In this document: piece after piece, positions 1 through 64,000 of the stretch
How the letters are laid out: every line of letters begins with the position of its first letter
How positions within the stretch are numbered: the first letter of the stretch is position 1
Assembly (NCBI GenBank): GCA_964655785.1
Contig: CAZZNP010000002.1
Span: forward strand, 6,727-70,726
Length of the DNA stretch: 64,000 nucleotides
Reading direction: 5' to 3'
Source of the DNA: an uncultured Gemmatimonadota bacterium
GTDB taxonomy: Bacteria; JAAXHH01
Made by a program: the position numbers and the translations under genes
Notes under the pieces: model-generated
The model's input: only the letters and a program-made list of their open reading frames with translations
Database searches by the model: none
What the model was told of the DNA's origin: nothing

Positions 1-12
1 AAAACGACAGGA

Positions 13-3000
13 TTAGGCCGCCACCGGCCACCTGTCGAGGATGTGGTCGAGGACCTCGGCGCGCGGTGCGAATGTCCTGGCGCGATACGAGATGATCTCG
101 ACGGAGCATCCATACTGCCTGAGGACCTGCAGGTCGTTGCCGGCGGGCCCCTCGATCTCGAGCCGGTCCGCGCCCATGACCCTGCGGCGCGCAAGGCGCC
201 AGCCGTTGACCAGGGGGAGCGGATTGCCGCGGCCCATGACGGTGTCATAGGCTTCCGTGCAGCTCATGGAGAAGGATCCGTCCAGGCCGAACGCGGTGCG
301 TACGGCGCGGGCCTGCGTGACGTCCAGCATGCGCCCGATGAGGGCCTCGCCGGTGTCCGCGGTGAGCCTGCGCACCCGAACGTTCTCCTCCGGCAGGCGG
401 TCCCAGACAGGCAACAGCAATCCGGATGCGAGCCAGAAGCGGCTTTCCCGGTATGCCGGAAGAGTCTGGGCCTCCTGGGCCCAAAGAGTGCGCCATGTCG
501 CCTCATCGGCGGGGCGCCAGGTGGAGGCCTCCAGTTCGGCAAGCGGCATGGTGTCCCGGGCCGCGGGCCGGACGAGGCGAACCCGCTGCTGGATCCCGCC
601 GTCGTCGAAGACGTGCGAGGGAGCCGGGATCACCACGGCGGAACGCTGTGAGCGTTCGTTGACGACAAGCCTGGGCGCTGAACCGTCCCGGGCCCCGATG
701 TCCAGGGCGCGATCGGCCGAGGTGGGCTTCAGCTCGTCACGGCGGAGGACCTCAACCAGCTCGGTGGCGGCTCCCGTACCCGGATGGGTGTAGAGAACCT
801 CGCGGCCGGCGATGGCCATGGAACCGGCGCGGATGGTCTCCACGCCGACCTCGAAAGTCCCGGCTTCCATCGCCTGGTCGATGTTCGCGTCGATCCTGGT
901 CTCGAGTTCCGTGAACAGTTCGTTCTGTTCGGCGATCGGGAGCGCCAGCAGCCGGTTCAGAAACCGCGACATCGGCGGCAGGTCCTCGCGGAGCGAACCC
1001 TCGTGCACGAGCTTGAGACCCGTGGCGTTTTCGAAATTCTCCACAGACCACCCGGGAATGCGGCCGAGCCAGAGGGACGAGAAGAACATCCGGAGGGCGG
1101 CCTTGGCGTACAGGCTTTCCAGGTTGTCGCTGGCCCTGAAAAGAGCCCTGTCCCCGCCCATGGCGGTCTGGGAATCCCGCTGGCCGCGCGTAATGGCGCC
1201 GAGACTGTCAAGACGCCTCGCGATCGTGGCGATGAAGCGCCTTTCGCCCTTGACGTCCGTGGTCACGGGTCGGAAGAGAGGCGCCGAAGCCTGGTGGGTG
1301 CGATGGGTGCGGCCCAGTCCCTGGATGGCCTGGTCGGCCCGCCAGCCGGGTTCCAGCAGGTAATGAACGCGGCGCTGAGTGTTCGCGCAGGAAAGATCCG
1401 CGTGGTAGCTGCGGCCGGTGCCGCCGGCCTGGCTGAAGACCAGAATTCTCTTCTTGCCGTCCATGAACGCCGCGGACTCGGAGAGGTTCGCGGACGCCGG
1501 TCGGTTACGAAGCGTCAGCCGCTCGCCCCGGGAATCCGCGATCCTGAGGATCCGGCGGGAGCGCCCGGTGACCTCGGCGACGGCATCGTGGCCGAAGTGC
1601 TGGACGATCCGGTCCAGGGCGGTGGGCACCGGCGGCAGGGAAGCGAGCTTCTCGACCAGGGCGTCACGGCGCTGGACCGCCTCCCGGCAAAGAACGGGGT
1701 TCCCTTCATCGTCGAATACAGGACGTGACAAGAGGTTACCGTTCTCGTCCTCGAAGGGCTCCTGCAGCTGAACCGGAAAACCGTGCTGCAGGAACTCGAT
1801 GACGTTCTCCCGGGGAGTGAGGTCGATATTGAGATCGTCCCACTCGGAGGGCGGGATCTCGGCGATGCGCCGCTCCATGAGCGATTCGCCGGTTGAGACC
1901 AGCTGAATCACGACAGACCTGTCATCATCCAGGTCGGTCTCGATGGCGCGGATGAGGCTGGGGCATTTCATGCCCGTCAGCAAATGCCCGAAGAAACGCT
2001 GTTTCGCGGATTCGAACAGGGAAAGGGCCGACGACTTGGCGGCCTTGTTGCGTGTCGCGTCGTCGTCGACGATCCCGGTGGCCTTCAGGGCCGCCTCGAT
2101 GTTCAGGTGAATCACCTTGAAGGCCTCGGCCCATGAATCGTAGATCCCGCGCTGCGCATCCGACAGCCGGTGTTCCAGGATGTCCACTTCCACGCCATCA
2201 TAGGACAGCGCCCTGGCCTGGTAGAGACCCAGGGCTTTCAGGTCCCGGGAGATCACCTCGAGGGCGGCCACACCGCCCGCCTCCATGGCGGCCACGAAAT
2301 CGGTCCTCGTCTCGAACGGCGTGTCCCCTGAAGCCCAAAGTCCCAGCCTGCCGGCGTATGCAAGACCGGGCACCGTGGTGGCGCCGGTGGCGGAGACGTA
2401 AGCGACCCGGGCATCGGGCAGCGCGTGCTGCAGCCTGAGGCCGGCGCGTCCCTGCTGGGAGGGCGCCACATCGCCCCTGTTGCCCTTGCCGCCTGCGGCA
2501 TTCGCCATCGCGTGAGCCTCGTCGAAGATCACAAGGCCGTCGAAGGAATGACGGGCCTCCTCATCCAGGCTGCCGGCGAGCCACTGCACGACCTGTTCCA
2601 GCCTGGAGGGCTTGTCCATGCGGGCCGGGGAACGCAGGGTAGAGTATGTGGCGAAAAGTATCCCCTCTCCATAGGGGATCATGTCCCCCTGGCGAAACCG
2701 CCCCAGGGGGATGACGTCGTCCGCCCTGCCGCCGAGAGAACACCAGTCCCTGCGGGCGTCCTCGAGGAGCTTGTCGGACAGGGAGAGCCAGAGCGCCCTC
2801 TTCCTGCCGCGGAGCCAGTTGTCGAGCAGGATGCCGGCGACCTGCCGGCCCTTCCCCGCCCCCGTTCCGTCCCCGAGCATCCAGCCGCGGCGGAACCGGA
2901 CCGGTGAAGACATTTTTTCATCTTCAGGACCAACCCCGTTACAGCTGGCATCTTCCGCATGGGAGCCTGTGGCTTCAGCACTCAAAAGAGTCTCCCAGCC

Positions 3001-4611
3001 GGAGCCGATCCGGATGCTGCGGTCGAGATGGCCGGAGAAGGCTTCGCCGGCGAGCACGACGCTTTCGAGTTGGGCGTCGGACAGAAGGCCTTCGGCGACC
3101 ACACGGTTCGGGAGTATGGGCCGGTAGGATGGGGCTGGATGGCATACGGCCGCCATGGCGCCGGACTGGACCAGGGGGGTCGGGTGTTCCACGGCGCCCG
3201 GGATCCGGACGGCGCCGGGACGCCATGCGGCGTAGGGGCCACTCCCGGAATCATCGGAAACATCGTCCCGGGAAACTGAAAAACCGGTATCGATTGTAAG
3301 TTCCGATACAGCGCCCCAGTCATGGGGAGTCCGCGGTGCGCCTCGAGTGCCGGCAACTCGCCGCGTTCCGGCACCGGTGCGAGATGTCGGCCGAGCTGCC
3401 GGCGGCATGGCCGGCCGGCCGAAGATGTCCGAATTGACCGGCTCCAGGGAAATACGATTCGGAACCCGGGAGATGACCGCCTCGAGGAGCTCGGCGGCAT
3501 CGGTGACGCGCTCCAGGGGATCGATATCGATGTTTGGCTCATCGCACCGGTCGAGGACCGTGAGCCTGGTTTCGACACTGGTGCCGCGCCTGGCATAGGC
3601 ACGACCGTCGATCGCGACGGACAATACGGTCCGCGCGGATCCTTCTCCGGCCGGCAGGGTGGAAAATGCGTTCTTCCAGTCTTCCCCTGCAGGGCTGCAA
3701 CCCGAGGACGTAAGAGCGACAAGTCGCCCGCCGGCGGGGAGCATGGAAAACGCGGACCGGATGTGGCGGAGGTCTGCATCGCTGCGGGTTCTGGATATAC
3801 CGGGCGACGTCGAGAACGGCGGATTCATGACGACGACGGAAGGCCGGACATCAGGCAGATAATCCGCCATGGATTCGGCATTGTGACGGCTTACGCGCGA
3901 TTCCGGAAAGAGAAGCGAAAGAACACCGGCGCGGACCGGGGCGAGCTCGTTCAGCACGAGCGCCCCGTGTGCCCGTCTACCCATGGCGCATTCGGCCAGG
4001 ATGGCCAGTATTCCGGTGCCCGCGGAAGGCTCCAGCACGACGTCGCCCGGGCGGACCGCCGCGGCCTTGAGAACGGCAAATGCCAGGGAAAGCGGCGTGG
4101 AGAACTGCTGCAGTCGGACCTGGTCCTGGCTGCGCCTGGTGTGGGAAGGCTCGAGGCCGGAGAGACTGTCCAGCATACGGAAGAGCTTCCTGGCACCTTC
4201 AGGGCCTTCACCCGCGGCTTCGGACATGGATGGCCAGTATTGGCGGAGAAAGAGCACCACGGAGGCCTCAGCGGCCTCGTAGGCGTCCTTCCAGAGCCAG
4301 GCGCCGGTGTCGTCGCCGGCGCCAAAGGCCTCGGTCATGGTGTCGCGAAGGATACGGCCGTCCAGGGGGCTGCCTGATTCGAGGATGGGAAGAAGGGACT
4401 GTGCGGCCGAGAACAGTACGGATGCCTTGTCCGGCGCCTGTGCGGTCCGGTCGCCGGAATTCGAAAAGATATCGGACACGGGCAATGCGGCCGTGCCGGA
4501 CAGTTGTTCGGGTTGATACATGAAACGCTCCTGTAGCTTCTGATTGATGAAAAACCGGATCAGAAGGAAAACTCCCTCGAATCCGGCCGGATCAATCTCT
4601 GGAAGAAACAC
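13..4611 (-). CDS. N6-adenine DNA methyltransferase fused to a DEAH-box (strawberry-notch-like) helicase. An alternative start at 4521 (MYQPEQLSG) is possible.
   Basis: SAM-binding motif VLEPSAGTGILAILAE and catalytic motif VVMNPPF lie in the N-terminal third. Helicase Walker A GDGTGAGKGRQ, DEAH box LVIFDEAHAM and motif VI QGLGRTHRTHQ follow downstream. A 1532-aa single ORF with consistent codon usage. Confidence 0.8.
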   Translation of the reverse strand: MFLPEIDPAGFEGVFLLIRFFINQKLQERFMYQPEQLSGTAALPVSDIFSNSGDRTAQAPDKASVLFSAAQSLLPILESGSPLDGRILRDTMTEAFGAGDDTGAWLWKDAYEAAEASVVLFLRQYWPSMSEAAGEGPEGARKLFRMLDSLSGLEPSHTRRSQDQVRLQQFSTPLSLAFAVLKAAAVRPGDVVLEPSAGTGILAILAECAMGRRAHGALVLNELAPVRAGVLSLLFPESRVSRHNAESMADYLPDVRPSVVVMNPPFSTSPGISRTRSDADLRHIRSAFSMLPAGGRLVALTSSGCSPAGEDWKNAFSTLPAGEGSARTVLSVAIDGRAYARRGTSVETRLTVLDRCDEPNIDIDPLERVTDAAELLEAVISRVPNRISLEPVNSDIFGRPAMPPAARPTSRTGAGTRRVAGTRGAPRTPHDWGAVSELTIDTGFSVSRDDVSDDSGSGPYAAWRPGAVRIPGAVEHPTPLVQSGAMAAVCHPAPSYRPILPNRVVAEGLLSDAQLESVVLAGEAFSGHLDRSIRIGSGWETLLSAEATGSHAEDASCNGVGPEDEKMSSPVRFRRGWMLGDGTGAGKGRQVAGILLDNWLRGRKRALWLSLSDKLLEDARRDWCSLGGRADDVIPLGRFRQGDMIPYGEGILFATYSTLRSPARMDKPSRLEQVVQWLAGSLDEEARHSFDGLVIFDEAHAMANAAGGKGNRGDVAPSQQGRAGLRLQHALPDARVAYVSATGATTVPGLAYAGRLGLWASGDTPFETRTDFVAAMEAGGVAALEVISRDLKALGLYQARALSYDGVEVDILEHRLSDAQRGIYDSWAEAFKVIHLNIEAALKATGIVDDDATRNKAAKSSALSLFESAKQRFFGHLLTGMKCPSLIRAIETDLDDDRSVVIQLVSTGESLMERRIAEIPPSEWDDLNIDLTPRENVIEFLQHGFPVQLQEPFEDENGNLLSRPVFDDEGNPVLCREAVQRRDALVEKLASLPPVPTALDRIVQHFGHDAVAEVTGRSRRILRIADSRGERLTLRNRPASANLSESAAFMDGKKRILVFSQAGGTGRSYHADLSCANTQRRVHYLLEPGWRADQAIQGLGRTHRTHQASAPLFRPVTTDVKGERRFIATIARRLDSLGAITRGQRDSQTAMGGDRALFRASDNLESLYAKAALRMFFSSLWLGRIPGWSVENFENATGLKLVHEGSLREDLPPMSRFLNRLLALPIAEQNELFTELETRIDANIDQAMEAGTFEVGVETIRAGSMAIAGREVLYTHPGTGAATELVEVLRRDELKPTSADRALDIGARDGSAPRLVVNERSQRSAVVIPAPSHVFDDGGIQQRVRLVRPAARDTMPLAELEASTWRPADEATWRTLWAQEAQTLPAYRESRFWLASGLLLPVWDRLPEENVRVRRLTADTGEALIGRMLDVTQARAVRTAFGLDGSFSMSCTEAYDTVMGRGNPLPLVNGWRLARRRVMGADRLEIEGPAGNDLQVLRQYGCSVEIISYRARTFAPRAEVLDHILDRWPVAA

Positions 4612-4646
4612 TCCACTCTGAATCGGTGGAGCGGCGGGATAAAAAC

Positions 4647-5030
4647 TCAGGGCGCCCGGGACTTCAGCCGGAAGGCGAAGATGTCGAGAACGTCCTGGGA
4701 CAGCGTAATTCCGCTCGAATGGCGGGCCGCTTCGGCGTACACGGATATCGGTTGGGACGGCCTGAAATACAGGTCACGCTGGATGGCGATGCCGAACCTT
4801 CCCTTGAACTTTTCGACCTCGGAAACATGGATCGTCCCCAGCTCAGGACAACCGAAGCCGAGATCGACCAGACCGTGGGCGATATCGGGGTCCGCCGGAT
4901 CAAGCCAGGCGATCAGCCACGTGGCCGGACCGGCCGGATCGAACAGACGGACCACCGGATGGTGGTCCGCATCGGGTTTCGCACCGTTCCTGAGCAGCTG
5001 CTCGCGCTGCTCGTCCGTGATCAGCTTCAT
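4647..5030 (-). CDS. DUF2958-family protein (plasmid/ICE-associated)
   Basis: MKLITDEQREQLLRNG...PVVRLFDPAGPATWLIAWLDP...GLVDLGFGCPELG pattern typical of DUF2958. 4-nt overlap with the upstream gene. Confidence 0.65.
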   Translation of the reverse strand: MKLITDEQREQLLRNGAKPDADHHPVVRLFDPAGPATWLIAWLDPADPDIAHGLVDLGFGCPELGTIHVSEVEKFKGRFGIAIQRDLYFRPSQPISVYAEAARHSSGITLSQDVLDIFAFRLKSRAP

Positions 5031-6820
5031 GACGTCGCCTCCTCCGGACCGGCATCCACCAGGTCCACGATGACCTTGCGGCCGCGTATCATGACGTCGG
5101 CGTTCACTCCGCCCGGGAACAGCCAGGTGACTTCCCTGCGGATAGCTTCGACGACCGTCTGCCGGCGGGCCTCCTCGTCATTAACCAGCAGGCGCGTGGC
5201 CAGGTGCACCGCTTCCTGTGTGGTCACCTCTTCCTGGCGCTCGCGGGAATCCGCGTCGACGTCGTCGGAGGGACAGAAGAATGTGTCCACGATGAGGTCG
5301 GCCAGGTCGAAGGGAGTGATCTCGCTGGATGAAGTCACGAGTGGCAGGCTGTCGTTCACCCATGCATCCGAACCGGAGGCAAATGCCACATCCGTGCTGA
5401 GATAGATCACGGGATTCCCACTGTCGACGGTGACGCCGACGCAGATTGCGTCGGGCCGGTCCGGAAGACGCCCTTCGTGAGATCCGTCGAATTCCGGAAT
5501 CGGGTAATCCTCGAGGCGGTATGACTGGCCCTTCAGCGTGACCTCGAAACGGATCTCCGTGATCCTGGCCAGGCGGTCGTACCACCCGTAACCCTCCAGG
5601 CGCCTGTTCGGCCGGAAGATCCTGTCCGCGATGCCGCCGCGTTCCGCGGCGCGCCAGAAGGCCTGCGCATGGTGCGGATCCATGTCGAAATCCATGAGCA
5701 GCGAGTCGGGGCCGATCGCCCGGGCAGCGGTACCGTCGTACCTTCGGTCGATATCCGCTGGGTCCGGACGCCACGGTAGGAGCTCGGCCGGCGGCTGGGG
5801 AATGTCGATGCCGGCCTCGCTGGCGCGATTCCAGTCCTCGAACGAGGGACGAGGATCGGGATCCCTGGACATGGCGCGATAGATCGCAAGCAAGGCCTTT
5901 TCACGGACCGTGTCCAGGAAGGGGGTCTGGACGGCCTCTCGCCGGGCCGGGAGCACGAGCTCGAGATCGGGACAGTGCGTGATATCGAGACGAACGGACC
6001 AGGGCCTTCTTTCCAGGGAATCGACAGACGGCAGCTGCAGGGGGAGCGTGAGCCCGTGGAAGTTCGTGTCGTGCTCGTGGCGCCCAAAGCGGTGCGTACG
6101 GAACACGCCGAAGTAAAGGCCGTCAAAGTGTTCGACGTGAATGCAGTTGTCGAGGTACATCTTGTTCACCAGGACCAGGCTTTTCGGCTCATACCCGGTG
6201 AGGTCGATGAATCGCACGGGCAGCGGGTAGTAATCCGCCGCCGGCCGAACGGCCTGAAGAACCGTATGGTGCATGTCCGGGAGGTTCTTCTCGACAGCGA
6301 AGGAAACCCTGGTGCCGGACCGCAGGGGTGCGTCGTCATCGGCTTCGACCGGGGCCTCGGACTGGCCCGAGAAATGCTCCGGAGTGAGACTGACGCGCCA
6401 TCCGGGCGCCGACGCCTCGACGTCGCTCATCGGGCGGGATACGACCGTGCAGCCGCGGCGGGCCAGGCTGAGAAAGCCCATGCCGGCGGCATCCTCGGAC
6501 TCGACCAGGCTGCAGCGCCAGCCGTTCTGGCCGTAGGAAAGGAGGACCGACGGATCCGCGATGCCAATGCCGTCGTCGGAAACGGTGACGATACAGGTGG
6601 AGTCGTCCGGACCGTTGGACAGGGTGACCTCTACCGTGACGGCGGATGCGCGGCGGGCGTTCTGGAACAGTTCGACGAAGATCTCGTCGATCGAGGCGGA
6701 ATACATGCGCGTGACGCGCTGGATCGCCTTGTCGTGGACCCGGGCGCGGATCCGCTCAGGGATAGGGGAAACTTGCGTATTCATGGAATTCTCCGTTGTT
6801 GAAATGAAAGGCTTGACCAC
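5027..6820 (-). CDS. GHKL-superfamily (Hsp90/MORC/sacsin-like HATPase_c) ATPase domain protein
   Basis: Bergerat-fold N-box IFVELFQNARRA and G1 box VSDDGIGI near the N-terminus. 597-aa ORF. Confidence 0.55.
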   Translation of the reverse strand: MVKPFISTTENSMNTQVSPIPERIRARVHDKAIQRVTRMYSASIDEIFVELFQNARRASAVTVEVTLSNGPDDSTCIVTVSDDGIGIADPSVLLSYGQNGWRCSLVESEDAAGMGFLSLARRGCTVVSRPMSDVEASAPGWRVSLTPEHFSGQSEAPVEADDDAPLRSGTRVSFAVEKNLPDMHHTVLQAVRPAADYYPLPVRFIDLTGYEPKSLVLVNKMYLDNCIHVEHFDGLYFGVFRTHRFGRHEHDTNFHGLTLPLQLPSVDSLERRPWSVRLDITHCPDLELVLPARREAVQTPFLDTVREKALLAIYRAMSRDPDPRPSFEDWNRASEAGIDIPQPPAELLPWRPDPADIDRRYDGTAARAIGPDSLLMDFDMDPHHAQAFWRAAERGGIADRIFRPNRRLEGYGWYDRLARITEIRFEVTLKGQSYRLEDYPIPEFDGSHEGRLPDRPDAICVGVTVDSGNPVIYLSTDVAFASGSDAWVNDSLPLVTSSSEITPFDLADLIVDTFFCPSDDVDADSRERQEEVTTQEAVHLATRLLVNDEEARRQTVVEAIRREVTWLFPGGVNADVMIRGRKVIVDLVDAGPEEATS

Positions 6821-6860
6821 TCTCTGTCATGGCCATGTCCATTACCCGATCGGGAACCCT

Positions 6861-7621
6861 TTACCTCTTCTGTTGCCGATGCCTGTGAATCCTGCCGCCC
6901 AGGGACTCGCCGGCGAAGAAAGTCCAGCCGGTATCGGTCTCCACACTGGAGATTTCGGCAAGGAGTTCCGGGTGATGGATTGCACCGTTGACCAGGTCAT
7001 CGCCACAGCCCATGATGCAGAACACGCAGGATTTGCGGCGGTTGGGGACGGCGGGTTCCGTATAGATCCAGAATGGCCGTTGCCCGAATGCGCGTATCGT
7101 GCGGAAGACCTCCCCCTCGGAGAGTTGGTGAATGGGAAGCCACTCATAAACTGTCCTGCCGGCAGCGGACAGGCGGGTGTGTATCGACCAGTCGGGTCTC
7201 CTGCTCCGATTGGAGGATTCCTCCGCCCTGAAGCCGACACAGCTGACCGCGAGAAACAGGCCTCGGCTGCGAAGGTCCTGGCGGATGAACCGTTCGATGG
7301 GTCCGCGCTTGAGATCACTGGTGCACTGGCGGTATCGCGGGGATGGCCAGCACGGCACATTCGGGTTCTTCCTGGCGCGGTCGCGTACCATCTCGAGGAA
7401 ATTTCTCCTGGCCCGGACCACGTGGAGCTTCTGCGAAATGTTCGACCGGATGTGCTCCAGGGTGCCGGGCCATTCCACATGGCCGAGGTCAGCGTGTACC
7501 ACCACGACCTGGTCATGGGGCACGAGCCGGCTGACCCGGGCATACATGGCTTGGCTGTCCTTGCCGCCGGAATGGGAGATATAGAAGATCGCCCCCGCAT
7601 CGATGAGCTCCTGCAGTGTCA
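6861..7621 (-). CDS. PAPS-reductase-family PP-loop ATPase (IbrA/DndC-like, short form)
   Basis: PP-loop motif ISHSGGKDSQ. The internal Met at 7621 is preceded by a GGAGG RBS, so the ORF-track N-terminal extension to 7805 is probably not translated. Confidence 0.75.
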
Positions 7622-7864
7622 TCTCACTGCCTCCCTGGGGCCGTTGATGACAGCGGCGACAGCCAGGTGTTTGCGGTCGGCAGTGGCGCGGTGGGTGGCC
7701 TTGCCGCGATCGTCCGTGAGCCAGGCGGTCCATTTGCCGCGGACGAACCCGCGATGCGGATTGGCGATCTGCCACTGATAGACGGATCCCGACCGATTGC
7801 CGCAAACCCAGGAATAGTCACGGCCCTTGCATTTGCGGCGGGTGTAGCGGATTTTCATTCTCAT
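7619..7864 (-). CDS. Small Cys-containing hypothetical protein, translationally coupled to the PAPS-reductase-like gene
   Basis: Strong AGGAGG RBS 6 nt upstream of the ATG at 7864. The stop overlaps the start of the next gene (ATGA). Confidence 0.45.
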   Translation of the reverse strand: MRMKIRYTRRKCKGRDYSWVCGNRSGSVYQWQIANPHRGFVRGKWTAWLTDDRGKATHRATADRKHLAVAAVINGPREAVR

Positions 7865-8259
7865 GGTGTCCTCCTGTGTCGGGTGGTCGTAAAAAAGCCG
7901 GCGCATGTGCGCCGGCCCTGGAAGGGAAATGTGAGTCGATCGTCAGTGAAGCCTGGTTGATCCGGCTGCCTGACGGTTCCTGCGCAATGACCTGGCGACG
8001 AACCGGGTCCACTGGTCGCGGGACAGTCCGAGCCTGGCATTGAACCGGTCACAGACCGTTTCAGCGGTCTTCAGGTTCAGGGCGATCAGTGAAGTCGGTA
8101 TCGAACCGGGCATACCGTCGACGAAGATCCGGATCTGCTGGGTCTCGCCGGGCGGCCCTGCCCCATAGTCGGGGCTGAAGCAGAAGTTGGGGATCGCCGG
8201 CAAATCATGTGTGTTGGTTTCCATGGGAATCACCTGCATGTTCGTTGGATGGGAATAAG

Positions 8260-8277
8260 GGGGCGGATGCCCGCCCC
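8260..8277 (-). terminator. Possible weak intrinsic terminator downstream of the ParB-like gene
   Basis: GGGGCGG-atgc-CCGCCCC hairpin followed on the minus strand by a short TTATT stretch, ~45 nt after the ParB-like stop. Confidence 0.25.
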
Positions 8278-8318
8278 TGGGGGGGGACGGGCACCGTAAC
8301 TTCAGAACCTGAAAGGAA

Positions 8319-10448
8319 TCAGTCGCCTTCGGCGAGAAACCCGGGAAGCTCCCTGGGTTCCGCTTCAGACGAAAGATCCGAATCGGGTTCCGAATCGGAT
8401 GAACCGGAGAATGCCTGGAATCCCGGCATGGTCCACCCAAGGGCAGCCGCGTGCTGCGCGGCGGTGAGGCCGGCGGAAGCACCGCCGTCATCGCTTTCGG
8501 AGAAAGCCTTCTCCATCGCCGCCGCGAGGTCCGCCTTGCGGTACTTCGAGCGGTCCTGGGCCCAGGTTCCCCCCAGGGTCTCGCCGGCGATCGCGAGGAG
8601 CTGGTCCTTGCGCAGGCGCGACCACAGCATGTCCGCGGTGGGCCGCACTTCCCTGGCGAAGTCGATGTCCAGCCGTGCGACGGTAGCCTCCAGTTCCGGG
8701 CGGTTGCCATACTCGAACGAGAGCTGGCCCTTCACGGTCCGGGCGACGGCCGCGGCGAACAGAGCTTCCTTCTTCTCCCGGGAGAGCTTCCGGAAAGCGG
8801 CGAAGCGTGCCCCGTCATCTTCCTCCTCCATCCAGTCAAGGGACAGCGAGGAAATGTCGTCGAGGGCGTCCTCGGAAGGACTCCAGGATGCGAAATCGTC
8901 ATGGTTCATCCTGACCATGGGCCGTTCGGCCGTGGGCCTGAAGGAAATGTCGAGAGCATCCCGATAAGCGCCATGGGCGTGATCGAACACGGCCCTGGCT
9001 GACTGGAACACCGCGAGGTCGAAGGCCGCCCCGAAGTCACCGGCGAGGTGGAACTTGACGATCCCCGCGCGGATGGCGCGGAGGTCATCGGCCAGGCCGA
9101 TGCCGACCCCGGCTTCCTCCCGCGCCCTCGCGCTGGGATTGGAACTCCTGGCTGAGCCGGATGGCGGCAGGATCGTGGTGTCGCCATCTTCGTTTGCATC
9201 GCCGGCATGATCGCCGCCATTCGCTGCAGAGCGATTGGGCTTCTTCTCTTCCGGTGTCGGCAGATCCTCGACCCTGACGAGACCCGAGATGACCTTGAGC
9301 TCCCCATCGCGGTCGATGGTGACGATGCAGCCTCCGATCGAGAGATCCTGCTTGCGGAATTTGGCGCGTTTCGCAATCCGTTCACGGATGGCGTCCACGC
9401 GGTTCTCCAGCTTTTCAGCCTCGTCCTCCAGCTTGTCGGTCCATTCGTCGTCCGGGATATCGGAGAGTTCGTCCATGCGGGCATTGATGCTCGCGAGGTC
9501 GGATTCTTCCTTCGCCGTGGGCTTGCCCGGCTCGGGCTCGATGCGGCCGTACTGATAGGTGGCGTTCCAGTCCACCTCCAGCATCGGCAATGCCCACTTC
9601 CACTTCGTGGCCAGTTCATCGGCCGCCGCCGTCAGTTTCTTCATGGCGAGGTCATTGAGCAGCGCCGGGTCATCGAACCATTCGCCGGATTCGTCCTCCT
9701 CGGCGAACAGGTCCCGCATGACCGGGCCGCCGGCGGCGACGTAGTCGTCCATACCGACGAACCGCGCCACGGATGAAGCGGAAGAAACACGCTCTTCGGT
9801 GAGCATCCGCCGGATCTGCCAGGCCGTGGGCCGGTAACTCTCGGCCGAGATCTGGTTCCAGACTGTCAACTGGCGATCCTGGTCGGTGGTCATGGCGAAT
9901 GCCTTCAACGCGGCCAGGTCCATCTCGCCGGCACGGTAGGCGTCGAGAAGTGCAGGAGCGGCATTGCCGAGCCGGAGACGCTGTTCCACGGTATTCTCGG
10001 AAATGCCGAAGCGGGCGGCGATGGTCGCCACGGTGGCTCCCTCCTGCATCAGCTTTGCGAACGAAACCACCTGATCGGCCGGGTGCATGGCCACACGAAC
10101 GACGTTTTCGGCCAGGGAAAGCTCGCTGGCGTCGTCGTTGTCCACGACCAGGCAGGGAACAGGCCGGTTCCTGGCGAAGCCACCGGCCGCGGCGATCGCG
10201 TTGAGCGCCTTGAGGCGGCGACCGCCGGCGATCACGGCGAACTTGCCCTTGGACCGGGATCCGGATTCAGGCCGGACGACCAGATTCTCGAGGAGTCCGT
10301 GCGCCTTGATGGAAGCCTCGAGTTCCGCGTGGGCGGCCTTGTCGGCCGAGGTTTTTCGCACGTTCTCAGGGGCGAGGACGAGCTGGTTAAGGGGGATTGT
10401 CCGGATGGCCTGTTCGGCCGCGGACGCGGTAGAAGAGTTGGATTTCAT
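8319..10448 (-). CDS. parB: ParB-like nuclease/partition-domain protein (large ICE-type ParB)
   Basis: N-terminal ParB/sulfiredoxin motifs LNQLVLAPENVRK, GLLENLVVRP and FAVIAGGRRLKAL. 709 aa. Confidence 0.8.
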   Translation of the reverse strand: MKSNSSTASAAEQAIRTIPLNQLVLAPENVRKTSADKAAHAELEASIKAHGLLENLVVRPESGSRSKGKFAVIAGGRRLKALNAIAAAGGFARNRPVPCLVVDNDDASELSLAENVVRVAMHPADQVVSFAKLMQEGATVATIAARFGISENTVEQRLRLGNAAPALLDAYRAGEMDLAALKAFAMTTDQDRQLTVWNQISAESYRPTAWQIRRMLTEERVSSASSVARFVGMDDYVAAGGPVMRDLFAEEDESGEWFDDPALLNDLAMKKLTAAADELATKWKWALPMLEVDWNATYQYGRIEPEPGKPTAKEESDLASINARMDELSDIPDDEWTDKLEDEAEKLENRVDAIRERIAKRAKFRKQDLSIGGCIVTIDRDGELKVISGLVRVEDLPTPEEKKPNRSAANGGDHAGDANEDGDTTILPPSGSARSSNPSARAREEAGVGIGLADDLRAIRAGIVKFHLAGDFGAAFDLAVFQSARAVFDHAHGAYRDALDISFRPTAERPMVRMNHDDFASWSPSEDALDDISSLSLDWMEEEDDGARFAAFRKLSREKKEALFAAAVARTVKGQLSFEYGNRPELEATVARLDIDFAREVRPTADMLWSRLRKDQLLAIAGETLGGTWAQDRSKYRKADLAAAMEKAFSESDDGGASAGLTAAQHAAALGWTMPGFQAFSGSSDSEPDSDLSSEAEPRELPGFLAEGD

Positions 10449-10974
10449 GGGAATCTCCAGGTTATGTGAAAAATACTTGACAATGGCTCTCTAAAGCCAT
10501 TTACAAGCGTATTAACCTCGCAACCCCACTCCACCTCTGCTAAAAAAGGGATAGGAAGATAGAAATACGTGAAGTAAACTTATAACCGATGAAAATAGGA
10601 TCAATTGAATAGAAAATGCCCAAAGTAACTAAATCAGAAATCGATAAAGGCACAGTGTCCTATAGCATTTTATTGGACGCAGAGGATAGATAAAGACTGG
10701 AGAAGGTGGTACGTGAACGACCAGGGATTCCGGAAGATGCAAAAGATACAAATGCGGCAATCATCCGGGAAATGATCCGAAACTGGGGTGAATTGATTGA
10801 AGAGTTGAATCGACTCCGCAACGAGAATAGAGATTTCAAGGAAGCCGAAGAGCTTGAAATGAGGCTTAAAATAGTAAAAAGCAGGAATACGGCGACGTAC
10901 CTGGAAGGATAGGGAGTAATTCAAAGAGCAATCCCGGACAGACATGAAATTGTCCATCCGGGAATTTTGAACAA
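10449..10974. promoter_or_regulatory. AT-rich ~0.5 kb intergenic region upstream of parB with a perfect palindrome and GGATAG-type repeats (candidate promoter/operator, parS or oriT)
   Basis: ATGGCTctctaaAGCCAT (6-bp arms) sits immediately next to a TTGACA hexamer at 10467-10472. GGATAG/GATAGA repeats occur at ~10549, ~10683 and ~10908. G+C is visibly much lower than the flanking sequence. Confidence 0.35.
10706..10912 (+). CDS. Possible small K/E-rich coiled-coil ORF (GTG start) inside the AT-rich intergenic region
   Basis: 68-codon ORF with poor RBS spacing. Could be non-coding. Confidence 0.15.
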   Translation: MVRERPGIPEDAKDTNAAIIREMIRNWGELIEELNRLRNENRDFKEAEELEMRLKIVKSRNTATYLEG

Positions 10975-12375
10975 TCAACTGAAGATCATGTCGACCCGCT
11001 CCCCCCATGGCTCCCGATACCGCTCATCGGGTATTCCACCCCAATTGACCCATACGACGCCGAAGGGGGGTTCGTCGGGATAACTGATACACTCCATATC
11101 AGTGAGGTATAGGCAGACTCCGGGCTGCTTGCCCTGCTCTTCCAGCCAGGAGAATCCCGGCCGAAAATCGGTCCCGCCACTGCCCTTGAGTACGATTTCA
11201 TCTGGCAGATCGGAATACGAATATTCCGATACGTCCTGTAGGATGGTGTCCACCTGCAGTACGGTGACATCTTCGGGCTGAAGTTCCATGACGACCTGAC
11301 GAACCTCGCCCCAGAACTCCGTGAGAATCTCGGGACGTGACCAGATGGACCCGGAGGTGTCGATGATCACGGCAATGCTGTTGATTCCCTCGGAACGTAT
11401 CGACGGCAGGTAGAGCCCACCATCGATGAAGCGCCGATTGGGCAGGCTCCAGCTGTAGTCGCGGCTGACGGCGTCCTTCATGTATCGGCGCAGCAGGGTA
11501 CGCCAGTCCATTATGCTCGTGTGAGCATCCTCGATCGTCTCCTTGACATGGCCGGGCACCCTGCCCTCGGCCTTGGCCAGATTCAGTGCCTGGTGCATGG
11601 CCTCGTCCCAGGCCTGCTCCTCGTCGATCTTCTGTTCATCCATGAGGCCGGCGCCGGCGTCATCATCCGGGGACGCGTCCATTACTTCACCGGTTCCGGA
11701 CGGGTCGTGGCTTTCCTGCGTATCCGAGCCGGTGGAATCCTGTGGATCGTTCCTGGGGTCATCATCGGACTGTTCCGGGTCTCTGGAGTCGTCATGGCCG
11801 CCATCATCATCCGATTCGTCGGGTTGACACTGCTGCACGGGATCATTCTGATCACCTGCAGAACCCGAATTCTCGGGATCCACGGATTTATCATCAGTTC
11901 CTGCAGATCCAGGCATTGACATGCCAGCATCAGACTGCGGGGCCCCATTGGACCCACCCTCTTCCTGATCGTGTTCATCCAGACGCGCGTAGGCTTCCTC
12001 CACGCTCATGTCATCCCATGATTCGGCATCGGCCGGCAGGGTGAACCCGGCATCCAGAAGCATGGAATGGGTGACATTCTGCGACGCCTTCTGCCACCGT
12101 TCCGGATCCCTGTCTCCCCTCCGAGTGTGGTGCTTCAGGGAACACGCGAGAACCACCCGGGCGATCGAGGTTTCGATCCGGTGCGCATCCGTCTCGGCGA
12201 CCCACCCGGGGGAATATCGGATATTCCGGCCGTCACATGCCAGCGTCTTCCGGGTGGAATCGGCCACAAGCGGCAGCCTGAGCGCCAGGCTGCCGAAGAA
12301 AGGTTGAGACCGAAGGAGCCCGCTCACGATATCGCTGACGCGCCGGGCCGACTCTGCCGTGATGCGGGAGTTCAT
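10975..12375 (-). CDS. VWA-domain protein with an N-terminal DUF2201-like putative metallopeptidase domain and a long acidic low-complexity linker (partner of the MoxR ATPase)
   Basis: C-terminal VWA/MIDAS-like motif AVIIDTSGSI. Start chosen at MNSRITAE (12375), which has a GGGAGG RBS and an ATGA overlap with the DUF3150 stop. A ~110-aa D/E/S-rich segment lies mid-protein. Confidence 0.6.
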   Translation of the reverse strand: MNSRITAESARRVSDIVSGLLRSQPFFGSLALRLPLVADSTRKTLACDGRNIRYSPGWVAETDAHRIETSIARVVLACSLKHHTRRGDRDPERWQKASQNVTHSMLLDAGFTLPADAESWDDMSVEEAYARLDEHDQEEGGSNGAPQSDAGMSMPGSAGTDDKSVDPENSGSAGDQNDPVQQCQPDESDDDGGHDDSRDPEQSDDDPRNDPQDSTGSDTQESHDPSGTGEVMDASPDDDAGAGLMDEQKIDEEQAWDEAMHQALNLAKAEGRVPGHVKETIEDAHTSIMDWRTLLRRYMKDAVSRDYSWSLPNRRFIDGGLYLPSIRSEGINSIAVIIDTSGSIWSRPEILTEFWGEVRQVVMELQPEDVTVLQVDTILQDVSEYSYSDLPDEIVLKGSGGTDFRPGFSWLEEQGKQPGVCLYLTDMECISYPDEPPFGVVWVNWGGIPDERYREPWGERVDMIFS

Positions 12376-13271
12376 GCCGCCTCCCGGGTGACAACCGGTG
12401 GTGAACCAAAATATCCGGCGAACTGTTCCTTCAGAGCCTCGGCATCCCGTTTCACCTGCCTGCGAACCACGGGATCGTAGATCTTCGAGGGCCGGAGGCT
12501 GTCCGGCTCCACGCTGGCAATGCGTTCCTTCACCTGCTCGCACAGCCGGGCGAGATCCTCGTCGCCGAAGATGTTGAGATTGGGAACGACGTCCACCAGA
12601 TCCCGAATGTTCTCGATCATCGAGTTCCGGAAAACCAGGGGCTTGCCGTTCTCATCTTCGTTCAGGCGATCGGCAACCTTTTCCACGGCTTCCCCGAGAC
12701 GCTTGTAGAGATCGCCCACGGCATCGTGGAGACGCTCACCTACATGACGCTCGATGTCGCGCCGGACCTTGTCCGTGTCGTCCGATGCCAGCCTGGCCAT
12801 GAAATGGTCGGCCGCCGGCACCGGAGTGATGTTGTATCGGATGCAGAACCTGCCGTGGAGGGAGTCCCTTGCGGGATATTCCTCGATGCGGAAGAGCTTT
12901 CCAAGATCGGAACGGGCCTGCTCGACGTTGTCGTCGTAGTCCCGGATGAACTGGGCTCTTTCACGCACCACCTTCTCCCGCATCTCATCGATGAGGCTGG
13001 TGTAGCGCTCGTAGTTGGCCACCGTGAGCAACCTACTGCCCTGGTCATCCCAGGGGAGCGTATTGGCGTAATGGAGAGTACGCGCCTTGCTCATGACCCC
13101 ATTGAGCACGGAGAAAGCCGATTTGGGCAGAAGCAGCTTGTTGTAACGGCCGGCGGAGGCACTGGCGTCATGGGTTGCGGCCACATGGTCACTGGCCTGG
13201 CGATCGTAGAGCCGGCCGGACCAGGCGGAAATCCGAAGGTGGACCAGCATCGCGTCTTTGTTGAGATTCAT
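12372..13271 (-). CDS. DUF3150-family protein
   Basis: MNLNKDAMLVHLRISAWSGR...NYERYTSLIDEMREK... pattern. Position between the MoxR and VWA genes is typical for this family. Confidence 0.55.
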   Translation of the reverse strand: MNLNKDAMLVHLRISAWSGRLYDRQASDHVAATHDASASAGRYNKLLLPKSAFSVLNGVMSKARTLHYANTLPWDDQGSRLLTVANYERYTSLIDEMREKVVRERAQFIRDYDDNVEQARSDLGKLFRIEEYPARDSLHGRFCIRYNITPVPAADHFMARLASDDTDKVRRDIERHVGERLHDAVGDLYKRLGEAVEKVADRLNEDENGKPLVFRNSMIENIRDLVDVVPNLNIFGDEDLARLCEQVKERIASVEPDSLRPSKIYDPVVRRQVKRDAEALKEQFAGYFGSPPVVTREAA

Positions 13272-13295
13272 GATGAATATTCTCCTGTGAAATGG

Positions 13296-14315
13296 TTAAG
13301 AGGTTTTGGCGGCGGCCCAGCGGATATAGGCCGGCGTCCGTTGCAGGTCCGGGTCCTGGCGAATGCAGGAGCCGACCAGGAATTCGCCGACCTCCCGCCT
13401 GAGGCGGGTGGCGTAGGCAACGATGGCGTCCACGTTGACGTCATTGGCCAACCGGTAGAGCGAGCCGCACAGCGCGATCAAGGCACTGGAGTTCTCCGGG
13501 ATATCGGCGTTCTCCGGATCGTCGATAACCGCACGCGGGTGGGGCAATTCGCGCCACACGTTGAGAAAGGCGGAAAATTCAACCGCCGCGGCTTCACCCA
13601 CGGTTCCCTTGAAGATCGCCCTTTCAGCGGCCGGATCGAGGCCGTTGCGGTGCCGCAGGACGTTGGAGACGAATTCCCAGGTCCTGGGGCACGGAAACGC
13701 TGGTTCCCTGGACTGCGGATCGAACACGTGCAGGAGATTCGGCCGGAACTGGATGAAGAACAGAACTTCAGGAGCAATGCCGCTGGAAGCGGCCCATGCG
13801 CACCAGTCATCGGGATCGACCCGGACCTCGATATGGACAAAACGGGAAGCCAGCGGTGTCGGCATCCGGTGGACGACGCCACGGTCGGATTCCCGGTTGC
13901 CACAGGCGATGACAGCTGCAGCGTCGGGCAGTTCGTATTCGCCGACACGTCTGTCCAGCACGAGCTGGTACATGCTTGCCTGGACCATGGGAACGGCGGA
14001 CGGAAGCTCTTCAAGGTTGATGAGCCACTTGCCGCTGTCGGTGGATGGCGGCAAGAACGCCGGCGGCGCCCAGCGGGTGCGTTCATCAGAATCACGCCAG
14101 GGGATGCCGCGGAGGTCCACGGGATCCAGCAGGAGAGCACGGACGTCGACATATTGCCGGCCGGCATCACTGGCCACCTGCTGGGCGATCTGGGACTTGG
14201 CTGCCCCTGGGGGCCCCCAGACCATCGTAGGTTGCTGGGCTTCGACGAGAACAGCCAGCGTCGAGGCGAGTTCGGACGGCCGCAGGGTGTAGTCTGCGGA
14301 AATGGATTGGGTCAT
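13296..14315 (-). CDS. MoxR-family AAA+ ATPase
   Basis: Walker A MVWGPPGAAKSQIAQ, Walker B/sensor region LINLEELPSA...ACGNRESD and box VII HRMPTPLASRF. The internal start at 14315 has a better-spaced RBS than 14378. Confidence 0.75.
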   Translation of the reverse strand: MTQSISADYTLRPSELASTLAVLVEAQQPTMVWGPPGAAKSQIAQQVASDAGRQYVDVRALLLDPVDLRGIPWRDSDERTRWAPPAFLPPSTDSGKWLINLEELPSAVPMVQASMYQLVLDRRVGEYELPDAAAVIACGNRESDRGVVHRMPTPLASRFVHIEVRVDPDDWCAWAASSGIAPEVLFFIQFRPNLLHVFDPQSREPAFPCPRTWEFVSNVLRHRNGLDPAAERAIFKGTVGEAAAVEFSAFLNVWRELPHPRAVIDDPENADIPENSSALIALCGSLYRLANDVNVDAIVAYATRLRREVGEFLVGSCIRQDPDLQRTPAYIRWAAAKTS

Positions 14316-14603
14316 TGCAATGCTCCGGAAATGGTGAATGGGAATGCCGGCACCCTCTCGGTTTCCCGGCTCACTCATCTCCAGGCATCACACGAACTCT
14401 ATTTCACTGAAAACAATGAATAAGTGTCCATCCCGCGACAAATTGCTACGTAACTGGACTACACTCGGAGGGTTGGTTATTCATATTACCTAGTTCATAA
14501 TTCGGCAGTTTCAGGAATTCGAGAACCAGATCTCGAAAAATCTAATAGAATCAGTAAAGTACTTCACCAATTCACCAGAAACACAGAGAGGAGGCACTAA
14601 AAT

Positions 14604-16256
14604 ATGGGGCAAAAAAGAATCCTCCTGATGGAACCCGGGTACCGGAACAAATACCCTCCCCTTGGGCTGATGAAGCTCGCGGCATATCACAAGGCCCGCG
14701 GGGACTACGTAAAGTTCACAAAAGTGGGTTTCGGCAAGGACGAGGGGATGTCATCACTGCTGGAGGCCCCATGGGACAGGGTTTACGTCACTACGCTGTT
14801 CAGCTTTGAATGGAAACGGACAGCCGAGGCCATTGATCGGGCAATCCAGATCGCGGCAATGCAGCCGGAGAGAGTCTTTGTGGGTGGAATCGCCGCCTCT
14901 TTGATGCACGATGACTACCAGAATGAACCCAAGTGGGCTGGAGTCCGGTTCATAAAGGGACTTCTGGTGGGATCACCCGCGGAGTCCCTGAAACTGTCAG
15001 CTGACGATTACGATTTCGGTGCGGATGACCTGTCAGGGCGCCCAATTGAAGAACGGACCCCGGATTACGAGATTCTGTCAGACATCAGCTACACCTACCC
15101 GGTACGAGACGCCTATTTCGGCTACGCATCGAGAGGCTGCGTCCGGAAATGTGCGTTTTGCGGAGTGCCCAAGCTCGAAGGCCCACAGCGTGAAATGCCA
15201 CCCCTGACGGAACTTGTGAATGGAATCGACGCTGCCCACGGGGTCAAGAAGGACATGGTGCTGATGGACAACAACATCACCGCATCCGCCCGATACAAGG
15301 AAGTAATCGCCGAATTGCGGGATCTGGGATTCGAGTCCGGAGCCACAATTACAAATCCTAGCGGCCGGAAAGTGAAACGGCGCGTGGATTTCAACCAAGG
15401 AGTCGACGCCAGAATTCTGGCCAAGTCGCCGATGTACCTCAAGGAAATGTCCAGTATCTGCATCAGCCCGCTACGCATCGCGTTCGATCATATCGGGATG
15501 AAGAAGGTCTACGATGTGGCCATCAGGATGGCGGCAGACAACGAAATCACGTCGCTGTCGAATTACATGCTTTACAACTTTATGGACTCGCCCAGTGACC
15601 TGTATGAGCGAATGAGGCTGAATATTGCACTAAACGAGGAGCTGGGGATCAGGATCTGGTCGTTTCCCATGAGATACCAGCCTGTGACACTCAAGGAGCG
15701 TACTCACGTGGGAAAATTCTGGAACCGATACTACTTGAGATCTTTCCAGATCATGCTCCAGGCAACCCATGGTCTGGTCAGTGGTAATCCGTCTTTCTTC
15801 AGGCGGGCATATGGCGAGGACAAGCACGAATTCGAGCATCTACTCAGCTTGCCCCACGCCTTCATTTTCCACCGGGACCACTACGAATTTGAAGACGGAA
15901 GACCAGTTCTAGATGAATATTTTGGGCACCGCAAACGTTTGTCCGAGAGTCAGGAGAAAGAATTGATCGGATACCTAGCGGGACCGGATGGTGCAATATC
16001 CGGTCTACCAAGGAAGCACTACACGAAGCTGATAAGCGACAGCACGATAGCCCCGGCAATTCGTGAAGTTTTGAGATTCCACACCCTCGATACCAGGCAC
16101 CGGCTTGGTTCCGAGGACAAGAAAATCCTGCCAGTATTTTCACAACTCAATCCTGACCCTGTCATGCCCGAAGAGGATGAACACGTGGAAGACGCTGGCC
16201 TTTACGATGATGATGCAACGCAACAAGACATAAGAGATAAACGCGTAAGCGTCTAA
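14604..16256 (+). CDS. Radical SAM enzyme with an N-terminal B12-binding-like domain (class B rSAM-like)
   Basis: N-terminal ILLMEPGYRNKYPPLGLMKLAAY (B12-binding-domain-like) and the CxxxCxxC cluster YASRGCVRKCAFCGVP. GAGGAGG RBS. Lies in the AT-richer island. Confidence 0.8.
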   Translation: MGQKRILLMEPGYRNKYPPLGLMKLAAYHKARGDYVKFTKVGFGKDEGMSSLLEAPWDRVYVTTLFSFEWKRTAEAIDRAIQIAAMQPERVFVGGIAASLMHDDYQNEPKWAGVRFIKGLLVGSPAESLKLSADDYDFGADDLSGRPIEERTPDYEILSDISYTYPVRDAYFGYASRGCVRKCAFCGVPKLEGPQREMPPLTELVNGIDAAHGVKKDMVLMDNNITASARYKEVIAELRDLGFESGATITNPSGRKVKRRVDFNQGVDARILAKSPMYLKEMSSICISPLRIAFDHIGMKKVYDVAIRMAADNEITSLSNYMLYNFMDSPSDLYERMRLNIALNEELGIRIWSFPMRYQPVTLKERTHVGKFWNRYYLRSFQIMLQATHGLVSGNPSFFRRAYGEDKHEFEHLLSLPHAFIFHRDHYEFEDGRPVLDEYFGHRKRLSESQEKELIGYLAGPDGAISGLPRKHYTKLISDSTIAPAIREVLRFHTLDTRHRLGSEDKKILPVFSQLNPDPVMPEEDEHVEDAGLYDDDATQQDIRDKRVSV

Positions 16257-16278
16257 GAATCAACCCTGAGGAGTTACC

Positions 16279-17757
16279 ATGCCGAAGAACACCGAACCAG
16301 CATCCCTGGTGGGAGCGGATATACTGAACCTGGTTACAACCGGTATGTACCACACCCCACTTGCAATTTACCGGGAATACATTCAGAACTCGGCTGACGC
16401 GGTCGAAAAGTCCAAGTGGCGTGACCAGGGACGAGTAGAGATCTCAATCAATCCAGGAAGCAACAACGTCAAAATCAGGGACAATGGCCCTGGACTGTCA
16501 CCTGAACAGGCAATACGGAATCTGATACCAATTGCGAGGAGTTCCAAGCAGCGCGGTGTAGACCGCGGCTTCAGAGGAATCGGCCGGCTTTCAGGCCTAG
16601 CGTTCGCGGAAAAAGTTACCTTCAGAACGAGAAGCAAGAAAACACAGCCGATAACCGAGGTTTCCTGGGACGGAATATCCCTACGTGCGAATGCTGTCTC
16701 CAATTCGGATCCGGAAAAGATCATCAGAAACTGTGTACAGGTATCGGAAATAGATGACAGTGGATGGCCAAATAACTTCTTCGAAGTGGAGATTGAAAAA
16801 ATATCCAGATATGCGGCGGACAGGATCCTGAACCGAGAAGCTGTCCGAAGATATATTGCAGAGGTGGGGCCGGTTCCCATGTCAGAATCGTTTCCGCTTG
16901 CGAAGGACGTAGAGGCTCTCTTCCCGGATGAAAACAGACTTCTAGCACTGGAAGTCACCTTGGAAGGAGAGGAAGAGCCGATACGGCGCATGCATGGTTC
17001 CGGCCTCAAGTTTTCGGAAGACCGGAAGGATACCTTTAGGGAAATAGAAAGAATCAGAATTCCGGCTGTTGACAGCGAAAAAGATGCAGCAATCGGGTGG
17101 ATCGCTCACACATCATATCTGGGGGCAATCCCAAAAGACATGGGGGTACGAGGGATCCGGCTCAGAGAAGGGAACATACAGATCGGAGATGAAGACGTCC
17201 TAGATCCTCTGTTCAAGGAAGAACGCTTCAACAGGTGGTGCATAGGGGAATTACACGTGATCGATTCACGGCTCCTGCCGAATGGTCGCCGTGATTATTT
17301 CGACCCCAGCCCACACGTGAGACATGTTGAAAATCATCTTGAATCAATCATCCACGGGGTTGTGAAAAGATGTCGGAGTGCTTCATCTAACCGGGTACAG
17401 TCGAGGAAGCTACATACGGTACTGGAACACATGGACAGTGCATATAGTATTGCTGGCTCGGGTTATCTGAAAGCGGCAGACGCCAAGGCCCTCATAGCGG
17501 AAGCCCTGGAAAAATTGCAAGAGCTCGAAGACAACATGCCCGAAGGAGGCCTGATATATCAACAAAACGGGAAAAAGCTAATTGAACTCAAAACGAAACT
17601 GAACGGATTCAAACCAAGGAGAGGCCGGCCGTCCCTGGAAAACGTCCGCAGCGGGGAGGTTGCTACCTACCAGAGAATATTCAGGGCGCTGACGGAATTT
17701 TGCCATTCTCCGGCAATTGCCAAGGAGATGATCGAGGGAGTTCTAAAACACGCTTAG
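16279..17757 (+). CDS. GHKL ATPase (HATPase_c_3 / MORC-like)
   Basis: N-box REYIQNSADA, G1 box IRDNGPGLS and G2 box FRGIGRLSGLAF. 22-nt gap after the rSAM gene; same strand and composition. Confidence 0.75.
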   Translation: MPKNTEPASLVGADILNLVTTGMYHTPLAIYREYIQNSADAVEKSKWRDQGRVEISINPGSNNVKIRDNGPGLSPEQAIRNLIPIARSSKQRGVDRGFRGIGRLSGLAFAEKVTFRTRSKKTQPITEVSWDGISLRANAVSNSDPEKIIRNCVQVSEIDDSGWPNNFFEVEIEKISRYAADRILNREAVRRYIAEVGPVPMSESFPLAKDVEALFPDENRLLALEVTLEGEEEPIRRMHGSGLKFSEDRKDTFREIERIRIPAVDSEKDAAIGWIAHTSYLGAIPKDMGVRGIRLREGNIQIGDEDVLDPLFKEERFNRWCIGELHVIDSRLLPNGRRDYFDPSPHVRHVENHLESIIHGVVKRCRSASSNRVQSRKLHTVLEHMDSAYSIAGSGYLKAADAKALIAEALEKLQELEDNMPEGGLIYQQNGKKLIELKTKLNGFKPRRGRPSLENVRSGEVATYQRIFRALTEFCHSPAIAKEMIEGVLKHA

Positions 17758-17825
17758 CACAGTAGTTCCTGACTCGTGGTTCACGAGTTAATAAAACACC
17801 AATTCACCCCCAGGTAGTCGATTGC

Positions 17826-20132
17826 ATGGACAAAGAATATCTAACACCCATCATTGCAGGAGACGAGATCACGTCTGAACTTAGGCGAAGACGTAGCAAG
17901 GATAGATTTCAAACGATTAAAGCGACGAATAAAAGCCGTCTTGCTGAGAAAGTAAAGCTGGAAACGGAAGAAGGATGGAAAGTAGCAAAGAAAAACAAAA
18001 AATCTACCCGAATGGCGAAGGAAAAGCCGGGCGATGAACAACTGGAGGATGAAATCTGGTGCATGCTTGCACGGATGGGATTCAAGGAATTGAGCCATGG
18101 TCGTCAGTTCACAGTATCGGTAAGAGACGGCCAAAATCCAAGACAGATCGACGTATTCGCCAAGGATGACGAGACAACAATAATCGTCGAATGTACGCAT
18201 AGAAAAACACCAGGAAGAAAAAACATGTCCTCCCTGATTGAAAAGATACAGGCTATTAGAGGGGATACGATCAATTCAATCCGTAAGCACTATGGGAGGG
18301 AGAGTGCACTGAAGTTCGGGGCAGTAATCGCCACAAGGAATATAGATTGGAGCGAGGCCGATCTTGAGAAATGTGCAAATGCAAGAATTAGCGTACTTAC
18401 GGACGGTGAGATTGACTACTATAACGCATTGATAGCGCATCTGAAAAAAGCCGCCCGCTACCAGTTCCTCGCACATATCTTCGGAGGACAGAAAATTGAA
18501 GGACTGGTTACCACAGTACTCGCGACACGTGGAAAAATGGGGGGAAATTATTTTTATACATTCATGGTGAGTCCGGACGCACTTTTAAAAATTGCATATG
18601 TAGGACACAAGGCAAGCAGGGATACAGAGAACATAGAAACATATCAACGAATGCTGCAATCAAATCGGTTAAGGAAAATCGCGGAATACATTAATGAAGG
18701 TGGGAAATTTCCCACCAATATCGTCTTGAACCTGAAAACTAAGAAGAGGAACGACCTAAGATTCGAAGTGATCGAGAAACTTGGTAATGAAGCTCTCGGA
18801 AAATTGCATCTTCCACCGAATTACGCATCTGCTTGGGTCATCGATGGACAACACCGCCTCTATGGATACGCATATGCACGAGAAGGCGAAGGGTTCAAAG
18901 CGGACAAGACTACTCTACCCGTTTTGGCGTTTGAGAATCTGCCGTCAAAAGATGAAATGGACCTGTTCATCGATATTAACAGCAAGCAGGTAAAGGTAAG
19001 CACTAGTTTACTTGTGGAGCTCTATGCCGAGCTACACTGGGGCTCAGATGATTCCGATGAAGCATATGAAGCACTCTTGTCCAGGATAGCGTCAAAACTG
19101 AATTCCGAAAAAACGTCACCTCTTCGTGACAGAATGGTTGTCAGTGGAAAAAAGAAGACACCACACAGATGTCTGACACAAACGTCAATACGTGATGGAC
19201 TTGAAAAAGCTAAATTGATCGGATCCATGACAAAAGACGGATTCATCCCGGGACCTCTATCAACAGGCAAGCAAGACGCAAATCAGGAGCATTTAAAAAA
19301 GAGCGTATCAGTTCTGTCTGCCTGTCTGAATTTGTTTGCCGAACAGCTCAATGATCACTGGAATACAGGAGATGGCCCGGGTGGATATTTATGCACCAAT
19401 ATCGGAGTCAGAGCCATCTTTCATGTGATCAAGGACATAGCTGATCATTATCATCAAAAAAGTGGACATAACCTTTGTTACCTATCAACTGATGAAACAA
19501 TATCTACATTATCGCCATATTTACAAATATTGGTTGATTATTTCAAAGATGCATCCCCTCAGGAGATTCAGGATTTTAGGGGGATAGGATCTTCATTGGT
19601 GGCGGTTCGAAAACAATCATTCGGAATGGAAGCCCAAATTAACGAAAAAATAAATGAATTTTGCCCTGTAGAACTCAGAGAGTACCTAGATTCAAGGGAT
19701 GAAGCAGGAACACATGATGCGACAATATTGGTTAATCAAATACATTCGAAACTTTCAAAATATGTCATTGATACTTTGAAAAAAGAACACGGAGAAGAAA
19801 ACAAGGCATGGTGGACATTAGGAATCCCTAAAAATATTAGGATCGAATGCGCTAAGAAATGGGAAGAAGAAAACCGTAAAGGAGAGGAAGAAGGACAGCT
19901 ATTGTTGATCAACTACAAAGATATATGTCTCTTGAATTGGGAATTATTCAAGGACGTAATATCATTCGACGCTAGAGATAAAGAAAATAAAAGAGAAAAC
20001 ATAAAATGGATAATTGAATTGAATGAGATAAGAAGAATAACAGCCCATCCAGAAAGGGGAGTTCTAAATAAAGAGCAAGTGATAAAAGTCAATGAGATTT
20101 ATGAAAAACTGATTGAATATTTACCAGAATAA
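17826..20132 (+). CDS. DGQHR-domain (DndB-like, ParB-fold) protein with a possible N-terminal PD-(D/E)xK-like domain and a C-terminal HEPN-like Rx4H motif
   Basis: Exact DGQHR motif in WVIDGQHRLYGYAYA at the protein centre. The N-terminal region IDVFAKDDETTIIVECTHRK resembles a restriction-endonuclease-fold motif. C-terminal NEIRRITAHPERG fits the HEPN Rx4-6H signature. 768 aa, lowest G+C in the window. Confidence 0.7.
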   Translation: MDKEYLTPIIAGDEITSELRRRRSKDRFQTIKATNKSRLAEKVKLETEEGWKVAKKNKKSTRMAKEKPGDEQLEDEIWCMLARMGFKELSHGRQFTVSVRDGQNPRQIDVFAKDDETTIIVECTHRKTPGRKNMSSLIEKIQAIRGDTINSIRKHYGRESALKFGAVIATRNIDWSEADLEKCANARISVLTDGEIDYYNALIAHLKKAARYQFLAHIFGGQKIEGLVTTVLATRGKMGGNYFYTFMVSPDALLKIAYVGHKASRDTENIETYQRMLQSNRLRKIAEYINEGGKFPTNIVLNLKTKKRNDLRFEVIEKLGNEALGKLHLPPNYASAWVIDGQHRLYGYAYAREGEGFKADKTTLPVLAFENLPSKDEMDLFIDINSKQVKVSTSLLVELYAELHWGSDDSDEAYEALLSRIASKLNSEKTSPLRDRMVVSGKKKTPHRCLTQTSIRDGLEKAKLIGSMTKDGFIPGPLSTGKQDANQEHLKKSVSVLSACLNLFAEQLNDHWNTGDGPGGYLCTNIGVRAIFHVIKDIADHYHQKSGHNLCYLSTDETISTLSPYLQILVDYFKDASPQEIQDFRGIGSSLVAVRKQSFGMEAQINEKINEFCPVELREYLDSRDEAGTHDATILVNQIHSKLSKYVIDTLKKEHGEENKAWWTLGIPKNIRIECAKKWEEENRKGEEEGQLLLINYKDICLLNWELFKDVISFDARDKENKRENIKWIIELNEIRRITAHPERGVLNKEQVIKVNEIYEKLIEYLPE

Positions 20133-20173
20133 AATAGTGATTTCTAAAAATATCCCATACCCAACAATTCGTC

Positions 20174-20431
20174 ATGTCCATAAAGCCAACTGTTGAACAA
20201 CATGCCTGTTTGGTCAACGGAAAATTCATTTATTCCAGTTATCGGCACGCCCTCGCCGCGACCGATCCCCTGGCTTTCAAAGACAAAGAAAAGGGAAAGG
20301 AACGCAAGAGAGGGCATCGTACGTTCAAGAACAAGGGGCGTGTGACTATCGGGGAAAACGAATACAGACGCATCGATAACGGGCAGTCCCTAGGCAATCT
20401 GCTGGCAGATCTACTGGCTTTCAATAAATAA
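20174..20431 (+). CDS. Hypothetical small basic protein
   Basis: 85-codon ORF directly downstream of the DGQHR gene in the AT-richer island. No recognisable motif. Confidence 0.3.
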   Translation: MSIKPTVEQHACLVNGKFIYSSYRHALAATDPLAFKDKEKGKERKRGHRTFKNKGRVTIGENEYRRIDNGQSLGNLLADLLAFNK

Positions 20432-20464
20432 TCAGAACTTACTTAGCTTGGAAACAGTAAACCA

Positions 20465-21064
20465 ATGGAAGTAAATACTGGTATTGAGATCTGTCTTATC
20501 TCCTACTCGCAAATCATTACCGTTATGTCAACGGCAATAATCGCGGCATCGGCAGTAGTCACAGCCGTACTATCGTGGCGCCTCATATGTGATAACCGAA
20601 CTTTGGCCAAGGTGGGTACTGACCCGGAAGTGATTGCTCACTTGGCAGCAGACCCATTTCGACCCCTTGTCAATCTCGTTTTAGCAAATGTAGGGCGTGG
20701 TCCGGCAAAACAAGTTGAATTCGAACTTATTCTCGAAAAATCCCACTACGACCGCATTGTGCTGAGAAAGGAGCCAGATCGAAAGCCATTTGGATTCCTA
20801 CTTCAGGGAGAAAAAACAGAAATGCTATTTGGCGACCATAGAATGTTTGGAACGGGAGATGAGCGAGCAAAGAACGCGTTACAACCATTTCAAATTAAAA
20901 TTAAGTGGCAAAACCTCAGAGGGAAAAAGTTTGAAGAAAAATATATTCTAGATGTACGTCAGTTTCTCGGACTCCCACCGAACAGTTCCCTATACTCTCC
21001 TCTTTCAAAAATTGCCGATTCATTGGCTAAGATCGAAAAAACGATATCCCGCAGGAACTCTTGA
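20465..21064 (+). CDS. Hypothetical membrane-anchored protein (single N-terminal TM helix)
   Basis: N-terminal hydrophobic segment IITVMSTAIIAASAVVTAVLSW followed by a soluble domain. Last gene of the AT-richer island. Confidence 0.4.
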   Translation: MEVNTGIEICLISYSQIITVMSTAIIAASAVVTAVLSWRLICDNRTLAKVGTDPEVIAHLAADPFRPLVNLVLANVGRGPAKQVEFELILEKSHYDRIVLRKEPDRKPFGFLLQGEKTEMLFGDHRMFGTGDERAKNALQPFQIKIKWQNLRGKKFEEKYILDVRQFLGLPPNSSLYSPLSKIADSLAKIEKTISRRNS

Positions 21065-21148
21065 TTGACAGGTCCGCTGACGGATTGGAGGCGATGGGTG
21101 AATTCATTTACGTTGCAATGCCTGTCGTCAGGCAATATCCCCACCCGG

Positions 21149-21691
21149 CTACAGCAGCCGATAGATGCTGGCCCGGCTAAGTTCATACTTTTCCGCTAGG
21201 TCCCGGATCCGGACGCCGGCGGCGCGCTCACGGCGAAGCTCGGCAACCTGGCCCTTGGTGAGTTTCGAGGGAGGGCCGAATCGCACCCCCTCGTTACGGG
21301 CCCTCGAGATTCCTTCCGCCTGGCGCTCTTTCCGGAGGTGCACCTCGAACTCGGCGACAGCGGCCAGTATCCCGAATACGAGCTTGCCGGCCGAGGTCGT
21401 GGTGTCGATCGCCTGGTCGAGCACGACGAAGCCGACGTCGTTTTCCTGCAACTGCTCGAGGATCCGGTGCAGGTCCAGGGTAGAGCGCGCCAGGCGGTCG
21501 AGACGGGTGATCACCAGAACGTCGCCGCGGCGGACGAACCGGAGACATTCCTTCAGCGCCGGCCGGGCCGCGGTCCGTCCGGAGCGTTTCTCCTGGAAGA
21601 TCTCATCGCAGCCGTATTCCTGGAGTTTCTCGAGCTGCAGGTCCAGGTTCTGTCCGATGGAGCTGACCCGGGCATATCCCACTGTCGCCAT
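21149..21691 (-). CDS. Serine recombinase (resolvase/invertase, Hin-Gin-Tn3 resolvase family)
   Basis: N-terminal catalytic VGYARVSSIGQNLDLQ, the RLDRLAR motif and a C-terminal HTH (GVRIRDLAEKYELSRASIYRLL). Confidence 0.85.
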   Translation of the reverse strand: MATVGYARVSSIGQNLDLQLEKLQEYGCDEIFQEKRSGRTAARPALKECLRFVRRGDVLVITRLDRLARSTLDLHRILEQLQENDVGFVVLDQAIDTTTSAGKLVFGILAAVAEFEVHLRKERQAEGISRARNEGVRFGPPSKLTKGQVAELRRERAAGVRIRDLAEKYELSRASIYRLL

Positions 21692-21820
21692 GTCTCATAA
21701 TGTCTTGAGGTAGTGAGACTGCAATTATAAGACGACTTATAAGACGGTCATATCCCTGATTTCGGACCGTCTCGTAAAGTGTACAATGTAAGACACGTAA
21801 TATGCTGGCGTCTTGAGACT
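21691..21820. promoter_or_regulatory. Candidate res/recombination site: cluster of inverted repeats built on GTCTC/GAGAC and AGACGG cores upstream of the recombinase gene
   Basis: TGTCTCA (21691), GTCTTGAG (21702), TGAGACT (21714), AAGACGAC (21729), AAGACGGTC (21741) paired with GACCGTCTC (21765), AAGACACG (21790) and GCGTCTTGAGACT (21808). Confidence 0.4.
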
Positions 21821-21870
21821 CCCAGCACCGTGGGGCTACACTAGGAATCTTTCGTTACAGGAAAACAGCC

Positions 21871-22485
21871 ATGGCCACCAAGGCGGCAACGAAGGCTATG
21901 CCAAGGGCTACCTACCAGGACGTCCTCGATGCACCACCGCACAAGGTAGCGGAGGTCATTGAGGGAACCCTGTATCTGAATCCAAGACCGGCGTCCAGAC
22001 ATACCAGGGCAAGTTCTGTTCTTGGCAGTAGTATCGGGACGCCCTACGACTATGACAGAAATGGTCCCGGTGGATGGTGGATCCTCGACGAGCCGGAGCT
22101 GCACCTCGGCGAGGACATCCTGGTGCCCGACTTGGCGGGGTGGCGCCGGGAGCGGATGCCGGAATATCCTGATGTGAAATTCTTCACCCTGGCGCCGGAT
22201 TGGGTATGTGAAATTCTCTCCCCGTCTACGAGGGCGATCGATCAGGGCCTGAAGCGTGCAATCTACGCCCGGGAAGGGGTGACATGGCTCTGGTTCGTCG
22301 ACCCCGACGTCCGCACTCTGGAGGCCTTCGAACTGCGTGATGGCCAATGGCTTCTCCTGAAAACCCTGACCGAGAGTGATGCAGTGTCCCTGCCCCCGTT
22401 CGAAGCGATCAGTTTCAGTCTCGGGGATCTGTGGCCCTACAGTGGTGAGAAATCCGTTTCCGAAAATGGAGAGGAGGTGACCTGA
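21871..22485 (+). CDS. Uma2-family (DUF820) endonuclease
   Basis: Uma2 signature layout: EVIEGTLY near the N-terminus, VPDLAGWRRERMPE, and the catalytic-region motifs PDWVCEILSPST...D...K...YAREGV.W.WFVDP. Confidence 0.7.
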   Translation: MATKAATKAMPRATYQDVLDAPPHKVAEVIEGTLYLNPRPASRHTRASSVLGSSIGTPYDYDRNGPGGWWILDEPELHLGEDILVPDLAGWRRERMPEYPDVKFFTLAPDWVCEILSPSTRAIDQGLKRAIYAREGVTWLWFVDPDVRTLEAFELRDGQWLLLKTLTESDAVSLPPFEAISFSLGDLWPYSGEKSVSENGEEVT

Positions 22486-22493
22486 AATCCGGT

Positions 22494-22676
22494 ATGGACA
22501 AGACGAACCTCATCGTGCTGGTCATACTGTTCGTAGCTGCCGCCCTTGCAGCAACGTTCTGGCGGGCCGTGCGCAGCACGCAGATGAGAAAGGAAAGGAA
22601 CGACAGAAGATCCGCCAGGCGGCACAGGAAAATCACCCGGCAGTACCGGGAGGAACAGGACCGGCTCGGCGAATAA
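22494..22676 (+). CDS. Possible small membrane protein
   Basis: 60-codon ORF with one hydrophobic helix and a basic tail. Weak evidence. Confidence 0.2.
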   Translation: MDKTNLIVLVILFVAAALAATFWRAVRSTQMRKERNDRRSARRHRKITRQYREEQDRLGE

Positions 22677-22956
22677 TCCGGTCAGGCAAGGTGGTGATTC
22701 CGCACATTCCCGGAACCGGAATTTCCCGGCAGGTGGGGCGGACCCCGCAGGCCTTCAGCTGAAGAATCGTCGAAAAGCCGGCCCGGCGTGGGGAATCGGG
22801 GTTCAGAATAGGCCCGTTTTTTGACATTCCGGGCCACTCGGCAAGGGTGAAACACGTAACAGATCACTGTACGGCCCGAAATGGATGGGATCAGGATGCA
22901 TTTGGCAGCCAGATCGGCAAACCGAAGTACCTGAATCCGCCCGGCCGGTAGAACAC

Positions 22957-25900
22957 TCAGTCAAACAGATCACGTCCCCCATGTGTAGGGGGCCCGGTTT
23001 CTACCGGCACTGCCTGATCCGGCAGCAAGCCGGAGACGATCTCCTCGATTTCCCGGCCAGCGTCACTTGAGTGGACAGCGGCTCGAATCGCCTTTGATAT
23101 GCCAACCTGGCTCATCCCGGGTTTCCCTGCAAGGGCTTCACTGGCTGCCTCCTGTGCCAGTTTCTCGGTTTCCTCGCACAGCTTCGCCAGTCGCCGGTGT
23201 TGATCGATATCTTTGTTGAAACAGGGTATCGGGACCTTCCACCACGGATGAAGATGAAAGTCCCTGCCGCTCCCTCTGCATTGCCTGAAGGCCGTTTCCA
23301 GGCATGCGGCATTCAGCAGGGCAACCAGATATCCGGCTTCTTCCTTGTCCCGCACAGCCATCCAGTAAAGTTTCGAGCTCACAACAAAATTGCCAGTCGT
23401 TATCCTTGCAGCCCGCATGATGTCCCCGGAGGTTGGATAGAGAACAATCCATCCGTTGGTGTTTTCAGAGTCGAGTTGTGCCGACAGCTTTGACTGGAAA
23501 TCGAATTGCTTAAGTAAGGCCTTCGGCGTCGATTTCCCCTTTCCTGCCCTGCTTTCGTAGATCTCGTCCAGTTCACGCCAGAATGAACATTCATTGCCGG
23601 GGTTCTCAAGCAAGAATCCCTTTGTGTCCACCGGCACGATGCCCTTCACAGGCCGCACCGGGGGGATGTACGCCACCATCTCGGTTGAAGTAAGAACCGG
23701 ACGTACCCAGTGTGCCGGCATCAATCCGGTCTGGGGCCTGACCTCTTTCCACGGTTCCTTTGTCGATCGCATTGTCGTGACACGGACCATGCCTTCATGA
23801 TTCGGTCCTTCGATTTCATCCAACAGCGCAAGCACGTGGGGAACCAGTGTCGCGCCCTGCTTAATCATGACCGAATTCAGATATCCGGACTTCTTCTGCG
23901 GAAGCTGGGCGGGAGCCTCGCTGAATCCGAATTTCCGCCTGGCCGATTCCAGGGACTCTGATGACTTCGGACGTACGCCCCTGACCTTCAGCCGGGCTTC
24001 CAGTGTGCCGGGGCTGATGCCTTCGGATATATCGAACGCACAGTGCTCCATCAGTAGGCAACTGCGGGTTGCATCACCGCTACCGAATGGCTGCAACTGC
24101 TCCAGGTCGACCGATTGCCGCAAGGTGTTTCGATGAACTGACCGGAACGGCTCCCATTGCCCAGCAGCGATGGCGGATTTCTTCACCAGCCAGGATGCGG
24201 GGTTGCTCTCCGGTTTGGCCATGTAAAGCTTCCTGGCCGCCAGAATGAAATAGCTGGCGATATCGGAGTGAGGGGCCTGTTTCCCGGCACCGGTCAGACC
24301 CAGAGACCTGCCGTACTGTTCCAGAGTTCTCTTCCGGTCCGTGGCCTGTATCTCCGCCAGCTTCACCCAGGGTGGATTGGCCACGATCCGATCGACCTTT
24401 TTCTGTGCCAGAAGGTGGGGAGCGGCGATGTTGATCGTGTACCAGGTCCAGACCGAGTTGCCCTCGGCAGCAATGATCTCGGTCAGGGCCTGGTGGCAAT
24501 GTTCCAGCCGCTCGGATTCCACTTCCGACAGGGATTCCTTCAGGAACCCGGGCAATGGTTGACCCGCGGTCGCGGCACTGACAATCTCACGCATGTCGTT
24601 GGCAAACGTCCCTCTCCGGACGAATTTCATGGGGACCCGTATCTCCCTTTTTTCCGGAGTCTCGACCCTCATCAGGTCCTCGGTGTGTTCGAACAGGGAC
24701 TTCTGGTTTCCGGAATCGGCCTGCAGAGAATCACCCAGGTGCACCTGGAACGACTGGCCGCCCATGGTCGGCGGCGCCGGCAGGATCCTCTCCAGGTTCA
24801 CGCGTGCGAGTTCCACTGCCACGGGATGGATGTCGATCCCGTTGACCAGGCGTGAAACGATGTCGGCCCGCTGCACCGGTGTGAATGACTGCATTGACTT
24901 TGACGCCAGCAAACGGCGGGCCGCATGGAGAAGGAACGTGCCGGAACCGCAGGTGGGGTCGAGAACCCCGACTCCCCGAACTTCCGTACCACCGCGGATG
25001 GAGGCTATCGCGGCATTGATGGCCCGCTCCATCCATTGCTCGTCGAGAACCTCCTCCACCATCAGTGCAGCCAGCCAGTCCGGGGTGTAGAATTCACCGA
25101 AGACCTTCCGATCATGCGCGCTCACGTTATGATGGTACAGGCTGCGCAGGACATCTTCCTCGCGCCTCCGCCAGTCGTACGAGGTAACAAGCCTGTACAG
25201 TTTCCCTGCCCACTTCCGCCCACGCTCGAATTCCAGCACCCATGCGGCGAAACCATCACGTACCGCCGTCTTCCAGTCCGAACCCGAATTGGCCGGAAAC
25301 AGGGAGTGGGAAACCAGGCGGACCACTGCGATCAGGAAGCTGTGGGTGACGAACAGCCTGTCCTTCCCGGCTTCGTCGCCGGGAACCATGCCGGACGTTC
25401 GCATCATGTCCAGCCAGAGATCCCTTTTGGTCCGGGTAGGTCCTGCTGCATTAGCGGGAAGCGCAGCGTAAAGGCTGAAGAGTTCATTCCTGAGGGAGGT
25501 GAAGAGTGCTCCCGGATCCCCCGGTATCCACTCCTTGCCGAAATTCCTTTCGGCCAGAAGCGAGTGGAGGAATTCGGCCAAGGGAAGGGCCTCGTTCATG
25601 AATCTCAGGGGCGATCCGACAGGTTCCCCGATGGATTGAGGCCGATGGCTGTATTCATACACGTGCCAGTGCCGGCCGTCGGTCACAATGCCCACCCAGT
25701 TGCTCCGGACGAACTCAACGTCGTCGAAGGGAATCCTGCCCAATTCCCGGTTGATCTCGCCGATGACGTAACGGTCCAGCTGTTGCCGCGGCGACTCCGA
25801 CAGCCTTCCTTGCTGGGGTTTGTCAGGCTCTGCCGCCAGCGGATATGCCTTCAGCTCGATGAATGTCCTGCGATTGGGCAGATAAATGTCCGCCTCGCCG

Positions 25901-26067
25901 TCAACAGTCGTGTAGTGGGATTCGATCGACCCGACCTTGATTTCCCGAAGCAGGGCCTCAAGATCGGACTGCAGGTTGCCTTCCCTTTCGTGCCGCTCAA
26001 GGGGGTGGTTGAGAAACGCGGATGCAGCATCGAGGACTGCCTGACCCGGTGGCTTGCCCCGGGTCAT
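22957..26067 (-). CDS. Type IIG (MmeI-like) restriction-modification enzyme: N-terminal PD-(D/E)xK nuclease, gamma-class N6-adenine methyltransferase and C-terminal target-recognition region
   Basis: N-terminal D-x10-ELK (GEADIYLPNRRTFIELKAY). MTase motif I GVLDPTCGSGTFLLHAA and motif IV IVANPPWVKL. A 1036-aa single polypeptide. Confidence 0.8.
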   Translation of the reverse strand: MTRGKPPGQAVLDAASAFLNHPLERHEREGNLQSDLEALLREIKVGSIESHYTTVDGEADIYLPNRRTFIELKAYPLAAEPDKPQQGRLSESPRQQLDRYVIGEINRELGRIPFDDVEFVRSNWVGIVTDGRHWHVYEYSHRPQSIGEPVGSPLRFMNEALPLAEFLHSLLAERNFGKEWIPGDPGALFTSLRNELFSLYAALPANAAGPTRTKRDLWLDMMRTSGMVPGDEAGKDRLFVTHSFLIAVVRLVSHSLFPANSGSDWKTAVRDGFAAWVLEFERGRKWAGKLYRLVTSYDWRRREEDVLRSLYHHNVSAHDRKVFGEFYTPDWLAALMVEEVLDEQWMERAINAAIASIRGGTEVRGVGVLDPTCGSGTFLLHAARRLLASKSMQSFTPVQRADIVSRLVNGIDIHPVAVELARVNLERILPAPPTMGGQSFQVHLGDSLQADSGNQKSLFEHTEDLMRVETPEKREIRVPMKFVRRGTFANDMREIVSAATAGQPLPGFLKESLSEVESERLEHCHQALTEIIAAEGNSVWTWYTINIAAPHLLAQKKVDRIVANPPWVKLAEIQATDRKRTLEQYGRSLGLTGAGKQAPHSDIASYFILAARKLYMAKPESNPASWLVKKSAIAAGQWEPFRSVHRNTLRQSVDLEQLQPFGSGDATRSCLLMEHCAFDISEGISPGTLEARLKVRGVRPKSSESLESARRKFGFSEAPAQLPQKKSGYLNSVMIKQGATLVPHVLALLDEIEGPNHEGMVRVTTMRSTKEPWKEVRPQTGLMPAHWVRPVLTSTEMVAYIPPVRPVKGIVPVDTKGFLLENPGNECSFWRELDEIYESRAGKGKSTPKALLKQFDFQSKLSAQLDSENTNGWIVLYPTSGDIMRAARITTGNFVVSSKLYWMAVRDKEEAGYLVALLNAACLETAFRQCRGSGRDFHLHPWWKVPIPCFNKDIDQHRRLAKLCEETEKLAQEAASEALAGKPGMSQVGISKAIRAAVHSSDAGREIEEIVSGLLPDQAVPVETGPPTHGGRDLFD

Positions 26068-26208
26068 ATTTCCGCACCGCCGGCAGTGTGCGGGGTACCG
26101 AGTCCTGAATTGTCGGCCGACCCTCCGGCGTCATGGGCGCCGGTGACGTGAAATTGATGGGATTGACTGGAAGGAAGTCGGGAACCGGGTTCAGCCGCTA
26201 CATATAAT

Positions 26209-26272
26209 CGGACCTGCGGACCTGCGGACCTGCGGACCTGCGGACCTGCGGACCTGCGGACCTGCGGACCTG
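26209..26272. repeat. Perfect tandem repeat, 8 copies of the octamer CGGACCTG
   Basis: Read directly: (cggacctg)x8 at 26209-26272, ~140 bp upstream of the Type IIG gene start. A TATAAT-like hexamer sits immediately adjacent at 26203-26208. Confidence 0.95.
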
Positions 26273-26333
26273 CCCTTCTTTTAGCCTACCATGTTCCGCT
26301 GCAGCTGTCATTTTCGATTTACCGCATTCCTGG

Positions 26334-26633
26334 TCAAATGAAACCACGGGCCGCGGCGGGGTGCTTGAACAGATGCTCATACAGATCCAGCTTCCTGTCC
26401 ATGTAGTGGTCCGCGGGGCTGGGAAACCCCGTCGTCACGATGCCGGGGAAGCAGGGAATCCGATAGGACGTGGCGGAAAGGCGGTCGCCCAGATATTCCA
26501 GTTTCATCGCTTCAATCCGTTCAGAATGATCATTCGCAGCGGCACAGGGAATCCGCCAGTCCGGAAGAGGAGTTGTACCGGCGTGGTTGCCGGCCGTCAA
26601 GTCATCGATGCTCCAGGGCTTCTGCTGCCACAT
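26334..26633 (-). CDS. Hypothetical small protein downstream of 26647-26952 (possible two-gene operon or frameshifted single gene)
   Basis: 99-codon ORF, 13-nt gap from the previous stop, in a different frame. Confidence 0.3.
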   Translation of the reverse strand: MWQQKPWSIDDLTAGNHAGTTPLPDWRIPCAAANDHSERIEAMKLEYLGDRLSATSYRIPCFPGIVTTGFPSPADHYMDRKLDLYEHLFKHPAAARGFI

Positions 26634-26646
26634 GGATCCGCATTGC

Positions 26647-26952
26647 CTAGATATCTACCGGAAATTTACGATTCTTGTTTCTCCCGTGGTACCCAAAATT
26701 CCCGGGTGTTTCCAGTGCCGCATGGATAGCGGCCTCGATCTCATCCTCAGTGATTTCGACAGGATTCGGGCACGTGAAGACTCTCTCCAGGTGACGGATA
26801 CCCCCATCGTCACATAGCCGGACAAGTTTGATTTCACACGCCTCCCAGTGATAGATCGCCTTTCGGACGACAAGGCCCTCGCGGACGCAATCGGCCCAGG
26901 AGCCGCCCCAGGCGCGAGTCACTCCATCGAATTTGGTGACAAGGTAGATCAT
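26647..26952 (-). CDS. Hypothetical small protein (start at internal Met MIYLVTKF)
   Basis: Coding-like ~101-aa segment. The upstream extension of the ORF looks non-coding. Confidence 0.3.
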   Translation of the reverse strand: MIYLVTKFDGVTRAWGGSWADCVREGLVVRKAIYHWEACEIKLVRLCDDGGIRHLERVFTCPNPVEITEDEIEAAIHAALETPGNFGYHGRNKNRKFPVDI

Positions 26953-27064
26953 TCCGAAATTCCGATATACATCCCGGGGAGGATTTGTATAATTTCCGGC
27001 GCCGGATTTCAAGGCCGGAACGAATAAACTCGAATCAAGAACCAAAACCGACCGGGGTACTGCG

Positions 27065-27463
27065 ATGGACGAATACAAGGCCGAAAACAACGAAACAGTG
27101 GAATTCCTCAGGGGGGAGATACCCGAACAGGTGAGATCGGTGAAGAGGGTGGCCACCGTGGTCTATGGCCTGCAGGCGGTATCGTTCTTCCTGGGGGGCC
27201 TGACGCTCCTGATCGGCGTGGTGATCAATCATCTCAAGAACCGGGACGCGAGGGGCACCTGGCTTGAATCCCATTTCAGGTGGCAGATCAGGACGTTCTG
27301 GTTCGGCCTGCTGTGGTCGCTGCTTGGGATACCGGTCAGTTTCGTTACCCTTGGCGTCGGGATGTGGATCGTGTACCCGGCGCTTCTCGTCTGGCTTGTC
27401 TTCAGGATCGCCAAAGGCTGGCTGAGGCTGACGGACGGCAAGGAGATGTACGTGAATCCATGA
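27065..27463 (+). CDS. Small integral membrane protein (DUF4870-like)
   Basis: Two long hydrophobic segments (VSFFLGGLTLLIGVVINHL, WFGLLWSLLGIPVSFVTLGVGMWIVYPALLVWLVF) around a conserved-looking RGTWLESHFRWQIRTFW core. Confidence 0.5.
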   Translation: MDEYKAENNETVEFLRGEIPEQVRSVKRVATVVYGLQAVSFFLGGLTLLIGVVINHLKNRDARGTWLESHFRWQIRTFWFGLLWSLLGIPVSFVTLGVGMWIVYPALLVWLVFRIAKGWLRLTDGKEMYVNP

Positions 27464-27562
27464 CCGGAATGACCGGCGAACACAGCGAACTGTCCGGGGA
27501 CCCTGGTGTTTCCGAACTGTGAAGCAACAGGCAGGAATTCCCGGGGGTGGTGTCATCCCGGT

Positions 27563-27931
27563 TCACCGGCCGCCCCGGTGATTTCTTGCCGGCCTGATCC
27601 GAACACGGTTTCGGGTGATGACGATGATTGTGCCTGTCTGCATTTCGTGCGCATGATGTTCGATGAGGTCCCGGATGGCCGCCGCTTCGCCGGCGACGCC
27701 CAACCCTTCGAACCGAACAATACAGGGAAGGGGCTGCCGGAGAGGGGACGGAAATTCCCCGAAGGTCCCGTCCGGGGTGAGAACCACGCGCCTCTCCCGG
27801 GACGCGAGGTCAAGCAGGGCCCGGTCGGAGGCTGCATATCCGGCCCGAACCGCAAGGGCGTCATGGCCGAGGCCGTCCAATGTCTCTTGCAGAACACCCG
27901 ATGCGGCACACACATCGAGAAGGAACTTCAC
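27563..27931 (-). CDS. DUF5615-family (Mut7-C/PIN-like) putative toxin
   Basis: MKFLLDV...VLTPDGTFGE... pattern. 4-nt overlap with the upstream DUF433 gene. Confidence 0.6.
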   Translation of the reverse strand: MKFLLDVCAASGVLQETLDGLGHDALAVRAGYAASDRALLDLASRERRVVLTPDGTFGEFPSPLRQPLPCIVRFEGLGVAGEAAAIRDLIEHHAHEMQTGTIIVITRNRVRIRPARNHRGGR

Positions 27932-28185
27932 AGGTCATCCCGAAAGGGGATACGCTCATATACATGGTCGCCGGTCATCGACCGGTGGACGAACAGCAGG
28001 CATGCCCGGATATCCTCGGGTTCCAGAAACGGGTATTCCCGGAGAATTGTTTCGTCCGTATCGCCGGCAGCCAACTTTCCGATGATGTGTTCCACGGCGA
28101 CCCGCATGCCGCGGACGATCGGTTTGCCGCCGAAAATCTCGGGGTTCACGGTAATGCGTTGCAACAGATCAGTTTCCTGCGTCAT
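27928..28185 (-). CDS. DUF433-family putative antitoxin
   Basis: NPEIFGGKPIVRGMRVAVEHIIGKLAAGDTDETILREYPFLEPEDIRACL is the classic DUF433 signature. Confidence 0.7.
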   Translation of the reverse strand: MTQETDLLQRITVNPEIFGGKPIVRGMRVAVEHIIGKLAAGDTDETILREYPFLEPEDIRACLLFVHRSMTGDHVYERIPFRDDL

Positions 28186-28291
28186 GGTCTTGCCTTATCT
28201 AGCCCTGTTCCCGGATATGTTGCGTTTCCGGGCGCGGCCATGCTCCCTGCATCCGGAAAAGCGCAGCATGGCAATCATGAGTCCCCCGACG

Positions 28292-28324
28292 AAAAAAACC
28301 GCCGGGGGTTCAGGCCGGCGGCTG
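28292..28324 (-). terminator. Rho-independent terminator (minus strand)
   Basis: The minus-strand sequence reads GCCGCCGGCC-tgaaccc-CCGGCGG followed by TTTTTTT, a GC stem-loop plus T-tract. Confidence 0.5.
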
Positions 28325-28548
28325 GAGTGTCAAGAATGTTTGTCGAACGTCGCACCGGAAATTGCAACGGTGCGGTGTGGATTATACACCGAACCGGAAC
28401 CCGGGCGGCAGGTCTGATCAGGTCTGATTCACCCGATGCTTCGCAGCTGAAGGAACCGGAACGCAGGACTGCTCACCTGGAAGCCCCGAAATCGGCCGTC
28501 AGGTCGTCCCGCTCCAAGGTGCCGGTAACCCCCGGAGTCGATAATTGG

Positions 28549-28770
28549 TCAAATCGTGTCAGAAAATCCGTTCTGTTTCGATGCTCTTCGTTCCTTGAAA
28601 TGCGTCTGGATAACGACGAAGACAGTGAACAGGAACATGACCAGTAAGAAGAGCGCCCCATACCATCCGATAACCTTCAGCCACTTGATGTCGTTAACAT
28701 AGCCCGGTAAGAGCGTTAAGTGAAAAAAGATAACAATATACACGAGGGTTTCATATTCATTTTTGTACAT
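28549..28770 (-). CDS. Small AT-rich membrane protein (hypothetical)
   Basis: 73-codon ORF with two hydrophobic helices. Low G+C relative to its neighbours. Confidence 0.3.
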   Translation of the reverse strand: MYKNEYETLVYIVIFFHLTLLPGYVNDIKWLKVIGWYGALFLLVMFLFTVFVVIQTHFKERRASKQNGFSDTI

Positions 28771-29075
28771 TTGAGATCCTGAACGCCACTATGGCGCCTT
28801 TCTAGGGATTCCGCTACTCAAGTCCACTAAAGCGCAGTTTTCAGTGTCTACACGATCCTGCAGCGATATATGGCAATGTGAACACAGGTCGGGTTCGACC
28901 CACCAGCATGCACCGTAATCCTCGTGCCAGCAGGCGTTCAATTCCCAGCAGCTGCATGAACGGCAGCGCCGCCACCCTGGCGGCGCTGGTGGACCATGCA
29001 GATAATCGTCGTGAGAGGTGTTTTCAAGTGAAGCAATGGCGACATACCCCTACGGTTGAGAAAATAGAATACGGC

Positions 29076-29906
29076 TCATCTGGAAGCCCCGAAAGAGCCG
29101 CTGATCATGTCCCGTAGGAATACGCCGCCGACCTCTTCGTGATTCGGGCCATAGAAACGCCCCTGGATGCCCGTACCGCTGAACACGCCGGAGTCGTCGA
29201 TGGGCAGTCCATCCCATTCGATCGAAGGACGGGTAATGCCGGTGGAGGTGTACGCGATGTCCGTGAAGGACACGTCGATGGCCGGAAGATTGAAATCCGG
29301 AATATCCAGTTCTGCAGAACCATCGACTCGCTGGCCAATGGTGTCGCTCATGGAGACGTCCACCCCAACCATGATCCCATTCCATGAAGCGCCCCCGGAT
29401 ACTGGCCTGGAGTCACTCGCCTTGCCGATTGACCAGGTGGCAACACCCCATGATTGATCGTCGATCATGGATTCACTGGCAACCAGGTCCTCAAGGATGT
29501 TGTGGTTATTCCTGACATAGAACATGCTGTACTCCATCCAGCCGGCATAGTCGCGGTAATCCGTCCGGGTGGTCTGAGTCAGGCTGCCGACGACCGGCTT
29601 GGGGCCGGTCTGAAAAATGGCTTCGGCCCTGTGAACACCGGCTTCAATGCCAAGATACTCGAGAGAACGAGAGAAGATGACATCTGCCTGGAAGCCGTTG
29701 CTGAAGCTGGTTCCCCCAAGTTGCCATTGATTGGCGTTCCGCGAGGTGATGCCTGCGTGGATGACCGTATCTGCAGCACCAGCCAGTTCCAGGATGGAAT
29801 CGGAAATGTCATCGGAACTCAGATGGGTTGATTTGGCCCCTCCCCCGCAACCGGCGAGGGATATGGCTGCAAGAAGGGTCAGAATTCTTCCTGGATTGGT
29901 AAGCAT
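29076..29906 (-). CDS. Surface-lipoprotein-type protein with a TbpB/fHbp-like C-terminal 8-strand beta-barrel handle domain
   Basis: Signal peptide and lipobox MLTNPGRILTLLAAISLAGCGG (start at 29906, GGAG RBS). C-terminal GIQGRFYGPNHEEVGGVFLRD...SGSFGASR matches the handle-domain end motif of Slam-dependent lipoproteins. Confidence 0.6.
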   Translation of the reverse strand: MLTNPGRILTLLAAISLAGCGGGAKSTHLSSDDISDSILELAGAADTVIHAGITSRNANQWQLGGTSFSNGFQADVIFSRSLEYLGIEAGVHRAEAIFQTGPKPVVGSLTQTTRTDYRDYAGWMEYSMFYVRNNHNILEDLVASESMIDDQSWGVATWSIGKASDSRPVSGGASWNGIMVGVDVSMSDTIGQRVDGSAELDIPDFNLPAIDVSFTDIAYTSTGITRPSIEWDGLPIDDSGVFSGTGIQGRFYGPNHEEVGGVFLRDMISGSFGASR

Positions 29907-30277
29907 GGATTGACTCCGGTTGATTCTGGATATCCCGGCGCAAAATGGTGCCGGGCCGTGCTTACCAACGCACGTTGAGGTGCCCTGCCTATTCGTCCGG
30001 AGCGGGTCATGACTCCCTCCCCTTGATGGACTGTTGTATTCAACAGGCGACCCGACTCGGGGCGCGCGTTGGTAAGTGGGTGGAACTGTATCACCGGATC
30101 GGAAATTATTCATCTTGCTTGTCCTTGAATGATTGGGTTTGGATTCATATGCATCCAGGGGGAATTGCCACATCCATGATGCGACAGATTGGACTAATAC
30201 GAGGTCGGTCAGATTCTCGGTGGCGAGCGCCGGACTGGGCGGGACTGTTGTCAGCATCTCCATGCGCAGGCGCCCGA

Positions 30278-33200
30278 TCATCGCCGGGCACCACAACGGT
30301 TGATAATTTCGGAACTAAGGCTGAAGCACAGACGCGGGCCACAGGTAAGGATCAAAGGATTCAGGTGAGGCAAGGTATACTGCTGTGGCTGCTGAATGTT
30401 TCTGCCATAAAAATTGGCTCCGTTCGGTCCAACCACTTCGTAGATACTCCAGATTCCGCATGACGACCCTGAGTCAGCAAAAAACAGCAGTTCATTGATG
30501 TTGTAAACGGAAGAATCGCTGCAGTCTCCGGGTTGTGTGTGACTGTAACTGGCATAATCCAGTCCTCTACGCTGGGTGACGCCCACGGAAACCCGGATTC
30601 CCATGCTGTAATCCCAGGTTTCAGCCCCGCAAAATGCAGTGCATGTACTGGCATTCCAACCTGCTCTCGGATCCAGGTCGTCCGGACGTGGGCATACTGG
30701 TGGCGGCGCCGCGTCGTTGTCCCGGACGGTGACGGACGCAGACGAACGCGATCCCACGGTGTAACCGCTTCCGACGGCGATCAGAGCCCCGACCTGCCCG
30801 TCCGGCTCGTCGTTCGCATCATCCACGGTGGGAACGGAGTACGTGACAACTGTGTGCCTAGCGGGAAGAGTAACGGCGTTCGGTCCTTCGACGGACGATG
30901 CCAGGAAATCCGAAGTCGCGTCATCCGACACGGTCAGGCCAATGACGATGGGCGCGGCGGATCCCAGGCTGGCCTCGAGGGTGAATACCGCATTGCCACC
31001 TTCGGTGACGGGGACACCGCCCCTGATGCTGATTTCAGGCGTGCTTGGGGGCGCCGCGTCATTGTCCCGGACGGTGACGATGGCGGACGACGGGGAGCCT
31101 GTCGTGAAGCCGCTGCCGCCCGTGATCCTGGCCGAGACCTGGCCGTCCGGCTCGTCGTTCGTATCATCGATGGTGGGAACGGAGTACATAGCGATCGTGC
31201 TCCCTGCGGGCAGCGTGACGGTACTGGGGCCTTCGGTCGAAGACGCCAGGTAATCGGAAGTGGCGTCATCGGAAACATTCAGGCCGATAGTGATTGCCGC
31301 GGTGGACGTCCGGTCGGCCGTGACGGTGAAGACCGCGTTACCGCCCTCGGTCACCGAGACGCCCCCGCGGATGGTGATTACGGGCAAGACAGGGGACGCC
31401 GCGTCATTGTCGTGGACGGCGACGGTGGCGGACGACGGGGAGCCTGCCGTGTAGCCGCTGCCGCTCGCGATCCTGGCCGAGACCTGCCCGTCCGGCTCGT
31501 CTGCACTGTCGTCCTCTGTGCGTACGGAATACGTGGCCGATCTTGCTCCCGCCGGAAGTGTGACGGACTTGCGCCCCTCGCTGGTCGATGCCAGGAAATC
31601 GGAAGCGGCGTCATCCGAGACGTCCAGGCTGACGCTGATGGCCGTGGCGGATGCCCGGCTGGCACGCAGGGTGAACGCCGCAGTGCCGCCCTCGGTGACA
31701 GCACTGCCCCCGGTAATGGTGATTGCGGGTATCGCCGGCAGCGGCGCATCGTTGTCCCGGACGCTGACGTACGCGGACGAGGGAATACCGGTGGTGTAGG
31801 AGGAGCGCCCGGTAATCCGGACAGTGACCCGCCCGTCCGGTTCATCGGTGGTGTCATCCACCGTGGGCACGGAATACCGCACCGTCGTGGCCCCTGCAGG
31901 AAGGGTCACGCTTCGGTGACCCTCGCTGGACGATGCCAGGAAATCGGAGGTGGAGTCATCCGAGACGTCCAGGCTGACGCTGATGGCCGTGGTGGAGGCC
32001 CGACTGGCCCGCAGTGTGAACACCGCGTTGCCGCCCTCGGTGACGGCGCTGCCCCCGGCGATGGTGATTACGGGCTTGACGGACGGCGCCGAATCGTTGT
32101 CCCTGACGATGATGGACGCGGAGCGCGATCCGATGGTGTAGCAAGGGGAACCGACGATGCGCACCGTGATGATCCCATCCGGCTCGTCGACGCTGTCGTT
32201 TTCCGTGAGCACGGCGTACGTGGCCGATCTCCCCCCCGCCGGCAGGCTGACGGTCTTGCGGCCTTCCGCGGACGCTGCCAGGAAATCGCCCGAAGCATCA
32301 TCCGAAACGTCCAGGCTGACGCTGACGGCCGAGGCGGACGTCCTGTTCGCCCGTATGGTGAACGAGGCCCTTCTTCCCTCGACGATCGCACCGTGGCCGC
32401 CGATGCTGATCACGGGTTTCGGGGACGGCGTTCCGGGGCAATCGTTGTCGCTGATGCCGACGGACGCGGATTCGGGCGCGTAGGGGACATAGCCGGATCC
32501 GCTCAGGACGCGCGCGGTGACCTGCCCGTCCGGTTCGTCGATGGCGTCATCCACCGTCGGCACGGTCCAGGTGACGGAGGAGGTCCCGCCGGGGAACGTG
32601 ACGGTCTTCCTGCCTTCGTCCCCCGCCGCCACGAAATCCGCCGACGCATCGTCCGAAACGGAAAGCGCGACGGTCGCCGCCGAGGAAAAGGGAACCGTGG
32701 GCCTGAGCGTGAAAACCGCATTGCCGCCTTCCGTGACCGCACTTCCTCCGGTGATGGAGACGCCGGGCACGGCCGGGGGCAGCGTCGGAGGCGGGAGCGT
32801 GTCCGTCGGGCTCCAGGCGACGCAGGACGGGACGCCGCCGCTGATGGCGAGCAGCTGGTCCGGACTGCAGTTGAGGCCCGCCAGCCGGACGAGGAACCGG
32901 GCGCGGTCCCGGTCGAGGACCTCCCCGCCGATGACGAGCCGCTCGTTGATCAGGAATCTGTCGACGTCCTCGATATCGTTGCCGCCCAAATTGAGATCGC
33001 CGGCCATGTCCCGGGTGCCGTCCCGGACGAGCAGTTCCTGGACCCGGTCGCCGGGCTCGTGTCCGGGGATCGGGATCTCGATCTCGACGACGGATGTCGT
33101 CCCCGCCCTCGCCTGCCCGGGAAATTCGGATCGCACCTCGGCGGCGAGCCGTGCATCCAGCAGGTCGGTCCGGATGACGATCGGCAACGTCGGGTGGTTG

Positions 33201-33553
33201 GGCGGTGTTGGCGCATCCAGTTCAAGCAACTGCCCCACGCCGTTGCGGGCGTTGGCCGCCAGGACCGGGGCCAGGGCGGAGAGGTCGGACATGGAGGAAG
33301 GCCAGGTGTTGTTGTTCTCGAGGCGCCAGGAATACAGAACCTCCGCAGTTGCGATGATGATATCACGGGTGCTGTCGACCTTTGCTTTCTCCAGTTCGCC
33401 GAGTTCCCTGTGGTACCAGGCGGCGACCATGAGGGACACGACCAGGGCCGCGCCGGTGGCGGCGAGCAGGGCGAAACCGCGCTGCCGGCCGAGCGGGCCG
33501 GTGGAGCCGGTTTCGATGTTGCGGGACACGGATGGGTCATGTGATGGTTTCAT
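30278..33553 (-). CDS. pilV: PilV-like type IVb minor pilin/adhesin, long variant with eight Calx-beta-like repeats and a Cys-rich C-terminal domain
   Basis: N-terminal region paralogous to the upstream short PilV-like protein (MKPSHDPS...RGFALLAATGAALVVSLMV, then ...EIEIPIPGHEPGDRVQELLVRDGTRDMAGDLNLGGNDI...). Eight ~100-aa repeats each contain ...TEGGNAVFTL...SDD..SDF...VP(T/I)(V/I)DD..DEPDG.V(T/S)(A/V)R. The ORF-track N-terminal extension to 34132 was rejected because it overlaps the upstream gene. Confidence 0.6.
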   Translation of the reverse strand: MKPSHDPSVSRNIETGSTGPLGRQRGFALLAATGAALVVSLMVAAWYHRELGELEKAKVDSTRDIIIATAEVLYSWRLENNNTWPSSMSDLSALAPVLAANARNGVGQLLELDAPTPPNHPTLPIVIRTDLLDARLAAEVRSEFPGQARAGTTSVVEIEIPIPGHEPGDRVQELLVRDGTRDMAGDLNLGGNDIEDVDRFLINERLVIGGEVLDRDRARFLVRLAGLNCSPDQLLAISGGVPSCVAWSPTDTLPPPTLPPAVPGVSITGGSAVTEGGNAVFTLRPTVPFSSAATVALSVSDDASADFVAAGDEGRKTVTFPGGTSSVTWTVPTVDDAIDEPDGQVTARVLSGSGYVPYAPESASVGISDNDCPGTPSPKPVISIGGHGAIVEGRRASFTIRANRTSASAVSVSLDVSDDASGDFLAASAEGRKTVSLPAGGRSATYAVLTENDSVDEPDGIITVRIVGSPCYTIGSRSASIIVRDNDSAPSVKPVITIAGGSAVTEGGNAVFTLRASRASTTAISVSLDVSDDSTSDFLASSSEGHRSVTLPAGATTVRYSVPTVDDTTDEPDGRVTVRITGRSSYTTGIPSSAYVSVRDNDAPLPAIPAITITGGSAVTEGGTAAFTLRASRASATAISVSLDVSDDAASDFLASTSEGRKSVTLPAGARSATYSVRTEDDSADEPDGQVSARIASGSGYTAGSPSSATVAVHDNDAASPVLPVITIRGGVSVTEGGNAVFTVTADRTSTAAITIGLNVSDDATSDYLASSTEGPSTVTLPAGSTIAMYSVPTIDDTNDEPDGQVSARITGGSGFTTGSPSSAIVTVRDNDAAPPSTPEISIRGGVPVTEGGNAVFTLEASLGSAAPIVIGLTVSDDATSDFLASSVEGPNAVTLPARHTVVTYSVPTVDDANDEPDGQVGALIAVGSGYTVGSRSSASVTVRDNDAAPPPVCPRPDDLDPRAGWNASTCTAFCGAETWDYSMGIRVSVGVTQRRGLDYASYSHTQPGDCSDSSVYNINELLFFADSGSSCGIWSIYEVVGPNGANFYGRNIQQPQQYTLPHLNPLILTCGPRLCFSLSSEIINRCGARR

Positions 33554-33567
33554 GGGTCTGGTCGGGA

Positions 33568-34425
33568 TCATGGCGATGTCGGCGGACAGGCGGGCGGCGG
33601 CGGACAGGGAGGGCACGGGCAGAGCGCGCCGCAGGTCGCACAGGACGGGGACCAGCAGGACGCCGTGGTGCCGCTGATGGTCACTCCGGTGGCGCAGCCG
33701 AGGCCGGCCGCGCCGTTCAGGAAACGGACGATGTTCGGGGAGACGGGATTGCCGCCGATCTCGACTTCGGTGTTGACGCGCACCTCTTCGGCGTTGCTGA
33801 TGTCGTTGGTTGCAAGGCCGAGGTCCCCGGTCATGTCCCGGGAGCCGTCGAGGCGAAGGAGCGAGTCCCTGGCGGGCTCGTGTCCCGGGACGGGAACCTC
33901 GATGGATACGACGCTCCCGGTCCTTGTCGCCAGGCCCAGGAACTCCCGCTCGAGGAGTTCGGCGAAGTCCGCATCCTCCATGTCCGTCTCGATGACGATG
34001 GGGGCGTTCGAAGTCGCCGGCGTCGGCACACGGAAGGAGTATGGCTTGCCAACGCCGTTCCGGCCTCCCGGGGGCGTGGTATTGGCGAAAGCGGGTGCGT
34101 AGGCGGCCAGGGCTGCGAAGTCGGCGGGCCATGCAGCCGGCTCCGGTGGCGTCTGCGATGGAAATTCGCTGATGCGGTATGCGGAAACGGCCTCGGCCAG
34201 GATCAGCATGCCCGCCCGGGTATTGTCGATCTGTGCGCTGGCGAGGGACCGGTCGAGTTCCCGGGTGAACAGACCCACCAGCATGGCGGTCACGAACAGG
34301 ACGGCGGTCGCCTCGATGAGGCTGAAGCCGCCTTGACGGGAAAGGAGGGAAAGGCGGAATCGGTACGGGTCGGCCGTGGACTGACCAACCGGCGATGCGC
34401 CGGTGCTGGGGTGGCTCCGGTTCAT
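33568..34425 (-). CDS. pilV: PilV-like type IVb minor pilin (short variant) with a prepilin-type N-terminus
   Basis: Prepilin cleavage/methylation motif QGGFSLIEATAVLFV. The central domain ...SIEVPVPGHEPARDSLLRLDGSRDMTGDLGLATNDI... is shared with the long variant. Confidence 0.65.
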   Translation of the reverse strand: MNRSHPSTGASPVGQSTADPYRFRLSLLSRQGGFSLIEATAVLFVTAMLVGLFTRELDRSLASAQIDNTRAGMLILAEAVSAYRISEFPSQTPPEPAAWPADFAALAAYAPAFANTTPPGGRNGVGKPYSFRVPTPATSNAPIVIETDMEDADFAELLEREFLGLATRTGSVVSIEVPVPGHEPARDSLLRLDGSRDMTGDLGLATNDISNAEEVRVNTEVEIGGNPVSPNIVRFLNGAAGLGCATGVTISGTTASCWSPSCATCGALCPCPPCPPPPACPPTSP

Positions 34426-34667
34426 CGGGAACCTTCTGTTCCGGACAGGGAATTATGGATGTTCATCAGCTCCTCCCGGATTTGGTGCTGGGATTCCAGC
34501 AGATTTCGGTCGAACTCGTTCCGCAGCTGCATGTATTTGAGATCCTGTTCCAATAACATGTTGTTCATATTCATCAGCACCACGGTGAGGGCGCCAAGAA
34601 CCGACAGGAGGAGCCAGCCGGTCACGTGGATGGCCCAGGGCACGGATGATCCGGACAAGGGGCCCAT
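34422..34667 (-). CDS. Small hypothetical membrane protein (AT-richer)
   Basis: 81-codon ORF with one hydrophobic helix. Its stop overlaps the pilV-short start. Confidence 0.25.
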   Translation of the reverse strand: MGPLSGSSVPWAIHVTGWLLLSVLGALTVVLMNMNNMLLEQDLKYMQLRNEFDRNLLESQHQIREELMNIHNSLSGTEGSR

Positions 34668-34736
34668 GGATTTTCTTTTCAGTTGTGTTTGCGTTCATGG
34701 TTCGGTACCGAAGGGTTACGAATGGAATTGAATGGA

Positions 34737-35861
34737 TCACGCGACATCGACGTTGCCGCTGCCGCCCCAGCCCAGCTGCCCGGCCAGATGGGAAATGGCG
34801 TCCGGGAAGAGCAGCCAGGCGATCGCCGCTCCGGCGAGCCAGGGGCCGAGGGGCACGAGCCGCGCCGGACTGCTCCTGCCGATGAGGATCAGGAAACCGT
34901 GCGTGACGAGTGCGGCGCCGGTGGCCAGGATCGCGACCTGGAGGAGGCCCGCGATGCCGGCCCACGCGCCGATCGCGGCGGCCAGCTTGCAGTCGCCGAG
35001 GCCGAGACCGGCACGGCCGGTGATCCGGAACCATCCCTCCCGGAAGACCCGGAATATGCAATAGCCGGAAGCGGCGCCAATGACGGCCTGGTCGAGGGGC
35101 ACGAACCCGCCATGTATGTTTGCCGAGAGCCCGAACCACGTCAGCGGCAGAACCAGGACATCCGGCAGGACGAGGTGCTCGATGTCGATCACGGCGAGGG
35201 AAAGCAGCACTGCCGCGAAGACCAGCGCCGCGGGGACCACGGGATCGTAGCCGTAGCGCCAGTGGATCATGGTGAACAGGACGGCCGTCAGGAGCTCGAC
35301 GACGGGATACCGCACCGGGATCGGCCGGCCGCAGCAGGCGGTCCGGCCGTGGAGCCACAGCCATCCGATCACGGGCGTCGCCAGCAACCCCGGAATGGGG
35401 GTGCGGCAGTGGATACACAGGGACCGCCCCGTGGCGAAATCCGGCGGAAGATCCTCCAGTTCCCGGTCAGCGGCCTGGATATAGTCCAGCTCCGCCCAGG
35501 CCCGCGCCCGGGCAAGCCTGACTTCCCTGGGGGGAGTCCGGGAAATGATGACATTCACAAGCCCCCCGATGACGAGGCCGAACAGGAACGAGGTTGCCAA
35601 CTGCTGCAGCGTAAGCGGCTGCCCGGCAACGGTGCTCCAGGCGGTCATCCAGTCGATCATGCTTCTGCCCCCGGAATCCGGCATCAGCCCCTGCAGCGCC
35701 TGGAGGGTATGCAGGCCGTGGGGATCGTTGGCCAGGAACAGGGCGAGGCCGAGGATGATAACCCCCATGGCCAGCGAAACCAGGCGCCCCGTATTTTCAG
35801 GGATGATTGTCATGGGCTTCCTGTTGCGGCTGCCTGCGGGATTCCGGGTATTCATCGGCAT
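34737..35861 (-). CDS. Prepilin peptidase (A24 family, PilD/PilU-like). The true start is probably an internal Met (MTII or MGVIILG).
   Basis: Cys pairs CIHCRTPIP...CCGRPIP. Polytopic membrane profile and the catalytic-region motif GLGDCKLAAAIGAWAG. Confidence 0.75.
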   Translation of the reverse strand: MPMNTRNPAGSRNRKPMTIIPENTGRLVSLAMGVIILGLALFLANDPHGLHTLQALQGLMPDSGGRSMIDWMTAWSTVAGQPLTLQQLATSFLFGLVIGGLVNVIISRTPPREVRLARARAWAELDYIQAADRELEDLPPDFATGRSLCIHCRTPIPGLLATPVIGWLWLHGRTACCGRPIPVRYPVVELLTAVLFTMIHWRYGYDPVVPAALVFAAVLLSLAVIDIEHLVLPDVLVLPLTWFGLSANIHGGFVPLDQAVIGAASGYCIFRVFREGWFRITGRAGLGLGDCKLAAAIGAWAGIAGLLQVAILATGAALVTHGFLILIGRSSPARLVPLGPWLAGAAIAWLLFPDAISHLAGQLGWGGSGNVDVA

Positions 35862-35871
35862 TCGGCGGAAC

Positions 35872-36327
35872 TCAGCAGCCTTCGTCGGACATCAGCCAGC
35901 GGAACCCGCTCCGGTTTCCGGTGGGGTTCCTGAAAACCGGAATCTCGATGTGGCCGGATGCGCGGGCCGCCCCGGGCAGGACGAGGAACACCGAGTTGGC
36001 CAGATCGTCCCGGGGCGCCCGGTATCGCACCAGGACGCCGTTGCCGGCGCCCCCGGGGCGGGACTGGAGGCGGATGCTCCAGCGGTCCGGATCGAGCACA
36101 CCGGGTGTGGACCGGCCAAGTCTTTGGGCTGCCTGCGACATGTTCTCCGGAGACGCCGGCAGTGGATCGCCGCAAAGATGCCTGGCATAGTCCAGTGCCA
36201 GGATCCGGGCCGCCTCGAGGTCCGCGCGGAGGCCCGCCTCCTCACCCCGCTCCAGCCAGAACCTGAACCCCGCGGCGGCGGCCATGGCAGCCAGGCCAAT
36301 CAGCACTGCAGTGCGAAAAAGGGACAT
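35872..36327 (-). CDS. Hypothetical exported protein of the pil cluster
   Basis: Signal-peptide-like N-terminus MSLFRTAVLIGLAAMAAAAG. No recognisable catalytic motif. Confidence 0.35.
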   Translation of the reverse strand: MSLFRTAVLIGLAAMAAAAGFRFWLERGEEAGLRADLEAARILALDYARHLCGDPLPASPENMSQAAQRLGRSTPGVLDPDRWSIRLQSRPGGAGNGVLVRYRAPRDDLANSVFLVLPGAARASGHIEIPVFRNPTGNRSGFRWLMSDEGC

Positions 36328-36440
36328 GATTGGCGGTCAGCCGAGACGGAAAACCGGGGTGCGGCCCGAACAGTCCCGGGACGGGTTCGCCGGGACGCCC
36401 ACGATCCTGGCGTCCCGGTGCAGTACCGGCTTCCGCATCA

Positions 36441-36983
36441 TCAGTTGATCTGGAACGTCAGGGTATAGGGTCCGGACCCTGCGCAGGCGGGCGCGGGAGA
36501 CGCCTTGACCGCCTTGATGTTCTTTACGCGGGCCTCGATCTGCTCGCATCCCTCCTGGGAATCGAACTCGTAGGTGATCTCGGCGTCCGCGTCGGAGTTC
36601 TTTTCGACGATGGTGATGTCCAGGCCATAGGCGTTCTCCTCGACGCCGTCGGTGTATTTCTGCAGGCCGTAGCCCTCGTCCTTCAGCTTGGTGACGGTGA
36701 TGCCGTCGTAGTCGCCGTTGATGGTCCGGAACTTCTGGCCGGCGATGATCAGGTCGACGGCCTCGGAATAGGACTGCTCCACGTTGGTGTTGAAGAACAT
36801 CTCCTGGATCTTCGGGATCGCGAACGCGATCACGATGGCCCCGACCGCGAGCACGGCCAGGGCCTCGACCAGGCTGAACCCGGCAAAGCGGTGGGCCGGA
36901 TGGAGCACGGCCCCGGTGGCTGCGGGTACGGTCGACGCGGATGCGGACGCTGCGGATGGATCGATGGTTGCGGATGTGTTCAT
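36441..36983 (-). CDS. pilS: Type IVb major pilin (PilS-like) with a prepilin N-terminus
   Basis: AGFSLVEALAVLAVGAIVIAFAIP prepilin motif after a ~30-aa leader. C-terminal Cys pair. Confidence 0.7.
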   Translation of the reverse strand: MNTSATIDPSAASASASTVPAATGAVLHPAHRFAGFSLVEALAVLAVGAIVIAFAIPKIQEMFFNTNVEQSYSEAVDLIIAGQKFRTINGDYDGITVTKLKDEGYGLQKYTDGVEENAYGLDITIVEKNSDADAEITYEFDSQEGCEQIEARVKNIKAVKASPAPACAGSGPYTLTFQIN

Positions 36984-37059
36984 ATCGTTTACCTGCTTGA
37001 TGAATTGAATGGATTGGGTTTGAAAGTCAGAAGAAGCCGAAACGGGAACCTGAAAGGAA

Positions 37060-38079
37060 TCACTGGTAGGTGGTCACGCTGTCGTACATCGAATAGATGC
37101 CGTCGAACAGCTGCGCGAAGCCGAGCACGATGCCGGCCAGCAGCACGATGCGGAAGAGCCGGTTCAGGACGCCGAGCTGGCGGTCCAGCATCTGGCGCTG
37201 GACGTCCATGAGGGTCCGGTAGCCGACCTCGTACCGGGCGAGTTCCCGGCCCGGGACCAGGCCCTTCAGCAGCGCGGCGAACCTGGGCTTCAGCACGCCC
37301 CCGGCCAGGGCGTCCTCGAGCCGCATGCCCCTGGTGACGATGAGGTCGTGGGCGCTCACGGCGTGGTGACGCAGGTAAGGGCTGCCCCGGTAGACGTCGG
37401 CGATGTGCTCCAGGATGACCTGCCCGACGGCGCCGTTCCGGGCCATCATGGCGGCGATCCGGCAGAACCGGATGCCGATCCTCAGCCGTTCGATGGTGTC
37501 GAAGGGTTCCAGGACCTGCCGCACCGGCCCGGTCCAGCGTTTCACGACCCATGTCACGGTGACCGTCAACGTGCCTCCGGCCCCGAGAAGAACGGGCATC
37601 CATTGCTGCAGCATGAGGGAAGCGTCGTAGAGGGGGTTGCCCTCGCCGGACAGCCGCATCCGTCCGAAGAACCCCTCGGCACTGAAGATCAGGAATACGA
37701 GGATCCCGAGGATCATCGCGAAATAGGCGTTGGGCACCAGCACCCGGCGGAACACCCCCGGGATGTCCCCGTCCCGGTCCGCCAGCCTTCGCAGGGCCTC
37801 CGGCATGCTGCCGTATTTCGCCGCCACGGTGAGGATGGCCACGTCCTCGGCGGGCAGCAACCCGGTCGAGGCCATGCCATCGACGGCGGGACGGCCCTCG
37901 TATTCCGCCTGACCGCCGGCGCCGGCCAGCTCGCGGATGCCGCCCGGGAGGCCGTCGAGTTCGGCCAGTTCCCGGCAGGCGCGGGACGCCACGAACCCCG
38001 CGTCGACCTGGGCCGACAGCAGCCGGTAGAACATCAGCCGGTCGTTTTTCGGCAGCTTCCAGAGCCGGCGAATGCTCAT
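37060..38079 (-). CDS. pilR: Type IVb pilus inner-membrane platform protein (PilR-like, GspF/TadC family)
   Basis: T2SS-F-like alternation of cytoplasmic domains and TM segments. Position between the pilin gene and the PilQ ATPase matches the R64/PAPI-1 order. Confidence 0.65.
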   Translation of the reverse strand: MSIRRLWKLPKNDRLMFYRLLSAQVDAGFVASRACRELAELDGLPGGIRELAGAGGQAEYEGRPAVDGMASTGLLPAEDVAILTVAAKYGSMPEALRRLADRDGDIPGVFRRVLVPNAYFAMILGILVFLIFSAEGFFGRMRLSGEGNPLYDASLMLQQWMPVLLGAGGTLTVTVTWVVKRWTGPVRQVLEPFDTIERLRIGIRFCRIAAMMARNGAVGQVILEHIADVYRGSPYLRHHAVSAHDLIVTRGMRLEDALAGGVLKPRFAALLKGLVPGRELARYEVGYRTLMDVQRQMLDRQLGVLNRLFRIVLLAGIVLGFAQLFDGIYSMYDSVTTYQ

Positions 38080-38327
38080 GAGGAGCCTCCGGAAGCAACA
38101 TCGTCGTCCCGATCTTCACCGTCCCCTGGTCCCGCACGGTTTGAACGGCGTGGGTTAATGAATTTCCTTTCGAACAGGAGATAGGACAGGACTACGACGG
38201 CCGCAATGAAAGCCAAGAGCGCAACATGCGGCCAGGAAAGGTCCGGCGAGGATTCGACCCGAAGGACCAGGTAATACAACATAAACGCGACCAAAGAGAA
38301 CCCAGCCGTGAGAGCCAAAACGTTCAT
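38076..38327 (-). CDS. Small membrane protein (start at MNVLALTAGF)
   Basis: Two hydrophobic helices. Its stop overlaps the pilR start. Confidence 0.3.
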   Translation of the reverse strand: MNVLALTAGFSLVAFMLYYLVLRVESSPDLSWPHVALLAFIAAVVVLSYLLFERKFINPRRSNRAGPGDGEDRDDDVASGGSS

Positions 38328-38430
38328 GAAACACCCCCGGACACCGGCACGGCCTGGCCTTCCTTGGCCCCGCCACCCCACTCCTTTACCGGATTACGGT
38401 GGATTCCGCGATCGGCCATTGCCGCCGGGA

Positions 38431-38760
38431 TCAGGCAATGCCCAGCAGTATCACGACCGCGCCGACTACGACGCCGGCCGCGAAGGAGACGACGACCGCG
38501 AAATAGGTCAGGGGATTTTTCAGGAGATCTTTCAGGTGGTTTTCCGGGGAATTCATGTTGCTGTCTCCTGTCTGGAGGGTTGGAGGTATGGGACTGGTCC
38601 CGACCGGCGGTGCGTGGCGACGCTGCCGCACATACCGCAGAAGGCGTCGAAGACGGGCATGAGGCGGCCGGAGAGCGGATCGCGCGCGACCCGGGACGAT
38701 ACGGACCGCCGGCAGGTCGGACATGGTTTCCATGTTGTGCATATTGTTCATGATGTTCAT
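38431..38760 (-). CDS. Small hypothetical membrane protein
   Basis: C-terminal TM helix TYFAVVVSFAAGVVVGAVVILLGIA. Confidence 0.3.
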   Translation of the reverse strand: MNIMNNMHNMETMSDLPAVRIVPGRARSALRPPHARLRRLLRYVRQRRHAPPVGTSPIPPTLQTGDSNMNSPENHLKDLLKNPLTYFAVVVSFAAGVVVGAVVILLGIA

Positions 38761-38811
38761 GAGACGCCCCCGGATTCGGCGCCATGGGGCAGTTGTTCAT
38801 CTTCGCCTCCA

Positions 38812-40425
38812 TCAGGTCCCTCCGGATGCCGGAACGGCGGCGCTTTCCCTGACGCCGGCGCTCCACTCCCCGATGATCGCCTCGGTCAGCTCGGGATCGA
38901 TCAGGCCCGACAGCACCTTGTCCCTCGCGTGCTGCTGCTTGGTCTGGACCTTGAACTGCTCCTGCATGTAGTGCTGAAGCTCCCACAGGCGGTTCCCCGC
39001 GATCAGCTGGTGGGCCTCCTTGCGGTCGAGCCCGAGGGGCAGCACTTCCGCGACGAGGGTCTGGCCGACGACGCCGCCCACGCAGCGGGGATTTCCGGGG
39101 CCGCAGCCGTCCGGGTTGACGTAGCGGGCGGCATCGCCGAACAGGGTCCGGTAGCGGTCCGCGAGGTTTGGATCGGCGGGTTCCTCCCGGCAGCAATCCG
39201 GGCACACCAGCGGCACCAGGTTCTGGTTGACGATGCCCGCGCAGAATTCACGCAGGGTCAGCAGGTGCGGATCGATGCCGAGGTTGGTCAGGCGCGGTAT
39301 CGCGGCCACGCAGCTCTGGGTGTGCAACGTGGAAAACACCCGCTTGCCCTGGATCGCCATGTTCTGCGCCGCCCGGGCCGTACGCTCGTCGCGGATTTCC
39401 CCGAGGACCAGGGCATCCGGATTCTGCCGGACCGTGGAAGCGAGGACCCTGGCGAAGAAAGCCTCGGGATCTTCCCGCCGATGGTCGATTTCGCAGTGGG
39501 TGACGTTGGGGAATTCGACCTCGACCGGGTCGGCGATTTCGATCATCCGCTGTCCGCGGGGGGTGTCCTTCATGAGCGACGCCAGGGTGGTCGACTTGCC
39601 CGAGTTGGTTTCCCCGGTGATCAGAATCAGTCCCCCCGGGCTGCGGCACATTCTGGTGATGTACCCCTGCTGGCGCGGGTTGTATCCCGCCTCGGCCAGG
39701 GGCAGAACGAACTGCGGGTCGCGGATCCGGCAGCTGAGCGCGGCGCCCCGGACCTCCGGCAGGGAATTCGCCCTGACGCGGTAGAGCTTCCCCGCGTGCC
39801 AGTGGGAGAAGGAGGTGTCCGAGGGGGTGATGTCCTCCCAGGAGTCGTTCTCGCTGCGTGAGAACAGGCCCGTGGCGATCTCCTTTCCCGCCTGGGCGGT
39901 CATCCGGTCGATCTCCCGCACCAGGCCGTAGGTGCGGATCGACAGGATGGCCACGTCGTCGAGGTTCCGGATGTCCAGGTAGAAGTCGCTCGCCCTGGCG
40001 TCGATCGCCAGGCCGAGCACGTGGTCCACTGCGAGGTTGGCCTGCCTGGCCGCCCGCACCGTCTCCGAGCCGCTCTTTTTCCGGGGCTGGGCCTGGGACT
40101 GCACCTTCTGGCGGAAATCGTGGGGAGCGAGGTACACGACATTGGCCTCGCCGGCGGACGTGGCCAGCATCTCCCTGAGCGGCTGCAGGAACATGGCGTC
40201 CGTTCCCTCGATTGCGTGCAGCGCGCCCCGGTCGTCGACCAGGACCCGGTCCTGCAGGCTCATGTCGACGACGAACTTGCGCGCCTCCCGGATTTTTCTT
40301 GCGTCGGCTGCAGGCGCATGGACCGTGCCTGGAGGACCGCCCGCAGACGAAGACCCTTCCGGATTTCGCCCGGGCCATCCGTCGGGATTTCGCTGCTTTC
40401 TTTTCAGGATTCTTTTCAGGAACAT
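38812..40425 (-). CDS. pilQ: Type IVb pilus assembly ATPase (PilQ-like, GspE/VirB11 family)
   Basis: Walker A LILITGETNSGKSTTLASL, Asp box RMIEIADPVE and His box RVFSTLHT. 537 aa. Confidence 0.8.
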   Translation of the reverse strand: MFLKRILKRKQRNPDGWPGRNPEGSSSAGGPPGTVHAPAADARKIREARKFVVDMSLQDRVLVDDRGALHAIEGTDAMFLQPLREMLATSAGEANVVYLAPHDFRQKVQSQAQPRKKSGSETVRAARQANLAVDHVLGLAIDARASDFYLDIRNLDDVAILSIRTYGLVREIDRMTAQAGKEIATGLFSRSENDSWEDITPSDTSFSHWHAGKLYRVRANSLPEVRGAALSCRIRDPQFVLPLAEAGYNPRQQGYITRMCRSPGGLILITGETNSGKSTTLASLMKDTPRGQRMIEIADPVEVEFPNVTHCEIDHRREDPEAFFARVLASTVRQNPDALVLGEIRDERTARAAQNMAIQGKRVFSTLHTQSCVAAIPRLTNLGIDPHLLTLREFCAGIVNQNLVPLVCPDCCREEPADPNLADRYRTLFGDAARYVNPDGCGPGNPRCVGGVVGQTLVAEVLPLGLDRKEAHQLIAGNRLWELQHYMQEQFKVQTKQQHARDKVLSGLIDPELTEAIIGEWSAGVRESAAVPASGGT

Positions 40426-40429
40426 GGAA

Positions 40430-41221
40430 CTACCAGGTGATGGGATGGGTCGTGCCGTCGACGTCCAGGGTGATCAGGATGCGGCCGTCGGCCAGGGACC
40501 TGAGCGACGCGAGGCGGACCTCCCGGCCGTGGAAGCGCACCGCCCTGCCCTGCTCCAGATGCGCGCTCATCCCGTCCGCCTCGATCCAGACCGCGGGTTT
40601 GCCGGCTGTTCCCGCAGTTCCTTGTCCGGGCGCGGGGAACTGCACAAACCGTATACCGCTCCGGTCCGGCTCCCAGTCGGGAGCGGAGGTTTCCATGATC
40701 CCATTCTCCACGGGATCCGGAAAACCGTCCGGCACGGGGATTTCCGGCGCCGTCTGCAGGAACAGGGCCATTTCCGCGCGCAGGGACTCCACCTCGGCCC
40801 GCAGTTGCAGGATTTCGCCGTCCCGGCCATAACCACCGGCGGAATCCGCCGGCGGCGGCATCGAGGCCATCGCGGAGCGCCAGCGGTCGTCCGTTGAAAG
40901 GGTGCCGTCCAGGAGCGACAGGATCGGCTGGCGCAGGGGCCGGACCTGTTCCAGGAGCTGGCCGATCTCCGCCAGGGTGGCCAGCAGGTCCCGCTGGCGG
41001 CGGGCCAGGACCAGATCCCGGTCGAGTGCCGCCGCATCGTCGCCGGCCGTGAATCCGGCGGGAACGCCCGCATCTGCGGCCTGGTGGCTGTCCGCATGGA
41101 TTGCACCTGCAGATCCCATGGCGAGGATTCCCCCGAGGAAAAATGCGCAACAGGTTTTCCCGGTTTTTGCGGCTGTGCCGATCCGATTTCCGGCGCCCAT
41201 GATGGTGTTCAGGATATTCAT
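40430..41221 (-). CDS. PilP-like pilus assembly protein (hypothetical)
   Basis: Position between the pilQ-like and pilO-like genes. N-terminal signal-like segment. No firm motif. Confidence 0.4.
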   Translation of the reverse strand: MNILNTIMGAGNRIGTAAKTGKTCCAFFLGGILAMGSAGAIHADSHQAADAGVPAGFTAGDDAAALDRDLVLARRQRDLLATLAEIGQLLEQVRPLRQPILSLLDGTLSTDDRWRSAMASMPPPADSAGGYGRDGEILQLRAEVESLRAEMALFLQTAPEIPVPDGFPDPVENGIMETSAPDWEPDRSGIRFVQFPAPGQGTAGTAGKPAVWIEADGMSAHLEQGRAVRFHGREVRLASLRSLADGRILITLDVDGTTHPITW

Positions 41222-41258
41222 GTCAGTTTTGTGCGTTTTGCGAGTTTTTTACCGATGC

Positions 41259-42614
41259 CTAAAAGGAAAGAATCTCGAGGTGAATCGCGCAGGACTGCGG
41301 GCGCCATTCGCCCAGGGCGCAGTCCGCGCTGACCAGCGTGCCGGGCAGGCCCCGTACGCCTTCGGCAAGGATGCGCAGTTCGCCAACCGCGGCGTCCCCG
41401 AGGTCCGCCCGCCATCCGGTCCTGGTCAGTTCCCGGGTGAAAGTGTTCGCTTCCTGATCAATCCGCCGGGGCAGTTCCGTGGGACCGGACGCGAAGGCGA
41501 TGTCATGGGGCAGTCCGGCCATGTGCCGGATCACCGCGACGGAGTCCGTCTCCGGAACCCTCGGCGCCCCGGCCGGCATGTTGGCCGGCAGGGAAACGGA
41601 CCAGCCCCCGGGAGTGAACCGGAACGCCCCGCCGTTGCCGGCGGCCAGGGCCTCGGCTGCCGATGGATACCGCCTGGGCTGGCTTCTTCCTTCCAGGTGG
41701 AGTTCCCCGCCGGCGTATCCGAACCGGGCGATGCCGTCCCCGTAGAGCCCTTCCGCCCGGGACAGCCAGACGGACAGCCGGACGAGTTCGCCTGCCGCGC
41801 CGTGGGGCACTTCCGGGACGATTTCGCGCATCTCCGGCATCTCGACTTCCACCACGGGTCTGTCGGCCAGGCCGAGGAATGCCAGCACGCCTCTGACGAG
41901 CGACTCCACCGGGGCGTCGGCCAGGTCGATCTCCCCGGCCATTTCCATCGCCGGCCGAAGCATGAGCAGACCCACGACGGAGATTGCCGCCAGGCCCATC
42001 AGGAGGAAATGACTGGCATGGAAAAGGCCGCTGCGGGCGAAGGCCAGCGGGAGCGGCTGCAGGCGGATGCCGACCAGGGAGAACGGCGCCCGCTCCATCG
42101 GCACGGCGGCGTCCACCTCCCCGGCGGTGCCCGCGGGCCGGTCCCCGACCTGCCAGGCAAACACGGGCAGCCCGGGGGAGGCCTCCCCGGTCACCCGGGC
42201 GAGGGCCTGGTCCGCCGGCAGCACCCGTTCGTCGACGATCATGCGCGCGGACACCGTGCACACGTACACCCGCTCGTCGAGCGGCACCAGCACGTAAAAG
42301 TCCGCCGGCCGCGAATCGTCCCCGGGAAACGGCGCACCGTCCCCGGGCTGTTCATCCCCGGGAACGCCTCCGTGCAGCCACCGCATGATGCCGGCGGCGA
42401 TGCAGGCGCCGGACTGCCCCGCGGCCCACCAGTGTTCGGCATGGCCTGCCCGGAGGAACAGCGCCGCACGGGCCCGGTGCTGACGCATGTGGCGGCCAGC
42501 CTGGCGCGATCGGGCGAGGCGGCGCGAGCCCCCGCCGGGCAGGCTGATCAGATTCGCTTCGTAGACCAGCTGGATGCGCCTTCCCCCGATCGAGTCCTTC
42601 ACCGCGTATGACAT
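41259..42614 (-). CDS. PilO-like pilus assembly protein (hypothetical)
   Basis: Position and size (451 aa) match R64/PAPI-1 PilO. Internal TM segment HFLLMGLAAISVVGLLML. Confidence 0.4.
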   Translation of the reverse strand: MSYAVKDSIGGRRIQLVYEANLISLPGGGSRRLARSRQAGRHMRQHRARAALFLRAGHAEHWWAAGQSGACIAAGIMRWLHGGVPGDEQPGDGAPFPGDDSRPADFYVLVPLDERVYVCTVSARMIVDERVLPADQALARVTGEASPGLPVFAWQVGDRPAGTAGEVDAAVPMERAPFSLVGIRLQPLPLAFARSGLFHASHFLLMGLAAISVVGLLMLRPAMEMAGEIDLADAPVESLVRGVLAFLGLADRPVVEVEMPEMREIVPEVPHGAAGELVRLSVWLSRAEGLYGDGIARFGYAGGELHLEGRSQPRRYPSAAEALAAGNGGAFRFTPGGWSVSLPANMPAGAPRVPETDSVAVIRHMAGLPHDIAFASGPTELPRRIDQEANTFTRELTRTGWRADLGDAAVGELRILAEGVRGLPGTLVSADCALGEWRPQSCAIHLEILSF

Positions 42615-42658
42615 TTTTTCGGTTTCTCCTGTTACTTTCCGGTATTCGGGAAGACCCG

Positions 42659-43837
42659 TCAGTCTCTGGACGCACCGAATGCGCCGACGATGGAACCGTG
42701 CTCGAACACGCCGCCGGCCCCCTGGTGCCGGTCGCCGTAAAACCAGCCATCGAGCCGGCTGTCCGTGGAATCGGACGAGAACGAGCCATGAAGGACCGGG
42801 AGATCACGCCATTCCATGTCATCGACCGTAGCGTCCGAGCCCAGCGTCCGGATACGCGGCCGGATTCCGGTGAAGGAGACATCAACCGAGGGTTCGTCGA
42901 AATCTTCCAGGGTGATCAGGGCCCGCCCGGATACGGCTCCGCCGCCCCGGGAATCCATGCCGACCATCGCCCCGGACCAGCTGGCGGCCCCGTCGAGTTC
43001 CTTTGGATCCGTGCCCGGGAAATGCGGCACCCACGAGATCCCCATCACATCCCCGTCCCCGCCGGGATCCACCACCGCGAATGCGCTCCCGCCGTCCCAC
43101 GCGCCCCAGGCCGTGGCGTCCATGGCGTCTTCCGCGTCTTCAGCACTTTCGGCCACCTCAGGATCGTACTGCCGAACATCCTCCCGGGCGTCTTCCGGCG
43201 GCAGCAGACCCTGCAGGTCGTTCTCAGTGACATGGGTGACCAGAAAATCCGGAGTTGCGCTTCCCAGGCGCTCCCCGTCACGCCAGTCCCAGGGCGCAAG
43301 ATGCCGGCCGGCATGGACCCCCCGCCCCCTGTCCCTTGCCGCCTTCTCCTCCTCGCCGTAATCCGGACGGGAACGGGGGTCGTTGACGGCATGGCCATCA
43401 CGGACCAGGGCCGCACCGAATTCCACGCCGCCGGCGGAGCATGACCCCACGATCCGGTCGTAGCTTCTCTGTCCGGAGTCCGTGCAGCTGACGGTACCAG
43501 CCGAGACCAGCTCCTCGAGGGCCTCCGTCGCGGCCTGCCCGCAGGCCCATTCCATGCCGTCGGCATCCAGGCACGACTGGTCGCTTTCGGGTGCGTCTAA
43601 ACCCCGCAGCCTCCAGCGGTCTCCGCCGAGTTCGATGGTGTCGCCATCGATCACGCGGATTTCCGGGGATTCTTCCATGGATTCGTCTGCCTGGCACTCG
43701 CCCCAGCAGGCGCCTTCGAACGAGCCCCCGCAGGAAACGAGCAGCGCACCCAGCGCCGTCACGCAGGCAATACGGCCAGCTGCCGCCGGTTTCATGTTCA
43801 TAGGGTTGCCTCGCTTGTCTTCTGTGTCATATTTCAA
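42659..43837 (-). CDS. Secreted lipoprotein with an N-terminal thermonuclease (SNase-like) domain fused to a TbpB-like C-terminal beta-barrel handle domain
   Basis: Signal peptide and lipobox MKPAAAGRIACVTALGALLVSCGG. SNase motifs IRVIDGDTIEL, RLRGLDAPESDQ and ...YGEEEKAARDRGRGVHAG. C-terminal RLDGWFYGDRHQGAGGVFEHGSIVGAFGASRD parallels the lipoprotein at 29076-29906. Confidence 0.65.
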   Translation of the reverse strand: MKYDTEDKRGNPMNMKPAAAGRIACVTALGALLVSCGGSFEGACWGECQADESMEESPEIRVIDGDTIELGGDRWRLRGLDAPESDQSCLDADGMEWACGQAATEALEELVSAGTVSCTDSGQRSYDRIVGSCSAGGVEFGAALVRDGHAVNDPRSRPDYGEEEKAARDRGRGVHAGRHLAPWDWRDGERLGSATPDFLVTHVTENDLQGLLPPEDAREDVRQYDPEVAESAEDAEDAMDATAWGAWDGGSAFAVVDPGGDGDVMGISWVPHFPGTDPKELDGAASWSGAMVGMDSRGGGAVSGRALITLEDFDEPSVDVSFTGIRPRIRTLGSDATVDDMEWRDLPVLHGSFSSDSTDSRLDGWFYGDRHQGAGGVFEHGSIVGAFGASRD

Positions 43838-43865
43838 ACTGCCATCCGCCGTATCCGGACAGTAA

Positions 43866-45509
43866 TCATCCGCTGCTCCCCACCACGGTGGCTGTGACCA
43901 TCATCACCACCTCCCGCTCCCGGGAACTGCGGTTTCTGGAGGTTCCGAGACCGAAACGGCCGAAGAAGGGAATGCTGGATTTCTCTTCCCGGGTCTCGGA
44001 TTCCGACAGCGAAGCCAGCAGCCTGGTCTCGCCGTCCTTCAGCGAGATCGACAGCAGGCGGTTGAAGTCGTCCGTGATGTGCGTTTCCCCGCGAACGTCC
44101 CCGAAGTTGTAGCTGGTCGTGCCCACCAAGGATGACCGGGAGAAACCGAGGGTGAGTGTGATCCGCCCGTCGACCCTCGCAGTGGGCTGCAGGTGCACCA
44201 CGAGCCCGGTTCTGAGGTCGTCGAACTCGACTTCCGTGGAACGCTGTCCGTCCACCACCTCCTGGCTGATCTTCGAGATGTACTTGCGGGTCCGGGTCAG
44301 GTCCACGCTCGCGATCCGGTTGTTCACGATCTCCACGGTGTCGTCATAGGCGATCGTGGCGTCACCCAGCGTGTCCAGCCACTGGGCCACGGCGCTGCTG
44401 CCGGTCCAGCGCTTTCCGTCTTCCGCGAGCGCGCCGCCGATGGCCGCGCCGCCCTCGCTCCGGATCGTGTCTCCGAAGATACTGGTGGAAGAGCCGTCCC
44501 CTGGCACGGGCAGAACCGCCGCCGTCGACGAGCCGAGCAGGAGTTTCAGGGGCAGTTCCGAGCTTCTCCGGATGAGGTTCAGCGCCAGGTCCCTCTTCTT
44601 CCCGTCACGGAAGTCGACTTCGAACAGGCTCAAGGTGATGCGCACCACCTGGCTCGAGTCCCCATTGAAACGGTCCAGCAGCGCCGCCACCCTGTGCATG
44701 GCGTTCGGCTTGGCCGTCACGACCAGCAGGTTCGCGCTGGGCGCCACCGTCACGGACGTCCTCGGGTCCGCAGCGCCCGAATGGATTTGCCCGGCTTCAG
44801 CGGAAATGCCCCCCGGTTCCGGATCGAACGGCGCGGCAGCGGCACCCGCGCCCCCGGCGCCGAGACCGAGCGCGTTCCGGACCTGGGCGACGATTTCGTC
44901 CGTGTAGGGGTCCAGCCCCAGGCTCATGCCGTTGTCCGCCACGCTGCCGCCACTCTCGTTCAGATTGCGCAACCCGAGGCCCGCGCTGTATTCGCCCGGC
45001 TGGCTGGACAGGGTGAACCAGCGGGTCTCGATGTCGCTGACGAGCACCACGCCATCGTCAATGCTCCAACTCCAGTTCGCCTGGCGCGCGACGGTGTCCA
45101 GATGCTCGCGGATGGTGCGGGCGGAGGGGTCGGGGCGCACCATGGGAATCTCCCACAAGCCGCCGATTTCGAGCTCCAGGCGAACCGGCCGATTCTGCGC
45201 CAGGGCCCGAATGGCGTGGTCGGCACGGAACTCCCGGTAGCGACCCCGGAAGGGAAGGTCCAGCCAGGCCTCCGCCGCGGGCACCCGGATCTCCTCCAAC
45301 TCGTCGAGGCGGTCCCGGGGCCTGCCGCCGGCCAAAGCCTCCTCCCGGATCCGCTCGATCTCCTCCTGTGCGGCTTCCAGGGCGCCGGGGGCGGGCTCAG
45401 CGGCCTCGTCAGTTTTCATCCCGCCGGCGCAGCCGGTGACCAGCAGGATGGCCAGAGAAATGGCCGTATTCGGCATCGTGGAATTCATAATCATCGGTTT
45501 CATGGGCAT
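43866..45509 (-). CDS. pilN: Type IVb pilus secretin lipoprotein (PilN-like)
   Basis: Lipobox LLVTGCAGG. C-terminal secretin-domain motif SSIPFFGRFGLGTSRN. Confidence 0.75.
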   Translation of the reverse strand: MPMKPMIMNSTMPNTAISLAILLVTGCAGGMKTDEAAEPAPGALEAAQEEIERIREEALAGGRPRDRLDELEEIRVPAAEAWLDLPFRGRYREFRADHAIRALAQNRPVRLELEIGGLWEIPMVRPDPSARTIREHLDTVARQANWSWSIDDGVVLVSDIETRWFTLSSQPGEYSAGLGLRNLNESGGSVADNGMSLGLDPYTDEIVAQVRNALGLGAGGAGAAAAPFDPEPGGISAEAGQIHSGAADPRTSVTVAPSANLLVVTAKPNAMHRVAALLDRFNGDSSQVVRITLSLFEVDFRDGKKRDLALNLIRRSSELPLKLLLGSSTAAVLPVPGDGSSTSIFGDTIRSEGGAAIGGALAEDGKRWTGSSAVAQWLDTLGDATIAYDDTVEIVNNRIASVDLTRTRKYISKISQEVVDGQRSTEVEFDDLRTGLVVHLQPTARVDGRITLTLGFSRSSLVGTTSYNFGDVRGETHITDDFNRLLSISLKDGETRLLASLSESETREEKSSIPFFGRFGLGTSRNRSSREREVVMMVTATVVGSSG

Positions 45510-45875
45510 TCAGTCATCTCTCGGGGTTCTGTTCCGGGATATGCTCCGGAGCAGTTCGTGAAGGCGGGCACGGGACCTGTCGTACGACATGGCTAGGTCC
45601 TGGAACGCCCGAAAAGTCACACGGAAGGCCATGAAGAGAATTGCCAGCAGGACAAAGAGCAAAATGAGCGTTGCCGGGAATCCGAGGTTCCCGGGTCCTC
45701 CCAGGAAATCGGTCGCCTCCATATGCAGGAAAATGCAAAGCCACACGTTCGCCATACCGCACAGGTAACGAAGGACCCCGTTGCGGCGAATGACCCGGTT
45801 TGCATGCCAGGCCACGTTCACGACCGCCTGCAGCAGGCGGAGAAATGTGGGACGGGATTTCACAGGGGCATTCAT
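45510..45875 (-). CDS. Small membrane protein (start at MNAPVKS)
   Basis: ATGA overlap with the upstream gene. Two TM helices. Confidence 0.35.
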   Translation of the reverse strand: MNAPVKSRPTFLRLLQAVVNVAWHANRVIRRNGVLRYLCGMANVWLCIFLHMEATDFLGGPGNLGFPATLILLFVLLAILFMAFRVTFRAFQDLAMSYDRSRARLHELLRSISRNRTPRDD

Positions 45876-46102
45876 GAGACCAGAGCCCTCCCCGGGCCGG
45901 TGGCCATGTATGCGGCCACGAGATAGGCGGTGATCAGGAGAATCACGATGCCGGAGATCACGAAGGTGATCCGCCGGCACTTCCGGTCGCCGGTGGAGCG
46001 GTAGAAGCCGATTCCGCCAGCGATGAGACCGATTCCGCCCAGTCCGCCCAGGATGAACATGATGGACAGGTCGAGCAGTACGCGGACGAGGGCATCGCTC
46101 AT
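45872..46102 (-). CDS. Small membrane protein (start at MSDALVRV)
   Basis: Gly-zipper-like TM segment FILGGLGGIGLIAGGIGF. ATGA overlaps on both sides. Confidence 0.35.
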   Translation of the reverse strand: MSDALVRVLLDLSIMFILGGLGGIGLIAGGIGFYRSTGDRKCRRITFVISGIVILLITAYLVAAYMATGPGRALVS

Positions 46103-46410
46103 TCGGACTCCCCACGGGAGTTCTTCCCGAGCCGCGATTTCTCGGCCGACCACAGCAGAACGATCCCCGGGAGGGACGGTTTCCCGAACCACCATTTGCC
46201 CGTGAGAAGCCTCCAACTGACCATGTCCCAGAACAGGGCGGATACGAGGAGGGTCAGCACGGGGGTCACCCAATGCCCCGTGAACGCGAGCGCCGCCACC
46301 AGGACCAGGGCAATGATCCGGGACGCCCACACGACCACGGGAAATGGCGAAAAGGCGTAATGGAAGTACATCAGTATCGGAAACAGTCCGTGCAGGATCC
46401 AGGCGGTCAT
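46099..46410 (-). CDS. Small membrane protein (start at MTAWILHG)
   Basis: Three hydrophobic helices. The rest of the long ORF upstream of 46410 looks non-coding. Confidence 0.35.
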   Translation of the reverse strand: MTAWILHGLFPILMYFHYAFSPFPVVVWASRIIALVLVAALAFTGHWVTPVLTLLVSALFWDMVSWRLLTGKWWFGKPSLPGIVLLWSAEKSRLGKNSRGESE

Positions 46411-46618
46411 GGCGCAGCTCCGAAGGATCGGTTGGTTATGGGGGAAATCCCTCTCATGGCAGCAGACCCTGTGTGTCCTGTGGGCGAGAGGCGCGGGAGT
46501 GTGGTCAGGCGGTGGGCAACGCGCCGTCGTTGTCCACGGGCTGTCCACGCGGCCCGAAGGGACCGCGCCGGCCCGCAGGGCTCGTCCACAAATACACAGG
46601 GTTTTTTCATCTTCCGTG

Positions 46619-47542
46619 TCATGGCGTCTCCAGGTCTCCGGCCGCCCGACCGGACGGGTAAGGATCCGTCCGCAGGCGATAGAAATCGATCGCGTCCGGG
46701 CGGTCCGGGTCCGGAACCCCGGCAAGCCCGAAACGCTCCTCGAGGAGCCTGAGCAGGCCCGGGAGGCCTTCGCCATTGTCCCTGGCGAGCAACTCCGGCG
46801 CCGGCACCTTCCAGTCCACCAGCCATTCGGGCGAGGACGATGTGTTCCACCGGCCCATACGCGCGCCGCACTCGCGGACCAGGCGCCCGAGGTTGTCGCG
46901 CAGGGAACCTGTGCGAAGGAGCAGTACCCGGCACGCTGTGTTCCCGGGAGAAAGCCCCGGAACGGCTGCCGCGAGATCCGGAAGGCCTGTGCCGCCCTTC
47001 CGGCCTTCCCCGTCCGGAGACGGAGCGGCGGCGGCGGGCAGAAGAACCGGAGTCCCCGGCCGTACCGCCGCGCCGGCGGCGCCGATCGTTGCCGCCCCGG
47101 TCTCAGGGGCGGTTCCGGCGACCCGGGCAGTGGTCGGAGATTGTCCGGACGCCGCGGATACCCCGCCGGCTGCATCCGATGCGGCCCGGACGGGATCTGT
47201 AGGTTCCGCCTGCGCCGGCATGGCCAGTGGATACGCCGCCCGGACGGTCCGCCCGCCCTGCCTGGCCACCAGGAGCAGGCTGCCGGACTTGGCGGGCCGT
47301 CCCCCGTCGTCGAGGATCACCACGGCGATGTCGCCGTGGCGCGCGATCCCGACCTCGAGACCGCGTCCCGGGGTCTCGAATTCGAATTCCCCCTCTGCGA
47401 GTTCCGTGATCCGCACCTCGCCGGCCGCATGGCCCGGGGCGCGCTGCTCGTACCAGCTGATGGTCACGGCCGAAGCATCGAGCGCCGTCAGCATCAGCGC
47501 TGCAGCGGACGCAGACAGGAGCCGGTTCCCCGGGATGCTCAT
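46619..47542 (-). CDS. PilL-like pilus-cluster protein with an N-terminal signal peptide
   Basis: Start at MSIPGNRLLSASAAALMLTALDASA (signal peptide). An Ala/Pro-rich linker, then a conserved-looking C-terminal WKVPAPELLARDNGEGLPGLLRLLEERFGLAG. Confidence 0.45.
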   Translation of the reverse strand: MSIPGNRLLSASAAALMLTALDASAVTISWYEQRAPGHAAGEVRITELAEGEFEFETPGRGLEVGIARHGDIAVVILDDGGRPAKSGSLLLVARQGGRTVRAAYPLAMPAQAEPTDPVRAASDAAGGVSAASGQSPTTARVAGTAPETGAATIGAAGAAVRPGTPVLLPAAAAPSPDGEGRKGGTGLPDLAAAVPGLSPGNTACRVLLLRTGSLRDNLGRLVRECGARMGRWNTSSSPEWLVDWKVPAPELLARDNGEGLPGLLRLLEERFGLAGVPDPDRPDAIDFYRLRTDPYPSGRAAGDLETP

Positions 47543-48363
47543 GCGCCACCTCCCCCGCTTCGCCTGGCGCGTGCAAAGTCCACGTGCTCGCACACAATGT
47601 CGAAGATGCCCTCCATGGCCGTCAGCAACACGCGCGGATCCTCCGTACCGGCGAATGCCTCCAGGATCTCGTGACACATGTCATACCGTTGATTCAGGCC
47701 ACGCGGATCCTCCGGGTTGTGGTTTTCCCATCGCACGGCCGCGTATTCGGCCGCGATCGCCAGGAGGGCCTCGGCCCCGGGCGTGAGGACCTCGGCCTCG
47801 AACAGCCGCGGCGAATCAGGCGGAACCGGCTTCAGCAGTCGGCCCTCGCGGTATCGGTACCGGGGCCTGACAACGTATGCAGTGTCCGACAACCACCATC
47901 GCCTCCGCGCCGCAAGCCCTTCCTCATTCCCCAGATCCGGCTGATGGATAACGACGGATCGCCGCATCATCCATTCCCGCCACCCGTCGCTGACCTCCGG
48001 CTCTTCACAGACCAGCAGGACTTCTTTCGTTCCCACCCCATTCAAATCATTCAATACCGAATCCAGGACCTCCGCATCTTCATTCACGTACCTGCCCTCA
48101 TCCTCGTTCCAACGCCGCAATATCCGACCCCGCAAATCATCGAACGCGAGGTTGTCGATCACCGCCAGCGCCGGCGCGGCGGCCGCGACGGCCGACCAGT
48201 CGTCAGCCGCATGAACCACGCCGTCAGGCAGGGTTTCCGGATGATCCCTGGTCGAGATCGCGACGGCCTCACCCTCATGCAGGACTTCGCGGACCCGCTT
48301 GAGTACGGTCGGAGACCGGAAGCAGTTGTTCAGGGTGCTTGACAGGAAAATCTTCATGGGCAT
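47539..48363 (-). CDS. Hypothetical protein, paralog A of a tandem pair
   Basis: MPMKIFLSS...VLKRVREVLHEGEAVAIS...ALAVIDNLAFDDLRG aligns by eye with the 48380-49264 product. Confidence 0.5.
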   Translation of the reverse strand: MPMKIFLSSTLNNCFRSPTVLKRVREVLHEGEAVAISTRDHPETLPDGVVHAADDWSAVAAAAPALAVIDNLAFDDLRGRILRRWNEDEGRYVNEDAEVLDSVLNDLNGVGTKEVLLVCEEPEVSDGWREWMMRRSVVIHQPDLGNEEGLAARRRWWLSDTAYVVRPRYRYREGRLLKPVPPDSPRLFEAEVLTPGAEALLAIAAEYAAVRWENHNPEDPRGLNQRYDMCHEILEAFAGTEDPRVLLTAMEGIFDIVCEHVDFARARRSGGGGA

Positions 48364-48379
48364 CTACGGTGTACGGGAT

Positions 48380-49264
48380 TCAGTGCAGCTTGCGACGGCC
48401 GATGGGATGCACGGATGCCGGCACCGATTGGCCGGAGGCGTTCGCGGTTCCGGCAGCCTTCGCACCGTCGGTTCCCTGGAGCCGCTGCAGGTAGTGCCTG
48501 ACGAAGTTCGCGAGGTAGCTGAAGTCCTCCTCGAGCTCCCGGCAAAGGCGGATCCGTTCGGTGATGGGTTTCCCGGCCATCAACCGGTTCAGGAGCCGGA
48601 CAGGGCCCTCCGCGGTCGTGGTGGACGTGATGATCGGCGCATGGCCATCCCTGTGATGGATGTCGGAATGTTCCGCGGCCAGTGCCAGCAGCAGGTGCGA
48701 CTGGGGGGATCGGATACCGGCGCAAATACTCGATTCGCCATCTTCCGGCACCGGAAACAGGTCGGCCGGAACCTGTCGGCCGAACGAGGTGACGGACCAG
48801 GTACGCCATGGCGTGGATTTCGCCAGGTCCCAGCGGATCGACACGCCCCAGCTGGCCAGCTTCTCCTGCCACGCCCCGCTGATCGCGTCGTTGCACGATA
48901 CCAGCATGACTTCCTCCGTGCCGGCCCGTTCCTCGAGCAGGTCGAGCATCTTGCGGAACTGGTGGCCGGCGACCTGGACCGGGGGGTTGTGGGGCATTTC
49001 CTGCAGGCTGAGCAGCTCCTCCCCGTCCGGATCGGTGAAGTCGAGGGCGTCGACGATGGCGACGGCCGGCCGGATGGCGTGGAAGGCGTTGAAGGCCTTG
49101 CCCACGCGCCTCACCAGGACAGCGCCGCCCTCGAGGCCGTCAAAGGCCGGATCGCCGGAGCTGATCGCGACTTTCTTGCCCTGGCCGAGCAAGAGCCTGG
49201 TCCGGGCCAGGACCTCGGCGGGCCGCAGGCAGCCTTCAGCTGTGGGGTACAGGGAGATTTTCAT
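48380..49264 (-). CDS. Hypothetical protein, paralog B of a tandem pair
   Basis: MKISLYPTAEGCLRPAEVLARTRLLLGQGKKVAIS...PAVAIVDALDFTDPDG, same N-terminal layout as paralog A. Confidence 0.5.
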   Translation of the reverse strand: MKISLYPTAEGCLRPAEVLARTRLLLGQGKKVAISSGDPAFDGLEGGAVLVRRVGKAFNAFHAIRPAVAIVDALDFTDPDGEELLSLQEMPHNPPVQVAGHQFRKMLDLLEERAGTEEVMLVSCNDAISGAWQEKLASWGVSIRWDLAKSTPWRTWSVTSFGRQVPADLFPVPEDGESSICAGIRSPQSHLLLALAAEHSDIHHRDGHAPIITSTTTAEGPVRLLNRLMAGKPITERIRLCRELEEDFSYLANFVRHYLQRLQGTDGAKAAGTANASGQSVPASVHPIGRRKLH

Positions 49265-49459
49265 GGGCGTATCACCTGATTTCTTGATTCAGTGGGTTGC
49301 AGGGTCCTCCGGACGCCGGGGATGGGAAGGAGTACAGGATGTCCCAGGACCGGGAAATTCAGGGGAAATTCAGCCCGTCCCTTTATAATCTGTCCTATGG
49401 TGGAGCCCCGGATTTGGACCGGGATGCCGCCGGTTCCGGTATTCCGGGAAACTGCTATA

Positions 49460-49720
49460 ATGACCGTAGATTCAAGCATGGCTGAAATGGCTGAACCTTC
49501 TATTGATGAACTTGCGCGGCAGTTTGCCGTCCTGGAGGAACGCATGAACACCAAGCAAGCCGAGTACAAGACCGACATAGCGCGTCTCGCCGAGGACATG
49601 GCGAAGCGGGATACAGATGCAGCGAAGCGGGAAACCCGTATGCTGATCGCTGTTATCAGCGTGATGGCTCTCGGCCTGGCAATCCTTGGATTCATGCAGT
49701 TCGGCGCAGGCACTCCCTGA
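49460..49720 (+). CDS. XhlA-like small protein: N-terminal coiled coil plus C-terminal TM helix
   Basis: FAVLEERMNTKQAEYKTDIARLAEDMAKRDTDAAKRE (heptad-like) followed by MLIAVISVMALGLAILGF. Start uncertain (49460 or 49478). AT-richer block. Confidence 0.4.
   Translation: MTVDSSMAEMAEPSIDELARQFAVLEERMNTKQAEYKTDIARLAEDMAKRDTDAAKRETRMLIAVISVMALGLAILGFMQFGAGTP
49522..49581. repeat. Direct repeat copy 1 (~60 bp), inside the XhlA-like gene
   Basis: gtttgccgtcctggaggaacgcatgaacaccaagcaagccgagtacaagaccgacatagc is repeated at 49736-49794 with one indel and one substitution. Confidence 0.9.
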
Positions 49721-49735
49721 TCCGGAATCTGGCAA

Positions 49736-49794
49736 GTTGCCGTCCTGGAGGAACGCATGAACACCAAGCAAGCGGAGTACAAGACCGACATAGC
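49736..49794. repeat. Direct repeat copy 2, creating a GGAGG-ATG start for a 41-codon truncated paralog
   Basis: See copy 1. The two copies are 214 bp apart. Confidence 0.9.
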
Positions 49795-49882
49795 CAAGCT
49801 GGAAAACCGGATTGTCTTTGTCGTCCTGGGGGCCGTTGGCCTAGCCACGGCAGTCCTTGGCCTCCTGATCGCATTCGACTGA
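49757..49882 (+). CDS. Truncated XhlA-like paralog (41 aa: short coiled-coil remnant plus TM helix) created by the duplication
   Basis: MNTKQAEYKTDIAKLENRIVFVVLGAVGLATAVLGLLIAFD. GGAGG RBS 5 nt upstream. Confidence 0.3.
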   Translation: MNTKQAEYKTDIAKLENRIVFVVLGAVGLATAVLGLLIAFD

Positions 49883-49905
49883 GCCGCTACTCGCCGAATT
49901 GACCA

Positions 49906-50148
49906 ATGAGTGAAAAGACCGACAACCTGGTGTTGGAGCACCTCAAATCGATCCGGGCGGATCAGTCCAGTCATGACAGGAAGTTCGATGAGATCCTGAG
50001 TCGCCTTGCGCACCTTGAAACCATGGTGGCCCGGCAGGGCCGCGATCTTGCGGAACTGGTATCCATGCGTGTCGAGGATCGTCACAGCGTTGATGGTTTG
50101 CGCCAACGGATCGAACGGATCGAGCGCCGGTTGGAACTGGTCGATTGA
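49906..50148 (+). CDS. Small coiled-coil protein (hypothetical)
   Basis: 80-codon ORF. Heptad-like ...LSRLAHLETMVARQGRDLAELVSMRVEDRHSVDGLRQRIERIERRLELV. Confidence 0.35.
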   Translation: MSEKTDNLVLEHLKSIRADQSSHDRKFDEILSRLAHLETMVARQGRDLAELVSMRVEDRHSVDGLRQRIERIERRLELVD

Positions 50149-50199
50149 GCAGTCTGTAAATTGCACTAACCTGAAACTGAGAAGAGGTACAGAACGACA

Positions 50200-50526
50200 A
50201 TGGAAACCCTCGCATCCATCTGGAAAGCCATCGACGATTCGAACGTCCTCTGGATGTTCGAAGCCGCCTGGCCGTTTATCCAGTTTGTCGGGGTTCTCCT
50301 GGCTATCTGCGCGGTTGGCCTTGTATGGCTTTGGTTGGCGCATACCTTCGGAGACGATGACGACTTCGAGGACGAGGAAGAAGAAATTCCCGTGCTTGGT
50401 CTTACACCTGAGCAAGAGAAAATTAACGAAGAAATGATAGAAGACCATAAGGCGGCTATCATTTTGGATATGTACCCTGATGCATCGAAAGACCAATTCT
50501 TCCGCGACGAACTCTTGAGGTCCTGA
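50200..50526 (+). CDS. Small membrane protein with an acidic C-terminal tail (hypothetical)
   Basis: TM helix FIQFVGVLLAICAVGLVWLWLA followed by DDDDFEDEEEE. Confidence 0.35.
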   Translation: METLASIWKAIDDSNVLWMFEAAWPFIQFVGVLLAICAVGLVWLWLAHTFGDDDDFEDEEEEIPVLGLTPEQEKINEEMIEDHKAAIILDMYPDASKDQFFRDELLRS

Positions 50527-50531
50527 TACCT

Positions 50532-52151
50532 TCATCCTCTACCTACCAGCCGGTATCTCTTGGCAACTCCCGCTGCATAATCTCCCGCCTTACCGATTCC
50601 CTTGCTCGCTGCACCCGCGGCGGCGCCCGAAGTGGCACTGATGCCACCTTTCTGTGCTGCTTGGCCAGCTGCTTGGATGCCTCCTGTAATTGCCTGAGTA
50701 AGAGCAGCGTCCCGAAATAATCCGCTAGCTGCCTGGGCTGCATTAAGTCCAGCTGTATTCATCACAGCGAGCCAAATGACGGGACCAAACATGTATAGCG
50801 TCGCAAGTACCAGGTTAATGATGATCTTCTTGTTCGACTCCTCGAACATGTCGGCGCCCAGACCCACGAATGAAAACCAGCCTTCGGAAGCGGTCATGGA
50901 TTGAATGAGGTGGTTGTCGAACCATCCGACCATGGCCAGGATCGCCTGAACGAAAATCAGGCTGAAGACGAGGAACGACAGGTTGAGCACAGCGCCGATG
51001 CTGAAGGAAGAGAACAGCAGTGCGAAGGGAATGAAGATCACGACCAGCATGAGCATCATGGCGGCCAGGATCGGCATCACCTGTTTCATCGTGTTGAGGA
51101 ACAGTTCGGCGAATACCCAGGTGACAGCAAGGCCCGTACTCGCGAGCGCATCTCCGGCCAGGTTGAACGCGCCGGAGAAGAAGTTCCCGTCCTCGTCGGT
51201 CCCTGCGATGGTCTGGGTTGCCTGGAAATTCTCGAGCATTCCCCTGACGAGCAAATCCTCCTGCTCCAGCCGGTTTTCGATGCCCAATCCCCACTTGAAG
51301 TGCCCGAAGATCTTGTCCATGGTTCCCTGGTCCTGCCTGGCGTACTCGAGCAGCCCGGTCCGGATGCTCCGCCACCAGTGACCGCAGGTACTGCCGCCGA
51401 CGCGGCTGGCCAGTTCGGGCGATTGCTGGATATAGAGGGGCCTGGGCGCCGCCTCGCACCAGGGATCTTCGCCGCAGGGAGCGTAACCTCCGCGCATCCT
51501 GATCAGGTAGGGGCTCCCGGGCCAGTCGAGCTGGGCGTCCTCGCCGGCCGCCGGCACCAGGTCCTGCTGCCGGAGGACCTCGTAGTTCCGTTTGGCGGGC
51601 ATGTAACACCCGAGATAGAAGTCCCTGTATTCCGCGCCCAATGCCGGATCCTCGATGTTCCGGGTGGCCATCAGCATTTTAGCTTCCCTGAGATCGCTGT
51701 ATGCCGGCAGGCTTTCGGTCACGGCATGGGTGATTCCGGACGAGAGGTTGTGCAGCAGCAGCCACCAGGCGGGAATCCTCACCGCGGCGGTGGCGGTCCC
51801 GAAGTGATCGGCGTAGGTGGTGGGATCGGTTGTGCCGTTGACCTCGTCCGGGACGGTGCCGTCGACCTGCTTTGGCGGCTGGAACTTCACGTCGCTGGGT
51901 TCGACGTTGTACAGGGGCACCATGCAGGTCATCAGCACCACGATCGCGGCCACGGTGCTCTTGACGTGCAGGACAGCGGTCTCGTGGCTGCCCTCCTTCT
52001 CCTCACCCAGGGATTTCGCGCTGTTCCGGAGCAGCATCCAGAGGAACGGCAGCATGAGGAGACCCGTCTCCCACAGGATTCCGAAGATCACGTTGTAGAG
52101 CATCCACCCGAGGAGGGTGGTGTGCAGTTCGAGGAAGGTGCTTACGTACAT
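50532..52151 (-). CDS. traG: TraG-N-like conjugative mating-pair stabilisation/pore membrane protein
   Basis: Polytopic N-terminus, large periplasmic middle, a further TM cluster and a Gly/Ala-rich C-terminus (GGIQAAGQAAQKGGISATSGAAAGAASKGIG), as in F-type TraG N-domain proteins of ICEs. Confidence 0.6.
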   Translation of the reverse strand: MYVSTFLELHTTLLGWMLYNVIFGILWETGLLMLPFLWMLLRNSAKSLGEEKEGSHETAVLHVKSTVAAIVVLMTCMVPLYNVEPSDVKFQPPKQVDGTVPDEVNGTTDPTTYADHFGTATAAVRIPAWWLLLHNLSSGITHAVTESLPAYSDLREAKMLMATRNIEDPALGAEYRDFYLGCYMPAKRNYEVLRQQDLVPAAGEDAQLDWPGSPYLIRMRGGYAPCGEDPWCEAAPRPLYIQQSPELASRVGGSTCGHWWRSIRTGLLEYARQDQGTMDKIFGHFKWGLGIENRLEQEDLLVRGMLENFQATQTIAGTDEDGNFFSGAFNLAGDALASTGLAVTWVFAELFLNTMKQVMPILAAMMLMLVVIFIPFALLFSSFSIGAVLNLSFLVFSLIFVQAILAMVGWFDNHLIQSMTASEGWFSFVGLGADMFEESNKKIIINLVLATLYMFGPVIWLAVMNTAGLNAAQAASGLFRDAALTQAITGGIQAAGQAAQKGGISATSGAAAGAASKGIGKAGDYAAGVAKRYRLVGRG

Positions 52152-52158
52152 GGCGGCG

Positions 52159-52539
52159 TCACAGGATCAGGCGGAGCGAGCCGAGCACCTCGATCAATGC
52201 GGCGCAGCCCGCGAGCGCGAGCCTGGCGCGGTCGAGGTCCTCTTCGCGCACGCCGCGGAGGATCGGCCCGTACCAGATCACGACGAGGTATACCGATATC
52301 CGGATCAGCAGAAGGAGGACCCACGACTCTTCCATCCACTGCAGCGTGGCCATGGGGTCCAGGTCCGGAAACCCGGCAACCAGGATCCCGGCCGCGGCCA
52401 GCATGAACAGGGCCATCCAGGCACCGGCGCGGAGCAGCTGCCGGAACCAGGACCTGACAGGACCTCCCGCGGCGGATCGCGGCGGATTCCGGCCGGACGG
52501 CATCCGACGGGGAAACAGGATGCGTAGCGAACCTGTCAT
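52159..52539 (-). CDS. Small membrane protein of the transfer region (start at MTGSLRIL, ATGA-coupled)
   Basis: Hydrophobic core MALFMLAAAGILVAGF and ISVYLVVIWYGPIL. Confidence 0.4.
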   Translation of the reverse strand: MTGSLRILFPRRMPSGRNPPRSAAGGPVRSWFRQLLRAGAWMALFMLAAAGILVAGFPDLDPMATLQWMEESWVLLLLIRISVYLVVIWYGPILRGVREEDLDRARLALAGCAALIEVLGSLRLIL

Positions 52540-53897
52540 CGGAACACCGCCCCTTCCGTCGCGGGCGCCGATGGGAATCCGCCGCCGCCCCGGACCGGGG
52601 CTGACCCGGCACGGCTGTGCCGCATGAGCCTGGCGGCGGTGGACGAGGCGGCCCTGGTACGGATCTCGTATTCGTCCCGGAGGAGCCGCGCCTCCATCTC
52701 GAGGAGCGCGATCGCGTCCTCCCTGACCAGCTCCCGGGCCGGGGAGGCCTCCACCTCCGGAAGGCGAGAGCCGGCAAGCAGTATTCGCCTGGCCAGGTTG
52801 ACCTTCTCCATGGCGCGAAGGAGCGCAATTTCGGTGGAGATGCGGTTGATGGCGATCGCCCTCATGTCGGGTCTCATGCTTCCCAGGGTCCACAGGAGGG
52901 ACGGAGTGATGGACAGGCCCGGCACGCCCATGCCGACAAGTTCTTCAGGCGTCGGCCGGGATCCGGACATTTCTCCCTCGACAGCGGCGGTGAGTTTCCC
53001 GGATGTTTCGACGGCATCCTCGTGCATGCCGGCATTGATCCCTCTTGGCGGCTGGCCGGATGGGGGCGTGGTACGGGCGTTGGTGATCACCGTCTCGCCG
53101 GTCATCTCCAGTATTTCATCGGCGGCATCGTCGGGAGTCGGCCAGTACACTTTCATGCGTGAAGGCGGGGCCCCTGGCGGAGCGCCGCCGCCGGCGGCAT
53201 CGGCGTCATCGAGGAGCTCGTAACCCGCCTTGGCCACATCCTCGACGACCGGGATCACGCGGGTGTCGCTGTCGTCGCAGAAGTAATCATCCCCCCCGAT
53301 CCAGGTGATGCAGCCGTGCTTTTCGGACACTTCCTCCTGGACCTCGTCCACCGGCGCACCGGACCCCGCGGATTTCCGCCAGGTGTCCCGCTGGCCGAAT
53401 TCGATCCAGTCGTAATACGGGTTCTCGCCGGCGAGGATCTGGTTTTCCGCATCCTGGCAGGACTTCACCCCGAGGCGGTATTCGTCCTCGTACCGGAGCA
53501 TCATGTTCTCCATCATGTTGGCGAGGTTGGGGTTCGCCTGGCGCAGGAGATACAGGGGCAACGAAGCCACGGCGCCGGTGGCGGCATAGGTCAGGCTGTC
53601 GACGGCCTGGTCGAGACCGCGGGTAAGGTTGCCGAACATGTGGCGGAGGTTGTCGCTGAGATCGAACTGGCCGCATGAATAGCCCAGGGCGAGGGACCCT
53701 GCGCCCCGGATCCGGGTATGGCGGCCGTATCCGACGGGCCCGCCGAGCGCCTGCCCGCCCCCGATCTCGTAGTAGATGAGATCGTCGAGCCAGGCGCCGT
53801 CCTGCTGGGCCATCCCGGCCGCGGGAACCGCGGCGGCCAGGAATCCGGTCAGGGCCACCGCCCCGGCATTTCGTACTGTTTTTCCTGTTCTTTTCAT
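52536..53897 (-). CDS. TraH-like periplasmic conjugative transfer protein (ICE PFL_4711-like)
   Basis: Signal peptide MKRTGKTVRNAGAVALTGFLAAAVPAAGMA. Size and position next to the TraU-like gene. Confidence 0.5.
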   Translation of the reverse strand: MKRTGKTVRNAGAVALTGFLAAAVPAAGMAQQDGAWLDDLIYYEIGGGQALGGPVGYGRHTRIRGAGSLALGYSCGQFDLSDNLRHMFGNLTRGLDQAVDSLTYAATGAVASLPLYLLRQANPNLANMMENMMLRYEDEYRLGVKSCQDAENQILAGENPYYDWIEFGQRDTWRKSAGSGAPVDEVQEEVSEKHGCITWIGGDDYFCDDSDTRVIPVVEDVAKAGYELLDDADAAGGGAPPGAPPSRMKVYWPTPDDAADEILEMTGETVITNARTTPPSGQPPRGINAGMHEDAVETSGKLTAAVEGEMSGSRPTPEELVGMGVPGLSITPSLLWTLGSMRPDMRAIAINRISTEIALLRAMEKVNLARRILLAGSRLPEVEASPARELVREDAIALLEMEARLLRDEYEIRTRAASSTAARLMRHSRAGSAPVRGGGGFPSAPATEGAVFR

Positions 53898-53907
53898 CTT
53901 GGAATCA

Positions 53908-54903
53908 TCAAAACCGGATCTTTGCAATCGTTTTCCCGGAACCCGGGCAGCAATCATGGAGCGGCCAGTAGACCCACCCGTAACCGCCCTCCCCCGGTCC
54001 GGAGACGTTCTCCCGGTCCTGGTAGTAGTTCCGGTCCTCGCCGAAGGTGTTGCACTGTTTCTCGCTGCGGGGATGGATCATCTGCCACCGGTCTGTTTTC
54101 TCGTCGCTCTCCGATATGCCGGGCACCCGAAGGTAGAGGTGAGGCTGGCCCGCCCGGGTGGCGATATCGACGGCCCGCTGCGCGGCCACGGCGCCGGCGA
54201 GGACGTCGTGGTACTGGCGCACGTGGCCCTGGCGCGGGTGGACCGTGCCCCACATGCCGGCGGGAAACCTGCCGATGGTCCGGAGGCCGGGGACCCAGGT
54301 GGCCGGGTAGAGCTGCTCGGTGATGCCGGTCCGCCAGCTGGCAGCATCTACCTCGCTGGAGAAGTAGAGTGCCATGGGCCTGACTTTCGTTGTGCAGGCA
54401 ACCGGCACTGCCCCGCCCGAAAGCCACTGGCGGAATGCCAGGGTGGCGGGATTGCCGATGACGGAGATCTCCTTGAACCGGAGATTGGCGTCGGACTGGG
54501 TGCCCGCGTCAGCGGTCCCTGCCGTCCTCGTGGCGGTCCCGTGGCCGCCGCCGAGGGGTACGCCCGCGGTGGCCCGGGAAACGGCGTCAGCGGCCGCTGC
54601 GAGCGGTTCGCCGTACAGGACCTTTCCTTCCGTCCACGGGTTGTCCCCGGGTTCGTTGTAGGCGGACACGACCAGGTCGGGGATCCGGTGCTCGACCCAG
54701 GGATAGGCCTTGATCCGGCAGCCGAAGAACCCGCACTTGAGCTTGAGGCAGATTCCGACGATCTTCCAGTCGAGGCAGTCCACTGCGGTCGTGGCTTCCA
54801 CGACGTCGGCGCTGGTGAAGGAGGAATCGGCGCGCGGGGCGGCCGGGACCGCGAAAACCATCAAACACCACGTCAGAAAAACTGGTACGGATGGAGTTCT
54901 CAT
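53908..54903 (-). CDS. traU: TraU-like conjugative pilus/pore assembly protein
   Basis: Signal peptide. Conserved Cys pattern CLDWKIVGICLKLKCGFFGCRIKAYPWVEH and C-terminal GWVYWPLHDCC as in F-type TraU homologs. Confidence 0.6.
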   Translation of the reverse strand: MRTPSVPVFLTWCLMVFAVPAAPRADSSFTSADVVEATTAVDCLDWKIVGICLKLKCGFFGCRIKAYPWVEHRIPDLVVSAYNEPGDNPWTEGKVLYGEPLAAAADAVSRATAGVPLGGGHGTATRTAGTADAGTQSDANLRFKEISVIGNPATLAFRQWLSGGAVPVACTTKVRPMALYFSSEVDAASWRTGITEQLYPATWVPGLRTIGRFPAGMWGTVHPRQGHVRQYHDVLAGAVAAQRAVDIATRAGQPHLYLRVPGISESDEKTDRWQMIHPRSEKQCNTFGEDRNYYQDRENVSGPGEGGYGWVYWPLHDCCPGSGKTIAKIRF

Positions 54904-55352
54904 GAACCCACCTCCGCATTTCGCTGGTTCCGGTACCGCGTGACCGCGCGCCGAAGGTCGCGACCATACCAGACTGCGCGGTCGTCGAAAACGATCGCAG
55001 GCAGGTGCGTGATTCCTTCCTTCCGGATCCTGTACAGCGCCTGCCAGGCTGTTTTCAGCTCCAACTGCAGAGCCGGGGACAGGCGATTCGTTGCGGCGGA
55101 TTCACGACTGTTTTCAGGAATACGGTCGAGGCCTTCGGCGAGCCGGGCCTCGATGGCGATGACACGGTCCAGGTAGATGATCCTCGTGCGGGCCTCTTGG
55201 GCAGCCGGCACATGCACGGGCATGGACGACACGGTATAGATATCAATTTTCTCCGGAATGCCGGAGGCGAAGGCAGACATGGTCCCTGTGAGCAAAAGGG
55301 TCGTGAAACACAGGTTTTTCATGGCAGCGTTCACTGGCATTTCCAGGCGCAC
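54900..55352 (-). CDS. DUF1525-like small periplasmic ICE protein (PFL_4709-type)
   Basis: Signal peptide. IDIYTVSS...LPAIVFDDRAVWYG pattern. Position between the TraU-like gene and the TraC side. Confidence 0.45.
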   Translation of the reverse strand: MRLEMPVNAAMKNLCFTTLLLTGTMSAFASGIPEKIDIYTVSSMPVHVPAAQEARTRIIYLDRVIAIEARLAEGLDRIPENSRESAATNRLSPALQLELKTAWQALYRIRKEGITHLPAIVFDDRAVWYGRDLRRAVTRYRNQRNAEVGS

Positions 55353-56638
55353 TGGTGCGGGCGTTCCCAGCGCACTGCGTCGCGCCAGGTGTGTTCGGTG
55401 AATTCCGCCCTGGGCCTGTTTTCCTGCCTGAGAATTGCCAGGCGTCCCGGGTTGTTGGATTTGTTTTCATTAACGGTCTTTCCCTCGTACCTGAGGAAAA
55501 GGCTCTCCGCGTAACGGGATTTGGCATTCAGGACAATGGAGGTTCTAAGGAGCGCCGCGAACGGATGGTATGCGGCATGGATGCCGAATCTCTGCAGGGG
55601 CATGAACTCGATGTCCACCAGCTGGCTCAGCAGGCAATGCATGTCCTCCGGCCAGCGTTCGTGCTTGAGGTAATGCCAGAGGTGGTTGTTGCGCATGGTT
55701 CCATACCAGCACCCCAGGGTTTCCAGGATTCGGCCGGCGGCGACCTCGGGGTCCATGTAGATGTTCCTGCGTGAAAACGCCCCGTACACGATCCTGAGCT
55801 CCATGTCCTCATCAGACGGAATCCGGTCAGGCGTATTGTCGGGATACGGGTAATGCCCCCGGTTGTATGTGTGTATTTCCAGCTCGGCGATCCGGTCATC
55901 CGCCAGGGCGAAACGGGGCGCGCCCCGGATAGCCGCAGCGGAATGGTCGAGTCTCTGCCTGACCGGCCTCGGTCCCCCGATGCCGTCACCCAGGAGATCT
56001 GCGACCAGGCGTCCGGTCGTGTCGTAGGCATGATCGCAGCGGGTGCATCTTTCGCTCTCCGGCATGGGAGGCTGATCGTCGTCCAGGGCGGTGGGCTCGT
56101 GTTTCCGCCGGCTGAAATTACGGACCTTCTCCGCCAGGGCATCCACCGCCTCCCTGAAGGTTCCGTGCTTGCTTGCGATGTCATCGGGGCCATGGCGCCA
56201 GACCGACTCCCGCTTCCCTTCGCGGATGACGGTTTCCAGGTACCTGTACAGGATTTCATCATCGGATTCCCCACCGACTTCTTCCCATGTCCGCACGAGG
56301 ATGCTGACCCAGGAGTAATTCCGTTCGTGTTCGTTGTGACAGAAGACATGGCCGTACCAATTGGCCGTCTTGAACGGTTCCGCTTCAAACCCTTTCGACA
56401 CCAGCACCAGGAGTTCCGGAGCGTGGGTGTGGGACCATGGCCCCTGATTGCAGTAATGCCATCTCCTGGCATCCGTATTGCCGGCGCAGTCCGGGTTTGC
56501 GGCGACCGCGTCTTCAATGTCGACGATGCCGGGACAGGCAAACCGATGCTGTTCCTCGATCGGCAGTGTCGCGAAATCGCCGGGTGCATGGCGTTTTCGG
56601 GCGCTGTTGTCGGATGCAGTGGTCATCGTCATGCTCAC
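55331..56638 (-). CDS. Cys/His/Trp-rich hypothetical protein inside the transfer operon
   Basis: 435-aa ORF with C/H clusters (RFACPG, WHYCNQGPWSHTH, FCHNEHERNY, CTRCDHAY, HTYNRGHYPYP). No T4SS family recognised. Ends overlap both neighbours. Confidence 0.4.
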   Translation of the reverse strand: MSMTMTTASDNSARKRHAPGDFATLPIEEQHRFACPGIVDIEDAVAANPDCAGNTDARRWHYCNQGPWSHTHAPELLVLVSKGFEAEPFKTANWYGHVFCHNEHERNYSWVSILVRTWEEVGGESDDEILYRYLETVIREGKRESVWRHGPDDIASKHGTFREAVDALAEKVRNFSRRKHEPTALDDDQPPMPESERCTRCDHAYDTTGRLVADLLGDGIGGPRPVRQRLDHSAAAIRGAPRFALADDRIAELEIHTYNRGHYPYPDNTPDRIPSDEDMELRIVYGAFSRRNIYMDPEVAAGRILETLGCWYGTMRNNHLWHYLKHERWPEDMHCLLSQLVDIEFMPLQRFGIHAAYHPFAALLRTSIVLNAKSRYAESLFLRYEGKTVNENKSNNPGRLAILRQENRPRAEFTEHTWRDAVRWERPHQCAWKCQ

Positions 56639-59478
56639 GAAAGCCTCCTTTCCCGTATCCGCTCGGCGACCAGGTCAACCGCTTGCAGTTCGGTCGCGAG
56701 GCCATGTTCCTCCATGAGCCGCATCCGTTCGGCCACTTCGGATTCCTCGGTTTGCGCGAGCGCCATGGCGATCGCCGGCGGCACGTTCCGGAACAGCATG
56801 GGGGGACGTCCGGAAAGGAGCACCCCTTCGGAGTAGCGCCCTGGCGCCCGCCTGGCCTCTTCGAGCAACAGGCGGTCCTCTTCGGTGAGGCGGCGGAACC
56901 GGGATATCTCCTCGATTTCCTCCTTGGGCATGGACAGGCAGAACCAGAACTCGCACATGTTCAGGATCTGCCTGGTCTCGTCCGGGAAATCCTGCAGGCT
57001 CTGGGTGGCCATCCAGAGCCAGAGGCCCCATTTGCGCCACATTTTCGCGCCGCGGATCAGGTATCCGGCCAGGTGGGGGTTGGTCGTGGTGATGTGTGCC
57101 TCGTCGATCATGACGACGGACTGCCGGCCGCTGCCGCGGCGGCGCTCGGCGTCGCGCTGGATGACGTTCATCAGTCCGATGAAGGCGATGGACAGGATGT
57201 CCCGGGTCTGGTCGTCCTTGGCGAGCCGGCCGAAATCGACGATGGTGACGTCCACCTCCGGCCATGGATCCCCCGGGCGGTTGAATATCCGGTTGCGCGC
57301 GCCGTCGAGGAAGAGCTTGGCGTTGGCGTTCAGCCTTGCGAGGTTCTCGGCGCCGATGCCGTCCACGGGGTTCTCAAAGCCCGAGGGAACGCGGCCGCCG
57401 GCATATTCCTCGAGGACCTTGACGAAATCCGAGACGGTGGCATGGTCGGCTCCGCGCTCATGCGCGGCCCGGGCTGCGTCCACCAAGGCGGAACGGACAT
57501 AGGTGCGGTCGCTCCGGGAGAACCGGCGTTCCTCCATCGGATCGAGGCCAGTGATGATCATCTGGGCCGCGGCCTCCATCTCGCCCAGGTAGTCGGTGAA
57601 GTCGTCTTCCGGGGCCACTGGGGCCACGGAAGGTGCGTTCTCTTCGTCGGACGCTTCGCCGATCGCTAGGGGATTATGTTCCTGTTCCAGTAGTCTAGCG
57701 GAACTGGCAAACGGCGGCAGCGAGACGTCGCCACGGTCGAGCCGGACATGATTGACCGTGAGGCCGCGGCTCCGGAAGTAGTCACCGATGAGGCGGAACG
57801 AGTCGCCGACGTCGATGATGTAGAGGTGGGGCCTGTGGATGGCCATGACCTGCATGGCGAGGTAGTTGAGGAGCGCGCTCTTGCCGGTGCCGGTGGGACC
57901 GAGGATCAGGCTGTGCGGGGCCTTGTCGCGGTCATCCGGGTGCAGGATGTCGAGCCTGACCGGTTGCCCCGCCCGGTCGAAGAATGTAAAGCCTGGCCGG
58001 CCACTGCCCTGGGCCTTGCCCCAAAGGGGCGATGCGGCCATGGCGTTCGCCAGCCACTGGTGGCGTTCGCGCATCAGCCAGCGGTTGAACCTGGGACTGT
58101 ATCCCGCGGGGAGGTAGCGGATGTATTCGTCGAGTGGGAACAGGTTCGATCCCGGGTCGACGGTTTCGATGCCTTCGTTGGTGCAGAGGCTCTGGATCCT
58201 CGCGAGGCGGTCCTCGAGGTCGTGCAGGTCCTGGCCGCGGACGAAGAAGCCCATGACGGTGGGGAACATGTGGTTGCCTTCGGCCAGGGCGGTCTGGCAG
58301 TCGGCCACGTCGCCGCGGACGAGGACGCTCTGCGGGTTGCTGCTTCGCGACCTCCTGGCGATGAAGTCGAGGTGGACGGAGATCTCGTCCTGTGGCGTGA
58401 TCACGAACTGCAGGGTGAAGATCGTGTTCGTGGGGAGGCGGTCGAAGAAGGCCGCGGCGGTTCGTCCGCGCCCGGCGGATTTCTCCAGCGTGAGGAGGCC
58501 GGCACGGGGCTCTGTCCGGAAGCCGACGGCCGGCAGGTAGCGGTGGGGCATGTCTGCGAACCACCAGGCGCCGTTTTCCGTGTCGGATCTGGGGTGGTGC
58601 TTCAGCACCGAGTGGCAGAGGTCGAAGGTGGCGAGGAATTCGCTCTCGTCCGGATCGCCGTGTTCCGCGAGGTGGTCCCAGGCGTCCCTGCCGGCGAAGG
58701 AAGGATTCAGCCAGGGAAACATCCAGTTCGAGAACGCTCCGGGCGCGATCCTGTGGCTTGGGATGCCGGCGGCCGACAGGCCGAGGGAGAGGTGCTGTGC
58801 GAGCTCGTCGACCTCGTTGATCGGCCATCGGCCGGCGCGGTCCGGGTAGGCGGCAGGATCGAACCGCCGGTAGAGCACGAGGCGGCAACGCCTGACGCGG
58901 CCGCCCCAGCGCACGCCGGTGACGTCCTCGAAGATGCCGCCGGGCTTGCCGATGTCCATCAGGTGGGATCTCATGATTGCGTGGAAATCCCGGCTGTAGC
59001 GGTCATCTACGCTGCCGATCTCGGCCGCGTACTCATCCAGTCTCCTGGCGGCATCGAGCAGCGGTTCGTCCTGGAGGTAGAGCTGGACGATCCAGGGGTC
59101 TTTGGAACGCTGCGGGATGACGCCGATGGCCGAGACCATCTGGTCAAGCATGTTCTCGAGTTGCCTGGGGGAGCGTGCTTCCGCATCCACGGTGTCGAGT
59201 TCCAGGATCGCGGCGGCGGACGGCCAGTCCTGCAGCAGGAACAGCCGGGTATCCCGGTCCCAGGAACGGACCGGCAGGAAACGGGCGAAAGACGGCGGAG
59301 GCGAATACATGTCCTGTTGTTCGGACCGGGAGAGCCTCGGCTCGTCGTCGGCGGCAAGCCCGAAGGAGATCCCGAGCCTGCGGATCCGTTCGAACCACGC
59401 GGGTCGCGGCCCTGGCGGAGAGGCGACATCGAGGTCCCGGTACCGGGGAGGAATCGTGTTGCCGGCCGTACCCGTCAT
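56635..59478 (-). CDS. traC: VirB4/TraC-family conjugative transfer ATPase
   Basis: Walker A ILGPTGTGKSALLNYL, Walker B VVMIDEAHIT. 948 aa from the internal start MTGTAGN (59478; GAGGGGG RBS, ATGA overlap with the upstream lipoprotein gene). Confidence 0.85.
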   Translation of the reverse strand: MTGTAGNTIPPRYRDLDVASPPGPRPAWFERIRRLGISFGLAADDEPRLSRSEQQDMYSPPPSFARFLPVRSWDRDTRLFLLQDWPSAAAILELDTVDAEARSPRQLENMLDQMVSAIGVIPQRSKDPWIVQLYLQDEPLLDAARRLDEYAAEIGSVDDRYSRDFHAIMRSHLMDIGKPGGIFEDVTGVRWGGRVRRCRLVLYRRFDPAAYPDRAGRWPINEVDELAQHLSLGLSAAGIPSHRIAPGAFSNWMFPWLNPSFAGRDAWDHLAEHGDPDESEFLATFDLCHSVLKHHPRSDTENGAWWFADMPHRYLPAVGFRTEPRAGLLTLEKSAGRGRTAAAFFDRLPTNTIFTLQFVITPQDEISVHLDFIARRSRSSNPQSVLVRGDVADCQTALAEGNHMFPTVMGFFVRGQDLHDLEDRLARIQSLCTNEGIETVDPGSNLFPLDEYIRYLPAGYSPRFNRWLMRERHQWLANAMAASPLWGKAQGSGRPGFTFFDRAGQPVRLDILHPDDRDKAPHSLILGPTGTGKSALLNYLAMQVMAIHRPHLYIIDVGDSFRLIGDYFRSRGLTVNHVRLDRGDVSLPPFASSARLLEQEHNPLAIGEASDEENAPSVAPVAPEDDFTDYLGEMEAAAQMIITGLDPMEERRFSRSDRTYVRSALVDAARAAHERGADHATVSDFVKVLEEYAGGRVPSGFENPVDGIGAENLARLNANAKLFLDGARNRIFNRPGDPWPEVDVTIVDFGRLAKDDQTRDILSIAFIGLMNVIQRDAERRRGSGRQSVVMIDEAHITTTNPHLAGYLIRGAKMWRKWGLWLWMATQSLQDFPDETRQILNMCEFWFCLSMPKEEIEEISRFRRLTEEDRLLLEEARRAPGRYSEGVLLSGRPPMLFRNVPPAIAMALAQTEESEVAERMRLMEEHGLATELQAVDLVAERIRERRLS

Positions 59479-59936
59479 CTGAGCACCCCCTCGCGGAAGG
59501 CCTCGCCGGGGAGGGCGAAGTTCGGACCCGACTCGTACAGGTAGAAGACGGTGAGGTATCCGGGCACCGGGTGTCCCGCCGCGGACAGGTGGGGGAAGAC
59601 ATACAGGCCGATGCGCGGATTGCGGAGTTCCGGAAACAGTGCGGACAGTTCGTTGCCGGCGGACCGGGTCCATGCGGCGGCCCCATCATGCCCGCCAGGG
59701 TTCCAGCCCACGGCATCTCCGAGCAGCTCCGTGGCGGTTCCGGAGCCGTACCAGATGTCCTCGGTCGTGGGACCGCCCGTCTCGAAGATTTCCTCGCGGA
59801 CCGGGGTGCTGCATCCGGACATGGAGAATACGGCGGCGATGATGAAGACCAAGGTGAGGCCAACGATGACGGCGCCGCCATCGTGAAGTTGTTTAGGCCG
59901 GAGACTGCGCAGCCATGTCATGACCCTGGCAAGCAT
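59475..59936 (-). CDS. Conjugative-transfer-region lipoprotein
   Basis: MLARVMTWLRSLRPKQLHDGGAVIVGLTLVFIIAAVFSMSGC signal/lipobox. The ORF-track N-terminal extension overlaps the upstream gene in another frame. Confidence 0.5.
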   Translation of the reverse strand: MLARVMTWLRSLRPKQLHDGGAVIVGLTLVFIIAAVFSMSGCSTPVREEIFETGGPTTEDIWYGSGTATELLGDAVGWNPGGHDGAAAWTRSAGNELSALFPELRNPRIGLYVFPHLSAAGHPVPGYLTVFYLYESGPNFALPGEAFREGVLR

Positions 59937-61312
59937 CAGTCGAGCCCCCCGGGCCTGACCGCGGATTCCGCGGTGGAGAGTGAGGACACGTGACGGACCC
60001 TGCGGCCCTCGGGCGGCCAGTCGATGGGTATTGCCTGGGTGACATTGAGCGTGAGGACCTGGCCAGGAGGGACCACCACCGCGTCGAAGGCCTCCAGGGC
60101 GCGTTCCGCGATGATCCTGGACCATTCGTCGATACCGCCCGCGATGCCGCGTCCCAGGGCGTATTCCGCGGGATCTCCGGTGATTGCCCGGGTGACGGCC
60201 GTACCGTCCCGGATGGTCGTCGCCTGCTGTTCGCTCCATGCCCGGGCAAAGCTGGAGGCGGCGGTAGCCGAAGCGATGCCGGCGATGTTCTCCTGCAGGT
60301 TGGATACGAACCTGCCCGGGATACAGGGAAAACCCTGTTCGTTGGATATCCAGCCGATATTGCCGCCGGGGCCGCCCTGTGTAGCGATCGTTCCGTCGCG
60401 GAATATGAAGGTGACCTGGCTGAGGCGCCCGGACACGCAATGCAGCGTGGCGTCGCCCCGGGCGGTACCGGACCAGATCGCCTGTTCCAGCTCGGGCAGG
60501 AACTGGCTGTTCGCAAGCAGGTTGTCGCGGCCGGTGATCACCTTGAAGGGGAACGGATCGACCACCTCGCCGCCCTGCGGGACCCTACCGATCAGCGCCG
60601 TCAGGCCGCGTGAGCGGACCAGGGTGGCGTCCGCGGGGATGGTATAGGCCGGCACCGGAGGGGGCGGCGCATCCTCTTCCTGGGGCGCCAGGAGACTGGA
60701 TCCGCCCAGGGTCTGGAAATCGCCCAGCGAGGCGAGGCCGCCGTCCGCGCCCGGACCGCCGATGGGATCTGGCGATGCGGAGGCGAACCAGACGTATCCG
60801 TCGGCGCCGGGCACGCCCCGGCCGGCTGCCGGGGCCCCTCCGCCCGCGACCGGGTAGTCGTCGCCGGTGCGTGCCTCGAAATCGCGCAGCCGTCTCTCCA
60901 CACTGGCCAGGATGTCTTCGCGGAGGCGGGCATTGTCCGCTTCGGTACTGCCGCTTTCGGACAGGGTTTCCTGATCGGTCCTGATGGCGGACAGTTCCTC
61001 GGTGATCATGAGGAGCCTGTCGCCCATGTCGCCGATGCCGGTAGAAATATTGTCGGACAGTTCCTCGACCCGCGTCCGGATGGATTCCTGGTCGGCGGCG
61101 AGGGCCTGGACGGTCTCGCCGGGGCGGTCCGCCGCGGCGTCGCCGGCGGACGGTCGGACGGCTACGGGATCCTGTCGTGATCCGGACGGTCCGGATGCGG
61201 GCGCTGTCGAGGGTCCCGAGACGAATCGCATTCCGACGATGGCCACGGCCACCAGGGAAACGAGCCCGACGCCGAGGATCAGCATCTTGTTCTGCCGGTT
61301 GCGGACCGCCAT
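59936..61312 (-). CDS. ICE mating-pore protein (PFL_4705-type, TraB/VirB10-position), bitopic
   Basis: N-terminal TM MLILGVGLVSLVAVAIVG, an Ala/Pro/Gly-rich linker, then a conserved-looking C-terminal domain. ATGA-type coupling with both neighbours. Confidence 0.5.
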   Translation of the reverse strand: MAVRNRQNKMLILGVGLVSLVAVAIVGMRFVSGPSTAPASGPSGSRQDPVAVRPSAGDAAADRPGETVQALAADQESIRTRVEELSDNISTGIGDMGDRLLMITEELSAIRTDQETLSESGSTEADNARLREDILASVERRLRDFEARTGDDYPVAGGGAPAAGRGVPGADGYVWFASASPDPIGGPGADGGLASLGDFQTLGGSSLLAPQEEDAPPPPVPAYTIPADATLVRSRGLTALIGRVPQGGEVVDPFPFKVITGRDNLLANSQFLPELEQAIWSGTARGDATLHCVSGRLSQVTFIFRDGTIATQGGPGGNIGWISNEQGFPCIPGRFVSNLQENIAGIASATAASSFARAWSEQQATTIRDGTAVTRAITGDPAEYALGRGIAGGIDEWSRIIAERALEAFDAVVVPPGQVLTLNVTQAIPIDWPPEGRRVRHVSSLSTAESAVRPGGLD

Positions 61313-62319
61313 CAGCCGCCGGCCTCCTCGGCATGGAGGTGGATGCCGAGGGACGCCTCGAACGGCTGGTCGGAGACCAGGTACAGCGCCGTGGCGTCTC
61401 CGGGACGGAGCCGGCCGTGATGGAAAGACGCCGCGCGCCAGTGTCCGACGATCTGCCGCGGGTCCAGCCGGATGGGGCGTTTTTCCAGGTTGGTGACGCG
61501 GATCGCCGTGATCACGAGGCCCCCCTCCTCCCAGCTGGCGATGGGGGTGGATTCGACGCGGACGCCCCGGATCAGCCTTACGGGTGTTTCGATCACCGGC
61601 ACGCTGCGCAGGCCAGGACGTTCCGATTGCAGCCTGGGCGGCGAATAGAGGCGCTGCGCGGCGTGACGCACCAGGTCGACGTAGCCCGGTGCGGGAGCGG
61701 GATGCGGAAGCGCGGCCGCGGGGATCGAGGGCGTTTCGGGTTCGGACTCGCCGGCATCCCCGGGAGCGGTGGAGATTTCGAGGGGGCCTGCAGGGCCCGC
61801 ACCGGTGACCGCCAGGATGTCGAGCGGGACGATCTGTCCGGATGAGAGCTGCACCCTTGCGCGGGTGGAAACGGCGCGGTTCGCGGTGATGAGGAGGTAG
61901 CGGTCGTAGATCTCAAGGTTGAAATGGGGAGCGACCGCGGGTTCGAGGCCGAAACGGAATGGCTGTTCGAACTCGAGGCGGCGTTCATGGCCGACGCCCA
62001 GCACGACCTGTACCGGTGCGCCCGCGTATTCGACCCTGACGGGCGAGAGTGCGACCGGATTATCGGGAATCAGCCCGAAGTCCCGCATCATTCTTTCATC
62101 TTCCGCCGGTGACTCCGGAAGATCGACCCGGAAGAGCACGTCTTCCGCCCGCTGCTGCGCGGAAGCGGGACGGATCGAATCCACGAACAGCGCGATGAAG
62201 ACACCGCCCCAGAAGAGGACGATCACGAGGCAGAAGAAGAGAAACTCACCGACGGACAGGGCCGGCTGTTTCATGAAGTGCCTGATTGATCGAAGTGTGT
62301 AATTCATAGGCCCGGTCAC
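61312..62319 (-). CDS. ICE transfer protein (PFL_4704-type, TraK/VirB9-position), GTG start
   Basis: N-terminal TM FLFFCLVIVLFWGGVFIALFV, then a periplasmic domain. GTG at 62319 overlaps the upstream stop. Confidence 0.45.
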   Translation of the reverse strand: MTGPMNYTLRSIRHFMKQPALSVGEFLFFCLVIVLFWGGVFIALFVDSIRPASAQQRAEDVLFRVDLPESPAEDERMMRDFGLIPDNPVALSPVRVEYAGAPVQVVLGVGHERRLEFEQPFRFGLEPAVAPHFNLEIYDRYLLITANRAVSTRARVQLSSGQIVPLDILAVTGAGPAGPLEISTAPGDAGESEPETPSIPAAALPHPAPAPGYVDLVRHAAQRLYSPPRLQSERPGLRSVPVIETPVRLIRGVRVESTPIASWEEGGLVITAIRVTNLEKRPIRLDPRQIVGHWRAASFHHGRLRPGDATALYLVSDQPFEASLGIHLHAEEAGG

Positions 62320-62672
62320 AGCTTTCGTCGGCTGGTTTCAAAATACCTGTCCAACGTCGTATCGAGTCGAAGAAAGCACATAATCAGGAATGTCCAGGCA
62401 ACCGCAAGGAAAAACGCAATGGGAAAGCTGTTGAAATAGAAGACAGCTACGCATATTGCGAAGCAGACATAAAAGAGGACTTTCTTCAGCCGAACCAACC
62501 AGACAGCATTGCGCCTTCCCACGGAGTGATGCAGAGGCAGGAATGTTCTGTCGAGGAAATTCACGACCCGTTCGCTGCCGGAATCCAGGGCACGCCCCAG
62601 CAGGACGAGGGACACGATGGCGGTTGCCAGCACAAGCAATGATGTAAGGAGCGTGAGGAACAAGGGATTCAT
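62316..62672 (-). CDS. Small polytopic membrane protein inserted between transfer genes (hypothetical)
   Basis: 118-codon ORF with 3-4 hydrophobic helices, AT-richer than its neighbours, overlapping both flanks by 4 nt. Confidence 0.35.
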   Translation of the reverse strand: MNPLFLTLLTSLLVLATAIVSLVLLGRALDSGSERVVNFLDRTFLPLHHSVGRRNAVWLVRLKKVLFYVCFAICVAVFYFNSFPIAFFLAVAWTFLIMCFLRLDTTLDRYFETSRRKL

Positions 62673-63436
62673 GAATCTGCCCCCGTAACGGAGATCCGCA
62701 CCGGCTCGCGCAGGAACCCGTCGAGCTGCATTCCCCAGACGTTGCCGGCGGGGTCCACGTCTGACTGGACCACGCGAACCTCGTAACGGATGTGGATGTC
62801 CTTGACCCGTGTCGCGCCGATCGTCTCGAGGAGTCGGTAGTCCATGGTCACTGACCAGACGCCGTCCCCGGTCCGGATCACGCGCTCGGGGGAATAGAGG
62901 CGGGCGGAAATCGGGAACAGCGCCCTGCCCCTTCCCGCCAGTTCGTTGATGCCGGCGCGGTTGGTGAGCCTTGCATGGTCCTCGAGGAGCTGCCGGCGGA
63001 AAGACGGCGTGAGGAATGGCGCCTGGGAATCGATGGATGCCAGGTAGTCGTGTTCGCCGTCGGCGGGCCAGTGGTAGAGGTTCTGCAGGGTGATCGCGGC
63101 GAAGCCGTACACCGCGGCCGGCGAGGGGGTGGATGCGGTGATGAAGGAGCCCCGGGTGACGTCGGGAGGCACATAGACGGTAATCCAGTCCCTGGAGGAC
63201 ATCAGCGCCACTGACAGGACGATCAGGGCGGCGACCAGTGCGATGATGATGAGAAGCAGCGCGCGGTTGATTGCGCGGACGGTTTCGATGGTCTGGGCAT
63301 AGCCGGGTCCGAACCGTTCCAGAATGCCGGGTGTGGATACGGATGGATTGGATGAGGAGTCGGTCCCGGCCGAAGGCTCGGGCCGGCCCCGGCGGCGAAT
63401 CCAGGGAATCGAAGGCATGGAAAACCTGATCGTCAC
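62669..63436 (-). CDS. ICE transfer protein (PFL_4703/DUF2895-like), bitopic
   Basis: TM ALLLIIIALVAALIVLSVALM after a basic N-terminus. Periplasmic C-terminal domain. Confidence 0.45.
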   Translation of the reverse strand: MTIRFSMPSIPWIRRRGRPEPSAGTDSSSNPSVSTPGILERFGPGYAQTIETVRAINRALLLIIIALVAALIVLSVALMSSRDWITVYVPPDVTRGSFITASTPSPAAVYGFAAITLQNLYHWPADGEHDYLASIDSQAPFLTPSFRRQLLEDHARLTNRAGINELAGRGRALFPISARLYSPERVIRTGDGVWSVTMDYRLLETIGATRVKDIHIRYEVRVVQSDVDPAGNVWGMQLDGFLREPVRISVTGADS

Positions 63437-63795
63437 CGGATATGCCTCATGGGTTCCCAGTGACCGTCTTCGGAAACGAGATCCGGGATGGGTTCGATCC
63501 TGTGGCGAATCCTGTGGAACAGCTGCACCGGATAGCCCTCGGGCTGTTGGCGCTTGAGATTCACGATCGTGCCGCGGAGCAACATGGCGGAAACGAGCCC
63601 TGCCAGACTGCCCACCAGGATGCAGAAGTGAAAGGCAATAACAAGCGATGTGAATGCCGCCGTGACGAAGAACACCGCGAACCCCACCGTGATGGTCATG
63701 AGGAATTCGGTGCCCGTCAGGCCACCGACCATGACCGGCTGGTGCGAGATCCTGAGGGAACTCGGCAGGCGGAGTTGTGGTTCCGTGTCCGTCAT
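63433..63795 (-). CDS. Small conjugative-transfer membrane protein (TraL/VirB3-position)
   Basis: Two TM helices (FLMTITVGFAVFFVTAAFTSLVIAFHFCILVGSLAGLVSAML). ATGA-coupled to the downstream gene. Confidence 0.45.
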   Translation of the reverse strand: MTDTEPQLRLPSSLRISHQPVMVGGLTGTEFLMTITVGFAVFFVTAAFTSLVIAFHFCILVGSLAGLVSAMLLRGTIVNLKRQQPEGYPVQLFHRIRHRIEPIPDLVSEDGHWEPMRHIR

Positions 63796-63804
63796 GCCTG
63801 AAAA

Positions 63805-64000
63805 TCAGTTACCTGTGCCGCCCGTGCCGCCAGTGATCAAGGTGACCGCCTCGCTTCCCTCCCCGACAAGGTAGACCGTGAATGCGATCATGATGATGGC
63901 GACGAGGATGCCGAGCCCGAACCTTGCCAGCCCCCCTTCCCGGTCCTGCATTACGCGTATGGCGCCGGTGATGATGATATAGCCGGCGGTGGCGAAACCT
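63805..64000 (-). CDS. C-terminal fragment of a membrane protein (PFL_4702-type pilin-like transfer protein), truncated by the window edge
   Basis: My own translation of the minus strand: ...GFATAGYIIITGAIRVMQDREGGLARFGLGILVAIIMIAFTVYLVGEGSEAVTLITGGTGGTGN* with the stop at 63805. Confidence 0.4.
   Translation of the reverse strand, partial: GFATAGYIIITGAIRVMQDREGGLARFGLGILVAIIMIAFTVYLVGEGSEAVTLITGGTGGTGN

Follow-up and report, generated by a model that had tools for sequence, protein, structure and literature searches.

The window, that is the whole 64,000-nucleotide stretch of DNA analysed here, carries an integrative conjugative element of the MPF_G type (PAPI-1/PFGI-1 kind), on which two tandem pilin genes, pilV1 (short) and pilV2 (long), terminate a type IVb pil operon at its 3' end, after the prepilin peptidase gene (Table 1). 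The operon encodes a PilN-type secretin, a T2SSE ATPase, a PilS-like pilin and an A24 peptidase, all upstream of the pair and in the gene order of R64, and the conjugation genes of the element include TraC_PFL_4706 (826 bits) and TIGR03746/49/52/55/56/57; the conjugative-pilus setting assumed in the original prediction was borne out. The host of the element is apparently a sponge-associated bacterium, and relatives of the locus were found in Candidatus Poriferihabitaceae and Arenicellales genomes. The tandem of a short and a long pilin was present in at least nine independent loci, and the A24 peptidase gene preceded the pilin pair in every related locus. The leader of the PilS-like prepilin ends in ...HRFAG and is followed by FSLVE, with Glu at +5. 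The small ORF was called in L001-L003, partially matched only in L006 and absent from the remaining loci; its conservation does not extend beyond close relatives, and a family search with it gave no match.

Table 1. Position, strand and defining characteristics of the features at the locus
Feature	Position	Strand	Characteristics
Surface-lipoprotein gene, 276 aa	29076..29906	-	Lipobox LAGC; C-terminal TbpB/Slam-lipoprotein-like barrel, ending SGSFGASR
Long pilin, pilV2	30278-33571	-	1097 aa, counted from the ATG overlapping the upstream stop
Leader peptide of pilV2, aa 1-32	33476..33571	-	...GRQRG, followed by FALLAATG; +5 is Ala, not Glu
Pilin-like N-terminal domain of pilV2, aa 33-268	32768..33475	-	Paralogy with pilV1 (39% identity, family alignment)
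Stalk of pilV2, six tandem 115-aa Calx-beta-fold repeats, aa 269-959	30695..32767	-	TRF period 345; unit coordinates; identity matrices; six DEPDG matches
Repeat r1	32423-32767	-	
Repeat r2	32072-32416	-	
Repeat r3	31730-32074	-	
Repeat r4	31385-31729	-	
Repeat r5	31040-31384	-	
Repeat r6	30695-31039	-	
Cys-rich head of pilV2, type A, aa 960-1097 (138 aa, 8 Cys), and stop codon	30278..30694	-	Starts at junction CPRPxxLDPRAxW
Short PilV-like minor prepilin, pilV1	33568..34425	-	285 aa
Small ORF, 81 aa	34422..34667	-	One hydrophobic helix and charged helical tail; stop overlaps pilV1 start (ATGA)
Prepilin peptidase, A24 family, 374 aa	34737..35861	-	Pfam A24_N_bact 1.2e-20, Peptidase_A24 8.2e-20
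PilS-like major type IV prepilin, 180 aa	36441..36983	-	Pfam N_methyl E 4.7e-5; R64-like position relative to pilV

The tandem pilins and the residue at position +5

Two complete tandem pilV-like ORFs had been predicted, and both were found to be intact on the minus strand at the positions given in Table 1, the stop of pilV1 overlapping the start of pilV2 (ATGA); the length of ~1090 aa foreseen for the long protein was close to the actual 1097 aa, of which ~1065 aa would remain after processing. The two proteins are paralogs of pilin fold (39% identity over 241 aa, E 2e-36) that share the motifs IE(V/I)P(V/I)PGHEP, DG(S/T)RDM(T/A)GDL and NDI, and both begin with long class III leaders terminated by Gly and followed by Phe and a hydrophobic helix, confirming the common core motifs and prepilin-type N-termini. 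In pilV1 (leader ...SRQGG followed by FSLIE; +5 Glu), the pilin-like domain, the PGHEP and DGSRDMTGDL..NDI motifs and a Cys-Cys loop are succeeded by a 28-aa Cys/Pro-rich tail, and residues 184-226, its most conserved motif region, were modelled with pLDDT <50. The N-domain of pilV2 has at its C-terminal end the Cys loop CSPDQLLAISGGVPSC. Pfam N_methyl matched 65 of the 118 family members and gave no match to pilV2.

In lying behind the peptidase gene, the pair takes the place that pilV has in R64, and the name PilV-like was found to hold only in the sense of remote homology. A profile of the 118 family members scored R64 PilV at 30.5 bits, aligning with it along the N-terminal helix, the motif KMHTAIDMGSNNLNNVG and the Cys loop before the variable C-terminus, and the Cys loop and MxGxLdMGGNxIxNV motif of pilV2 itself also align with R64 PilV. 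A closer relationship was not recovered: neither pilV1 nor pilV2 matched Pfam Shufflon_N, tblastn against 72,556 plasmids retrieved nothing except Methylophaga prepilins (27-34% identity, query coverage 42-68%), with no IncI or other annotated PilV among them, and hhalign of a ten-sequence family alignment (A1) with R64 PilV was weak (5.7% probability). Since Shufflon_N was unmatched and hhalign weak, the homology to PilV rests on the broader profile and the short motifs. The absence of a shufflon, as originally predicted, was upheld: sfx-like inverted repeats were not found as a family, other parts of the window contained no silent head cassettes, and no recombinase adjoined the pil genes; the sole recombinase identified among the scanned ORFs was a serine resolvase ~9 kb away.

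The residue at +5 was A, G, T, V or I in all ten long homologs and E or D in all the short partners, while E5 was present in ~100 of the 143 top family matches screened (close to three in four of the sequences whose prepilin signal could be recognised). An unlikely, although not negligible, explanation of the pair is that pilV1 and pilV2 are alternative adhesins on separate pili, directed to different recipient structures, a fixed and co-expressed counterpart of two shufflon variants, instead of parts of a two-layer tip complex. Such an arrangement would resemble the Methylophaga loci L016 and L022, in which both tandem PilV-like paralogs have Glu5 while their C-terminal halves are dissimilar, as well as L019, which also has two family ORFs (signal peptides not assignable), and among the single-copy relatives some (P0096-P0100) are short pilins that bear a Cys-rich head of their own. 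Nevertheless, pilV1 lacks a head domain, having just its short tail, and the strict pairing of an acidic +5 in the short pilin with a non-acidic +5 in the long one, in every locus of the group, points to complementary positions. The sole minor pilin without Glu5, far larger and encoded at the 3' end, was described as the signature of a first subunit by Ng et al. 2016 (PMC5207764; see also PMC9934059), and all three characteristics were found in pilV2, as in GspK-family proteins and comparable first-subunit minor pilins from type II secretion systems and type IV pili. R64 PilV, unlike the long pilin reported here, retains Glu5, and therefore the loss of this residue is not a PilV trait.

The Calx-beta stalk of pilV2

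Eight repeats of ~100 aa had been predicted in pilV2, whereas six were found, with a unit of 115 aa (345 bp); the recurrence of a DNA block was verified, with GAYGARCCGGAYGG returning every 342-351 bp (chance expectation, 0.01 matches). The prediction that these repeats were Calx-beta-like and calcium-binding held for the fold and the ligand positions, although the repeats remained below the Pfam cut-off. Pfam Calx-beta scored them at 14.5-17 bits and the LapA domain higher, at 25 (cut-off 27 for both). The structure model of r6 (pLDDT 91-98) had as its first 26 Foldseek matches in the PDB exclusively NCX/CALX Ca2+-binding domains or integrin beta4 Calx-beta, the best being NCX1 CBD1 (E 1.9e-6), CALX CBD1 and integrin beta4 Calx-beta, with TM-scores of 0.66-0.72. 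The invariant repeat residues D74, E78, D80, D107 and D109 align with D447, E451, D453, D498 and D500 of NCX1, whose Ca2+ ligands include D447, E451, D498 and D500 (PMC3386913). The model thus supports a Calx-beta fold with conserved Ca2+ ligand positions, and the repeats of pilV2 probably bind Ca2+.

Large surface proteins of 1000-1900 aa that are not pilins are packed with close relatives of the repeat unit (per-domain E as low as 1e-46), and the few named carriers, sponge-associated bacteria among them, include Poriferisodalis and 'SB0668' metagenome bins. Because related repeats sit in many such proteins, the role of stalk and head could be adhesion to a host or matrix instead of mating, and pilV2 would then be mainly a host-, matrix- or biofilm-binding adhesin with the pilus as a scaffold to sponge tissue or neighbouring cells; the taxonomic distribution of the related loci agrees with this explanation. 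It is nonetheless rather improbable, since pilV2 is start/stop-overlapped within a pil operon inside a conjugation module and its R64, TP114 and PAPI-1 counterparts serve mating, but the mating and host/matrix roles are not mutually exclusive.

The repeat array was also considered as a contingency locus, in which frequent recombination between repeats alters stalk length within a population. Length variability among relatives was confirmed (3 to 6 repeats), internal repeats group by lineage (for example, r2-r4 of P0008), which suggests lineage-specific duplication, and the repeats are the most diverged part (67-69%) in elements that share ~90% backbone identity with the window. However, the repeats share only 60-74% pairwise DNA identity and the longest exact run common to two of them is 38 bp (r3/r4), with at most 21 bp in all other pairs. 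The supposition that they are similar enough for recombinational expansion or contraction was not borne out by these values, which make the repeat DNA a poor substrate for frequent homologous recombination, and rapid recombinational length switching is unlikely with repeats so diverged. The other assemblies of the identical element end inside the array and hence reveal no variants in copy number. The contingency explanation is given little credence.

The head domain and its joint exchange with a lipoprotein gene

The Cys-rich C-terminal domain that had been predicted was found as 8 Cys in the last 138 aa, starting at the conserved junction CPRPxxLDPRAxW. This type A head, presumed to be the receptor-binding tip, had no Pfam match and a single weak match in a PDB sequence search (E 0.064), and was modelled with pLDDT <50. 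Two mutually unrelated head types occur: P0006 has an N-domain 87% identical to that of the window and an unrelated head, whereas P0002 combines an N-domain of 74% identity with a head of 97-100% identity. Similarly, the window head is 95-98% identical to the heads of L024 and L025, although their repeats are only 67-69% identical to those of the window. The stalk/head junction is a sharp breakpoint of this mosaic exchange, with the DNA identity between the window and L024 rising from 57-65% to 97-100% near window position 30700.

A surface-lipoprotein gene, with scores below cut-off for Pfam TbpB_B_D (3.6e-5) and NCBIfam slam_lipo (3.9e-4), follows every type A head for which downstream DNA was available. 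Between the window and L025, the DNA is 93-99% identical over the head and the lipoprotein gene and 83% identical in the last ~100 bp of the gene, and the head is exchanged between elements as a unit with this downstream gene. The loss of Glu5 in all long paralogs, the two alternative head types and the joint exchange of head and lipoprotein gene are new findings, all three overlooked in the original prediction.

The absence of Glu5 and of an N_methyl match in pilV2 could be read as marks of a non-functional pilin, be it a duplicate in decay or a protein that an uncleaved N-terminal helix keeps in the inner membrane, but this is highly improbable. At least nine independent assemblies contain the long ORF intact and at full length, with the leader Gly and Phe+1, N-domain motifs, Ca2+-site residues and all eight cysteines of the head conserved; its third-position GC (0.76) is like that of the adjacent genes, and its start/stop overlap or close spacing with pilV1 is kept among the loci.

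Comparison with known systems and proposed assembly at the tip

The PilV of R64/TP114 (IncI1/IncI2) and PilV2 of PAPI-1 are minor pilin adhesins of conjugative type IVb thin pili, and the C-terminal segments of the R64 and PAPI-1 proteins bind recipient LPS (PMC5297154; PMC9045228). pilV2 resembles them in its place behind the peptidase, as the final pilin gene of a type IVb pil operon carried by a conjugative element, in its pilin N-domain, MxGxLdMGGNxIxNV-type motif, Cys-Cys loop and variable C-terminus (specificity-bearing in the known systems), and in the remote kinship detected by the family profile. It differs from them in falling below Shufflon_N, in a locus without a shufflon or Rci-type recombinase, in the presence of two genes instead of one, in the six-domain Calx-beta stalk between pilin domain and head, and in a head exchanged between elements instead of inverted within one element. 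CofB and TcpB of the enteric type IVb pili are likewise single large minor pilins of their operons, with a pilin domain and beta-rich C-terminal domains, and are tip-located and initiate assembly (PMC5207764). Modular pilins such as PilB and PilC of Streptococcus sanguinis also consist of a pilin moiety with grafted adhesive modules, among them a binding module that follows an Ig-like spacer, and are displayed at the tip with a Glu5-less partner (PMC9934059); here, in contrast, the module-bearing pilin is itself Glu5-less, the spacer is a variable-number repeat array, and the pilus is a conjugative type IVb pilus of a diderm bacterium. With Calx-beta/LapA-type repeat adhesins and proteins (NCX1 CBD1/2, integrin beta4, large RTX-type), pilV2 shares a seven-strand beta-sandwich used as a tandem extender and, as in NCX1 CBD1, acidic residues at the domain-end Ca2+-binding positions, whereas its repeats score below the Pfam cut-offs for both families and are fused to a type IV pilin instead of an exchanger, an integrin or a type I secretion substrate.

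We favour, with moderate confidence, the reading that pilV1 and pilV2 are minor pilins capping a conjugative type IVb pilus, with pilV2 at the tip bearing a stalked, recipient-binding head. The A24 peptidase, whose gene lies just upstream, probably cuts both prepilins behind the leader Gly. The +5 glutamate lets a pilin dock under the subunit added before it, and pilV2, having lost it, could only be the first subunit, at the extreme tip. Its pilin domain would insert into the filament, and the six Calx-beta domains would form a stalk, probably stiffened by Ca2+ at the domain junctions and, by estimate and not measurement, maybe roughly 25-30 nm long, keeping the disulfide-rich 138-aa head clear of the filament, where it would most likely bind a recipient-cell surface structure. 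With its Glu5 kept, pilV1 most likely lies directly under pilV2, where it would adapt the tip subunit to the PilS filament, and may also cap pili alone. Specificity would change over evolutionary time by gain and loss of stalk repeats and by recombination at the stalk/head junction, swapping the head plus the neighbouring surface-lipoprotein gene, and not by a shufflon. A modular minor pilin with a Calx-beta stalk and a swappable Cys-rich head would most likely, in this way, put a recipient-recognition adhesin on the tip of the pilus.

The tandem prepilin genes and their operon

The tandem pair of pilV-like genes put forward in the original prediction was found to be real and biologically coherent. 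The short gene, pilV1, and the long gene, pilV2, encode paralogs that are 39% identical across 241 aa (E = 2e-36), and the core motifs said to be shared were present in both. The plausible start of pilV2 is the ATG at 33571, which overlaps the stop codon of pilV1 (ATGA). Both leaders were long, polar and Gly-ended, followed by Phe and about 20 hydrophobic residues (...SRQGG/FSLIEATAVLFVTAMLVGLF, also written ...SRQGG/FSLIEATAVLF, for pilV1; ...GRQRG/FALLAATGAALVVSLMVAAW, given again as ...GRQRG/FALLAATGAALV, for pilV2), and both showed the positive charge, terminal Gly and hydrophobic stretch of the class III signal of prepilins. The pilin fold, a long alpha1 helix packed on an antiparallel beta-sheet, was also found. 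The Pfam N_methyl model matched pilV1 weakly, below its cut-off (E = 0.0034), and gave no match to pilV2. In place of a stalk and head, pilV1 carries at its C-terminus a conserved 28-aa tail rich in Cys and Pro (CWSPSCATCGALCPCPPCPPPPACPPTSP), with a possible role in disulfide formation or metal binding. The stop codon of an ORF of 81 aa, made up of a single hydrophobic helix and a charged, helical tail, overlaps the pilV1 start (ATGA); this ORF was called in close relatives only and matched no family.

The pair adjoins the gene of an A24 prepilin peptidase, and further upstream, beyond a PilS-like prepilin, lie the genes for a T2SSE ATPase and for a secretin that matched the PilN type IVb family best. 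The identifiable gene order (secretin, ATPase, major pilin, peptidase and the two pilV-like genes last) is that of R64 pilN-O-P-Q-R-S-T-U-V, in which pilV is last. Further along were found the MPF_G signature genes of integrative and conjugative elements (ICEs), namely TraC_PFL_4706 (826 bits), TIGR03746, 03749, 03752, 03755, 03756 and 03757. In the type IVb pil operon of this conjugative element, pilV2 comes after the peptidase and is the last pilin gene. Relatives of the locus were recovered from MAGs of Candidatus Poriferihabitaceae, Arenicellales and other Gammaproteobacteria, with more distant ones in Methylophaga. A promoter and terminator scan of 28.8-37.2 kb performed no better than on shuffled sequence.

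Several other features of the window were recorded (Table). A staphylococcal-nuclease-like domain is found in a protein encoded within the pil operon, where its gene separates the secretin from the pil gene that comes next; the protein also occurs in the related locus L001. About 0.9 kb downstream of the lipoprotein gene that follows pilV2, a DUF433/DUF5615 gene pair is likely a toxin-antitoxin-type module. An island of low GC (0.42-0.50 against ~0.65 elsewhere) and strong AT skew, flanked by a radical-SAM-like gene and a serine resolvase, is probably a separate insertion.

Table. Features of the window and of related loci from other assemblies (L numbers; coordinates of those loci are their own)
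Feature	Position	Strand	Remarks
Strawberry-notch-like helicase	13-4611	-	1532 aa; cargo or maintenance gene of the element
ParB-like protein	8319-10448		
Radical-SAM-like gene	14604-16256		flanks low-GC island
Low-GC island	16000-20000		
Serine resolvase	21149-21691		flanks low-GC island
N6-adenine methyltransferase	22957-26067	-	1036 aa; Eco57I/MmeI type; cargo or maintenance gene of the element
DUF433/DUF5615 gene pair	27563-28185	-	
Surface lipoprotein	29076-29906	-	276 aa; lipobox LAGC; C-terminal barrel weakly matching TbpB_B_D and a Slam-dependent surface-lipoprotein model
pilV2	30278-33571 (mechanical ORF 30278-34132)	-	1097 aa; GC3 0.76, as in adjoining genes
pilV2 head (type A)	30278-30694	-	
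pilV2 stalk	30695-32767	-	aa 269-959
Conserved motif in pilV2	32960-33060	-	
pilV1	33568-34425	-	285 aa; GC3 0.83, as in adjoining genes
pilV1 Cys/Pro-rich tail	33568-33655	-	
Conserved motif in pilV1	33790-33920	-	residues ~170-215
81-aa ORF	34422-34667	-	
A24 prepilin peptidase	34737-35861	-	upstream of pilV1
151-aa ORF		-	between peptidase and PilS-like prepilin
PilS-like prepilin	36441-36983	-	180 aa; G/FSLVE
Nuclease-like protein in pil operon	42659-43837	-	392 aa
L025, lipoprotein after type A head	8142-9179		
L027, lipoprotein after type A head	6818-7642		
L028, lipoprotein after type A head	6963-7793		
L029, lipoprotein after type A head	6742-7779		
L006, lipoprotein after type B head	11971-13434		
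L007, lipoprotein after type B head	11913-13445		
L016 (Methylophaga), tandem paralogs	6925-9038		
L022 (Methylophaga), tandem paralogs	6928-9029		
L019 (Azotimanducaceae), adjacent family ORFs	7470-9667		

The stalk repeats

The stalk of pilV2 had been described as eight repeats of ~100 aa; it proved to consist of six repeats of 115 aa (r1-r6, r6 being nearest the head), as established by the 345-bp period reported by Tandem Repeats Finder, by the six DEPDG peptide motifs spaced 114-117 aa apart and by the DNA block GAYGARCCGGAYGG, which occurs exactly 6 times against 0.01 expected by chance. Pairwise identity between the repeats was 46-71% for protein and 60-74% for DNA, with a longest exact DNA match of 38 bp (r3/r4) and of no more than 21 bp in all other pairs. 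The repeats are old, diverged duplications and not a substrate for frequent recombination, and the recombinational length switching originally suggested was, at this identity and with such short exact runs, overstated. Repeat number nevertheless varies between elements, with 6 in the window and 5, 4, 4, 4, 5, 4, 5, 3 and 3 in homologs; repeat 1 is orthologous across most homologs and the internal repeats cluster partly by lineage.

No match to the Pfam families Shufflon_N, Calx-beta, LapA and PKD (PKD_4) or to NCBIfam families reached its cut-off. The Calx-beta model (PF03160) did not match the whole protein, and gave 14.5 bits (E = 0.038) with a window repeat and 16-17 bits with related repeats against a cut-off of 27; LapA (PF20579) came closer, with 25.2 bits against 27. 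Similarly, a six-repeat profile searched against PDB sequences found no Calx-beta structure, its sole match being the C-terminal domain of a protein-asparaginase (9xg1, E = 6e-4). It took the fold search to reveal the Calx-beta relationship. The model of r6, built from a 33-sequence alignment, was a seven-strand sandwich with pLDDT of 91-98, and in a Foldseek search of the PDB its first 26 matches were all NCX/CALX Ca2+-binding domains or the Calx-beta domain of integrin beta4. These included NCX1 CBD1 (2dpk, E = 1.9e-6), CALX CBD1 and CBD2, with target TM-scores of 0.66-0.72 for single-domain targets. The repeats are accordingly assigned the Calx-beta beta-sandwich fold.

The Ca2+ ligands of CBD1 include E385, D446, D447, E451 and D498-D500 (PMC3386913). 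When the repeat profile was aligned by hhalign with NCX1 CBD1, whose sequence was confirmed against PDB entries, D73/D74 fell on D446/D447, E78 on E451, D80 on D453 and D107-N108-D109 on D498-D499-D500; the pairing of E13 with E385 rests on manual alignment by the author. The acidic ligand residues of Calx-beta domains were thus present, and the matching positions were invariant in all six window repeats and in 33 related repeats. Because these conserved acidic positions match the CBD1 ligands, Ca2+ is likely bound at each domain end, which would stiffen the array. The earlier description of the repeats as Calx-beta-like therefore held for fold and ligand positions, with scores below the Pfam cut-off. 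Many large surface proteins other than pilins are filled with close relatives of the repeats (per-domain E as low as 1e-46), and the few named among these proteins include some from sponge-associated taxa; the module may have been recruited from this pool of surface proteins.

Relation to PilV and proposed placement in the filament

The Pfam Shufflon_N model (PF04917) matched neither pilV1 nor pilV2, even at E up to 10, and tblastn of pilV1 against 72,556 plasmids gave two distant Methylophaga prepilin genes as sole matches. The ten-sequence family alignment (A1) was related to R64 PilV by hhalign only weakly, with a probability of 5.7% and over the N-terminal helix alone. When 1.84 billion representative proteins were searched with a profile of the shared domain, 1029 relatives were retrieved at E <= 0.001 and 151 at E <= 1e-10. 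Among the 118 family members of no more than 530 aa within the best 150 profile matches, 65 matched prepilin N_methyl and one matched Shufflon_N (E = 1.4e-4). An HMM of these 118 members scored 30.5 bits, with high bias, against R64 PilV and aligned the helix, a motif and a Cys loop. The R64 motif KMHTAIDMGSNNLNNVG (MxxxIDMGSNNLNNVG) was aligned with M(T/A)GDL(D/N)(L/M)GGNDIxNV of the present family, and the Cys loop of R64 PilV with CSPDQLLAISGGVPSCVAW of pilV2; this loop lies at the end of the shared domain just before the repeats in pilV2 and at ~341-364 of 474, ahead of the C-terminal part, in R64 PilV. Additionally, phmmer with R64 PilV picked out five members of the family (E = 3e-7 to 1e-5) from a set of 243 sequences. 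From the weakness of the Shufflon_N, tblastn and hhalign results, the HMM alignment and the shared operon place, pilV1 and pilV2 are read as a separate family that appears remotely related to PilV and occupies the same place in the operon, not as members of the curated family. The designation PilV-like was thus justified by operon place and remote profile similarity, and family membership, with no Shufflon_N match, had been overstated.

The most conserved motif of the family is PGHEP ... DGxRxMxGxLdMGGNxIxN. Its second segment was modeled with low confidence as a monomer and is present in up to 17 copies in long proteins that are not pilins and that have further matches to T7 tail-fibre, T4 gp9/10 and YadA-stalk models. 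From these two observations it might be speculated that the segment serves the tip complex for oligomerisation or as a fibre neck.

A shufflon (sfx repeats plus an Rci recombinase) was rejected, as originally predicted: no sfx-like inverted-repeat family was found, tblastn with type A, type B and short-form heads revealed no silent head cassettes in the window, and the ORFs scanned near the pil genes yielded no tyrosine recombinase. PAPI-1 PilV2 likewise lacks a shufflon, which is therefore not universal among PilV adhesins. The C-terminal domain of R64, TP114 and PAPI-1 PilV binds the recipient surface (LPS) and sets recipient range (PMC5297154; PMC9045228), and by analogy the C-terminal domain of pilV2 may do likewise.

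The two paralogs differ at position +5 of the mature protein, which is Glu in pilV1 and Ala in pilV2. Orthologs of pilV1 carry Glu or Asp there, whereas all ten long homologs carry A, G, T, V or I. Glu5 was present in ~100 of the 143 top family matches screened, which is roughly three quarters of the matches in which a prepilin signal could be recognised, and R64 PilV keeps it (G/WASLE). Tandem ~350-aa PilV-like paralogs in two Methylophaga loci (L016 and L022) both have Glu5 and differ in their C-terminal halves, and an Azotimanducaceae locus (L019) contains two adjacent family ORFs. Tandem duplication of the PilV-like gene is common, and Glu5 loss with a stalk is specific to Poriferihabitaceae-type elements.

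According to Ng et al. 2016 (PMC5207764), most T2SS and type IV pilus systems have a single minor pilin with a hydrophobic +5 residue; this pilin far exceeds the others in size, and its gene lies at the 3' end of the cluster. These features were proposed as the signature of the first subunit of the nascent filament. The absence of Glu5 would bar incorporation except at the tip (PMC5207764; same logic in PMC9934059). All three features were found in pilV2 (Ala at +5, a length of 1097 aa compared with 285 and 180 aa, and the final position among the pilin genes of the operon), and mainly on this basis pilV2 would be placed at the very tip, with pilV1 beneath. Sequence or structural homology to GspK (alpha-domain insertion) was not found in pilV2.

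The locus is read as encoding a PilV-like pilin of modular build at the tip of a conjugative type IVb pilus. With its N-domain, six Calx-beta modules and head, pilV2 would be a modular pilin, in which a pilin moiety is joined to independently folding C-terminal modules (concept: PMC9934059). It is proposed that the adjoining A24 peptidase cleaves both prepilins; pilV2, unable to dock under another subunit, would start the filament and stay at its tip, with pilV1 following and linking it to PilS. The Calx-beta stalk, Ca2+-loaded outside the cell, would project a disulfide-bonded head. The head would bind a structure on the surface of the recipient and make mating in liquid more stable, a role known for PilV of R64, TP114 and PAPI-1. 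Specificity would evolve by replacement of the head at a conserved junction and by change of stalk length. That the two genes encode independent alternative adhesins, or that the long protein serves chiefly for adhesion to host or matrix, agrees less well with the Glu5 asymmetry, the conservation and the divergence of the repeats, and the tip-complex model is preferred for this reason. The same evidence disfavors the repeat array as a true contingency locus. A non-functional long gene likewise fits less well. The original prediction was right in outline, the count and unit size of the repeats being its errors of fact.

Head exchange and the linked lipoprotein

The Cys-rich C-terminal domain anticipated for pilV2 was borne out, with 8 Cys in the last 138 aa. 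This head had no match in Pfam and no meaningful match among PDB sequences (best E = 0.064), and its predicted fold (AF2, 6 sequences) had pLDDT below 50. A homolog search with the head alone gave no matches although the related proteins P0001-P0005 carry it, owing to a limit of the word index. In independent assemblies a short and a long gene again stood in tandem immediately behind the peptidase gene, namely in L001/L002 (same element), L004, L006, L007, L008, L024, L025/L026, L027, L028 and L029. Two types of head were distinguished, type A of ~138 aa, as in the window, and type B of 163-170 aa, alignable only over their first ~25 residues (CPRPxxLxPxAxW...C...CG).

The pieces of the locus have different histories. 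Compared with the window, the related protein P0006 is 87% identical in the N-domain and has an unalignable type B head, and P0002 is 74% identical in the N-domain and 97-100% in the head. Similarly, L025 showed ~90% identity in the backbone, 67-69% in the repeats, 95% in the head and 92% in the lipoprotein, and L027 showed 50-75% in the backbone and 83% in both head and lipoprotein. DNA identity between the window and L024 was 57-65% in the last repeat, jumped to 97-100% at ~30700 and stayed high beyond the stop codon to the end of the L024 contig. With L025 the high-identity block extended from ~30700 to ~29100 and included the head and spacer as well as all of the downstream gene, after which homology ended. 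The DNA block of head and lipoprotein is thus far more conserved than the adjoining repeats.

In every case with downstream DNA at hand (window, L025, L027, L028 and L029), the type A head was followed by the 276-aa lipoprotein, whereas the two type B loci examined (L006 and L007) encoded another lipoprotein, 487-510 aa long, which combines an HExxH motif with a C-terminal barrel of the same kind; no lipoprotein was called downstream in L004, which like L008 is a three-repeat locus. Lipoprotein type co-varies with head type. A further reading, considered rather unlikely, is that head and lipoprotein form a cognate "mating specificity cassette" swapped as a unit by ICEs, the lipoprotein giving matched surface exclusion or kin recognition. 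The head would then recognise a structure of the recipient surface that the lipoprotein, on the donor surface, would mask, modify or mimic, and the two unrelated head types would travel with two different lipoproteins, one with an HExxH metalloprotease motif.

In liquid, the choice of cells that can receive DNA falls to conjugative type IVb pili, and understanding of this has so far come mainly from IncI plasmids, whose PilV is switched by a shufflon, and from PAPI-1 with its single PilV2. In contrast to these, the present locus combines a Glu5-less modular pilin, probably at the tip, with a Glu5-bearing paralog, and a Ca2+-type stalk of variable length with a replaceable head, swapped between elements together with a surface lipoprotein. 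As such, it offers a natural test, in a type IVb system, of the published rule that a Glu5-less subunit caps the filament, and the junction CPRPxxLDPRAxW is a defined site for engineering of recipient range. The joint exchange of head and lipoprotein, a candidate adhesin-plus-exclusion pair, is the most promising lead, and the locus bears on the spread of mobile elements among uncultured sponge symbionts.

Follow-up and report, generated by a model that had tools for sequence, protein, structure and literature searches.

The window that we analyzed (the whole stretch of DNA, 64 kb of a 102-kb source contig) encodes, on its minus strand, a lipoprotein with a staphylococcal-nuclease (SNase or thermonuclease) domain and a C-terminal handle and β-barrel. 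The open reading frame at 42659..43837 was confirmed, and it has 392 amino acids if it is counted from an upstream TTG. The ATG at 43801 gives a protein of 380 amino acids. This ATG has a ribosome-binding site (GCGAGG) 8 nt 5' of it, and the same start was called independently on a Logan contig from a metagenome. Also, with ATG 43801 as the start, the N terminus reads as a textbook lipoprotein signal (MNMKPAAAGRIACVTALGALLVS/C, with GG after it). The biological start of the nuclease lipoprotein is almost certainly this ATG. Given the start, the ribosome-binding site, and the homologs, we place the whole gene at 42659..43801 on the minus strand, with the stop codon at 42659-42661. Except where we state otherwise, residue numbers are those of the 380-amino-acid protein.

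The G+C content around the gene is about 67%, and long spurious ORFs overlap it in other frames; the frame of the nuclease lipoprotein has homologs with E values as low as 2e-179. The motifs that an earlier note on this DNA had quoted for the nuclease and the barrel (EIRVIDGDTIELGGDRWRLRGLDAPE and GWFYGDRHQGAGGVFEHGSIVGAFGASRD) are both found in the protein.

The protein begins with a signal peptide (amino acids 1-24, MNMKPAAAGRIACVTALGALLVSC; 43730..43801, minus strand), which we read directly from the sequence. It ends in a lipobox (LVSC) with glycine at the +2 position, and C24-G25-G26 is at least 90% conserved across the family of fusion proteins. The earlier description of the protein as a lipoprotein is therefore correct: the lipobox is present and is conserved in the family. 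By the rule for E. coli, glycine at +2 is a signal for sorting to the outer membrane. The signal peptide is followed by a flexible tether (amino acids 25-46; 43664..43729, minus strand); in the predicted structure, pLDDT is below 50 for amino acids 1-31 and 35-42. Close relatives have a CWGEC motif in the tether, and the relatives' tethers are proline-rich here. Next come the SNase domain (amino acids 47-163; 43313..43663, minus strand) and an acidic, partly disordered linker (amino acids 164-225; 43127..43312, minus strand; pLDDT below 50 for amino acids 166-185), whose length differs between homologs. The remainder (amino acids 226-380; 42662..43126, minus strand) contains the C-terminal part of the handle and an eight-stranded β-barrel of the TbpB/hemophilin/fHbp type.

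The nuclease domain matches Pfam's SNase family (PF00565) with 29.8 bits, above the cut-off of 21 bits (E = 8.8e-7; amino acids 76-173 of the 392-amino-acid ORF). A profile of the fusion family matches SNase in the PDB (E = 2.6e-7), and the domain has the OB-type fold of SNase. To identify functional residues, we took the register from an HMM alignment to SNase. D54, D69, R64, E72, and R116, whose counterparts in SNase are D21, D40, R35, E43, and R87, are invariant in 25 homologs that are 41-76% identical to the window's protein. Since the Pfam match is above the cut-off and the catalytic and Ca2+-binding positions are invariant, the earlier identification of a micrococcal-nuclease-type domain stands. 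By every measure that could be computed, this is a member of the SNase family, and judging from the conserved residues, its active site looks catalytically intact. Homologs of the nuclease lipoprotein also have four invariant cysteines, which would fit an oxidizing, non-cytoplasmic compartment.

Pilus and transfer genes around the nuclease gene

The window contains genes for TraG_N, TraU, TraC, TraK-like/DUF3438, and DUF2895 proteins, as well as a ParB-like protein and a Strawberry-notch-type helicase. This gene content places the window within an integrative conjugative element.

The upstream neighbor of the nuclease gene (43866..45509, minus strand) encodes a lipoprotein secretin of the type IVb pilus (Pfam Secretin and Secretin_N; lipobox LVTGC). 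Its best match in NCBIfam is TIGR02520, the PilN family, and its similarity to PilN by BLASTP is weak, so we assign it to the PilN family by weak homology. The downstream neighbor (41259..42614, minus strand) encodes a 451-amino-acid protein in the PilO position. It has a syntenic counterpart, 70% identical, in another locus (L002). BLASTP detected no similarity to PilO2 and the protein has no matches in Pfam or NCBIfam; its position and size are the only grounds for calling it PilO. Thus, of the earlier statement that the nuclease gene lies between pilO and the secretin gene pilN, the secretin half holds up, by weak homology, while the pilO half is positional only.

Further along the minus strand are genes for a 263-amino-acid protein (40430-41221), a T2SSE ATPase (38812-40425; Pfam T2SSE), a pilin (36441-36983; Pfam N_methyl), a prepilin peptidase (34737-35861; Pfam Peptidase_A24 and A24_N_bact), and a 1284-amino-acid PilV-like repeat protein (30278-34132; repeat-domain matches). 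The "PilP" position of the cluster is unrecognizable from sequence, and that label is also positional only. Among the flanking pilus genes, Pfam and NCBIfam recognized just the secretin, the ATPase, the pilin, and the peptidase. At the 3' end of the operon is a gene for a second lipoprotein (29076..29906, minus strand), which we discuss below.

The nuclease gene is separated from its neighbors by 64 and 44 nt, and we found no promoter-like or terminator-like sites flanking it on its own strand. The short gaps and the lack of such sites suggest that the gene is likely to be co-transcribed with the pilus genes.

To see if a gene is expected at this place, we considered an annotated type IVb cluster from a Pseudomonas aeruginosa plasmid (NZ_CP096959.1). 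There, PilN is followed by PilO2 after a gap of 2 nt, with nothing between them. This adjacency implies that the nuclease gene is an insertion relative to the canonical order. The earlier note had called the placement of the gene in a pilus operon unexpected, and we agree, as the plasmid's cluster has no gene at that place. A core component of the type IVb pilus would be expected to recur at the corresponding place in canonical clusters, and the nuclease lipoprotein does not. If the role that we propose below is right, the protein would be an accessory of the mating apparatus and not a structural component of the pilus.

The handle/barrel module, the fusion family, and Slam

In the predicted structure, the C-terminal part of the protein forms an eight-stranded barrel with a handle before it. 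The handle spans roughly amino acids 185-260, with its strands beginning near amino acid 185. The best structural matches of this module are hemophilin, NHBA, fHbp, HpuA, TbpB, LbpB, and PmSLP. The earlier note had quoted a GxFYG-type motif as a mark of the handle; the motif is present, but it lies in the eight-stranded barrel (PF01298). The similarity to TbpB and HpuA that the note had proposed for the C terminus is seen in the structural matches, while the Pfam and NCBIfam models fall below their cut-offs (17 versus 26 bits for TbpB_B_D and 13.2 versus 80 bits for slam_lipo). Precomputed matches to PF01298 are available for some of the homologs. Our assignment of the handle/barrel is based on the predicted structure and on homologs.

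The second lipoprotein has 276 amino acids, a lipobox (LAGC), and the same handle/barrel module, and it ends in GRFYGPNHEEVGGVFLRDMISGSFGASR. The C-terminal regions of the window's two lipoproteins are 39% identical over 121 amino acids (E = 2e-16), as expected if, as the earlier note stated, they share a module. Two relatives of 641 amino acids (P0034 and P0035) have a lipobox, a handle/barrel, a nuclease, and another handle/barrel, so that the enzyme sits between two lobes, in a bilobed layout like that of TbpB.

To find other proteins with both domains, we searched a collection of 5.8 billion sequences and obtained about 37 full-length homologs. A full HMMER pass with the family's profile against 1.84 billion representatives gave 35,286 matches, of which about 10 were end to end; the others are nuclease-only proteins or multi-lobe barrel proteins. 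The fusion of SNase with a handle/barrel is a rare conserved family, with about 10 clusters at 50% identity. All of the homologous sequences are from uncultured organisms.

Many members of the family are near genes for conjugation or pili. The order of secretin, fusion, and 451-amino-acid protein is repeated in two loci (L002 and L085). In L002, the fusion is 71% identical to the window's protein, and the flanking pilus genes are 64-83% identical. In four loci (L004, L008, L009, and L010), the fusion always lies at the same point of a Dot/Icm-like conjugation cluster, with pilus genes on one side and TcpQ-DotD-TraI-ATPase genes on the other; five short metagenome contigs repeat this pattern. 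The Dot/Icm-like conjugation clusters that have pilus genes and contain the fusion are those of L004, L008-L010, and L097-L102. Elsewhere, the fusion is 3.4 kb from genes for a coupling protein and a TrwC relaxase (L001), beside a T2SSE ATPase, an integrase, and a RepC-like gene (L086), or about 6 kb from F-type traL/E/K/B/V (L088). One member (L087) is in a defense-like island. Other members have plain metabolic neighborhoods (L003, L007, and the Binatia chromosomes L012 and L080); the non-conjugative chromosomal members are from Binatia and from a gammaproteobacterial MAG. Genomes with the fusion include a 4.99-Mb circular contig (ERZ25068511:ctg61309, with P0009), the one to which OZ219786.1 belongs, and the Binatia chromosomes OZ241976.1 and OZ253480.1. 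One relative is in a contig labeled as Poribacteria. Overall, the family shows a strong, though not exclusive, association with conjugative elements, which represent three mating-pair types. As some members lie among ordinary metabolic genes, the family is not tied to pili.

Among the plasmids in PLSDB, 2875 records (1979 of them conjugative) match the nuclease alone, usually under the annotation "thermonuclease family protein". None of the 2875 covers 80% or more of the query, so the fusion is absent from these plasmids. In the IncX5 plasmid CP124771.1, the thermonuclease gene is just 3' of the virB/T4CP genes. The window's pilus ATPase is at most 31% identical to the versions on plasmids, which implies that there is no close comparison among cultured plasmids. 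PADLOC, at E ≤ 0.001, assigned no family to the fusion, to the second lipoprotein, or to the "PilO" protein.

Handle-plus-barrel folds are treated as the cargo module in papers on Slam and the type XI secretion system (T11SS) (PMC5449769, PMC12282271), so we asked if a Slam is encoded nearby. The nuclease gene does not have a neighboring Slam (TPR plus DUF560/PF04575), and none of the large ORFs in the 64-kb window belongs to DUF560. Slam is also absent within about 10 kb of the fusion gene in eight contexts with Pfam annotations. Using tblastn with a real Slam as the query, we found no matches in the window or in the other loci. Similarly, an HMM built from 107 Slam homologs had no match in the window and 94 loci (1.68 Mb); this HMM represents a single clade and may miss divergent Slams. 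In a published survey, a lipobox protein adjoins only about 52% of Slams (PMC5449769), which indicates that adjacency to Slam is common but not required.

Relatives of the barrel tell a more favorable story. With a profile of the barrel, we recovered many small PF01298 proteins from MAGs, and in three other loci, barrel relatives (33-37% identity) lie beside Slam genes. P0068 is on a 4.04-Mb circular contig (L092), on which a gene with TPR and PF04575 (SlipAM) comes immediately after two PF01298 genes; a gene for a TonB-dependent receptor is near this locus. The Slam-adjacent protein of L092 is 37% identical to the handle/barrel of the window's nuclease over 175 amino acids (E = 9e-23) and 36% identical to the second lipoprotein over 198 amino acids (E = 9e-36). 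A scan of longer barrel loci from metagenomes gave matches to the Slam HMM 3-7 kb away in two of them (L105 and L106). These loci and the conjugative ones suggest that the barrel subfamily has two recurring homes: next to Slam, or in conjugative clusters without Slam. The Slam-adjacent relatives make a link to Slam plausible for the nuclease lipoprotein, yet that link is something that we infer. The protein resembles Slam cargo in part: its architecture, its fold, and its Slam-linked relatives agree with this, and the sequence cut-offs and the missing neighboring Slam do not.

Candidate roles of the nuclease lipoprotein

We tentatively propose that the protein is an outer-membrane nuclease that is placed on the surface by a Slam from the host and that cuts extracellular nucleic acid around the mating pilus (we infer both the exposure and the activity). 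We would give this proposal a substantial chance of being correct, though somewhat less than an even one. The lipoprotein would be exported by Sec, lipidated, and delivered to the outer membrane by Lol. The host could then supply, from another place in its genome, a Slam that flips the lipoprotein to the cell surface. There, the tethered and putatively Ca2+-dependent nuclease would cleave DNA or RNA outside the cell in the vicinity of the pilus and the secretin. Cutting might free the retractile mating pilus from sticky extracellular DNA, and it might stop foreign nucleic acid from being drawn in.

That the protein cuts extracellular DNA, as suggested in the earlier note, is a reasonable expectation. 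Slam-type display, which the note also raised, is favored by the cargo-type module and by the Slam-linked relatives, but we found no Slam in the 64-kb window or within about 10 kb of the fusion genes that we examined. The note had also mentioned the degradation of neutrophil extracellular traps (NETs), and nothing in our data points that way.

A few observations run counter to parts of this proposal. A mobile element cannot rely on finding a compatible Slam in each new host. Slam is described only in Proteobacteria in the T11SS papers that we cite, whereas relatives of the fusion are found in Binatia and in the contig labeled as Poribacteria. And the members of the family among ordinary metabolic genes weigh against a link to the pilus.

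[quoted passage not shown] Its targets would be transforming DNA or the genomes of pilus-dependent phages, and the barrel would be a spacer or a docking module instead of a signal for Slam. Such a nuclease would have parallels in IdeA and SxnA, which are DNases borne by ICEs. The lack of Slam in the window and in the fusion neighborhoods favors this alternative, and an element that changes hosts would benefit from a mechanism that does not depend on Slam. The nuclease gene directly follows the secretin gene. Also, thermonucleases with signal peptides are common on conjugative plasmids (1979 of the 2875 PLSDB records are conjugative), including the IncX5 plasmid with the gene just 3' of virB/T4CP, and periplasmic DNases that are carried by ICEs or prophages and block transformation are established (PMC12378983). 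On the other hand, a periplasmic enzyme would not need a handle/barrel, and the plasmid nucleases do not have this module. The nearest relatives of the module, by structure and by sequence, are surface or secreted Slam cargo, some of it adjacent to Slam, and PADLOC gave no match.

Alternatively, the protein could be a cargo enzyme for general scavenging of extracellular DNA or for remodeling biofilms, which would aid the host (for example, by providing phosphate or nucleotides), and the operon would provide expression only. We think that this is unlikely. Members of the family do occur in ordinary chromosomal neighborhoods, in Binatia and in the gammaproteobacterial MAG, and the member in L001 is two genes from a 5'-nucleotidase-type gene (Metallophos and 5_nucleotid_C). 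Nutrient capture is also the main service of known Slam cargo (PMC8406197, PMC12282271). But the gene is embedded in the operon and not appended to it; it has conserved positions in the pilus or transfer operons of two types of conjugation; and its rate of divergence is close to that of the structural pilus genes.

We consider it very improbable that the protein is a non-catalytic surface protein, an adhesin or receptor whose SNase fold is there to bind DNA or RNA. A precedent for such use of the SNase fold is offered by Tudor-SN proteins, which are among our structural matches, but the catalytic and Ca2+-binding residues are all invariant across the 25 homologs, despite identities as low as 41%.

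In conjugation, the relaxase handles the transferred DNA in the cytoplasm, and the DNA passes through a secretion channel. The earlier suggestion that the nuclease processes transferred DNA at the mating junction, which would make it essential for conjugative transfer, fits the location of the gene in a conjugation-linked operon and nothing else, and we consider it extremely unlikely: an exported lipoprotein would be in the wrong compartment, the type IVb cluster of NZ_CP096959.1 has no such gene, and some members of the family are in chromosomal sites away from conjugation genes.

We also considered a toxin-immunity system and rejected it, because there is no small immunity-type gene downstream and because the protein is exported rather than cytoplasmic.

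If we return to a surface nuclease that is displayed by Slam, then a broader idea, which we put forward as a speculation that is unlikely to hold, is that Slam-type surface lipoproteins have been recruited into the mating apparatus of conjugative elements of several mating types, and that the nuclease guards the pilus and needs a host Slam for its display. When the type IVb pilus retracts and reels DNA or RNA toward the secretin, the nuclease would destroy it, for example transforming DNA or the genomes of pilus-dependent phages. The window's element would have two such lipoproteins, the nuclease and the hemophilin-like second lipoprotein, which are encoded at the two ends of its pilus operon. 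If display is tied to a host Slam, then compatibility with Slam would help to set the effective host range of the element. If this idea is true, the nuclease would be a mobile element's defense of a new kind, acting at the level of the envelope, and T11SS cargo of a new, enzymatic class. More generally, cargo genes on mobile elements without a nearby translocator raise the question of whether they depend on a Slam from the host.

Comparison with known systems

The type IVb thin-pilus clusters (R64 pilI-V, PAPI-1 pil2, and NZ_CP096959.1) have the same order of PilN secretin, ATPase, pilin, prepilin peptidase, and PilV-like protein as the window does. The window's cluster is very divergent from these known clusters, and it has the extra nuclease gene after the secretin.

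The nuclease part of the protein shares its fold, its catalytic residues, and its export with the SNase/thermonuclease family, whose genes are frequent on conjugative plasmids and are sometimes by transfer genes. The ParB nuclease of RP4/RK2 is grouped with this family. In contrast to the window's protein, the plasmid thermonucleases match the nuclease part of the query only and are not fused to a barrel. We found no role assigned in the literature to the exported thermonuclease genes of conjugative plasmids. A nuclease that is encoded in a pilus operon and has an apparent surface address offers a concrete hypothesis: clearing or excluding extracellular nucleic acid at the mating pilus.

The membrane nuclease lipoproteins of mycoplasmas are of the SNase type and are held at the surface by a membrane anchor. 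Nuc2 from Staphylococcus aureus is another SNase-type nuclease that is anchored in the membrane at the cell surface (PMC3994088). These are anchored SNases, like the protein that we describe, but they are unlinked to conjugation. Because S. aureus and mycoplasmas lack an outer membrane, a Slam-type barrel is not involved.

IdeA from ICE VchInd5, SxnA from SXT, and Dns from CJIE1 are exported nucleases of integrative elements that act on DNA entering or outside the cell and block natural transformation; we compared them by their descriptions only (PMC12378983). The nuclease lipoprotein is likewise an exported nuclease on an integrative element, as it has a signal peptide and an SNase domain and the window encodes TraG_N, TraU, TraC, and TraK-like proteins. 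IdeA is periplasmic and Dns is periplasmic or extracellular, and the review does not mention a lipid anchor or a barrel module (PMC12378983).

Finally, the known cargo of Slam/T11SS (TbpB, LbpB, fHbp, HpuA, NHBA, hemophilin HphA, and PmSLP) has ligand-binding effectors, and here the effector is a nuclease. In the papers that we cite, the verified Slam cargo proteins are adhesins, hemophores, and binders of metals or host factors. None of the words "nuclease", "SNase", and "thermonuclease" appears in the main text of a survey of T11SS cargo, and "nuclease" is missing from a survey of Slam and its surface lipoproteins. In the open-access literature, "Slam-dependent" and "nuclease" were not combined among the matches listed, and we found no description in the literature of a nuclease fused to a surface-display module in a mating-pilus operon. 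The nuclease lipoprotein also differs from the known cargo in having no Slam nearby, in lying inside a conjugative pilus operon on a mobile element, and in falling below the sequence cut-offs. Its layout agrees with the published architecture of T11SS cargo, which is an N-terminal effector and a C-terminal barrel (PMC12282271, PMC8406197). The protein would represent a new class of effector that is joined to an already known display module, and its genomic setting is unexpected; a nuclease on a Slam module would widen the repertoire that the T11SS is presumed to display.

The pilus operon

The minus-strand ORF at 30278-34132 of the window (1,284 aa) is PilV-like. It has a prepilin-like leader (GRQRG|FALLAATGAALVV) and about seven repeats of ~105 aa each (ITGGSAVTEGGNAVFTL...DD..DEPDG), as well as matches to PKD, LapA, and DUF5006, all of which are weak. 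Because the leader lies far inside the ORF, the true start codon is probably later. The protein may be a giant adhesin of the PilV type, located at the pilus tip.

Two other genes on the same strand are labeled by their position in the operon: a 451-aa protein in the PilO position (41259-42614) and a protein in the PilP position (40430-41221). Neither has any match in Pfam or NCBIfam, and BLASTP comparison of the 451-aa protein to annotated PilO2 found no similarity. The pilus cluster in the window is strongly divergent from cultured examples.

Presumed backbone genes and a likely island of low GC content

Within 13-14378, the minus strand encodes a Strawberry-notch-type helicase (1,532 aa), a ParB-like protein (709 aa), a DUF2201 metallopeptidase/VWA protein, and a MoxR-like ATPase. 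We presume that these are backbone genes of such conjugative elements. From 14600 to 26100, the GC content is 42-58%, versus ~65%. This stretch contains a radical-SAM/B12-like gene (14604-16256), an HATPase_c_3 gene (16279-17757), and a gene (17826-20132) whose 768-aa product joins a DpdB/DndB-like part to a Swt1-type HEPN domain. It also encodes a resolvase, a Uma2 nuclease, and, at 22957-26067, a type IIG restriction-methylase-like protein of 1,036 aa. It is likely to include a defense/restriction island.

The barrel module in other loci

In locus L008, within a Dot/Icm-like conjugation cluster from an alphaproteobacterial MAG, three barrel-like coding stretches occur in succession (8486-8953, 9374-9946, and 10001-10894), and the third of these is the nuclease fusion. 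The 263-aa barrel-family protein P0069 (L093, 10001-10792) is encoded on a 75-kb plasmid-like contig, adjoining VirB-type transfer genes, RepA, and MobA. This VirB-type setting is a fourth type of conjugation system with the barrel module. A copy identical to P0069 lies on a 3.8-Mb contig (L094), with transposases on both flanks.

The related proteins P0034 and P0035 (both 641 aa) have the nuclease in the middle, between two handle/barrel lobes. Next to the gene for P0034 (L086, 10001-11926) are genes for a T2SSE ATPase and an integrase, along with one that is RepC-like.

Single giant metagenomic proteins contain 3 to 14 barrel modules; P0290 (4,105 aa), P0304 (2,461 aa), and numerous proteins of ~700 aa belong to this set. 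TbpB has two lobes, so these multi-barrel proteins have far more.
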